Shown here: in pieces, positions 1 through 43,467 of the stretch
Layout: each line of letters opens with the position of its first letter
Position numbering within the stretch: position 1 is the first letter of the stretch
Assembly: GCF_001194135.2 (NCBI RefSeq)
Contig: NC_068993.1
Location: forward strand, 29,316,989 to 29,360,455
Origin: Octopus bimaculoides
Taxonomy: Eukaryota
Length of the DNA stretch: 43,467 nucleotides
Direction of reading: 5' to 3'
The notes under the pieces: model-generated
The model's input: only the letters and a program-made list of their open reading frames with translations
What the model was told of the DNA's origin: nothing
Database searches by the model: none
Translations under genes and position numbers: made by a program

Positions 1-34
<34 letters not shown>

Positions 35-37
<3 letters not shown>

Positions 38-3000
38 TCATCATCATCCTTTAACATCTGTTTTCCATGCTGGCAGGGTTTGGACAGTTTAACTAGAGCT
101 GGGAAGCTGCAGCAGTCTAGCCTTATTTGGTTTGGTTTCTACAGTGGGATGCCTTTCCAAATACCAACCACTTTACAGGCTGTGCTGGGTGCCATTACAT
201 GATACTAGCATGCATGCATTTTACGTGGTACTGGCACAGGACTCTTGCAGGCAGCCAGTCTTCTTCACTATGGGATGTGGCCTTAACATTTCTGCTTTGA
301 AGGACAGGTCTTCCTGAGTACAGCATGGATTCAGGTAACGCAGTTCTTTCTCATCTCATCCAAAAGATTCAGCATTCTGAGGTCATCCTTCAGTACTTTG
401 TCCCATGTCTTCCTTGGTCTCTCTTTTCCATGAGTTACATCCACTTTAAACAAATGGAACTTATTTATAGACCTATCGGCATCTAGCTACATCACGTGAT
501 CAAACCAGCACAGTCTTCTTTCTTGCACATTGCATCTAATTTCTTTCATGGCTAACTTCTCTCTTAATACACTAACACTCTGTCATATGTGTACACTTAC
601 ATTACACATCCAACAGAGAATACTAGCCTTTGCATGTCCTCTACATTCAGGGCCATGTCTCACTACCATATAGAATTGCTGTTCATATGTAAGCATCATA
701 GAATCTTCCTTTCACTTGGAGAGAGAAACCTTTAGTTGCCAACAGAGGTAAAAGTTCTCTGAATTTTTCCATCCTTTTCTTATTCTAGTTATTTCAGTCT
801 CTGTACATCCTCCCCTGCTACTTATTTGGCCCCCTATGCAGCAGAAATTATCCACTACTTTTAAAGAGCCAATGAGGAATTTGAGAAAATCCATTTCCCA
901 AGTCTCTGTATGACTCCTGTACATCCTCTACATACAAACACTACTTTCTCTGAAAATCTTCCTATTATTCCACTGCAACTCTTGTGTCCATAGCTTACAC
1001 TGGGTTCACCATATGGAGTTTCAAACAGAGCCACTTACCTGAAGTGATGAGGGTCCTTGCTAAGTTAACTTTAAGGCCCTTAGATTCAAGGTTTTGCTTC
1101 CACACCTGGAATTTCTTTTCTAGCTCTGATATAGAATCTGTTATGATGGCAAGATTGTCAGCATATAGTAGTTCCCAGGGACGCCAGTCTTGAATTCCTC
1201 TGTTATAGCCTGGAGGGCAATGATGAAAAGTAGGGGCCTGAGAACTGAGCCTTGATGAACACTTACCTATGCATCAAATTCTTCATTGCACTCATGGTTA
1301 AACTTTCACCTTACTGACAGTGCCCCTTTGCATGGCCCCTGTACAACTTTCTGAAACTAATCATCTACTAGCACAGGAGTCATAAAAATGCCAAGTATAA
1401 TGGTTTATTTTTGGCAAAGTATTTCTCTTGCAGTTGCCTGGCTATGAAAATAGCATCAGTAGTGCTTTTCCCCAGGGCAAAGCTAAACTGCATTTTATCT
1501 AGCCTAACTCTGCTCCTATCTAATTGGGCTATAACTCTCTCTGCAATTTTCATCTCCTGATTCAAAAGTTTGATGTTTCTATCTAAGGTAACTCACTTAC
1601 CCTTGTAGCAGCTAACAATAATGCTGCTACACCAGTCACTGAGTATTACGCCTTCCTGAATAACCTGATTAAGTACGTGAGTGACTAGTTCATATCTTAC
1701 CTTAGTAGATATTTTGAGCATCTCAGCTGTGACTCCAGATGGACCAGGGGCTTTCTCTGTTTTCATATCTTTAATTGCCTTATCTACCATACTGCTGTCC
1801 ACTATGATAGCTGGTCCTTCTGTTGGGTTCACATGAGGAAGACTATTTTTATCCCATTCATTCTCAATATTCAATAGCCCTGCATATTAACTCTTCCACA
1901 CTTCTTTCTTATCTGAATCACTAGTTACAAGCATACCATTATCCATCCATTCACACGTCTCTCCCACAATATCTCGACTCTCTCTGACACACTGTCTCCA
2001 GAACACCTCAAGTTGCTGATCTTTGTGCTGCAAACCTCTTCCTTTCTGCTTCTACCCTAGCTAGGTAACCTTGATGTCTAGCTTCCCTTCTAGCTTTCTG
2101 ATATGCTTCTTTGCTATCCCCTCTTTTATATTCTTTCCAGAACTGTCTCTTCTCATTTATAGCCCTGTTAACATCACTGTTCCACCACCATGTCACCCAT
2201 GGTCTGGCAGAGGCTTTGCTCCAGTGATGGATTTGGTTTGTCGCCCTCAATAGATTGTCTCGTAGGAACTTCCAGTTGTCCTCTATATCATATGTCTCTA
2301 TCTCTTCCTATTTCTCATTGAAGACTTCGTTAAGAACATCACTATATATCTGCTCATTTGAAAAATCCTTGAGCTTCCACAACCTCCTTTTCCATATTGG
2401 CTTACACTGCTGATTTCTTCTGGCTAAGTCTGAAGTCACTAACCACTAGCCTATGTTACATTGTACATTCTTACCCTAGGAAATATTTTGCATTTACTAG
2501 CATACATGTCCCTGTGTTTAGTGAGGGTGAACATGACAAAACCCCAGTAGCCTTGTCCCCTCCTCATTTCTAGCGTAACCTCCATGCACACCCTGAAATC
2601 CATCAGGTTGACTTCCAGCATGTTCATTGAAGTCCTTTGCCATGATGTGTACATTGTTGTCTTTCATCATCAAGGTAGTCCTCAGAAGGGATTCATAGAA
2701 GTGGTCCTTTTGAGTAGTTATGAATCCAGTGTGTGGAACATGTGCAGAGATATCTGACACTGTTACATTGAAACAAGGTCAATTTTAGCTTAATAATCCT
2801 ATCACATTCTCAGACTAACCCAGTTACTTTATCTACCCATTTCTCTACTAGTAGAATACCCACACCGCCTAGACTGTCATTGTTGCCTACTCAGAAAAAT
2901 TTGTATCTATGTCTCTTATTCGTAAGCTGTTGACTGAGGGTCCTCTCCATCAAGCCTCTTGTATACAGCATATATCTACTTGTCCCTGCTCAAGCATTTC

Positions 3001-3060
3001 ATCTTTCCAGATCTATCTTTCATTGTAGCTGCTCTGAGCTTGTAGAACTGGAAAGAAGGT
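35..3060 (-). mobile_element. Decayed RTE-clade LINE (APE endonuclease plus RT fragments, 3' UTR, (GAT)n tail)
   Basis: Minus-strand pieces: ISAHVPHTG..KDFNEHAG (APE), WWWNSDVNRAI, KAPGPSGVTAEML, FALGKSTTDAIFIARQLQEKY. (ATC)n at 35-48. Many stops and frameshifts. Confidence 0.9.
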
Positions 3061-3879
3061 TGGGAGGGTGTCTTCAGCTTCTCAAAAAAAAAAAAAAAAA
3101 ATTGGGGGGGTTGCATGCATGGAGGCAAATCCTTGTGCTTAGTGTGAAAAATAAGTTACAATTGCAGTTTCAGTTTCCTTCAGTCCCCAAAATCCTTTTG
3201 GGGTATGCACATATATTCATAGAAATGTACATGTATGTACACATACATTACAATTTTGTGCCTAGATATATCTCCATAATTCTATGTTTTTCTCATGGGT
3301 AGAAAACAAACAGGTATAAATAAGTGGTACATGCACATACACTTGAGCCACCTTCACAGAGGTGGGAGAGAGGGATTTAGTTGAGATTGCATGACAAGAT
3401 GTCCCATCATAGAATATACCAACCAAAGTCGAGGATATGCGATAGAGATGTACAACCTCATTAATCCTACATTATCAACAACAACACAAGAATGTTGGGA
3501 GAACATATTCACCAGTTTGCTATCATCATCATGTTCATCATCCAAGAAGATACAATAGAATTTCTGACTCTAATTAGAAGTGTCTGTAGAAACAGAGAGA
3601 TAAATATTGAGTAGGGGTGAAATTGAAACTTACAATAGGAATTGAAAGTTGTACCTGAAGGAGAGATTGACAGATAGTTACAGATCAACTGATGATAATG
3701 ACATAAGTGAGACTAGCAGGAAAATTTACTTAATTATATTGTCACATATATGTGAGGGGCAGCAACAATTACAAAGGCTGAAGAATAAGAATAAAGTAAA
3801 AATAAAAATAAAATCAGTACATACACAGATTTTATCATTTTTTCCTTGACATAAACTGTTGAGGATGCTCATTTATAGC

Positions 3880-4480
3880 GTAATCATTTTTTTCAAATAC
3901 CCCAAGCTTTTCAAATCTATCCAATTCTTCATTGACTTGTTTCAATGCTGCATAAGGTACAGTTCTTTCTGGTATAAAAACTGATTAAGCATTTTCTTTT
4001 ACTTGACACTTCACCGTTGTTTTGATGCAAAGATCTAATTCATCAGAAAAAACTTCAGGAAAAATCTCTTTTAATTCTTTTTTTAATTCCTCAAACACCT
4101 TATTTGTACTGGCAGAAAAACCATTCACATTTTTACAAAACAAAAACATTTATGGGGAGGTCCCATAAGTTAAATAATTCCATCCAGTCTCTTCCAAATA
4201 AATTTGTCAAATTATTCAGCATAAAACTTTGGCTTTCAAGATTTTTTCCATGAAATGTAACACCCCTTATCACTACACTCTTAAAATGTAATTTTTTTCC
4301 TGAAACACCAGGTGCAATTTTCAAAGTTTCTTTTAATCAAGGTTTCCCAATTTTTCTCCATGTATCTGCATTAATTATCATGATATCACTGCTCATATCC
4401 AATTGTAACTTGATATTCACATTATTCATTTTTATGGACACAAACTTTCTTTTCTGAGTCTCACTTAGAATATTTATTGA
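3880..4480 (-). mobile_element. Ty3/Gypsy pol fragment (protease to RT N-terminus), decayed
   Basis: Degenerate protease motif QLDMSSDIMIINADTWRKIGKP, then NLFGRDWMELFNLWDLPIN, then FIPERTVPYAALKQVNEELDRFEKLGVFEK. Confidence 0.75.
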
Positions 4481-4632
4481 CAATGCTTTCTTGACAGGAA
4501 TTTTTTTTGCTCAACCTATTTTTCTACTTTGCTCTACAATGTAAGCTTTTATGTCCAATTTTTCCACACTCAAAACATTTTAGATTTTTTAAAAAGACAG
4601 TTACTTTTAAAATGCTAGCCTCCACGCGTGTA

Positions 4633-5622
4633 TTGGGTCATCCCATAAATTATGCATTTTTTTATACTTCTTTTATTTTTCAAAATTAAGATAAGCAAAG
4701 TTTTTGTTTAATCTAAAATATACTCTCCTTCATTTTCTATAATGCTCTGCCATCTATCTTGTCCCTCTTCCAAAATTCACTTCTCTGTGATGAAAAATAC
4801 TCTTCCAGTATTGTTCTAACCTTGTCTACAGAATTCATATTTTTTCCATCCAAATGATTTTGTAGAATGTGGAATAAATGATAATCAGATGAGGCAATGT
4901 TGGGCAGATATGGTGGTGAGGTATTGTTTCCCATTCAAACTGCTCCAGCCTTTGGAATATCATCCTCACTGTATTTGTCCGATCATTATCCTGATGGAAG
5001 AATACTTTTCATCTTGAAACCAGAGATGGTCATTTTTCTTCTAGCGTTCACTTAAGCCACTCAAGCTGCTCACAGTAGATCTCCTTTGTTATCAATTGGT
5101 TTGGGTTTAAACGTTGAAAGTGGACTAAACCTTTCATATCCCACCAAACAGATAACAACACCTTATATGAGTGAAGACCTTTAACCTGGGGTGACGGTGT
5201 TTCTCCTTTCCCTACCCACTGTCTTTGGTACTTGACATTTTTAGAGAGAACCCATTTCTCATCACCATTTGGTCCAAAAAAAGTTTATTCATGAAACATG
5301 ACAGCAAAAAAGAGCATGCATTCACTCTCTGCATGTGATTAGACTTGAAAAGTTTGTGAGGAATCCATTGACCCAATTTGCTCACATTTCTTATGACATG
5401 CAGGTGTCAATGAATGGTTGAATGACCAAATCCAAGCTTCTCTGCTAGTTACTCAACAGTTATGATGGGAGTTTGTTCCACCAGGGTTTGCAGGATGTTC
5501 TTGTCAAGCTCTACTGATTTTCCAGGATGAGGCTCATCTTCTAGGCTGTAGTTTCCAGCTTAGAATTTCTAGAACCACTGTTGACACTGGCTTACAGTTA
5601 TTGTCCAATCCCCATATACTAC
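4633..5622 (-). mobile_element. Decayed mariner transposon, 3' TIR present, 5' end disrupted
   Basis: TA followed by TTGGGTCATCCCATAAATTATGC, a TIR-like end at 4631-4655. C-terminal PPYLPNIASSDYHLF (YSPDLAPSDYHLF-like) motif. HTH region SLEDEPHPGKSVELDK near 5490-5560. Confidence 0.85.
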
Positions 5623-6713
5623 ANNNNNNNNNNNNNNNNNNNNNNNNNNNNNNNNNNNNNNNNNNNNNNNNNNNNNNNNNNNNNNNNNNNNNNNNNNNNN
5701 NNNNNNNNNNNNNNNNNNNAGTGAGTTTAAGGATTTAATATTATAATGACACTACAATTTTTATAAGATTAATAATATAAATATTTTAATTAATTAACTT
5801 AATAATAGTATTTTAGCTTATTTCATATATACTATTTAAGTTATGTTTCTTAGTCTTATTATTTAGAATTTATAATTACTTAGAATTTAACGTTCATTTA
5901 AATGTTTACAATATAGCTTAATTGTTTTATTACAATGTAAGTTATATAAAGTTTAAATAATTCTTTCATTCATGTTTTTATATCTCTTTGTTCTATTCTT
6001 TTTCTTAACGTAATATCTTCATGTGACCTCTTTCTAATAAACACCTTAGTTCTGAGTTTAATGTCTAATGCAGTCAGCATCGTAGCGATAAGTATCGTCT
6101 TACCTTTGTTAAATGACTTTATATCATTGTTTGGAAAAAATATGTATTTTTATATTAATTCAATTAATTTTTAATGATAATTTTAGTCGATACCCTTTTT
6201 TAACACTAAATTAATAGTAGTAAGTTTATCATCTTAGCCTAAACCAAGACTTCGATTAGATTAGGGTTGAATTTTTTCCATTAATACTGTTTAATATTTC
6301 TTTTTGTTTTATGGGATAAATAAGTAGTCTTTTTATTTAATTTCTTTGATTATACAATATAGTTAATTGTTTTATTATGATTTAAGTTATATAAAGTTTA
6401 ATCTTTCATTCATAATAAAATTTTCATTCATGTTTTTATATCTATTTATTCTGTTCTTTTTCTTTACACAATATTTTCACGAGACTTCTTTCTAATAAAC
6501 ATTTTAGTCTAAAATCTTTAGTTTAAACTATAGCATCATTTAGATAAGTGTTACTTCTATCTTTATTATTTTAACCTAAAACTTATATATATTATTTAAG
6601 TTATGTTTCTTAGTCTTATTATTTAGAATTTAGAATTAGAATTTAACGATCATTAAAATGTTTACAATATAGCTAATTGTTTTATTACAACGTAAGTTAT
6701 ATAAAGTTTAAAT

Positions 6714-6805
6714 CTTTCATTCATGATTTTATAAATAATTCTTTCATTCATGATTTTATAAATAATTCTTTCATTCATGATTTTATAAATAATTCTTTCA
6801 TTCAT
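6714..6805. repeat. 27-bp minisatellite, about 3.4 copies (CTTTCATTCATGATTTTATAAATAATT)
   Basis: Copies start at 6714, 6741 and 6768, with a partial copy at 6795. This explains the SFIHDFINN repeat in the ORF track. Confidence 0.95.
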
Positions 6806-7284
6806 GTTTTTATATCTCTTCATTCTATTCCTTTTCTTAATGTAATATCTTCACGTGACCTCTTTCTAATAAATGCCTTAGTTCTGAGTTTAATGTCTAA
6901 ATTTTAGTTTAAACTGCAGCATCGTAGCGATAAGTATCGTTTTACCTATGTTAAATGACTTTATATCATTGTTTGAAAAAAATATGTATTTTTATATTAA
7001 TTTAATTGTTTTTTAATGATAATTTTAGTTGATACCTTTTTTAACACTAAATTAATAGTAGTAAATTTATCATCTTAGCCAAAACCAAGACTTCGATTAG
7101 ATTAGGATTTAATTTTTTCCATTAATACTGTTTAATATTTCTTTTTGTTTTATGGGATAAATAAGTAGTCTTTATATTTAATTTCTTTGATAATACAATA
7201 TAGTTAATTGTTTTATTATAATTTAAGTTATATAAAGTTTAATCTTGCATTCATAATAAAATTTTCATTCATGTTTTTATATCT

Positions 7285-7432
7285 TCTAGGCTGTAGTTTC
7301 CAGCTTAGAATTTCTAGAACCACTGTTGACACTGGCTTACAGTTATTGTCCAATCCCCATATACTACATTAATATTCCTCATACTTTCCGTTGCATTGTT
7401 GTCTTTATTGAACTCATAAAGCAAAATATTTT
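7285..7432 (-). mobile_element. Duplicated mariner N-terminal fragment
   Basis: 7285-7366 repeats 5540-5622. It translates as ILLYEFNKDNNATESMRNINVVYGDWTITVSQCQQWF, a mariner HTH. Confidence 0.85.
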
Positions 7433-8364
7433 AGTGAGTTTAAGGATTTAATATTATAATGACACTACGATTTTTATAAGATTAATAATATAAATATTTT
7501 AATTAATTAACTTAATAATAGTATTTTAGCTTATTTCATATATACTATTTAAGTTATGTTTCTTAATCTTATTATTTAGAATTTATAATTACTTAGAATT
7601 TAACGTTCANNNNNNNNNNNNNNNNNNNNNNNNNNNNNNNNNNNNNNNNNNNNNNNNNNNNNNNNNNNNNNNNNNNNNNNNNNNNNNNNNNNNNNNNNNN
7701 NNNNNNNNNNNNNNNNNNNNNNNNNNNNNNNNNNNNNNNNNNNNNNNNNNNNNNNNNNNNNNNNNNNNNNNNNNNNNNNNNNNNNNNNNNNNNNNNNNNN
7801 NNNNNNNNNNNNNNNNNNNNNNNNNNNNNNNNNNNNNNNNNNNNNNNNNNNNNNNNNNNNNNNNNNNNNNNNNNNNNNNNNNNNNNNNNNNNNNNNNNNN
7901 NNNNNNNNNNNNNNNNNNNNNNNNNNNNNNNNNNNNNNNNNNNNNNNNNNNNNNNNNNNNNNNNNNNNNNNNNNNNNNNNNNNNNNNNNNNNNNNNNNNN
8001 NNNNNNNNNNNNNNNNNNNNNNNNNNNNNNNNNNNNNNNNNNNNNNNNNNNNNNNNNNNNNNNNNNNNNNNNNNNNNNNNNNNNNNNNNNNNNNNNNNNN
8101 NNNNNNNNNNNNNNNNNNNNNNNNNNNNNNNNNNNNNNNNNNNNNNNNNNNNNNNNNNNNNNNNNNNNNNNNNNNNNNNNNNNNNNNNNNNNNNNNNNNN
8201 NNNNNNNNNNNNNNNNNNNNNNNNNNNNNNNNNNNNNNNNNNNNNNNNNNNNNNNNNNNNNNNNNNNNNNNNNNNNNNNNNNNNNNNNNNNNNNNNNNNN
8301 NNNNNNNNNNNNNNNNNNNNNNNNNNNNNNNNNNNNNNNNNNNNNNNNNNNNNNNNNNNNNNNN

Positions 8365-8406
<42 letters not shown>

Positions 8407-8424
8407 ATAAACTGCAAAAATGCC

Positions 8425-8665
8425 TTGTGAGTGGATTTGGTAGACAGAACCTGAAAGAAGCCTGTCATGTATGTGTATGTATATCTATATATGTGTGTCT
8501 CTGTGTCTGTGTTTATGTCCCTGTAACTTAGCAGTTTGGCAAAAGAAACATAGAATAAGTTTTAGGCTTTAAAAAAAATAAGTCCTGGGGTTGATTTATT
8601 CAACTAAAACCCTCCAAGGTGGTGCCCCTGCATGGTTGCAGTCAAAATGACTAAAGCAAGTAAAA
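8425..8665 (+). mobile_element. 5'-truncated tRNA-derived SINE (same family as 15903 and 29328)
   Basis: Shares CCTTGTGAGTGGATTTGGTAGAC..CTGAAAGAAGCC, internal (TG)n and the 3' GCAGTCAAATGACT..AAGTAAAA with the other copies. Confidence 0.85.
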
Positions 8666-8689
8666 TATATAATATCAAGAGCATAGCTG

Positions 8690-9625
8690 CTAGAATAAGA
8701 ATAGGCTTGGCAAAGTTCATAGAGCTCCTACCTCTGTTGGTAACAAAGGGCCTTTCTCTCAGAGTGAAAGGCAGATTCTATGATGTCTGTGTGTGAACAA
8801 CCATGCTACATGGCCAGTGAAGTATGTAACTGCTGAGGACATGCATAGGTTTGAAAGAAATGAAGCTAGTATGTTTCACTGGATGTGCAATGTCAGTGTG
8901 CATGTACAACAGAGTGTAAACATCTTGAGAAAAAAGCTGGGCATAAGAGGCATCAAATCTGGTGTGCAAGAGAGATGACTACATTGGTACAGTCATGTGA
9001 CGCTTATGGATGTGGACAGCTGTGTGAAGATGTGCCAATCTCTACCAGTGGACGGAAGTTGTAGAAGAGGTAGACCCAGGAAGATATGGAACAAGGTGGT
9101 GAAGCATGATCTTTGAATGATGGGCCTCACAGAGGCAATGACATGTGACTAAGTTTTTTGGTGATATGCTGTGCTTGAGAAGACCTATCAAACCAAGTGA
9201 AATCATAGTGGTGACTGTTGTCAGTCTCATGTAACTGGCATGTAAAAAGCAGCTTTCAAGCATTGGGCCTCACGGAGGCAATGTGGCCAATGCCAATGTC
9301 ACATAACTAGCACCCATGCTGGTGGCACATAAAAAGCACCTTTCAAGCATTGGGCCTCACAGAAGCAATGACAAATGACCAAGACCTTTGGTAATATGCT
9401 GAGCTTGAAAAGAAAACTTATCAAGCTAAGTGAAATCATAGTTGTGGTAGATACTGGTGTCATGCATCTGGTACCCATACTGGTGGCACATATAAGCACT
9501 CATTACACTCTTAGAGTGGTTGGGTGGTAGGAAGGGCATCCATCTGTAGAAACCATGCCAAATCAAACTGGAGTCTAGCCCTAGTCAATGTATGGACAAT
9601 GGACATTAAATGATGATGATGACAA
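8690..9625 (+). mobile_element. RTE LINE 3' fragment with duplicated 3' UTR blocks
   Basis: RIRIGLAKFIELLPLLVTKG, EDMHRFERNEASMFHWMCNV, RGRPRKIW. (GAT)n tail near 9610-9625. Confidence 0.85.
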
Positions 9626-9631
9626 TGATTA

Positions 9632-9835
9632 TATATATATTATCATCCTTTAATGTTTGTCTTTTCCATGGAGGCATGGGTCAGATGGTTTGACAGAATC
9701 CATTGCACTGGAGGACAGAATCCATTGCACTGCTTTGGTATGGTTTCTATAGTTTGATGACCTTTCTAGCACCAACCACTTTTCAGATGTACTCTGCCTT
9801 TTTCATGACACCAATACTACTGAAGTTGCTTTGTA
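9632..9835 (-). mobile_element. RTE 3' UTR fragment, inverted relative to the preceding copy
   Basis: ATCATCCTTTAATGTTTGTCTTTTCCATG..GGCATGGGT is the same end motif as at 35-85 and 19113-19170. Confidence 0.65.
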
Positions 9836-10175
9836 CCTTGCAAAACTAATATTCCCTTCAACTGAATGGAACACCAATAGTGATAGAGGCAGCTTTGCAC
9901 TAAATATTGAAAAGTTAAAGAAAGAAGTAGCTGAAATAGGGTTATTGATGTAAAAGAGATACAGGGTGGGAGTAGGAGCTGAAAAGAACAATGGAGATGA
10001 AGTGTGTTTTGTAGGCACATAATAAAGAGTCAGAAGGAAAAATTGTGCTTGTATGTAATGTGTGTGTGTGGAAATGTAGCCAAATGGACAAATAGTTGGA
10101 TAATCTATACAATGAAGCTATTCTTCACAAATACTCTACATACAAATATATATTTATTTTGTTGTTATACTACAG

Positions 10176-10301
10176 GAGTTTGTGGGATGAAGACCTCCAT
10201 GAGAGCAGTGTTGTTGAGAAGCTGGACAATCACACAGACATATTCCAATACACACGAAATAGTATGCCGCCACATCCATGCCGACATTACTGTTTGATCA
10301 G
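10176..10301 (+). CDS. STARD13: Internal exon of DLC-family RhoGAP, START domain (R-SLWDEDLHESSVVEKLDNHTDIFQYTRNSMPPHPCRHYCLI-R)
   Basis: Acceptor tactacAG and donor AG|GTgatt. The peptide matches the DLC/STARD13 START pattern RHLWDEDL..W.VVE.LD.QT.V.QY..NSM.PHP.RDY.VLR. The terminal AG joins A at 15427 to make Arg. The symbol indicates family (STARD13/STARD8/DLC1 co-orthologue). Confidence 0.92.
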
Positions 10302-10419
10302 GTGATTACTTCATCTTTATTTTGCATTGTTCAAGTTTTCTCTGCCTTTTAACAATCTCACTGGCTTAACTTCACATTCTTACGGCATCTATTATAATTG
10401 TTGTACCTCAGATTATTCA

Positions 10420-11040
10420 ACCTACCCAGTCCTATGTGTTAGGTTATCTATGCACAGTCTTATGTACCACAATCTGTCCACTGTTGTTCAATAAACTCAG
10501 TCCTATGTACCACTATAAATTTTCTATTGTTCAGTAATCCTATGTACTGTTGTCTATTCACTATTGTCTTGTAAATTTGGTCCTAGATACCACTGCCTGC
10601 CAACTTTTATTTAACAAACATAATCTTAAGTACAACATTGTCTACTGTTCAATAAACCCAGTCCTGTGTACCACTCTGTGTTCACTATCATTCAACAATT
10701 CCAATATGTACTACAATGTTTATATACTATGTTTCAATAGTCTTAAGTTTATTGAACAGTGAACTGATAGTATGGTACGTAACACTGGGTCTTATGTGGT
10801 CCACAGAACTGGTTCCATTGAAACTTGCTGACTATTCAATAAACGCAATCTTTTATGTGCCACAGCCTGTCCACTGTTGTTGGATAAATCCAAGTTATAT
10901 AACACTGTCCATCTACTATTCTATAAACCCAACGTTATGTACTATTTTCTGACCACTGATGTTCATCAAATCCAGTTATATGTACCACAATGTCCACTGT
11001 GATTCAATATGCCTAGTCACACTGTTGTTCAATAAAACTA
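10420..11040. repeat. Degenerate ~44-45 bp minisatellite array, part 1
   Basis: Consensus is approximately TGTCTGTCCACTGTTGTTCAATAAACCCAGTCTTATGTACCACAA, repeated with divergence. An inverted stretch lies near 10750-10800. Confidence 0.85.
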
Positions 11041-11399
11041 ATCCCATTGTAGCATGACTCCAAATTCATAACAGCCAGCAATATGATGTAATGTCGTATT
11101 GCTGAGGAAATATGATTGTCGTTTTCCCATTGGTTGAAATAACTGCTCATATTTGAATTCTGAGAATTAGTAAAAGAATATTTTTATGAAATTTCTATTC
11201 TTGAAAGTCAAGTTGAGCAGTTATAAAAACCCTGGATTTTGGGGAAAACTTTAGTGTCTGTGGTTGTCTAAATGAATCCATGTCACTCAAATCCAGAGTA
11301 ATGGTTATTACCATGAGAAATACTCTTTAAAAGTCTGACACCTATTTTGGTTGTCGTGTTTCATTATTTAAGCCTAAGAATTAGCTAGAAAAATAATAT

Positions 11400-13868
11400 A
11401 CGTATTCTGCGGGACAACCTGCTGAGAGCCACCGAAGAGATCTGTGGCTGGTGTAAAGTCCCCTCTCAACCCAAAGTAACGTGGTGGTGGAACAAGGAGG
11501 TAGACAGGGCTATTAGACAAAAGAAACAGGCTTGGAAGAACGGTGGTAGCAGGGAATTGTATCAGACTGCCAGAAGGGAAGCTAGGCGACAGGTTTATTT
11601 AGCCAGGTGGGAAGCAGATAAGAAAAAATTTGCCAATGTTCTGCGCCATGAAGACCAAAGACTTGAAGTATTTCGTGTTGCAAGACAGTGTGTGAGAGAG
11701 AATCGTGATGTTGTAGGAGAGAAATGTGTTTGCATGGATGATGGTACGCCTGCACTAAACAAGGCTGCAAAGAAAGAGGTTTGGAGACGCCACTACGAAA
11801 GATTGCTCAATAAAGAGAATGAATGGGAGAAAGAGAGTCTGCCGAATGTCAACCCAACAGAGGGACCAGCTATCCGAGTTGACAGTACCATGGTAGATAA
11901 AGCAATTAAGAGTTTGAAGACAGGGAAAGCCCCCGGCTCATCAGGAATCACTGCAGAGATGCTCAAAATATCTGGCAGTGTCGGCTATAGCCTAGTCACC
12001 TGTATTGCTAACCAGATGATACACGAAGGAGTCATACCCAATGACTGGTGTAGTAGAACCATAGCCAACTGCTACAAAGGTAAAGATGATGCTTTAGATA
12101 CAAATAATTACAGAGGTATCAAGCTGTTAGATCAGGTAATGAAAGTCACAGAGAGGGTCATAGCCCAACAAATTAAGGAGAGAGTCAGTTTAGATGAGAT
12201 GCAGTTTGGGTTCGTGCCAGGGAAAAGCACCACTGATGCTATATTTCTGGTAAGACAGCTGCAGGAGAAATACCTAGCCAAGGATAAACCTCTGTACCTG
12301 GCTTTCGTTGAAATGGAGAAAGCCTTTGACAGGATCCCCCTAACCCTTATCTGGTGGTCAATGAGGAAACTCGGGATAGAAGAATGGTTAGTGAGAGCTG
12401 TCAGTAAGGTGAGGGTTGGCAATGAGTACAGTGATGAATTCCGGGTAGAGAAGTTTCAGGTGTGGAAGCAAGGATTAGAATTGAAGGGCCTTAGAGNNNN
12501 NNNNNNNNNNNNNNNNNNNNNNNNNNNNNNNNNNNNNNNNNNNNNNNNNNNNNNNNNNNNNNNNNNNNNNNNNNNNNNNNNNNNNNNNNNNNNNNNNNNN
12601 NNNNNNNNNNNNNNNNNNNNNNNNNNNNNNNNNNNNNNNNNNNNNNNNNNNNNNNNNNNNNNNNNNNNNNNNNNNNNNNNNNNNNNNNNNNNNNNNNNNN
12701 NNNNNNNNNNNNNNNNNNNNNGAAAACAACTTCTGTCTCATTCCAGGGAGAAAAACTAGACGTAGTTGATAGCTTCCGCTATCCTGGTGACCAAGCTAGT
12801 AGTGGGGGTGGGTGCGCTGAATGTGTAGCTACTAGAATAAGAATAGCCTGGGCAAAGTTCAGAGAGCTCTTACCTCTGCTGGCGACAAAGGGCCTCTCAC
12901 TCAGAGTAAAAGGCAGACTGTATGACGCATGTGTACGAACAGCCATGCTACATGGCAGTGAAACATGGGCTGTGACTGCTGAGGACATGCGTAAGCTCAC
13001 AAGGAATGAAGGCAGTATGCTCTGATGGATGAGTAATGTCAGTGTGCATACCCGACAGAGTGTAAGTGTCTTGAGAGAAAAGTTAGACCTAAGAAGCATC
13101 AGTTGTCGCGTGCAAGAGAGAGGATTGCGCTGGTATGGACATGTGGCAAAAAATGGATGAGGATAGCTGCGTGAAAAAGTGCCACACCCTAGCGGTTGAG
13201 GGAACCCGTGGAAGAGGCAGGCCTAGGAAGACCTGGGATGAGGTGGTGAAGCACGACCTCCGAACATTAGGCTTCACCGAGACAATGACTTGTGGCTATG
13301 ACCTTTGGAAATATGCTGTGCGTGAGAAGACCCGGCAAGCCAAGGGAGACCAAAATCCAAGGCCTCTGCCAGGGATGTAGTCAGCCCACTTACACATAAC
13401 ATTCCTTCATTGGACACTAAAATCCGCTTGCGAAAACCTGTTGAGGCAAGTGATATCGAAATCGAACTAAATTTGTAGGAACACTAAACTTGGCTTGTGA
13501 AGACCTGTTGGGGCAAGCAAAAGCGAAATCGTGATGGCACCTGTACCAGTGGAGCACTAAGAGTACCGTCCGAGCGAGATTGTTGCCAGTGCCGATGGAC
13601 TGGCTCCTGTGCAAGTGGTACGTAAAATACACCATTTTGAGCGTGGCTGTCGCCAGTACCACTTGACTGGCCTTTCGTGCTGGTGGCACATAAAACACCC
13701 ACTACACTCTCGGAGTGGTTGGCGTTAGGAAGGGTATCCAGCTGTAGAAATTCTGCCAAATCAGATTGGAGCCTGGTGTCGCCTCCTGGTCCACCAATCC
13801 TCAGTCAAATCGTCCAACCCATGCTAGCATGGAAAACGGACGTTAAACGACAATGATGATGATGATGA
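11400..13868 (+). mobile_element. 5'-truncated RTE LINE with internal RT deletion
   Basis: ORF 11557 has NYRGIKLLDQVMKV, QFGFVPGKSTTDAIFLVRQLQEKY and AFVEMEKAFDR. 3' part AMLHGSETW...RLRWYGHV..RGRGRPRKTW. (GAT)n tail at 13852-13868. Confidence 0.95.
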
Positions 13869-14229
13869 AAATGATATTTCATCTTTCTTCAATTCTTCCC
13901 AACCTGTTTAACATATTTAATTTCTGTTTAATATTCTGTAACATTTTTTTATAACGGTACATAATAAGGACATGATCTTCAACATAGATTTTCATAAGAC
14001 GTATAGGCGTACATTAGCGTCCGTACAAGACATACTCTAACATGATGTACATTTTAACTTGATAGATAATACTTATTGATATCCTTTACAAGTTAAGAGA
14101 TGGCTTTATCAATATCAACTTCAAGACAATTAAAATATACACTCATAAATGAGTGTGAAATAAGCAGCCTTAAAATAACAATTATTTCAACTACTATAAC
14201 TGTCGTGGAAAAACTGGTGACTACCAATA

Positions 14230-15360
14230 AAAACCATTATACCATATACGTCATACCAGTCCTTTACTGTTCAATAAAACTAGTTCTATATAGCATTGTC
14301 TGTACCCTCTTCTTCCATGAATTCAATCATAGAAACATAATAATAGTAATAATCAATAAACCCAGTCCCATATTATCCACTGCTTATCAACAATTCTAGT
14401 GCTGTAAACCATGCTGTCAGCCCATGTTTGTTCAGTAAATCACACATAACACATTTTCTGTCTACTGTTGTTTAATAATCCCAGTCTTTCAATAGACTAG
14501 TGCTATGTACAAACACACTCTATGTTAAGTGTTCAATACACTCCATCTTATGTTTATTATTTGTCCACTGTTGTTAAGTAAGCTCAGCTGTACTGAACAA
14601 CAGTGGACATGCATTATGGTAGAGAGGACTGGGTTTACTGGATAACGGTGGAGAAACTGTGTGATACATAAGTACATAGAATTAGATTTACCAAATCTTA
14701 GGAGGGACTGAGTGTTTTTAACAATGATTGGTACATGAGGATAGTTTTACTGAACAACAGTGAACAGACAGTGTGGTATGAGGGATTAAGTTGACCTAGT
14801 CTGATGCATCACAGTTTCTGTTCATTGTTGTTCACCATTGTTCCAGAAACCCAATCTAGTGCACTAAAATGTCTATCTACAACTGTTTACCAAGCTATTT
14901 CTTATGTACCACGCAGTATGCCTACTTTTGTTAAACTAATACATTCAGTGTACTACACTCTCTATCCACTGCTGTTCAACAAATCCAGTCTTATGTACCA
15001 CACTGTTTGTCTACTGGTGTTTAGCAAATTAAGTCTCATGCACCATATTGTCTGTCCACTGTTGTTAATAAACCCAGTCTTATATACCACATTGTGTCTC
15101 CACTGCTGTTCGACAGACACAATCCTATGTAATAATGTCTGTCCACTGTCATTCAATAAACCCAACCCTATACACAGTTGTTGAATAGACCCAGGACCTA
15201 TGTACTGCTCTGTCTGTCTACTGTTGTTTAATTAACCCATTCTTATGTACCTGTCCATCTACCATTGTTTAACAAAAACAGTTTTAGGTACTAAATAATA
15301 GTACTAATTTTCAATAAACCTAATCCTATGTACCACAATGTCTGTCTACATTGTTCAACA
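14230..15360. repeat. Degenerate ~44-45 bp minisatellite array, part 2, with an inverted block at about 14590-14790
   Basis: Same consensus as 10420-11040, clearest at 14960-15290. Reverse-complement units such as TGAACAACAGTGGACA (14594) and TGAACAACAGTGAACAGACA (14751). Confidence 0.85.
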
Positions 15361-15426
15361 AATTCAATTTGAATTTTATTATGACAATAACATAGTTTCA
15401 TCTGAACATGTTTTATTTATTATCAG

Positions 15427-15600
15427 ATCATGGAGAACAAACCTCTCTAAGGGGGCTTGTTTACTATTGACTTACTCAGTACGACATCCCAAAGTCAAGA
15501 TATCTGGTGTGGAAGGTATCATTTTAGAATCTCACTATCTCATTGAACCTTGTGGTGCTGGGAAATCCAGGGTGACACACATTATTCGGGAAGATACAAA
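15427..15600 (+). CDS. STARD13: Internal exon of DLC-family RhoGAP, START domain (SWRTNLSKGACLLLTYSVRHPKVKISGVEGIILESHYLIEPCGAGKSRVTHIIREDTK)
   Basis: Acceptor tttattatcAG and donor AA|GTAAGT. Matches the SWRTDLPKGAC...YLIEPCGSGKSRLTHI motif. Phase-compatible with both neighbouring exons. Confidence 0.95.
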
Positions 15601-15838
15601 GTAAGTTTGATTTTAAATAACTCTGAATATCCATGTTACTGAACCATCATTCTAGAATTAACATGAGCCAGTGTATTATAATATTTTAACTCCCTCAGAT
15701 AAAGGTCATCCGATAATTAGCAATAAAAGAAACAAACAAAATTCAAATGTGAAGATAAGTATATTTTGTCATTGTCACAATAAGTATATCTCGTCAAATT
15801 ATACAACAAGCATAAAGTTTTTGGTGCAGACGCAATGC

Positions 15839-15872
<34 letters not shown>

Positions 15873-15902
15873 ATATATATATATGTGTGTGTGTGTGTAT
15901 TG

Positions 15903-16275
15903 TAGGTGCAGGAGTGGCTGTATGGTAAGTAGCTTACTTATCAACCACATGGTTCCGGGTTCAGTCCCACTGCATGGCACTTTGGGCAAAGTGTCTTCTA
16001 CTATAGCCTCGGGTCCACCAAAACCTTGTGAGTGGATTTGGTAGACGGAAACTGAAAGAAGCCTGTCGTATATATGTATATATATGTGTGTTTGTGTTTG
16101 TCCCTCCAACATCGCTTAACAACCGATGCTGGTATGTTTACATCCCTGTGACTTAGCAGTTCGGCAAAAGAACCTATAAAATAAGTACTAGGCTTACAAA
16201 GAATAAGTCCTAGGGTCTACTAAAAGGCAGTGCTCCAGCATGGCCGCAGTCAAATGACTAAAACAAGTAAAAGAG
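15903..16275 (+). mobile_element. tRNA-derived SINE, near full length
   Basis: A-box-like TGGCTGTATGGTAAG and B-box-like GGTTCAGTCCC. Central GGGCAAAGTGTCTTCTACTATAGCC. Simple-repeat tail. Homologous copies at 8425, 29328 and 31705. Confidence 0.9.
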
Positions 16276-16416
16276 TATATATATATATATATATATCCAG
16301 GTATCAAGCTAATTCATTCCTTGTGCACATCCGCTTGTTGGCTGTTAATTCTATTATTCATTTTTTTTTAAATTGCTTGTTTAATTAAATTCACTATGCA
16401 TGTATGTGTGTGTGTG

Positions 16417-16454
<38 letters not shown>

Positions 16455-17728
16455 NNNNNNNNNNNNNNNNNNNNNNNNNNNNNNNNNNNNNNNNNNNNNN
16501 NNNNNNNNNNNNNNNNNNNNNNNNNNNNNNNNNNNNNNNNNNNNNNNNNNNNNNNNNNNNNNNNNNNNNNNNNNNNNNNNNNNNNNNNNNNNNNNNNNNN
16601 NNNNNNNNNNNNNNNNNNNNNNNNNNNNNNNNNNNNNNNNNNNNNNNNNNNNNNNNNNNNNNNNNNNNNNNNNNNNNNNNNNNNNNNNNNNNNNNNNNNN
16701 NNNNNNNNNNNNNNNNNNNNNNNNNNNNNNNNNNNNNNNNNNNNNNNNNNNNNNNNNNNNNNNNNNNNNNNNNNNNNNNNNNNNNNNNNNNNNNNNNNNN
16801 NNNNNNNNNNNNNNNNNNNNNNNNNNNNNNNNNNNNNNNNNNNNNNNNNNNNNNNNNNNNNNNNNNNNNNNNNNNNNNNNNNNNNNNNNNNNNNNNNNNN
16901 NNNNNNNNNNNNNNNNNNNNNNNNNNNNNNNNNNNNNNNNNNNNNNNNNNNNNNNNNNNNNNNNNNNNNNNNNNNNTACTAAAAGGCAGTGCTCCAGCAT
17001 GGCCGCAGTCAAATGACTAAAACAAGTAAAAGAGTATATATATATATATAGTAAAAAACGATTCTGTTGGAGATTTTCCCCATGTGAAGAGTTGTGAAAA
17101 AATATAATAAATGAAGGAAAATGCATACAATTTATATATTTTAAAGGATATATAGTAATACCTCTATATAGAAGTTAATTTTTCCTGGAGACTGCTCATA
17201 AAGCAGAGCAATAATTTCCTATAGTAGCAATGTTATATATCGTAATTCATTCCCTGAAAAATATTTTACCTATAAAATTTATAATACTCATAAATAAATG
17301 GCAATAAAACAACAGCAGAGTGTAAAGAATATGTAAAATAAAGAGAATGTCAAGATCATTTATAATAAAAAATATTATTATAATCATTTTCTGCATCACT
17401 TTCACTCGCACTTGTCCCCTGCACACCATCACTTGTAGACTCGATTGCTGATTCACAGGCACTTGTAGATTTCTTTTTAAAAATAAGTCTAGAGTTGTTT
17501 GCTTAGAAGAAGCTTTTTTTCACTCTATAAATTTCTCAGTAACATGCAGAAGCATTTGTTATGGTTGTAGAAGCTTTTGCACTTCATTCAAAATTTAGAT
17601 CTTGTTCTTGAAAAATTTATTACAAAATCACTGAGTAGTATAAATCCAAATATTCAGTTTACAATCAAGTACAGCAAAGAACATGAGTTATAGTCATGAG
17701 ATAAAGTATGTACAGTGTTGGTTATGTG

Positions 17729-18621
17729 TTAGATTCATATTCAGGTTTGGTTTGTATTTTTCAATAAATTTTTTTTTTTTATTTAATCATTCTTGTATAG
17801 AAATTGTTTCCTTGCACTTGTAGATGGGGAAAACCATTAAGTTTGGTTGGAGATTCCCTGCACATTTCGCTATGTGTTCATTCAATGGTATCTGTCTATA
17901 CCTTGGGAAATGGATCTGTTCCTTATGCAGTGAAGTTCTCCATCTAAGTGAAATCCTTCTTTGGCTATATAGTTGTGTCCACAACCTGAACAAGTTATCA
18001 CATAAATTAAATTTTTGAATGCACAAGTGAAATTGGTCTTCATTGTGAATCTCTGTCCTTGTTTGAACTGGAATTCCAAACCTTCCAGTAGGTTGGGGTA
18101 TGTACCACAATTTGGGTGCCCACATTTTTTAACAATTGGTTTCATTGTTGATGGGTATAGCTTCACATTTGTCAGTCTTTTTAATGATTTGGGCTGTTTT
18201 TTACATTTGGCGAATTTGTGTGTTTGTAGAATGTGGTTCATTTTTGGGTCTCTATTGAGCATTGTCTTTCCATTATTTGTTTTTGGTAGGTGGTTTAGCA
18301 TACTTAGATCACCTCTAATGAAATTTTTTTATATATTTCAAAAGGGATTTCAGTAGGATGCCTAGAAAGTTGCTTAGGCAGTGGGTTTTACATGCTAGGC
18401 CAACTATAATGGGGCTTATCTTCAAATCTTCCAGTGCCTGGATATTGATGTATATACCTGGTGATTGTTTGCAGGCTTCATTAATTATCTGGCTCTTGTG
18501 TATCTTAGATAGGTCATAGAAAAGACTAGGTTTACATTTAAAGCTCATGGTATAGTCCATTTCTTTTTCTGTCAGAACTTTTCCATGTAGATGAATTAGG
18601 GATGCAAAATTTTTCTTTCTT

Positions 18622-18664
<43 letters not shown>

Positions 18665-19110
18665 TGTATAATTTTTAAACTTTTCAGTGTCCAGAAGAAC
18701 TACAGCACTTCTGCTGTGTCTGGCAGAACAACAGCACTTCCTTTGTCAGCTTCTTTGGTTAATTGTTAGTTCTTTATCATTTTGCAGATCAATTAAATTT
18801 TTCCATTTGATATTGTTAAAGTTGATTCTTCGCTTGTATAAAGTATTCGGGAAATTCAGGATTTGGTCACAAAAGTCATCTAGTGTTTAATTCCTACCTT
18901 TAAGTAGAAGATAATTGCTTTTCTTTTTGAGCAGTGATTCATCCTCGTTGTTGTAATCAATTAATGCTTCTGTAAGTCATAGTTTTCAGCAAAATTCTGT
19001 AATATTGTTTTTAATTTCATTCTGATTAGATCTGTTTGGGGCTGGGATAAATTTTAATTCTTTTGCAAGTATATTGATTTTTGTTGCTGAGAAAGTTTTC
19101 TTTGATAAAC
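17729..19110 (-). mobile_element. Penelope-like element remnant (N-terminal region, RT C-terminus, GIY-YIG endonuclease); RT core deleted
   Basis: GIY-YIG-type FTCAFKNLIYVITCSGCGHNYI, ending FIEKYKPNLNMNL*. N-terminal LAKELKFIPAP..LQNDKELTI at 18700-19110. ISPIIVGLACKTHCLSNFLGILLK marks RT domain 0/1. Confidence 0.85.
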
Positions 19111-19112
19111 TT

Positions 19113-21650
19113 ATCATCATCATCATCATCATCATCATTTACCATCCATTCTCCATGCTAGTAAGGGTTGGATGGTTCGACAGGAGCTAGATAGCTACCC
19201 AGGATCTACTTTGTCTGTTTTGGCATATTTTTCTTTGGTTGAATGCCTTTTCTAAATCCATCTACTTTACAGAGTGCACTGGGTGCTTTTAATGTGGCAC
19301 CAGCATGGGTGCTTTTATGTTGCACTAGCATGGGCAAATTTTACATGGCATCAGTACAGGTGCTTTTATGTGGCACCAATATAGGTGCTTTTACGTGACA
19401 TCAGCACCCATGAGCCCACAAAAGCTAGGGTCTCTCAGCTGAGGGAAGGACATAGAGGACATGCCTGTATATGTGAATGGCTATGATTTTACTAAGTTGG
19501 GTGTGTTTTCTCAAGCACAGCAAACCACCAGAAGTCACAGTCCCTTGTGTCCCTTAAAGGTCCTTTCTCACTACTTTGTCCTACATCTTCCTGGGTATAC
19601 TGCTTCCATATGTTCCCTCCACAGTTAGGGATCAGCACTTATTGGTGCAGCTGTCCTCATTCATATGCATCACATGACCATACCAACAGTTTTTTCTATT
19701 GGACACTACACTTGAAGCCTCATATACCCAATTTTTCTCTCAAATCACTTACACTCTTTCATCCATGCACATTGACATTGCTCATCCAGTGGAGAATGCT
19801 GGCTTCATTTCTTTCACACTTTCATATGTTCTCAGTAGCCACAGCTCGTTTCACTGTCTTGTAACATAGCTTTTCATATACAGGCATCATACAATCTGCA
19901 TTTCACTCTGAGAGAGAGGCCCTTTGTTGCTAACAAAGGGAGTAGCTCTCTGAACTTTTCCCAGCCCATTCTTATTCTATCAACAATGCTTTCAGAACAA
20001 CTTCCTCCACTGGTGACTTGGTTGCCCAAATAACAGAAACTCTCTACTACTTCTAAGAATCTCGCCAGACATTTGAGGGAGTCTTTTTTCTGTACATTCC
20101 TAGTATTTGGGGTACCTGCACATCTGTCACAGACAAAGACTACTTTCCCTGTTAATCTTGCTGTAATACTGCTGCACATCTTATGTGTCCATACCTGGAA
20201 CTGGGTACGCCTTATGGAGTTTCTACCAACACCTTTTCTATATATTGAGCAGGGTCATCACCCTGAAGGGACTTGTGATTTGTCTGTTTTCCTACTTCCT
20301 AGGACTTTGGTCTTTGCTAAATTAACACTAAGGCTCTTTGATTCCAGACCTTCCTTCTACACCTGAAATTTTTTCTCTAGTACTGATAGTGATTCAGCAA
20401 TAAGAAAAAGGTCAGCAAAAGAGAGAAGCTCCCAAGGGCAGCCAGTCTTAAATTCCTCTGTTATGGCCTGAAGAAATATGATAAACAAAAGGGGCTGAGA
20501 ACCAAACCTTGGTGAACTCTTACCTGTGCACTAAATTCTTTGCTATATTCATTGACAACATTCATCTTACTGACAGCATCTCTGTACATGGCTTGTATGG
20601 CTCTCCCCAACTACTCATCGATCTTTAGCTTCCACATTGCTCACCAGATAAGGGAGCAGAAGACCCTGTCAAAGGCTTTCTCCCTGTCAACAAAAGCCAA
20701 GTACAGAGGTTTATTTTTGATTAAATACTTCTCTTATAGTTGCCTCACTAGAAAGATAGCTTCAGTAGTGCCCTCTTCCTGGCACAAAACCAAACTGCAT
20801 CTTATCTAGGCAACTCTTTCTGCAACTTTCATCACCTGGTCCAGCAATTTGGTGTAACATTTTTTGTCTCAGGCATCACCTTTAGCTCTGTAACAGTTGA
20901 CCATAATGCTGCTACACCAGTCATTATAGGATCCTGTGAATAGTCAGGGATTTAGAGACTTCCTAACTGAAGTATTTAACGAGAAGGAGATACAGACATG
21001 TAACATAGAGGACAACTGGAAGTTCCTGTGGGACACTTTGCTGAGTGCCACCTCATGGACAACCTGATTAACTATACAGATGACTAAGCCATAACCCACT
21101 CTGCTAGATATTCTTAGCATCTCAGCAGTGATGTGCTTATCTACTAAACTGCTGTCAACATAGATAGCCAGTCCCTTGATTGGGACCACGTTAGGCAAGC
21201 TCTCTTTCTTCCATGCATTCTTTACATTTAGCAACCTTTCATAGTGATACTTCAAAGCCTTCTCCTTTGCAGAATCATTAACTGCACGTAAGCCATCATC
21301 CATGCAAATGCACTTCTCTCCTACAACATCATGGTTTTCTCTGACACACTATCTCACAATCCAAAACACCTCAAGCTTCTGTCCTCATGCCACAGAATAT
21401 TGGCAAACTTCTTCCTTTTTGTTTCTCTCCTGCCTAAATATATCTGTTTTCTAGCTTCTGCTACCAACATTCTTCCAGGCCTGTTTCTTTGCTCTAATGA
21501 CTCTGTCTACTATACTGTTCCACTACCATCCTACCCTAGGCCTAGTTGGGACTTTGCACCAACTGCAAGTTTTGTCTGTGGCACTTGGCAAGGTGTCACA
21601 CAAGAACTTCCAGCTGTCCTCTATGGCATATATTGCAGTAATGTGGATGA
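19113..21650 (-). mobile_element. Decayed RTE LINE with an inverted internal segment (about 20945-21050)
   Basis: (ATC)n end at 19113-19137. Fragments ESFCYLG..RIRMGWEKFRELLPLL, CSICRKGVGRNSI and LAFVDREKAFDRV. Confidence 0.9.
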
Positions 21651-21699
21651 GGGACTATTGAAGAAGAAGGGGAGATGGGAGGGCTGAAGGAGAGGAAGA

Positions 21700-22615
21700 A
21701 GAAAGAAAGAAGCTATGGTCTCACTTGTCCTGCCAGGTCTTCTCAAGCACAGCATGTCTCCAAAGGTCTCAGTCACTATTCATTGCCTCAGTAAGGCCCA
21801 ATGTTCGAAGGTCATGCTTCACCACCTCATCCCAGATCTTCCTGGGTCTACCTCTTCCACAGGTTCCCTCAACTGCTAGGATGTGACACTTTTTCATACA
21901 GCTGTCCTCATGGACAGCTGTGTGAAAAACATATGACCATACCAGCATATGATGCTTCTTAAATCCAACTTTTCTCTCAGGGCGCTTACACTCTTTTGTG
22001 TATGCACACTGACATTACACACCCATGTTTCACTGCCATGTAGCATAGCCGTTCGTACATATGCATCATACAGTCTGCCTTTTACTCTGAGTGAGAGGCC
22101 CTTGTCACCAGCAGAGGTAAGAGCTCTCTGAACTTTGCCCAGGTTATTCTTATTCTAGCAGCTACACTTTCAGCGCACCCTCCCCCACTACTAACTTGGT
22201 CACCCAGATTGCGGAAGCTATCAACTACCTCTAGTCTTTCTCCCTGGAATGTGGCAGAAGTTGTTTTCTGCACATTTACAGTGTTTATAGCTCCTGAACA
22301 TCTGCTACATACAAAAACTAACTTCTTAGTTAACCTTCCTTTGATATTGCTGCACCTCTTATGTGTCCATTGCTTGCACTGGGTGCATCTTATAGAGTTC
22401 CTACCCACACCTATTCTACAGATCGAGCAGGGCCATCTACCTGAAGGGATTTGTGGTTTGTCTGCCTTCCTACTTATTAAGACTTCGATTTTTGCTAGGT
22501 TGACTCTAAGGCCCTTCGATTCTAGTCCTTGCTTCCACACCTGAAACTTTTCCTCCAGTTCTGATAGTGACTCAGCAATTAGAGCAAGGTCATCAGCATA
22601 GTGGAGCTCCCAGGT
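21700..22615 (-). mobile_element. RTE LINE RT C-terminal fragment
   Basis: WELHYADDLALIAES catalytic motif. CSICRIGVGRNSIRCTQCKQWTHKRCS. RIRITWAKFRELLPLL. Confidence 0.93.
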
Positions 22616-22791
22616 ATATATATATATAATTAAAGGTACTAACAAGCAGTACTAACATGCTAAATATAGCAGTCAAAATGACGAATCCACAAATTTTCAC
22701 TAAAACACAAAGGTGAAAGTGGGCAAATGAATAAAAATCCTAAAACCCGCACCAATGATGAAAATATTCGAAAATTGAAAAAGCCAGACAT

Positions 22792-22837
22792 ACTTGTATC
22801 ACAGTGATTTCGTACCCTTAGTTCATCTTCAGCAAGT
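22792..22837 (-). ncRNA. Type I hammerhead ribozyme motif
   Basis: Minus strand: ACUUG CUGAAGA U GAAC uaagg GUAC GAAA UCAC U GUGA UA^ CAAGU. Stem I is 5 bp, the CUGANGA/GAAA core is intact, stem II has one A.A mismatch, stem III is palindromic, and the cleavage triplet is AUA. Confidence 0.8.
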
Positions 22838-23350
22838 CTTACTGACCCCAGGGTTATAGACATTATTTATCTCACTAATGTGTACAATGACCATTTTTAA
22901 TGCCGCAGCAAACTTAAAAAGGTGATCGAAGTGAATAAAAATTATTTACATATATATGAGGATATTATTGTTTATAATAATATCAGTGGCTTAGCATGTG
23001 TAGAAAACCCATAACGATAAAAAAATTAATGGAGATTTAGGGCTTTTATTTATTTGCCCGCTTCTACCTTTGTGTTTAAGTGAAGATTTATGATTTGGTC
23101 ATTTTGATTGCTATATTTATCATACCAGTACTGCTTGTTAGTACCCTTAATTATTTATTAATTGATAATTTTTTACCATTATGGGTGTTTTACTCATGCT
23201 AAGCCACTGATATTATTATAATCAATAATATCCTCATATACATTTAAATAATTTTTATTCACTTCCATCACCTTTTTTTAAATTTGCTGTGGCATTCAGA
23301 ACGGTCATATAGGTGAGATGAATAATCTCTATAACCCTGGGGTCAGTAAA

Positions 23351-23408
23351 ACTCACTGAAGATGAACTAAGGGTTTTTCTCAAAGTTCGAAATCAAAGCG
23401 ATACGAGT
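23351..23408 (+). ncRNA. Type I hammerhead ribozyme motif (sense to the host pre-mRNA)
   Basis: ACUCA CUGAAGA U GAACU (15-nt loop) AGUUC GAAA UC aaagc GA UA^ CGAGU. Core intact. The closing pair of stem I is an A.C mismatch. Confidence 0.75.
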
Positions 23409-23664
23409 ATGTCTGGCTTTTTCAATTTTTGATTTTTTTCATCATTGGTACGGGGTTTTAAAATCTTTATTCATTTGCCTGCTTTCACCCTTGTGTTTAA
23501 GTGAAAATTTGTGGTTTGGTCATTTTGACTGCTATGTTAGCACCCTTATTTATCAATTGAGAATTTTTTTACCGTTATAGGTTATTTACACATGCTAAGC
23601 CACTGATATTATTATAAAAAATAATTTTTTCTTATATATCTTTATACTCTTTAACAACTCTGTT

Positions 23665-24000
23665 GGTCATGAATGACCATGGGTGCACCTAAGAGGTTCT
23701 CTTCCAGGGTACATGTCTGGGCAGAAAGTCGCCTCACCGGCGAATGCACAATCTAGGGTTGTTTTCATGGAAGACCAGCAGTCACCCATGCATACCAGCC
23801 TCCCTTCTCCGTGCCACTGATGTTATCCAAGGGAAAGGCAAAGGTTGATACAACTTGGCACCAGTGATGTCATAACTCATTTGAAATGTGAAATGAAGTG
23901 TCTTGCTCAAGAACACAACATGCAGCCTGGTCCAGGAATTGAACTCACAACCACACGATCGTAAGCTCGATGCTCTAACCATTGAGCCATGCACCTTCAC
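23665..24000 (-). mobile_element. SINE of a second family (tRNA-like head plus CTTGAGCAAGACACTT core) with adjacent interspersed repeat
   Basis: Minus strand has GGCTCAATGGTTAGAGCATCGAGC (A box), GAGTTCAATTCC (B box) and TGTTCTTGAGCAAGACACTTCATTTCAC. Confidence 0.8.
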
Positions 24001-24496
24001 ATCTTCATATATATATATATANNNNNNNNNNNNNNNNNNNNNNNNNNNNNNNNNNNNNNNNNNNNNNNNNNNNNNNNNNNNNNNNNNNNNNNNNNNNNNN
24101 NNNNNNNNNNNNNNNNNNNNNNNNNNNNNNNNNNNNNNNNNNNNNNNNNNNNNNNNNNNNNNNNNNNNNNNNNNNNNNNNNNNNNNNNNNNNNNNNNNNN
24201 NNNNNNNNNNNNNNNNNNNNNNNNNNNNNNNNNNNNNNNNNNNNNNNNNNNNNNNNNNNNNNNNNNNNNNNNNNNNNNNNNNNNNNNNNNNNNNNNNNNN
24301 NNNNNNNNNNNNNNNNNNNNNNNNNNNNNNNNNNNNNNAAGAAAAAAAAAAATTAGGGATAGCAATCAAAAAGGATTAAAATTGTTTGGGGTATACACAA
24401 AAAAAAATTGAAATAATACTGTCATATATTAACACATTTATTTACAAGTAAATAACTCTCTGTTTTAAATTTTTTGTGTTTTACTTTCCCCAGTTT

Positions 24497-27352
24497 ATAG
24501 TATCATGCTCAAGGTGGCTTCGTCATTCACACATGCCATCCTTGCTACATTCACCCATCTTTTTTTGAAATATTCGCTAGACAAAACTTTCACCTTCTCT
24601 ACTTTCACCTTCCTTTTCAAGTGATACTTGAAAAAGTTGATGAGAGATTGACCAGAGAGGAAAGTGTTTGTCTCTAACCCTTTCAGATGCGTCCACTAGA
24701 TACATTCTTTCGCCATAGCCACAAGTATGATGAAAACAGCTCTTCCTTCCCGTTTGAAGGAAGGAGGCATGACAATATTGACGATAGACTCAGCTGATAA
24801 ACCAACTTGTCCAACACATGACAGCAGTCGTTCGACATAAGCCCACAAGTCGGAAATGGTTGGACACTGCACGAGTGCATGCAGAATGGTTTCATCGCTC
24901 TGACCACATCTCGGGTAGGTCGGCCCATGTTTCTCAAGCCATGTCTGTAGAGCTTTTCCTGAACGGGTAGCGCTTCTTGGTAGCACTGCCAAGCCAGGGA
25001 TTCCTGGAAGTTATCCATAGGTCCTGGCCCGAAAGTCGTCTTGAACAGGCGGGTCAGGTATTCTCCATCGACACCCAGGTTCACCCTATGATCATCATCA
25101 TACCCCCCACTCCACTGATCCACTATAGAATGCTTTGTTTGTGATGCAGTTGCTCAAGGTCGACTCAGAACAGCAGAGTTACTCAAGAGAAATGCGACAT
25201 TTGTGGTGCCATTCGCCCTTCCTCAGCCTCTTCTAGATTCACGACTGCAGCTCTGTCATGGTGACGAGCTGCAGGAAAGCGTGTCGCACAAACGGCGACC
25301 TCACCTGTTCACTGTTGTCTACGTAGAGCTAGAGATGTCGCAGTCCCAGTGCATGTCTGCACATCATCAACCACGGTATGCTTAGCCCTCCTTTCAGCAG
25401 GTGTTGGCAACAAACGGACCACCTGACCATCAGAACACTTCCTTTCCAGAAGCGGAAGCATTCCAGTTTGGCACAACGGTCAGGCGGTAGTTGATGACGG
25501 ATGCAATTTACGCGTTCGCCATCTCCGCCATTTCAGGGACAGCTTCTTCTTGGCCAATTGCTGAGAGAGAGTGGCCACCCTACTCATTATCTCATCCCAG
25601 TTCTTCTCCGTTTGGAGAACCAGATCCCAAGCAACTTGACCGGCCCGTCCGTCCAGCATCCCATTACTGAGGCGCTGCCACACAGCATGGGCTTGCTTTT
25701 CCAGGTGCCAAGCCGCAAGCCCACTGACTTTTCCCAGTTGATTTTCACTCCCGTCACCGCTTCATAATCTTTCAGTGTCTCGCCAACCAGCTCGATGTGC
25801 TGGTAGCTAGACACTATGACGGTGACGTTGCAGTACACTGCTGCCAAGACATCTCCAAACAACTCTGTCATACAATTGTAAAGCTCTTAGTGCAGACCAT
25901 CCAAACCCAGCGATTTGTCCCTAACTTCTGCCGCCGCAATAGCACCTTCGCAGNNNNNNNNNNNNNNNNNNNNNNNNNNNNNNNNNNNNNNNNNNNNNNN
26001 NNNNNNNNNNNNNNNNNNNNNNNNNNNNNNNNNNNNNNNNNNNNNNNNNNNNNNNNNNNNNNNNNNNNNNNNNNNNNNNNNNNNNNNNNNNNNNNNNNNN
26101 NNNNNNNNNNNNNNNNNNNNNNNNNNNNNNNNNNNNNNNNNNNNNNNNNNNNNNNNNNNNNNNNNNNNNNNNNNNNNNNNNNNNNNNNNNNNNNNNNNNN
26201 NNNNNNNNNNNNNNNNNNNNNNNNNNNNNNNNNNNNNNNNNNNNNNNNNNNNNNNNNNNNNNNNNNNNNNNNNNNNNCTGCAACTCCACTACCTGGGCCT
26301 CTCGCATGACTCCAACACCTTCGTTCCTTAAGAGCATGCATCCGAGCCCTGACAACACACCCTTCATGTTTGGCGTTGAAGTGTTAGTCGAGGGCCAACC
26401 TCTCCACCAAAATGTCGGATGCGATGCCGCTTCTTATCACTGCTTCTAACTTCTTAACTAGCTCACCCTCTACTCTGTTTCTATCTATGGCTAGTGCTTT
26501 GCTATATCTAATTGCTTCCGCTTTTACTGCTCTTTTGAGGGCAAACCACCATTTGTTGTTGATGATGGCTACCTTCAAAGCCCTCTTTACTAGCGTGCTA
26601 ATTCAGTCTCTGAAAACTTGTCTCGACGGGAAAGACACATTCAGTTTCCAGTAACTGGGGCCCTGCCTATGTGCCTTATCTAAGTCTAGCATACACGTCA
26701 CAAGTTTGTGATCCATGTAGCTGACAATGTGGAATTGTGGACATCCTAAGCTAGATATGGTCTCGGCGACCCAATGTGGTTGCTCCATGTCCACGTTGGT
26801 GCATTTGGGTAGTTGAGTCAGTACCTGTCAGACAGCTGAAAGTGTCTGAGCAGGTCTCTGAGGCATTTGCATCCCCATCTATTCCTGTCTCTTCCCACGT
26901 AGTCTAGATGCGTGTCCAAGGTAGCATTCCAATCTCCCATTAAAAGTAAAGGATGAAACGTTCCTAGGAATACTTCTAGACATCGAAAGAAATCCGGCCA
27001 ACTTGTTAAAGGCGGTACATAGACTGCTAGAATTCGAAAAGTGCACCCATCACTGCTGTCGACATCCAGGATAACCAGTCTACCCTCCGGGTCTACGAAT
27101 ATCGTCTTTACTTCGTGATCCAGACACTTGCGAAAAAGTACCACCGTGCCACTACCGCTCATACTCGGCAGACAGAGAGAAAAATAAATGTTATACTGTC
27201 CGCCAAACATGGACTTTAGGGCCCATGGCTCATGGAGTCTGGTCTCACTTATGGCTATGATTTTCAAATCATGTGACTTTATATCATTTAAGAGGTACCC
27301 TTGTTTCCAAGGGGCCCCAAGCCATGCGCATTCACACAACCAATCTTGACCA
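24497..27352 (-). pseudogene. Tx1 ORF2 (APE endonuclease-RT-CCHC), frameshifted and spanning a gap
   Basis: ORF track fragments 26818-27339, 26603-26794, 26384-26578, 25587-25871, 25480-25683 and 24696-24992 are collinear. Confidence 0.85.
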
Positions 27353-27399
27353 TGATCCTATTGAGTTGTGTGCTTTAAAACAAACAAAAGGAACAGAGA

Positions 27400-29150
27400 G
27401 TTACTTACCATTCGAAAGTTTTGTCTCCTCCTTTGATTTTTCATCAAGGAGGCTATTGTACAGTTTTTTTGCTAAATATTTATGACATCCCCCTACTGCA
27501 TTGAGGTAGAGGGATTTTAGTGTGTGGTGCAATGTTGGTGTGATGTTGTAAATTTTGATGTGTTCTGGTGGTGTTGTGTATGGGTGGTTGCTCATTTTAA
27601 TGTCGTTTTGTGTAACGTTTGTTTTTGTGTTAATGTATTTCATCAACTCTGTGTTTTTAGTGTCTATGGCTGTTTGCTGTATGTATTTTTGTGGTGTTAA
27701 TGGTGTTACTGTTATTTGTGGTAGGTTTCGAATTGTCTTCGGGAGATGTATATCTCCCTGCTTTGTTCATGTTTGCATTTGGTTTGGTTCTTTTTTTGCT
27801 TCTTTTCCTTCTTCCTTTTCTGGCTATTTGCCATTCCTCACTGCTTTCGTCTTCCAATGAAATTTCTGAGGAATCGGAAGGGGGTAGGGGCATGTTGTAA
27901 GCTTCTATGTGTGTTTGTGTAAGTGGTTGTGTTGTTGTTTTCATTGATGTTGGTTGTTGACTGTTTGTGTGTGGTGTGTGTGATGTGGGGGAAGGGGAAT
28001 CAGTTTTTGTATTGTCTTTTGGTTTTACTGTTTCTTTAGTTCTTGCTGTTGTTGTTGGTGTTTTTCCAGATGCTGTTGTATGTTCATTTGTTGGTGAGTT
28101 TGGTTGGTGTGTTTCTTTTGTTGTACTCCCTTTGCTTGTCCTCTGTGTTGATGGTGGTGTGGGTAGTAAGGGTTCTTTTTTCCTTTCACTTTTTTGTTGT
28201 TGTGATTGTTGTTTTTGTTCTTGTTTTTGTTTCTTTGGTGTGGGATGCTATTGATTGAGTTCTGATCTATTTGCATCAGCAACTGAATCATTTTTCCGGA
28301 TCAATTTTGTTGCTCTAAGGCAGCAATCTCTAGGATGTTTATGTTCTTGTCCATGTTGTAACCAATTGCGGACAACAGCCATTGTGACTCTACTTCCAGA
28401 GGGACATTCTTGATCAAAATTTTGGTCACACATTGACCAAGGTAGGTCGGAATCAAAATTACTTTCTCCGTCTGTAGGGTGAGTGTTGACAGTTCTTTTG
28501 CTTTTTCTTCACTGTTGAAGCGAACCTGTATTGTGGCATATTTGTTCCACCAGTTTTTATAATTCTTATATGCCCATATCGGGCGCAAACATTTTTCTGT
28601 CAGTTCCTATGGTGCTTGCTCTGGTCTGCGAGTTTTTGCGTTAATAATTTTATATATGATTGTTCTCTTTTATGTGGTGTCTATGATGTTTTGTGAGATG
28701 TTGAGGTGTAGATTTGAACCTTCTTGACTTAAGAAGGCCTTTGTTTTATTTGTTCTGTTGTGAATTATAGTATGGTCTTTTTTGTTTTAAGGCTTCTGCA
28801 AAATTTCATTTGTCTTTGGTGGTAGTGTTGGTGGCAGAGGTGTTCGTTTTAGCAGTTGAAGGTGAAGTTGTAGTGGTAGTGTTGGTATTTTCTTTCGTAG
28901 AGGTTGATGGCTTTGCAACGATATCGCTGGTGTTGGTGGCAGTGCTGGCATTCATGCTAACATTTGCACCTGCTTGTGTGAGACTTCTCCCCTCCTTTTC
29001 TCCTTCATGAAGCTGTGGTGAAGGGAGTGTAGGGAAATCAATGTCAAACGAGTTGTCAAGGAGACTGGCATTCGTTACAAAACCATCTTCATGGCTTGAA
29101 GACGCCATCCTCAAAACAAAAATGGCTAAGAAAGCTGAAAACAAATTCAC
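27400..29150 (-). pseudogene. Tx1 ORF1-like region with low-complexity T/N/Q/K tracts and an RRM-like segment
   Basis: MASSSHEDGF..TTTTTSPST.., then ATIQVRFNSEEKAKELSTLTLQTEKVILIPTYLG..KILIKNVPLEV (RRM-like), then SSDSSEISLEDESSEEWQIARKGRRKR. Lies directly upstream of ORF2. Confidence 0.65.
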
Positions 29151-29327
29151 AAAATCGGGAAACACGCCATGTGGGGCAGGTTTCCTGTGCAAACAATTTG
29201 CACAATCGAAACTATTTTTACACAAAAAATATTATACAATACACAACTTTTGAAGGCAATAAAAAGCAAACGTACTATGAGTTGATGTGACTATCATCCA
29301 TCTATAAGATAGATAGGTAGGTAGGTA

Positions 29328-29705
29328 GGTGTGGTAAGAAGCTTGCTTCCCAACTACATGGTTCCAGGTTCAATCCCACTGCATGGCACCTTGGGCAAGT
29401 GTCTTCTACTATAGCCTTGTGCCAACCAAACCCTTTTGAACGGATTTGGTTGATGGAAACTGAAAGAAGCCCATCGTATGTGTGTGTGTGTGTGTGTGTA
29501 TGCTTGTGTCAGTGTTTATCCTCCCACTATCCCGTGACAACCAATGTTGATGTTTTTACGTCCCCCGTAACTTAGCAGCTTGGCAAAAGATACTAATAGA
29601 ATAAGTAATAGGCTTACAAAGAATAAGTCCTAGGGTTGATTTGTTCAACTAAAGGCGGTACTCCAGCATGGCTGCAGTCAAATGACTGAAACAATTAAAA
29701 GAATA
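29328..29705 (+). mobile_element. tRNA-derived SINE
   Basis: GTGTGGTAAGAAGCTTGCTTCCC..GGTTCAATCCC..GGGCAAGTGTCTTCTACTATAGCC. Homologous along its length to 15903-16275. Confidence 0.9.
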
Positions 29706-30233
29706 AAATAATATATACAATTTAGAAGAAAATAGATATTCTTGGCCTTTGTCTGGACCTCTGAAGCAAGTCATAAGAAAGGAGGAAATTACTGTCTAAC
29801 TTTTACGACATATAACTAGTGCATTGTGTATGTGGGCAAGGTACAGCTAACTCTGCTTGAGTGAACAATATAACTTAGAGTTAAGGGCGTCAAGAATGTC
29901 CACTTTGAACACAATTTTTATGGTAGATTGGCCAAATTAGAAGCGCATTTCAACAAAATACATTCTTACATTATTTTATTATATTCTGAATTCAGATCTC
30001 ACATACACCATCTTTGCCTAATATCTTTCCAAGATTAATAAAATAAGCACCATACAAAGATTGGGAAGTCAGTATAGTTAACTACCTGCAGTGTTCTAGT
30101 ATGCCTGTTTTGTAATGACTAAAACTAAAATAGAAAATATGTTTGGGTTTTCTTACCTATATTAATATTTTAAAGTTTGAAAATACTTTCTTCTAATTTA
30201 TTTTTCATATGTTTGTTTTTTACTTTTTTACAG

Positions 30234-30348
30234 GGGTCGGTCAGTCAAATGGTACAATTTAAGTTATGGTAAAATCAATGCTAATTTCATGGACCGATTA
30301 AGAACGAGTTTTCAGCAAGTTGCTTCTGGCCCAGAGACAAAACTCTGA
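30234..30348 (+). CDS. STARD13: Last coding exon of DLC-family RhoGAP (K-GRSVKWYNLSYGKINANFMDRLRTSFQQVASGPETKL*)
   Basis: Strong polypyrimidine tract and cAG at 30231-30233. AA+G completes Lys from the previous exon. C-terminal GPETKL resembles vertebrate STARD8/STARD13 termini. TGA at 30346-30348. Confidence 0.93.
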
Positions 30349-30622
30349 ATCTCATCTAATATATACACATTCACAAACACATAAACCTATACACAAGCAG
30401 CTTATCAGATTGTAAATGCAAGACAAAGGAGCAATGACAGTTTATAAATGATGTTACATATATATATCTATAATTATTTCTTAAACATTTTGGTGAAATA
30501 TCAAATTTCAAAGGCAATACAATCTTGAGATAAATGATTTTTACCAATTTTTTTTAGATGTGTTGATTATTTAACACATAAAATTACTTCCTTTCTTCAA
30601 GGGTATCTGTTAAATGTTTAAT

Positions 30623-30707
30623 AATAAAATATTCGACAAATTAAGAAATAAATGAGCTTAATTTTTTTTCCCCCAAACCCCAAATTTGTTTTTACAAAAT
30701 GAATAAA
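30623..30707 (+). promoter_or_regulatory. Candidate polyadenylation signals of the RhoGAP gene
   Basis: AATAAA at 30623, 30647 and 30702, about 0.3 kb after the stop codon. The background is AT-rich, so usage is unproven. Confidence 0.3.
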
Positions 30708-31704
30708 CGTCACCAGCACGGAAAATGAAAGACTTTTTTTTTTCCTTTCCTTTTGATTCATCTTGTCACATCAGGAATGTTCAAGGTGAAACATTTATCA
30801 AGGACTCAGTGGGAATATAAGAACTGTTTATGACAAAACATCAGTACTCAAGCCAGACACGAAGAGAATTTAAAACAAACTTCAGAAATTGGCAAAAACA
30901 TCAAGTCAAGTAAAGCGTCTGGAGTACACAGAGCAAATATTAAGCAGAAAGGGTTAATTTGAAGAATATTCAGTGGAAAAAAAAAATTAGGCTGAACTAA
31001 AGGCATATTTGGTAATTATTTAAGGAAAACTTGATGTTCTACTGAAAAGACTAATTTCAGATATACTTTAGACACAATATAAGAGTTATTCAAAGTTAAA
31101 AATAGCTTCTATGAAAGAGAATCATAAAATAACAACAACCTCAAAATACACAAACCAGTAAATATTATACAAATATTACAAAACAATGCATTTCTGAGCA
31201 ACTCACTTACAGGTGAAGAATTAATAGAAAAAATTTTCCACTTCTGCAAATGAAACTTTTCTACTACTTTATTTCATTGTTTTGCTTTTCAACATCTTGT
31301 TTAATAAGTTACCTAAAATTCATGCCAAAATGAGAAAGAGAACAATGATGTCATCATCATTGTTGTTGGCATCAGCATCATCATTGTCATTTGCATCATC
31401 ATTGTTTTATCATTCATTTTTCCATGCTTGCATTAATCAGTTAGAATTTGTTGTTACAGATGTTCTACTGCTAGATGCCCTTATTGGTATCAAACTTAAC
31501 CAAACAAGGTAATAAGCCCCTAGTCTATTGAACAATGAAACACCCAGGACATAGTTACAAGTTTCTTTTGTTCTGAAAGACGGTGTCAAAATATGTCAGG
31601 ATTTGTATTTGATAGTGAGGTAGTTGTCTTGTTTACACAAGACCAAGCATGTAAAGACACAGTGAACTAAAAAAAATGCATACACACAGACAGACATACA
31701 TATA

Positions 31705-31830
31705 TTTTAGGTTCATTTCCATTGCATGGAACCCTGGGTAAGTGTCTTATACTATAGCCTCAACCAATTAAAGCCTTGTGAATGGATTAAGTAGGCAAAA
31801 ACTATAAGAATCTGGTTGTGCATATGTATG
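31705..31830 (+). mobile_element. Degenerate SINE fragment
   Basis: GGTTCATTTCCATTGCATGG..GGTAAGTGTCTTATACTATAGCC..CCTTGTGAATGGAT matches the SINE core. Confidence 0.7.
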
Positions 31831-32028
31831 TGTAAATACATACATACATACATATAGGTTAGTAGAATTAGAGGTTGGAATAACCGTCTAAGAGATAAAA
31901 AATATCCGTTTTGCAACCAGTATAATTACCTATGTTAACCCTGGGCATACATACGCAAGCATATTATGCTCATAGATTACAGGTAATGACAAAGGTAAAC
32001 ATGAGTTTATCAGGAACCAAATTTAAAC

Positions 32029-32499
32029 TAAATAGAAAATGGAGAGTTATTGATCAACAACAATTGACTAACATCGATTATTACTTTTTAATACAAAGAC
32101 TTTATCCCATCTAACAGCCATTTCTGCTTCCAATGTTCCACAGTGTTTTCATTGAAAATTCTGAGAATAATATTCATCATATTTTGCAACACAGCTGATC
32201 TGGAACATTGAGCTTCATCAGAATGAAGAAAAATACATAAAAGAAAAGAAGAGAAGAGCCTCGAGAAGCCCTTCTTCTTTTCTTTTCATTTATGAATTTT
32301 TCTTCACTCTGATGAAGCTCCATGTTACAGATCAGATGTGTTACAAGATATGACAAATATTATTTTCAGAATTTTCAATGGCAACACCATGGAACATTGG
32401 CAGCAGAAATGGCTGAAATGGGATAAAGTCTTTGTATTAAAAAGTAATAATCAATGTTAGTCAATTGTTGTTGATCAATATTTCTTCATTTTCTGTTTA
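32029..32499. repeat. ~470-bp imperfect palindrome (fold-back), centre near 32262-32264
   Basis: TGATCAACAACAATTGACTAACATCGATTATTACTTTTTAATACAAAGACTTTATCCCAT pairs with 32418-32477 with one mismatch. Complementarity continues almost to the central CTCGAG. Confidence 0.95.
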
Positions 32500-32508
32500 C
32501 TTTATATA

Positions 32509-33751
32509 TTAGGTTGTCCCACATGAAATGTCATATTTTAAATGGGTTTCTTATGAGCCGTCTATAAATGGATTTTTAATGAGTTTCTTTGTACATGCTT
32601 GTGTTTACTCTTAACTCTTTTTCTTTGTAGCCAATACTATTATTCAAAATTGCTATCCACAGCTCTTATGACAATGTTGACAACTGAACAATACTGAGTG
32701 ATTTTCTTGTACGAATGCAAGTTGAGTCACTCTGCCACAGAAGCTCTATGAAACATCAAGCGGGCTTTTGGTAACGACATTAGAACTGTTCAGAGATAGT
32801 TTCAAAGATTTTGTTCAGGAAGTGAAAGCTTTAAAAATTAACTAAGAGGGAGAGCAAAATCAGTTATTTGGCATAAGGAATTAAATGCTTTGGTTAGATA
32901 AAATCCAAGAACAATGGTCCGAAAATATTGGATCAGAGCTCCAGACATCTCCCACAACTGCTTCTTGACACTTGAAGAAAACTGGAAAGGTCAAAAAGAT
33001 GGATAGGTTTATTCCCCATCAACTTAATGAGATTCAAAGAAATAGACACCTTACAGTGTATTCCATGTTGATTTCTCAGTTGGAAAGAAAACCATTTTTG
33101 TATCAACTCATTATATGTGATGAGAAATGGTTACTCTTTGATAACAGCAGGAGGACAGGACAGTGGTTAGATGCAGGAGAGTCACCAAAACACTACACAA
33201 AACCACCATTGCACCCTAAAAAGTTGGACACTGTATGATGGTCAACAAATTCATTTTTGCAACAAGGAAAAACTGTAACAGCAACATCCTATTGTCAGGA
33301 AATTAATTGTATGCATGAAAAATTAAAAAAAGAAGCAACCCAGATTAGTGAATAGAGATGACCCAATTTTCCTTCATGATAATGCATGGCCTCACTCTTC
33401 TCAAGCTTACAGTCCACAAGTTGCAAAGCTTGAATTATGAAATTTTGGCACATCCTCCTTATTCTCCTGATATCTCTCCTACTGATTATCATATATTTAA
33501 ATACTTCGAGCTTGCTATATGCAATAAAGCATTCTTAAATAAAGAAGAGGTAATTGAAGCATTCAAACAGTTTATCAGTGTAAAAGATGACAAATTCTTT
33601 GAAGATGGAATATATGCCTTAGAAGAACATTGGCTGAGGGTCATACATGAACAAGGATTGTATTTTGATTAAATAAATAAATATTCTAAAACTTAAAAAA
33701 CAATTTTAATGTTTCCTTTTTCTAATGTGACATTTCATGTGAGACAACCTA

Positions 33752-33752
<1 letters not shown>
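32509..33752 (+). mobile_element. Full-length (~1.24 kb) decayed mariner transposon
   Basis: TIRs TTAGGTTGTCCCACATGAAATGTCA (32509, after TA) and TGACATTTCATGTGAGACAACCTAA (ending 33752). Motifs FIPHQL, IICDEKWLLFDN, HDNA and YSPDISPTDYHIF. Stops and frameshifts present. Confidence 0.95.
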
Positions 33753-33784
<32 letters not shown>

Positions 33785-33994
33785 TGAGAAAGTTGGTATG
33801 TGAAAGCACATGATTGGATGTATAAAAGATAAAAAAGAGTGAGAAAACTACAGAAGGCTTGTGTTATATGGTTAAAATATATATTTAAATCGTTATGTTA
33901 GAAAAATGTTATAAAATTTTGAATATAGAAACATTAAAGTTGTTGTATATTGTCAACTTAATGTGACAATCCCAATAAGGGAATATACTACTGC

Positions 33995-35470
33995 TGTTTA
34001 ACCCTAGGAAGCTGGACCACTTCCTGTCGGCCTTGACACAATTACTGTGTCCTTATGTTTGCGAGGGGGAGACAAACTCCTCCACCCAGCCTAGCCAGCA
34101 TTCAGGGACATGTTTCTGAGTCTTTGCTCGTCATCAGCCTGAAGTAGCATGACCAGCTGGTTGAAATAACCGGTTTCGTATTTTCTTTTCAAATTTCTCT
34201 ATCTGTATCGTAACATGTCTTCGCTATGGTGTAAAATATGGAGTTCTAGATAGGGGAAGGTAATCAGGGATTTTTTCTGGTATAAGGGAAATAATAAAAA
34301 ATGTTGGGGATAAAAGGGTTTGATTAATTAACATCATTTGGTTTAGGAGGAATAGAATGTTACAAGTGGTTAGGTTTTGCTTTATATTTTTTTCAATGAG
34401 GTGAGTTTCCTTATTTAAAAATGTTAGAAATGGTTAAGTTTTGGCTTATATTCTTCAATGAAGAAGGTTTCCTCATTTTTCAATATGTTCACTAAAGGGT
34501 ATCATTCTGTATTCTGGGAATGCAATCTGCTGTCGATGCAGAGTGCATCTGCATCTGAGCGATAATCTATGTAGTTTTGGTGGCAGCCCGAGCATCTTAT
34601 GACATAAATCAGGTTTTCTGAGGCACAAGCAAAGTCAGATTTGATTTTGAATTTTTGTCTCTCTTTGAAAAGGAATNNNNNNNNNNNNNNNNNNNNNNNN
34701 NNNNNNNNNNNNNNNNNNNNNNNNNNNNNNNNNNNNNNNNNNNNNNNNNNNNNNNNNNNNNNNNNNNNNNNNNNNNNNNNNNNNNNNNNNNNNNNNNNNN
34801 NNNNNNNNNNNNNNNNNNNNNNNNNNNNNNNNNNNNNNNNNNNNNNNNNNNNNNNNNNNNNNNNNNNNNNNNNNNNNNNNNNNNNNNNNNNNNNNNNNNN
34901 NNNNNNNNNNNNNNNNNNNNNNNNNNNNNNNNNNNNNNNNNNNNNNNNNNNNNNNNNNNNGATCTTTTTTAGTGATTTTGGTTGTTTGTAGCTTTTAATG
35001 ATTTTATGTGTGTGTAAAATTTCCTTTAATTTGGGGTCCTTATGTAGCATGGTAAATTTTGGGTGATGATGGTGAAGGCTTCTTTGTTTCTGGGGTTGTA
35101 TGTGGATATGTAAGGCAGTATTTTCGGGGAAGGTGTGTTGAACTTTTCTTATGTTTTCTATGTCGATTTGTAATGCACGTCTGATTCCATCCTCTATGAG
35201 TTGAACTGGGTAGTGTCTGTCAATTAGGGTATTTTTGAGTTCTTGCAGTCTAAAGTCCACAGGATTATCGCTCAGATGCAGATGCACTCTGCATCGACAG
35301 CAGATTGCATTCCTGGAATACAGAATGATACCCTTTAGTGAATATATTGAGAAATGCGCAAAACAAATGCTACCACAATTTATAATCTTTCCATTCTATC
35401 AATATGCCATTGGAACACCAACACAAATTAGACATTAAATGAGGAAACCTTCTTCATTGAAGATATATTA
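33995..35470 (-). mobile_element. Penelope-like element 3' remnant with pLTR-like region and inverted 5' duplication
   Basis: LQELKNTLIDRHYPVQLI (RT thumb), IIKSYKQPKSLKKI, FACASENLIYVIRCSGCHQNYI (GIY-YIG), ending EEYKPKLN. 35263-35467 is an inverted copy of 34448-34567. Confidence 0.85.
34101..34143 (-). ncRNA. Minimal type I hammerhead ribozyme motif downstream of a Penelope GIY-YIG ORF
   Basis: Minus strand: UUCAGG CUGAUGA C GAG caaaga CUC A GAAA CAUG UC^ CCUGAA. Perfect 6-bp stem I, intact core, palindromic ACAUGU stem III and GUC cleavage triplet. C.A mismatch at the base of stem II. Confidence 0.85.
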
Positions 35471-35869
35471 AATAATGAGGGTGAAAATTAATATTATTAA
35501 ATAATATCAATTTAAACCAGTGGCCTAGCATACTTAAAATGTCCAAAGACTATAAATTATATTACATATATAGATAAGAGGAATAGCCACCAAGGTGGAT
35601 TCCTGATATGCTAAAAGAAGACACAAAATCACCTTACCACAAAGAATATGTTCTTGAGAACATATTCTTCTTATTTATACATACACATGTACGTGAACCT
35701 TGTCCTGACATTGCATCCAATATTCTGCAAGTACATGTCTGGCCATGGAAAAATATCATCTTTCACAGGAACAGGTGAGTTCTGGATGTGGAAAAATCTG
35801 TCTCATTAAACTCCTTTCAACCCACAAAAATCAATGAAATGAGTGTTAAAATGATGATAATGATGAGAA

Positions 35870-36150
35870 ATGATATACACTGCATAGTGCCAAAGATCCC
35901 AGCAATGCCATTGCGCTTCAGGACCAGTTACTGCAACAGCTTGGGATTCAGGGGCCCACAGCTTTTTAATATTCTCCCAAAGAGCCTGAGGAATCTGCAC
36001 AAAGTAGATGTAGGAGTTTTTAAATCAAAGCTGGACCTCTTCCTATCAAGAGTCCCAGATGAACCTACCTCGCGGCAGGAGGTGCAAATGAGGGTTGCTA
36101 AATCAAACTCCATTCTTCAACAAGTGCCACATATTGTAAGAGGCTCCCTG
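35870..36150 (+). mobile_element. LINE ORF2 C-terminal fragment (CR1/Jockey-group-like)
   Basis: SLGFRGPQLFNILPKSLRNL..VFKSKLDLFLSRVPDEP..SNSILQQV is a typical C-terminal pattern of these LINEs. The clade assignment is tentative. Confidence 0.7.
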
Positions 36151-36639
36151 TAATAACAGTGTAGCAACACGGTGGTGCATCAGCATGGTCGCAGCTCTAA
36201 GCTGAAACTTAAAAAAAAAATTAAAAAAACGTACTAATCTATGATAGAAAATTCATCAAAAAAGTACTCCATGTGGTGAGAGATAAATATTGTTATTTGA
36301 AGGTCACAATACATTTGTTAAAGCACTACTAATAGTTTCATATGTTGAAAGAACTCAAACATATTCTTCAGGCGCAAACCACATAGCATTACAACTTAAA
36401 AAATTGAATAAAGAGAAGAAACTTGATGAAGCTGAGAAAAAGCAGACAGTAAGCAACAGAAAATGAAACTAAAGTGTCAAAAGGTAAAAAACGCTATCCT
36501 GCTTAGGCCTTAAATGATAAGGCAGGAAAGATATCAAGTCAGTCAGGAATAGGTGAAATTTTCCAATTGTTCAGAATATATTTATACATATGCATGCAAC
36601 CACTGAAAATTTCTGACCTGGAGTTCGATGCAATCTTTC

Positions 36640-39050
36640 AGCCAAGCAAAATCTTTTCACTTTCATACTTAACCTTTTATCTCTCAGCATACCTTTCACA
36701 ACTCCAAGTGTCTTACTCTCCTCCTTCACTCTGTATCCCACCTCCTCAGCTAATCCACCATCACATGTGATCCTAGATACTTAAAATACCTCGTCTAACA
36801 TCTCACCATTTCTCACTATCTCTCGAACATCTCATCACCTTCCATCTCTTGAACATCTCATTACCTTACTCTTAGCTACATTCACTTTGTTTCCTCCTCT
36901 CACACACTCTTCCAAACTCTACACCAGTCTCTTCAGTTGCTCTTCCGAATCTGCCACCAGTGCTGTATCATCAGCAAACAACAACTGATTCATTTGCCAT
37001 TTCTCTCCATTTTCTCCTACCATTTGGGCTCCTCTACCAAGGGTTCTAGCATTTACCTCTCTCACTACACCATCTATATATAAATTAAACAGCCACAAAG
37101 ACATCACACAACCCTATCTTAACCTCACCTTCACATCAAACAACTCACTTCACCACCCACCCTAATGCACACCCTACTTTCTCTATAAAAATCTCTGAAC
37201 AGCTCTCAACTGTCTACCATCTACTCCATACAACTGCAACACCTACCATATTGCATTCCTATCCATTCGGTCATATGCCTTATGCACCTCCCCTGCCTTT
37301 TGCTAAAAACTTCTCACACATCTGTCTTACTATAATTATTTGATTTGTACACCCCCGCTTCCAATTCTAAAACCACACTGCTCCTTCCCTAGCACACCCT
37401 CTGTGTGCTAACAACCAGAATTTTCACCCTAACAACCAGAATTTTCCCATACAGTTTACCACCCACACACAACAGATTTACACCCCTAAAATTTCCACAC
37501 TCACATTTATCCATTTTCCCCTTGTACAGTAGCACTATACAGGTACTGCACCAGTTCTTTAGCACTCTTCCAGCCATATAACAAACATTCATAAACCTCA
37601 CTATTCAATCACTGTCGCTCTTCCTTTCTTTAGGCATTCCACCATGTATACCTGGTGCCTTCCAGTTTGTGATCTTCCAACAGGTATTCTCCTCTCTCCT
37701 ACAGCCACTATACTTGCTTCCTTAACATCCCCAACATTTAACAGCTCACTAAAATACTCTGCCCTTCACCTTTATACATCCTCATTTCCTTTCAACAAAT
37801 TTCCATTTACATCCTTCACCCTTTCTTCCCTTCTTCCAACTACCTTATTTACCCTCTGTACCTCTTTCCAAAACAGCTTTTTATTTCTTACAAAATTTTC
37901 ACTCGTCCTTTCACTCACCCCACCCATTTCGCCACCCTTATCACTCTCTTTACTCCCTTCCTCACTTCTCTGTAGAGATTATAAGCTTCTCCATCCCACT
38001 CTTCAAAAGCCCTTTTCTTCTCTGCCACCGCATCCCTTACCTGCTCANNNNNNNNNNNNNNNNNNNNNNNNNNNNNNNNNNNNNNNNNNNNNNCCACCAA
38101 TTCCAACCACTCGTGTACCACATACCTCAGAGGCACATCTCAATACTACCTCTCTAAAAGCCTCCCACTCCTCCTGCACATCTACCTCCCATTTCTTAAC
38201 TTATTCATACTCACCTCTCAGTTTCTCTACATACGCCTGCTCTTTCTCTCTCCTATTGAGTTCACTCACCTTCACAACCTCTCTCTTCCCTGTCACTCGT
38301 CTAGCATTCCATTTTGAGCATACCTTCAACTTACCCTGTACTAAGAAGTGATCTGACACTCCTCCACCTTCACCTCTCATTACATGCACATCCACCAACC
38401 TTCCTACAACTCTCTTAACAATTAATATATAGTCTATCAAGGCCCTATCTGCTACTGTTCCTCCCTCCACCACGTGACCTTATTCTTCTCCCACTTTTTG
38501 AAAAGACTATTCCCCACCACCAACTCCTCCATTGCCAACAACCTCCTTCCAATCACATTTCGACCAGGAACTCCATATTTTCCTCCTACATTTTCTACTT
38601 CCTAATTTCCCACTCATGCATTAAAATCATCCAAAACCACCACATTATCACTTTTCCCCATCCTATCCACACGCAATGAACTCCTACTTTTTCCTCACTC
38701 CTTTCACTCCCTGGACCATATGTACTAAAAAACACCAGCATCTCTCCTCCCCACCTCATCTTAACCCACATTAATCTTGAAGACACTTCCATCCACTCAA
38801 TGCTCATTCACCAGCAATGCCACTCCCTCACAAGCCCTCCACCCTCCCATTCCCGACACTCGTCCAGCCACATCCCGAAACTGATACTCTCCCTTTCCTT
38901 TCATCTTAGTCTCGCCCAGTGCCAGCACATTCATCCTTCTCATCATCATCACACTCCCTATCTCTCCTCTTTACCTCACTTGTACTACACCCATGCACAT
39001 TTCATGACCCAAGTACTAGGGTGAGATTTGGTGTTAACCTTCTCCCACCC
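36640..39050 (-). mobile_element. Decayed RTE-like LINE of a second, divergent lineage
   Basis: APE fragments (WMEVSSRLMWVK, ALIDYILI, VSDHFLV). RT fragments (IVLLYKGK..NFRGVNLL..GKLYGKIL, SLWLFNLYIDGVVRE, QLLFADDTALVADSEEQL). Strongly purine-rich sense strand. Confidence 0.88.
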
Positions 39051-39107
39051 CCTTGTCTTTTTCTTACTGCCCTTTTAGGAATGTGGATTTCTTTTATTCT
39101 TTTACTT

Positions 39108-39440
39108 GTTTATAGTCATGCCCAGTCCTGGGCATGACTATAAACTACATCCAGTAGTAGGGCCCTGGTTTCAGGGTTTGAGGAGTGTAGAACCACCTCT
39201 TAGCCACTATTGTTCTCAGGTCTACTCTGGCTCGGAGTGGTAGTACTTGTAAGGGTCCCAGCTATGGGTTAACTAGCAATTTCCCAGTACCCTTTTTAGT
39301 CACCTCTTACGCCATGCAGGGAATACGGTGACTGCATTCTACCAATCCCCCTCTCCCCAGTCGCAGGTTCTATACTCCTCAAACCCTGAAACCAGGGCCC
39401 CATGGTCCCACTACCAGATGTAGTTTATAGTCATACCCAG
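39108..39440. repeat. Small element with nested inverted repeats
   Basis: Perfect 18-bp hairpin GTTTATAGTCATGCCCAG-TC-CTGGGCATGACTATAAAC at 39108-39145. 39128-39194 is inverted at 39366-39440. Confidence 0.9.
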
Positions 39441-39659
39441 GACATACCCTGGAATAAAAGAATAAAAGAAAAAGAATGTTTAAAGAACAATTTTTTTTCA
39501 CAACATCGAACAGTGAAAGAGGGAACTGTTACATAAGACTGAGTTATCACACTACCTTGTAAATATACAATTTATAAATTAAAAACAAACACTTTGAAAA
39601 ACATTTAAAAACACTTTTATTATTTTTTATCATTTATTTTCAATATGTATCTGAAACTT

Positions 39660-41340
39660 GACATCTTTGCTCCTTCACAAATCCTGAGTAGCAGGCAATT
39701 TCAGGATGTCATTTAGATGCTTATGTGTGAGCCTTGAGCGCAGCTTTGTTTTATTGATGCTCATTACAGAGAAAACCTGTTCCCAAAGGTAGGTAGTCCC
39801 AAACATGCACAACATTTTCACAACAAGGGTTGTCAATATAGAGTACTTTGGCAAGTGATACTGATAAAATGTGTCCAAGTCCACCAAGGTAAATTTTTTC
39901 TTCAAATCTGAATCGTGCTGTAAGTCAATCATTCAAGTTGAATATTGACTGGCAGATCAGCTGGCGAGTGAAAAACTCTGAAATCTGTCTCAAGTTCATA
40001 AAAAATCTGAAACCATTGCTCAAACTCTCACAACAATCCCGTGATATTGTCTTTGTACCGATTCATGTCAACATTATCTGTGGTCGCAACCACATCTTTT
40101 AAACTAGGAAAATGAGCAGGTTTACCACCTGACAGTTGTCTCCCATAAAGTTAGCTTCATCTTGAACGTGTGTATGCTTTCAAATTACTGTGTGACAACT
40201 TTTTTATGGCCTTGCAGCATTTTGTTCAGATTATTCAAGTGCTCTGTAATATCCACGATAATCCTAAATCATACAGTGATTGAAATTCTAACACTGGTTT
40301 GCCCTTTTTCTCCATGAACAGTTTGATTTCTTCTTGTAGGTTAAAACGTTTCAACACGGCAACCACCTTACCTCAGTTTGATATAGCAAACCATAGGTAA
40401 TGCGTATATCGCTAAGATTGTCAAACTGATGGTGATTCAGATCTCTAGTTTGGATGAAATTAACAACTCAGACAACCACTTCCATGACATGATCCATTTT
40501 GAATGACTTGCAACACAATGCCTCCTGGTGTAAAAAAGCAGTGAAATATCCAAAAATCATGTCCTCCATTTGCAGTCTGTACTTTCTCTCTGAACTGTGT
40601 CACAACACCTGCTTTTTCCTAATCCTTAATGGAGTGCCATCTATAGCCATGCTGACAGCACAGGCCCAGTTCACTCTGATCCTGTCCAGCACTCCAACAA
40701 GTAAGATGAAAATGTCATTTGCTGTTGTGGTGTCCATCACAGGAACCAACTCCAAGAACTCCTTGATGACAGTCAAAGTCTCATCTACACCACAAATAAG
40801 TATGGTTAGTTGCGCAACATCCATAATGACTGTGCAACCGAAAATGCAATAAATGACTTGACTTTGTGCTTCAGTTACTTATCCAAATCTGCAGAAAGAT
40901 CTGAAATCCTATCTGTCACAGTATTTCTCATCAGGCTAATGCTGGCAAAAGTCTGTCACTTCTCAGGGCATACAATTTCTGCAGCCTTCAGTTTGCATGT
41001 TTTCACGAACTCACCTCTGCAGTCTGGCTTTGATGCTAATGTTATTTCTCTAGCAACAAGGTAGCTAGCTTTTACTGCTGCCTGACTGATATCTCAGCTT
41101 TGGATTAAAGCAGACTTGTTTCTTCAGATCTGCTCACAATTTATTTACCTTCTCCTCATTTGTCCTTGCAAGTTATTGTATTTGTTGGCATGATGAGTCT
41201 CATAGTGGCACCAAATGTTATATTCTTTGAGCATTGAAACCTGTTACAAACACACCAAGCACACAGGTTTCCCATTCACCTCCACAAACAAATAGCAAAA
41301 GGACCACTTTTCTTGAAATAATTTACACACTGTATCCACT
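39660..41340 (-). mobile_element. Decayed hAT transposase (Charlie/SPIN/GTF2IRD2-like)
   Basis: CLVC..VSMLKEYNIWCHYETHH (BED-like), ISLMRNTV, AQLTILICGVD..EFLELVPVMDTTTANDIF, SMAIDG, FGTTYLWEQVFSVMSINKTKLRSRLT. TIRs not found. Confidence 0.88.
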
Positions 41341-41484
41341 TTTTGACATTTTGGGTAAGGTAAAAACAGAGCAAAATGAAATAAAATACATTGTTAGTAA
41401 TTGAATTAATTTTTTAAAAAATATATTTATTCCACTACAATATTTAATTGATGATGATGACGACGACAATGACAACAACAACAA

Positions 41485-41990
41485 CCTAATGCAGTACCAG
41501 GTTGTGGCTCTCATGGCTTCTGATCTTAATTGATTGGGAGTGTTATCATGTACATTGTTTTGTCTGGGTATAAAAGATAGGCTACACCAAATATCCCGCT
41601 CAATACCACAGATTTGCTTGTCAGTTGCTTGACCAGTGGCTGATGATATGTGCATCTCTGATCACGAGCAGAAGTAGTGGGGGAGCATCATAGCCATGTA
41701 TTGAGAGGAATTCTTTGGGGTTTGGATAAATCACCTTTGGAAACATGGGTGTTTTGTTCAACATTCTTAAACAACCCTTATTCAGGGACCTTTTGAGTGG
41801 ATGGGCTACTCAACCTGAAGAAAATTCTAATTGGGCCCCACCTGCAAAAGTCATGCACTGTTAATCTTAATATGAGATCACCATGTCATGCACATATGGT
41901 TGTGATGCATGAGCCTGGTGTACCCTTATCAGACGGGTAGTCATGATGGGTATACTGGGCTTTGTATATTTTACCCCACTATCACTTTGA
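41485..41990. repeat. Unclassified interspersed repeat
   Basis: A block of higher GC bounded by (GAT/GAC/AAC)n and (AAT)n microsatellites, with no ORF. Assigned by resemblance only. Confidence 0.4.
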
Positions 41991-42149
41991 TGGCATGCAC
42001 TGCTCTTTCACCCTATAATAATAATAATAATAATAATATTAATAATAATAATAAAAACAACGAATTTATGAATAAAAATTACAATAAGAAAAAAATGAAT
42101 TTTAATAAAAATAATACTGACAAAAAAGTTTATAATGATAATAAAAATA

Positions 42150-42950
42150 ATATATCAACAAATATTATATGGTATAAATGCTCCATTTTCACATTCAATA
42201 ACTTCTAATATCCCTCATAAATTCTTTGCAACACTAGATAGGTATTTCCCACTTTCAAGTAAATAAGAGGAAATCATTTAATAGATATAGTGTAAAGTTT
42301 TCACATTCAACCACTAGAAATTTAGCTGAGATTATTGCAGCACACAATAATCAGAGAATTAGAAAATATCTAAATTTTAAATTTATAAATAAATGTAGGA
42401 CAAATAATGTGAATAGTGAAGTTAGCTTTAATGATATTCTTTCTAAACAAGGTTTAGATTCTATAACTGATCAACACTTTGATCATATAGTTAGGCTTTT
42501 AATATTAATTTAAATGATAATAATTATAATCCCACCTTAACACCTAATTTGCAGACAGGTACTAGTGGAACTACCAAATACAAGTGAATAAATCCATGTG
42601 TAATTGTGTAAACAAAACTCTATGCCCTTTAGAAAATCAGGGTTTAAGGAAGAATATAGTATATCAGTGTGAAGTAATAACTAGAAATCGTAAGTATTGC
42701 TATATTGGTTCATCTGCTACTATTTGGAAATCTAGATTTTATAATTATTCTAATTCTTTTAAATATAGAAGAAATGTAATTCTATAAATTTTAGTAAATG
42801 CATTTAGGATTTAAAGGATAAGAATATTAAGTATAATTTAAAGTGGTCCATTATTAGTTATACACTATCGTATAATATTGGTAATTCTAGATGTGATCTT
42901 TGCCTCCAAGAAATGTATCATATAATTATTTCTAAATTAATTTAATTGAA
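42150..42950 (+). mobile_element. AT-rich Penelope-like element 3' remnant (linker plus GIY-YIG), a different family from 17729 and 33995
   Basis: NIIWY-NAPFSHSITSNIPHKFFATLDRYFP..FNRYSVKFSHSTTRNLAEIIAAHN, CNCVNKTLCPLENQGLRKNIVYQCEV..YIGSSATIWKSRFYNY, and DLKDKNIKYNLKWSII..RCDLCLQE. Confidence 0.9.
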
Positions 42951-43059
42951 TTTTAATGGACACATTACTTTATGACATTCAAATACTTCAATTATCAATT
43001 ATAATGATTTTTTAGATTATTATATAAGGTTAATTCCTATAGAGGGGTTTAATATAATG

Positions 43060-43467
43060 TCGTCGTCATCGTCGTCGTCGTCGTTTAAAGTCCGCTTTCC
43101 ATGCTAGCATGGGTTGGACGATTTGACTGAGGACTGGTGAAACCAGATGGCTACACCAGACTCCAATCTGATTTGGCAGTGTTTCCACAGCTGAATGCCC
43201 TTCCTAGCGCCAACCACTCAGAGAGTGTAGTGGGTACTTTTACGTGTCACCCGCACGAAGGCCAGTCAGGCGGTACTGGCAACGGCCACGCTCATCTCGC
43301 TCGAGAAACCTCATAGCCAGTCCAGGGGCACCGGCAACGATCTCGCTCGAAGAAATTTCATGTGTCGCCCGCACAAGAGCCAGCCCAGGGGCACCGGCAA
43401 CGATCCCGCTCAGAAAGATTTCATGTGTCGCCCTCACATGAGCCAATCCAGGGGCACTGGCAACGAT
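43060..43467 (-). mobile_element. RTE LINE 3' UTR with a 63-bp minisatellite, running off the window edge
   Basis: (GTC)n tail, then GTTTAAAGTCCGCTTTCCATGCTAGCATGGGTTGGACG, the reverse complement of the 13810-13850 end. CCAGGGGCAC recurs at 43322, 43385 and 43448. Confidence 0.9.

What the first reader, a model, noticed from the sequence alone, without database searches (positions are those of the whole stretch)
22632..23630. Hammerhead-bearing ~400-bp tandem repeat in inverted arrangement: candidate non-LTR retrozyme / circRNA family
Seen: a non-coding ~400-420 bp monomer occurs once in reverse and about 1.4 times in forward tandem. The reverse unit and the full forward unit each hold a type I hammerhead with an intact CUGAAGA..GAAA core and the same extra U after the core. 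Stem I differs between copies (ACUUG/CAAGU versus ACUCA/CGAGU), consistent with CpG decay of an ancestral ACUCG/CGAGU. One copy has a palindromic stem III (AUCACUGUGAU), typical of dimer-cleaving minimal hammerheads. Established: metazoan non-LTR retrozymes are 170-400 nt tandem monomers with type I hammerheads that produce circular RNAs and are thought to use Penelope-like machinery; inverted junctions are typical of Penelope insertions. Inference: this is a cephalopod retrozyme-like family. I cannot tell whether it is already catalogued.
Basis: partly seen in the sequence, partly recalled or inferred. Interest (0 to 1): 0.88.

Follow-up and report, generated by a model that had tools for sequence, protein, structure and literature searches.

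The report
Decayed hammerhead-bearing Penelope-type repeat insertion
A real but worn-out insertion of a ~400-base non-coding repeat carrying a Penelope-type hammerhead ribozyme, arranged head-to-head plus partial tandem beside a (TA)n microsatellite; it belongs to an already described kind of animal mobile element and cannot itself release an RNA circle.

Summary
One ~400-nt AT-rich non-coding unit lies on the minus strand (22630-23030). About 1.5 units lie on the plus strand (23031-23655), and they meet head-to-head at about 23026-23045. Copies are 81-88% identical, and the window holds no others.

Each full unit carries a type I hammerhead with a complete catalytic core. My hammerhead descriptor finds such motifs in only 1-2% of simulated 41-kb sequences.

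The "extra U", the G10.1-C11.1 pair, the short helix I, the small palindromic helix III and the opposite-strand pairing about 520-600 nt apart are the published hallmarks of Penelope-like-element (PLE) hammerheads. The layout is the published PLE insertion layout: an inverted copy, a partial upstream copy and a full copy, next to (TA)n. PLE gene fragments lie elsewhere in the window, one with its own hammerhead.

Caveats:
- No Rfam hammerhead model recognises either motif.
- Each copy is damaged.
- Only one ribozyme lies on each strand, so no monomer can be excised here.
- The predicted unit RNA is not unusually structured.
- Family size, expression and the host taxon could not be tested.

Verdict: a decayed non-autonomous PLE derivative of retrozyme type, a new member of a known kind, of modest interest.

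The parts
22615..22628 (.). (TA)7 microsatellite abutting the outer (3') end of the inverted unit. The unit's own ...UUAAUUAU end blends into it, so the boundary is ambiguous over 22622-22629.
   Evidence: Sequence read; end alignment. (TA)n is a reported preferred PLE target.
22630..23030 (-). Unit R: one essentially complete ~400-nt unit in reverse orientation. Its 5' end lies at the central junction and its 3' end points outward.
   Evidence: nhmmer 22631-23027, E 4e-136; end alignments.
22783..22848 (-). Hammerhead of R. Core CUGAAGA at 22832-22826, bulged U at 22825, GAAA at 22811-22808. Helix III is the palindromic AUCACUGUGAU (22808-22798). Predicted cleavage lies between 22797 and 22796. 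Helix II is degenerate (GAAC/GUAC).
   Evidence: found only when one helix II mismatch is allowed; hammerhead fold -1.4 kcal/mol; helix III self-duplex -12.1 kcal/mol; only RAGATH-1-hammerhead, 11 bits.
23026..23045 (.). Head-to-head junction between R and the forward array. The exact breakpoint is ambiguous within this low-complexity stretch.
23031..23159 (+). F0: a 5'-truncated upstream copy holding only the 3' third of the unit. This is the position of a pseudo-LTR in a PLE-style partial tandem.
   Evidence: nhmmer model positions 300-418, E 4e-22.
23160..23560 (+). F1: a full forward unit.
   Evidence: E 6e-136.
23341..23418 (+). Hammerhead of F1. Distal helix I at 23341-23346 / 23413-23418; proximal helix I at 23351-23355 / 23404-23408 (A.C at pair 2.1-1.1). 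Core at 23356-23362, bulged U at 23363. Helix II at 23364-23368 / 23384-23388 with an inner GGG/CUC extension. GAAA at 23389-23392; helix III at 23392-23402. Predicted cleavage after A23403.
   Evidence: The MFE fold reproduces helices I and II. Pair counts.
23561..23655 (+). F2: a trailing partial copy (the 5' quarter of the unit). Its similarity fades after about 23625 and it directly abuts a tRNA-like SINE-type sequence on the minus strand.
   Evidence: E 8e-15; weak tRNA match on the flank.

Best explanation
This is an old, mutated insertion of a ~400-nt, AT-rich, non-coding mobile element that carries a Penelope-type type I hammerhead ribozyme. In today's terms it is a non-autonomous derivative of Penelope-like elements, a "non-LTR retrozyme"-type repeat.

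Shown:
- The layout is an inverted full unit, a 5'-truncated unit, a full unit and a trailing partial unit.
- The sense (ribozyme) strands of both arms run 5' ends inward and 3' ends outward, and the left end merges into (TA)n.
- The hammerhead core is complete in both units and carries the PLE signature features.
- PLE RT/GIY-YIG gene fragments lie in the same window.

Inferred mechanism for the family:
1. A multimeric transcript of tandem units is cut by the hammerheads. Given the short palindromic helix III, two adjacent ribozymes probably pair as a dimer.
2. The unit-length RNA is probably circularised by a host tRNA ligase.
3. A PLE reverse transcriptase/GIY-YIG endonuclease supplied in trans copies it into a nicked (TA)n target. 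Priming uses AU-rich microhomology at both DNA ends, which yields the head-to-head plus partial-tandem product.

At this locus the element is dead. There is only one ribozyme per strand, each with a structural defect, and the copies differ by about 14-19%.
For: - Architecture.
- Motif rarity: the descriptor finds 3 sites in the window against 0.013-0.02 expected.
- Hammerhead register: 92.5% of cells paired against 14-36% in slid controls, with one both-sided change in helix I.
- F1's minimum-energy fold contains helices I and II.
- PLE-hammerhead signatures from Cervera & de la Pena 2014 are seen here:
  - G10.1-C11.1;
  - a 4-5 bp proximal helix I;
  - a small palindromic helix III (R; self-duplex -12.1 kcal/mol);
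  - two motifs on opposite strands 100-700 bp apart (cores 524 nt apart).
- PLE insertion structure and (TA)n bias: Craig et al. 2021.
- Retrozyme features from Cervera & de la Pena 2020: a 150-450 bp head-to-tail unit, GC below 45% (30-31% here), no ORF, and coexistence with PLEs.
- Retrozymes are related to pLTRs (Li et al. 2026).
- PLEs in the window: ORF fragments at 17882-18301 and 34502-35287 have 1554 relatives. The full-length relatives (700-817 aa) carry RVT_1 plus a C-terminal GIY-YIG domain.
- A hammerhead at 34084-34157 lies downstream of one fragment (Hammerhead_HH9, 27 bits, E 2.8e-5 in a local search).
Against: - No Rfam hammerhead model reaches even E<=10 on F1. R gets only RAGATH-1-hammerhead at 11 bits. 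The same procedure does pick up the PLE-side hammerhead.
- R's helix II is broken and F1's pair 1.1-2.1 is A.C.
- With two copies, covariation carries no weight (263 of 500 shuffles do as well), and conservation of the core is not beyond what 86% identity gives.
- Only one ribozyme lies on each strand, so no monomer can be released here.
- Circular folds of the virtual monomers are ordinary (z -0.42 and -0.45).
- No target-site duplication or tail could be defined.
- R spans almost exactly one unit, with both ends in the AT-rich linker and not at the cleavage site. The inserted template was therefore not a linear ribozyme-cut monomer.
- There is no sequence similarity to the PLE fragments in the window.
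- No other copy was found anywhere that could be searched.
Confidence: 0.68

Rival explanations
1. The units are leftover pseudo-LTRs or untranslated ends of an autonomous Penelope-like element that lost its ORF locally through truncation or internal deletion. On this view there is no independently propagating short retrozyme family.
For: - Most PLE hammerheads in animal genomes are single or opposite-strand motifs ascribed to truncated PLEs.
- The hammerhead here is of the PLE kind (bulged nucleotide, palindromic helix III), not the canonical retrozyme kind with loop-loop contacts.
- The layout is the PLE layout.
- An internally deleted PLE is visible elsewhere in the window at 17882-19138.
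Against: - The unit is continuous across two head-to-tail joins (F0/F1 and F1/F2) with a ~400-nt period and no coding remnant.
- R and F1 independently show the same complete 400-nt unit.
- There is no similarity to either PLE fragment in the window.
- The distinction may be semantic, because retrozymes are now argued to be pLTR derivatives.
Confidence: 0.17
2. This is a local DNA-level tandem duplication and inversion (replication slippage, fold-back or recombination at AT-rich palindromic linkers) of a sequence that happens to hold a genuine hammerhead relic. No retrotransposition of a 400-nt unit is involved.
For: - No target-site duplication, poly(A) or defined tail was found.
- All copies are about equally diverged, as expected after one local event.
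- The breakpoints lie in AT-rich near-palindromic stretches (ATTAAT, TTAA) next to a microsatellite.
Against: - The specific combination of an inverted copy, a 5'-truncated upstream copy and a full copy, with ribozyme-sense 3' ends outward next to (TA)n, is the recurrent PLE product.
- PLE insertions often lack discernible target-site duplications in microsatellites.
Confidence: 0.09
3. The hammerhead-like motif is a chance match inside an unrelated AT-rich interspersed repeat. It appears in both copies only because they are copies.
For: - No Rfam hammerhead hit.
- The two copies are not independent observations.
- Each copy has a helix defect.
- There is no statistical covariation.
Against: - The descriptor false-positive rate is 0.013-0.02 per 41 kb, roughly 2e-4 for a given 400-nt unit by my extrapolation.
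- The motif carries several independent PLE-specific traits: a bulge between positions 9 and 10.1, G10.1-C11.1, a palindromic helix III and the opposite-strand arrangement.
- An unrequested 5-6 bp distal helix I sits beyond an internal loop.
Confidence: 0.05

Closest known systems
Metazoan non-LTR retrozymes (Cervera & de la Pena 2020, NAR; e.g. the 350-390 bp Mytilus galloprovincialis repeats)
   Same: - A short (150-450 bp), low-GC, non-coding head-to-tail unit carrying a type I hammerhead.
- A mollusc example of nearly the same unit length exists.
- PLEs are present in the same genome.
- Mussel hammerheads likewise lack most canonical loop-loop nucleotides.
   Different: - Only 1.5 forward units with a single ribozyme per strand.
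- An inverted copy is attached.
- The ribozyme has the PLE-type bulged nucleotide and a palindromic helix III.
- The predicted unit RNA is not highly self-paired.
- Copy number and circular RNA are unknown.
Hammerheads in the pseudo-LTRs of Penelope-like elements (Cervera & de la Pena 2014, MBE; Craig et al. 2021, MBE)
   Same: [quoted passage not shown]
- Paired motifs 100-700 bp apart on opposite strands.
- The inverted + partial-tandem insertion structure next to (TA)n.
   Different: - No RT/GIY-YIG ORF lies between or beside the repeats.
- The repeat unit is only ~400 nt.
- Helix III is a real 3-4 bp stem rather than absent or 1 bp.
- Helix I has a distal extension.
- There is no similarity to the PLE fragments in the window.
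Classical hammerhead 'satellites' (newt satellite 2, ~330 bp; Schistosoma Sm-alpha), now regarded as retrozymes
   Same: A few-hundred-bp tandem unit with a type I hammerhead. A weak helix III implies cleavage as a dimer in multimeric transcripts.
   Different: Those are families of thousands to 10^5 copies with canonical loop 1-loop 2 contacts that Rfam recognises. Here there is a single decayed locus with no Rfam match.

Membership tests
Hammerhead ribozyme, type I | Conserved core C3-U4-G5-A6-N7-G8-A9 ... G12-A13-A14, A15.1-U16.1, and H17 (not G) at the cleavage site | tested here: met
   Both copies read CUGAAGA ... GAAA ... U-A with A at position 17. One extra U lies between A9 and G10.1.
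Hammerhead ribozyme, type I | Three helices around the core, with helices II and III capped and helix I open | tested here: met
   - F1: helix I of 4 bp plus a distal 6 bp, helix II of 5 bp (+3), helix III of 3 bp. The MFE fold contains helices I and II.
- R: helices I and III are intact but helix II has 3 of 4 pairs, and the hammerhead fold is worth only -1.4 kcal/mol.
- The feature is met for F1 and marginal for R.
Hammerhead ribozyme, type I | Occurrence beyond chance | tested here: met
   The descriptor finds 3 sites in the window against a mean of 0.013-0.02 in 300 simulated sequences.
Hammerhead ribozyme, type I | Match to curated covariance models (Rfam Hammerhead_1, HH9, HH10, II, 3) | tested here: not met
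   Nothing at gathering score and nothing at E<=10 for these models. The best is RAGATH-1-hammerhead at 11.1 bits on R.
Hammerhead ribozyme, type I | Compensatory changes in the helices across copies | tested here: inconclusive
   With two sequences there is one both-sided change (C-G to U-A at pair 2.2-1.2) and three single-copy breaks. 263 of 500 shuffles do as well.
Hammerhead ribozyme, type I | Self-cleavage | not testable with these tools
   This needs in vitro transcription of monomer and dimer constructs.
PLE-type hammerhead (Cervera & de la Pena 2014) | [quoted passage not shown] | tested here: met
   U23363 and U22825, then G-C closing helix II in both copies.
PLE-type hammerhead (Cervera & de la Pena 2014) | Short helix I (4-5 bp) and a small or absent palindromic helix III allowing dimer action | tested here: met
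   The proximal helix I is 4-5 bp. R's helix III AUCACUGUGAU is palindromic (self-duplex -12.1 kcal/mol). F1's AUCAAAGCGAU is not palindromic (-2.1).
PLE-type hammerhead (Cervera & de la Pena 2014) | Located in the flanking repeats of an element encoding RT plus GIY-YIG endonuclease | tested here: not met
   - No ORF longer than 67 aa lies in or between the units, and that ORF has no homologue.
- PLE ORF fragments exist 4.3 kb and 10.8 kb away but share no sequence with the unit.
Metazoan non-LTR retrozyme (Cervera & de la Pena 2020) | Head-to-tail repeats of 150-450 bp, low GC, no LTR and no ORF | tested here: met
   Period 396-421 nt across two joins; GC 30-31%; no ORF.
Metazoan non-LTR retrozyme (Cervera & de la Pena 2020) | At least two hammerheads in the same strand flanking a monomer, so that a unit RNA can be excised | tested here: not met
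   There is exactly one motif on the plus strand and one on the minus strand. The forward array ends about 250 nt after its only ribozyme.
Metazoan non-LTR retrozyme (Cervera & de la Pena 2020) | Highly self-paired unit RNA | tested here: not met
   Circular MFE is -72.3 and -74.6 kcal/mol, with z -0.42 and -0.45 against dinucleotide shuffles. The copies are decayed, so this is weak evidence.
Metazoan non-LTR retrozyme (Cervera & de la Pena 2020) | Multi-copy family in the genome, expressed as linear and circular RNA | not testable with these tools
   - The source genome is not in any searchable collection.
- Two metagenome scans found nothing.
- Look-ups of window-encoded proteins found nothing on record.
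- There are no other copies in the window.
Metazoan non-LTR retrozyme (Cervera & de la Pena 2020) | Coexistence with autonomous PLEs in the same genome | tested here: met
   - PLE fragments lie at 17882-19138 and 33783-35287, both on the minus strand.
- Their full-length relatives carry RVT_1 plus a C-terminal GIY-YIG domain.
- Both copies seen here are themselves truncated or broken.
PLE insertion architecture (Craig et al. 2021) | An inverted 5'-truncated copy adjacent to a partial upstream copy and a full copy, with a microsatellite target | tested here: met
   R (inverted), F0 (3' third only), F1 (full), with (TA)7 at the left end. The right end abuts a SINE-like sequence, so the target on that side is unclear. 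The 95-nt F2 is longer than the described 30-40 bp tail.

The most novel reading that the evidence does not exclude
The locus is the first sighting of a live retrozyme family in this (possibly cephalopod) genome. In that family a Penelope-type hammerhead (bulged nucleotide 9/10.1, palindromic helix III, dimer-dependent) would process tandem 400-nt units into abundant circular RNAs. That would bridge the minimal PLE ribozymes and the canonical retrozyme ribozymes. The near-exact unit length of the inverted copy, with both ends in the AT-rich linker, would record reverse transcription of a circular or multimeric template primed by (TA)n microhomology.
Probability: 0.2. Interest if true: 0.55.

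Novelty: new member of a known kind. Interest (0 to 1): 0.36.

Why it matters
If a genome-wide search confirms it, this would add a further mollusc lineage to the animals that carry hammerhead-bearing non-autonomous Penelope derivatives. No paper in the searched library reports a cephalopod retrozyme.

The example would also be an intermediate form. The ribozyme has PLE-type core peculiarities but a real helix III and an extended helix I, and it sits in a 400-nt unit arranged exactly like a full PLE insertion. That bears on the current proposal that animal retrozymes are pLTR derivatives mobilised by PLE enzymes.

For genome annotation, the locus shows that Rfam models miss this class of hammerhead, whereas a descriptor search finds it.

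In itself the locus is an inactive relic in a transposon-rich intergenic stretch.

Tried and rejected
- **Rfam, whole window at gathering score:** no hits.
- **Rfam, local E-value mode on both ribozymes:** no Hammerhead_1 or HH9. As a control, the same mode found Hammerhead_HH9 at the PLE-side motif but nothing at the third motif.
- **More copies in the window:** self-BLAST with word size 7 and an nhmmer profile found only the four local segments.
- **More copies elsewhere:**
  - A protein search with the 67-aa ORF spanning R's ribozyme found nothing.
  - Two exact-pattern scans of metagenome contigs (ribozyme plus helix I; the most conserved 23-mer) found nothing.
- **Source organism:**
  - Exact look-up of two window ORFs found nothing on record.
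  - A LINE RT search gave at best 56% identity. The only named hit was Argonauta hians at 54%, so the taxon stays unconfirmed.
- **PLE relatives:** Logan and ENA contigs holding relatives of the PLE fragment contain no hammerhead pattern and no similarity to the unit.
- **Direct domain searches on the PLE fragments:** Pfam and PDB gave nothing. Identity came only through full-length relatives.
- **Rejected readings:**
  - Coding element: no ORF and no homologue.
  - tRNA gene in the right flank: ARAGORN found none, and Rfam tRNA scored only 17 bits.
  - The site at 36336-36371 as a non-ribozyme: my first hand parse put G at position 17, but the descriptor found a valid register with A17.
  - Core conservation as evidence of selection: identical runs of 22-27 nt are expected by my own calculation at 86% identity over 400 nt.
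Full report
**What is in the sequence**

Four tools agree on the same picture: the repeat finder, a self-BLAST, a multiple alignment and an nhmmer profile built from the two full units.

| Segment | Coordinates | Strand | Content |
|---|---|---|---|
| R | 22631-23027 | minus | one full unit |
| F0 | 23031-23149 | plus | 3' third of a unit |
| F1 | 23161-23558 | plus | one full unit |
| F2 | 23561-23655 | plus | 5' quarter of a unit |

- The unit is about 400 nt. The head-to-tail period is 396-421 nt.
- The window holds no other copy, even at E = 10 with the profile.
- The units are 30-31% GC against 37.5% for the window.
- The longest ORF is 67 aa and has no homologue.
- R and F1 are 86% identical over aligned columns, with 29 transitions and 24 transversions. 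CpG is mildly depleted: 5-7 observed against 10 expected.
- All pairwise identities fall between 81% and 88%. That fits one old event followed by independent decay.

**The ribozymes**

Read directly from the sequence:

- F1 reads GGUCAG-UAAA-ACUCA / CUGAAGA / U / GAACU-AA-GGG-UUUUU-CUC-AA-AGUUC / GAAA / UC-AAAGC-GA / U-A | CGAGU-AUGU-CUGGCU.
- R reads the same except for three places:
  - Helix I is ACUUG/CAAGU.
  - Helix II is GAAC-UAAGG-GUAC, which is 12 nt shorter with an A.A mismatch.
  - Helix III is UCAC-UG-UGA.

All invariant hammerhead positions are present in both copies. The nucleotide at the cleavage site is A, and the open helix is helix I, so the topology is type I. Beyond a 4 x 4 internal loop, helix I continues as a 5-6 bp helix that is identical in both copies.

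I wrote a descriptor with these requirements:
- helix I of at least 4 bp;
- CUGANGA followed by 0-1 extra nucleotide;
- helix II of at least 3 bp;
- GAAA;
- A15.1-U16.1 plus at least 2 bp;
- H17.

Results:
- With one helix I mismatch allowed it finds F1.
- With one helix II mismatch also allowed it finds R.
- 300 simulated first-order Markov sequences of window length give 0.013-0.02 hits each.

The pairing scheme is satisfied in 92.5% of cells in register and 14-36% when slid. F1's minimum-energy fold already contains helices I and II.

**Weak points**

- No Rfam hammerhead model recognises either motif, either at gathering score or at E<=10 in local searches. R gets only 11 bits to RAGATH-1-hammerhead. 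The same procedure gives 27 bits (E 2.8e-5) to Hammerhead_HH9 for another motif in the window, so the miss reflects real divergence from the curated families.
- Each copy is damaged.
  - F1 has A.C at pair 1.1-2.1.
  - R's helix II is degenerate, and its hammerhead fold is worth -1.4 kcal/mol against a competing -10.
- Two copies cannot give meaningful covariation.
- There is one both-sided change (C-G to U-A). By my own enumeration, three of the four possible decay outcomes at those two CpGs would keep pairing, so it says little.

**What kind of hammerhead**

The "extra U" is the key. Cervera & de la Pena (2014, PMC4209133) describe the hammerheads of Penelope-like elements (PLEs) as having:
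- a conserved G10.1-C11.1 pair;
- a short helix I of 4-5 bp;
- a small palindromic helix III, or none, so that two ribozymes act as a dimer;
- frequent occurrence as two motifs 100-700 bp apart on opposite strands.

All of these apply here. The bulged U, the G-C pair at the base of helix II and the 4-5 bp proximal helix I are present in both copies. R's AUCACUGUGAU forms a self-duplex of -12.1 kcal/mol. The cores lie 524 nt apart on opposite strands.

**What kind of insertion**

Craig et al. (2021) describe PLE insertions as a full copy preceded by a 5'-truncated copy (the pseudo-LTR). An inverted 5'-truncated copy often abuts the 5' end, there is a short "tail" at one end, and (TA)n is a preferred target.

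The locus reads: inverted R, then F0 (3' part only), then F1 (full), then F2 (a short continuation).

- The ribozyme-sense strands have their 5' ends at the junction (23026-23045) and their 3' ends outward. That is the polarity expected if ribozyme-sense RNA was reverse-transcribed from both ends of a target break.
- R's outer end (...CCUUUAAUUAU) merges into (TA)7 at 22615-22628.
- R spans almost exactly one unit, with both ends in the AT-rich linker between units. The template was therefore not a linear ribozyme-cut monomer. A multimer, a circle or a transcript with linker ends all remain possible.
- On the right, F2 fades out at 23625-23655 against a SINE-like sequence on the minus strand with a weak tRNA-like head (Rfam tRNA 17 bits; ARAGORN none).
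- That is followed by (TA)n and an assembly gap at 24022-24338.
- On the left lies a 5'-truncated LINE fragment (RVT_1 plus PHD).

**PLE enzymes nearby**

- ORF fragments at 17882-18301 and 34502-35287 (minus strand) show a CX4CxxC-type linker and a GIY-YIG start with two internal cysteines.
- Pfam and PDB do not recognise the short fragments directly.
- A profile of the fragments finds 1554 relatives. The full-length relatives (700-817 aa) match in their C-terminal part and carry RVT_1 plus GIY-YIG above Pfam cut-offs. That is the canonical PLE architecture.
- About 345 nt downstream of the second fragment's stop sits a hammerhead with a UAC bulge and a CAAAGA loop (34084-34157). (AT)n follows at 33754-33782.
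- None of this shares sequence with the 400-nt unit.

**Relation to retrozymes**

Metazoan non-LTR retrozymes (Cervera & de la Pena 2020) are 150-450 bp, low-GC, non-coding tandem units with type I hammerheads. They are expressed as circular RNAs, coexist with PLEs, and a mussel family measures 350-390 bp. Li et al. (2026 preprint) argue that they derive from pLTRs.

This locus meets some of those criteria and fails others:
- Met: unit size, base composition, tandem joins, absence of an ORF, and coexistence with PLEs.
- Not met: two ribozymes in one strand. There is only one on each strand.
- Not met: a strongly self-paired unit RNA (z -0.42 and -0.45).
- Untestable here: family size and expression. 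The source genome is not in any collection I could search.

**Taxon**

Cephalopod origin is unconfirmed. A LINE RT from the window has its only named relative in the octopod Argonauta hians, at 54% identity. No paper in the library reports a cephalopod retrozyme or hammerhead family.

**Verdict**

The feature is best described as a decayed, PLE-style insertion of a short non-autonomous element with a Penelope-type hammerhead.

The mechanism is inferred from the literature and from the anatomy, not shown here. It runs: dimer-assisted self-cleavage of multimeric transcripts, ligase-mediated circularisation, then PLE RT/EN-mediated integration at (TA)n.

The locus is a new member of a known kind and of modest interest. 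Its value would rise if a genome-wide search shows a large, intact, expressed family.

Noticed in passing
window 33754-35468 (minus strand element): A truncated Penelope-like element.
- ORF fragments at 34502-35287, split by an N gap, hold the linker and the start of the GIY-YIG domain.
- A type I hammerhead lies at 34084-34157, with a UAC bulge and a CAAAGA loop (Rfam Hammerhead_HH9, 27 bits, E 2.8e-5 locally, below the gathering score of 52).
- (AT)n follows at 33754-33782.
- A short inverted duplicate of 34448-34520 lies at 35310-35468, again the PLE-style inverted arrangement.
   Followed up: partly
window 36323-36371 (minus strand): A third hammerhead-like motif passes the strict descriptor (0 hits in 300 simulations): GCGC/CUGAAGA/AUAUGUU...AACAUAU/GAAA/CU-AUU-AG/U-A|GUGC. 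It has a 7-bp helix II, a 4-bp helix I and A-U at 10.1-11.1. It has no Rfam hit, no repeat partner in the window, and its context is unidentified.
   Followed up: partly
window 17882-19138 (minus strand): A second PLE copy that looks internally deleted. N-terminal-type pieces (KELKFIP; LSKIHK...SPIIVG) at 18315-19138 run almost directly into the post-RT linker (CGHPNCGTY) and the GIY-YIG start at 17882-18301. Most of the RT is missing. An N gap at 16455-16976 removes its downstream region.
   Followed up: partly
window 653-2300, 8684-9208, 11413-13352, 19848-20434, 20944-22612: At least five fragments of one LINE family (RT followed by a PHD finger; Pfam RVT_1 and PHD on the copy at 22082-22645), 66-92% identical to one another. 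The copy next to the finding is cut at the YADD motif exactly where the (TA)n begins.
   Followed up: partly
window 23656-24000 (minus strand): A SINE-like sequence with a weak tRNA-like head at 23927-23996 (Rfam tRNA 17 bits, below threshold; ARAGORN negative). It lies between the forward array and a (TA)n run and is single-copy in the window.
   Followed up: partly
window 7610-8364, 16455-16976, 24022-24338: Three of the eight assembly gaps start or end directly at (TA)n runs (8365-8403, 16424-16454, 24007-21). This suggests the assembly breaks at TA microsatellites, which are also where the PLE-type insertions sit.
   Followed up: no
window 24600-27340 (minus strand): A different LINE, with an Exo_endo_phos (APE) endonuclease domain at 26818-27339 and RT-like ORF pieces at 25587-25871 and 24683-25123. 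It is interrupted by an N gap.
   Followed up: no
window 33358-33672 (plus strand): A 104-aa ORF ending ...HPPYSPDISPTDYHIF..., which resembles the C-terminal part of a mariner/Tc1-type transposase. This is recognised from memory only and was not tested.
   Followed up: no
window 43315-43467; 6709-6814; 14900-15110: Three minisatellites found by Tandem Repeats Finder:
- a GC-rich 63-nt unit x2.4 that runs off the window end;
- a 27-nt unit x3.9 (97% matches);
- a 44-45-nt unit x4.7.
   Followed up: no
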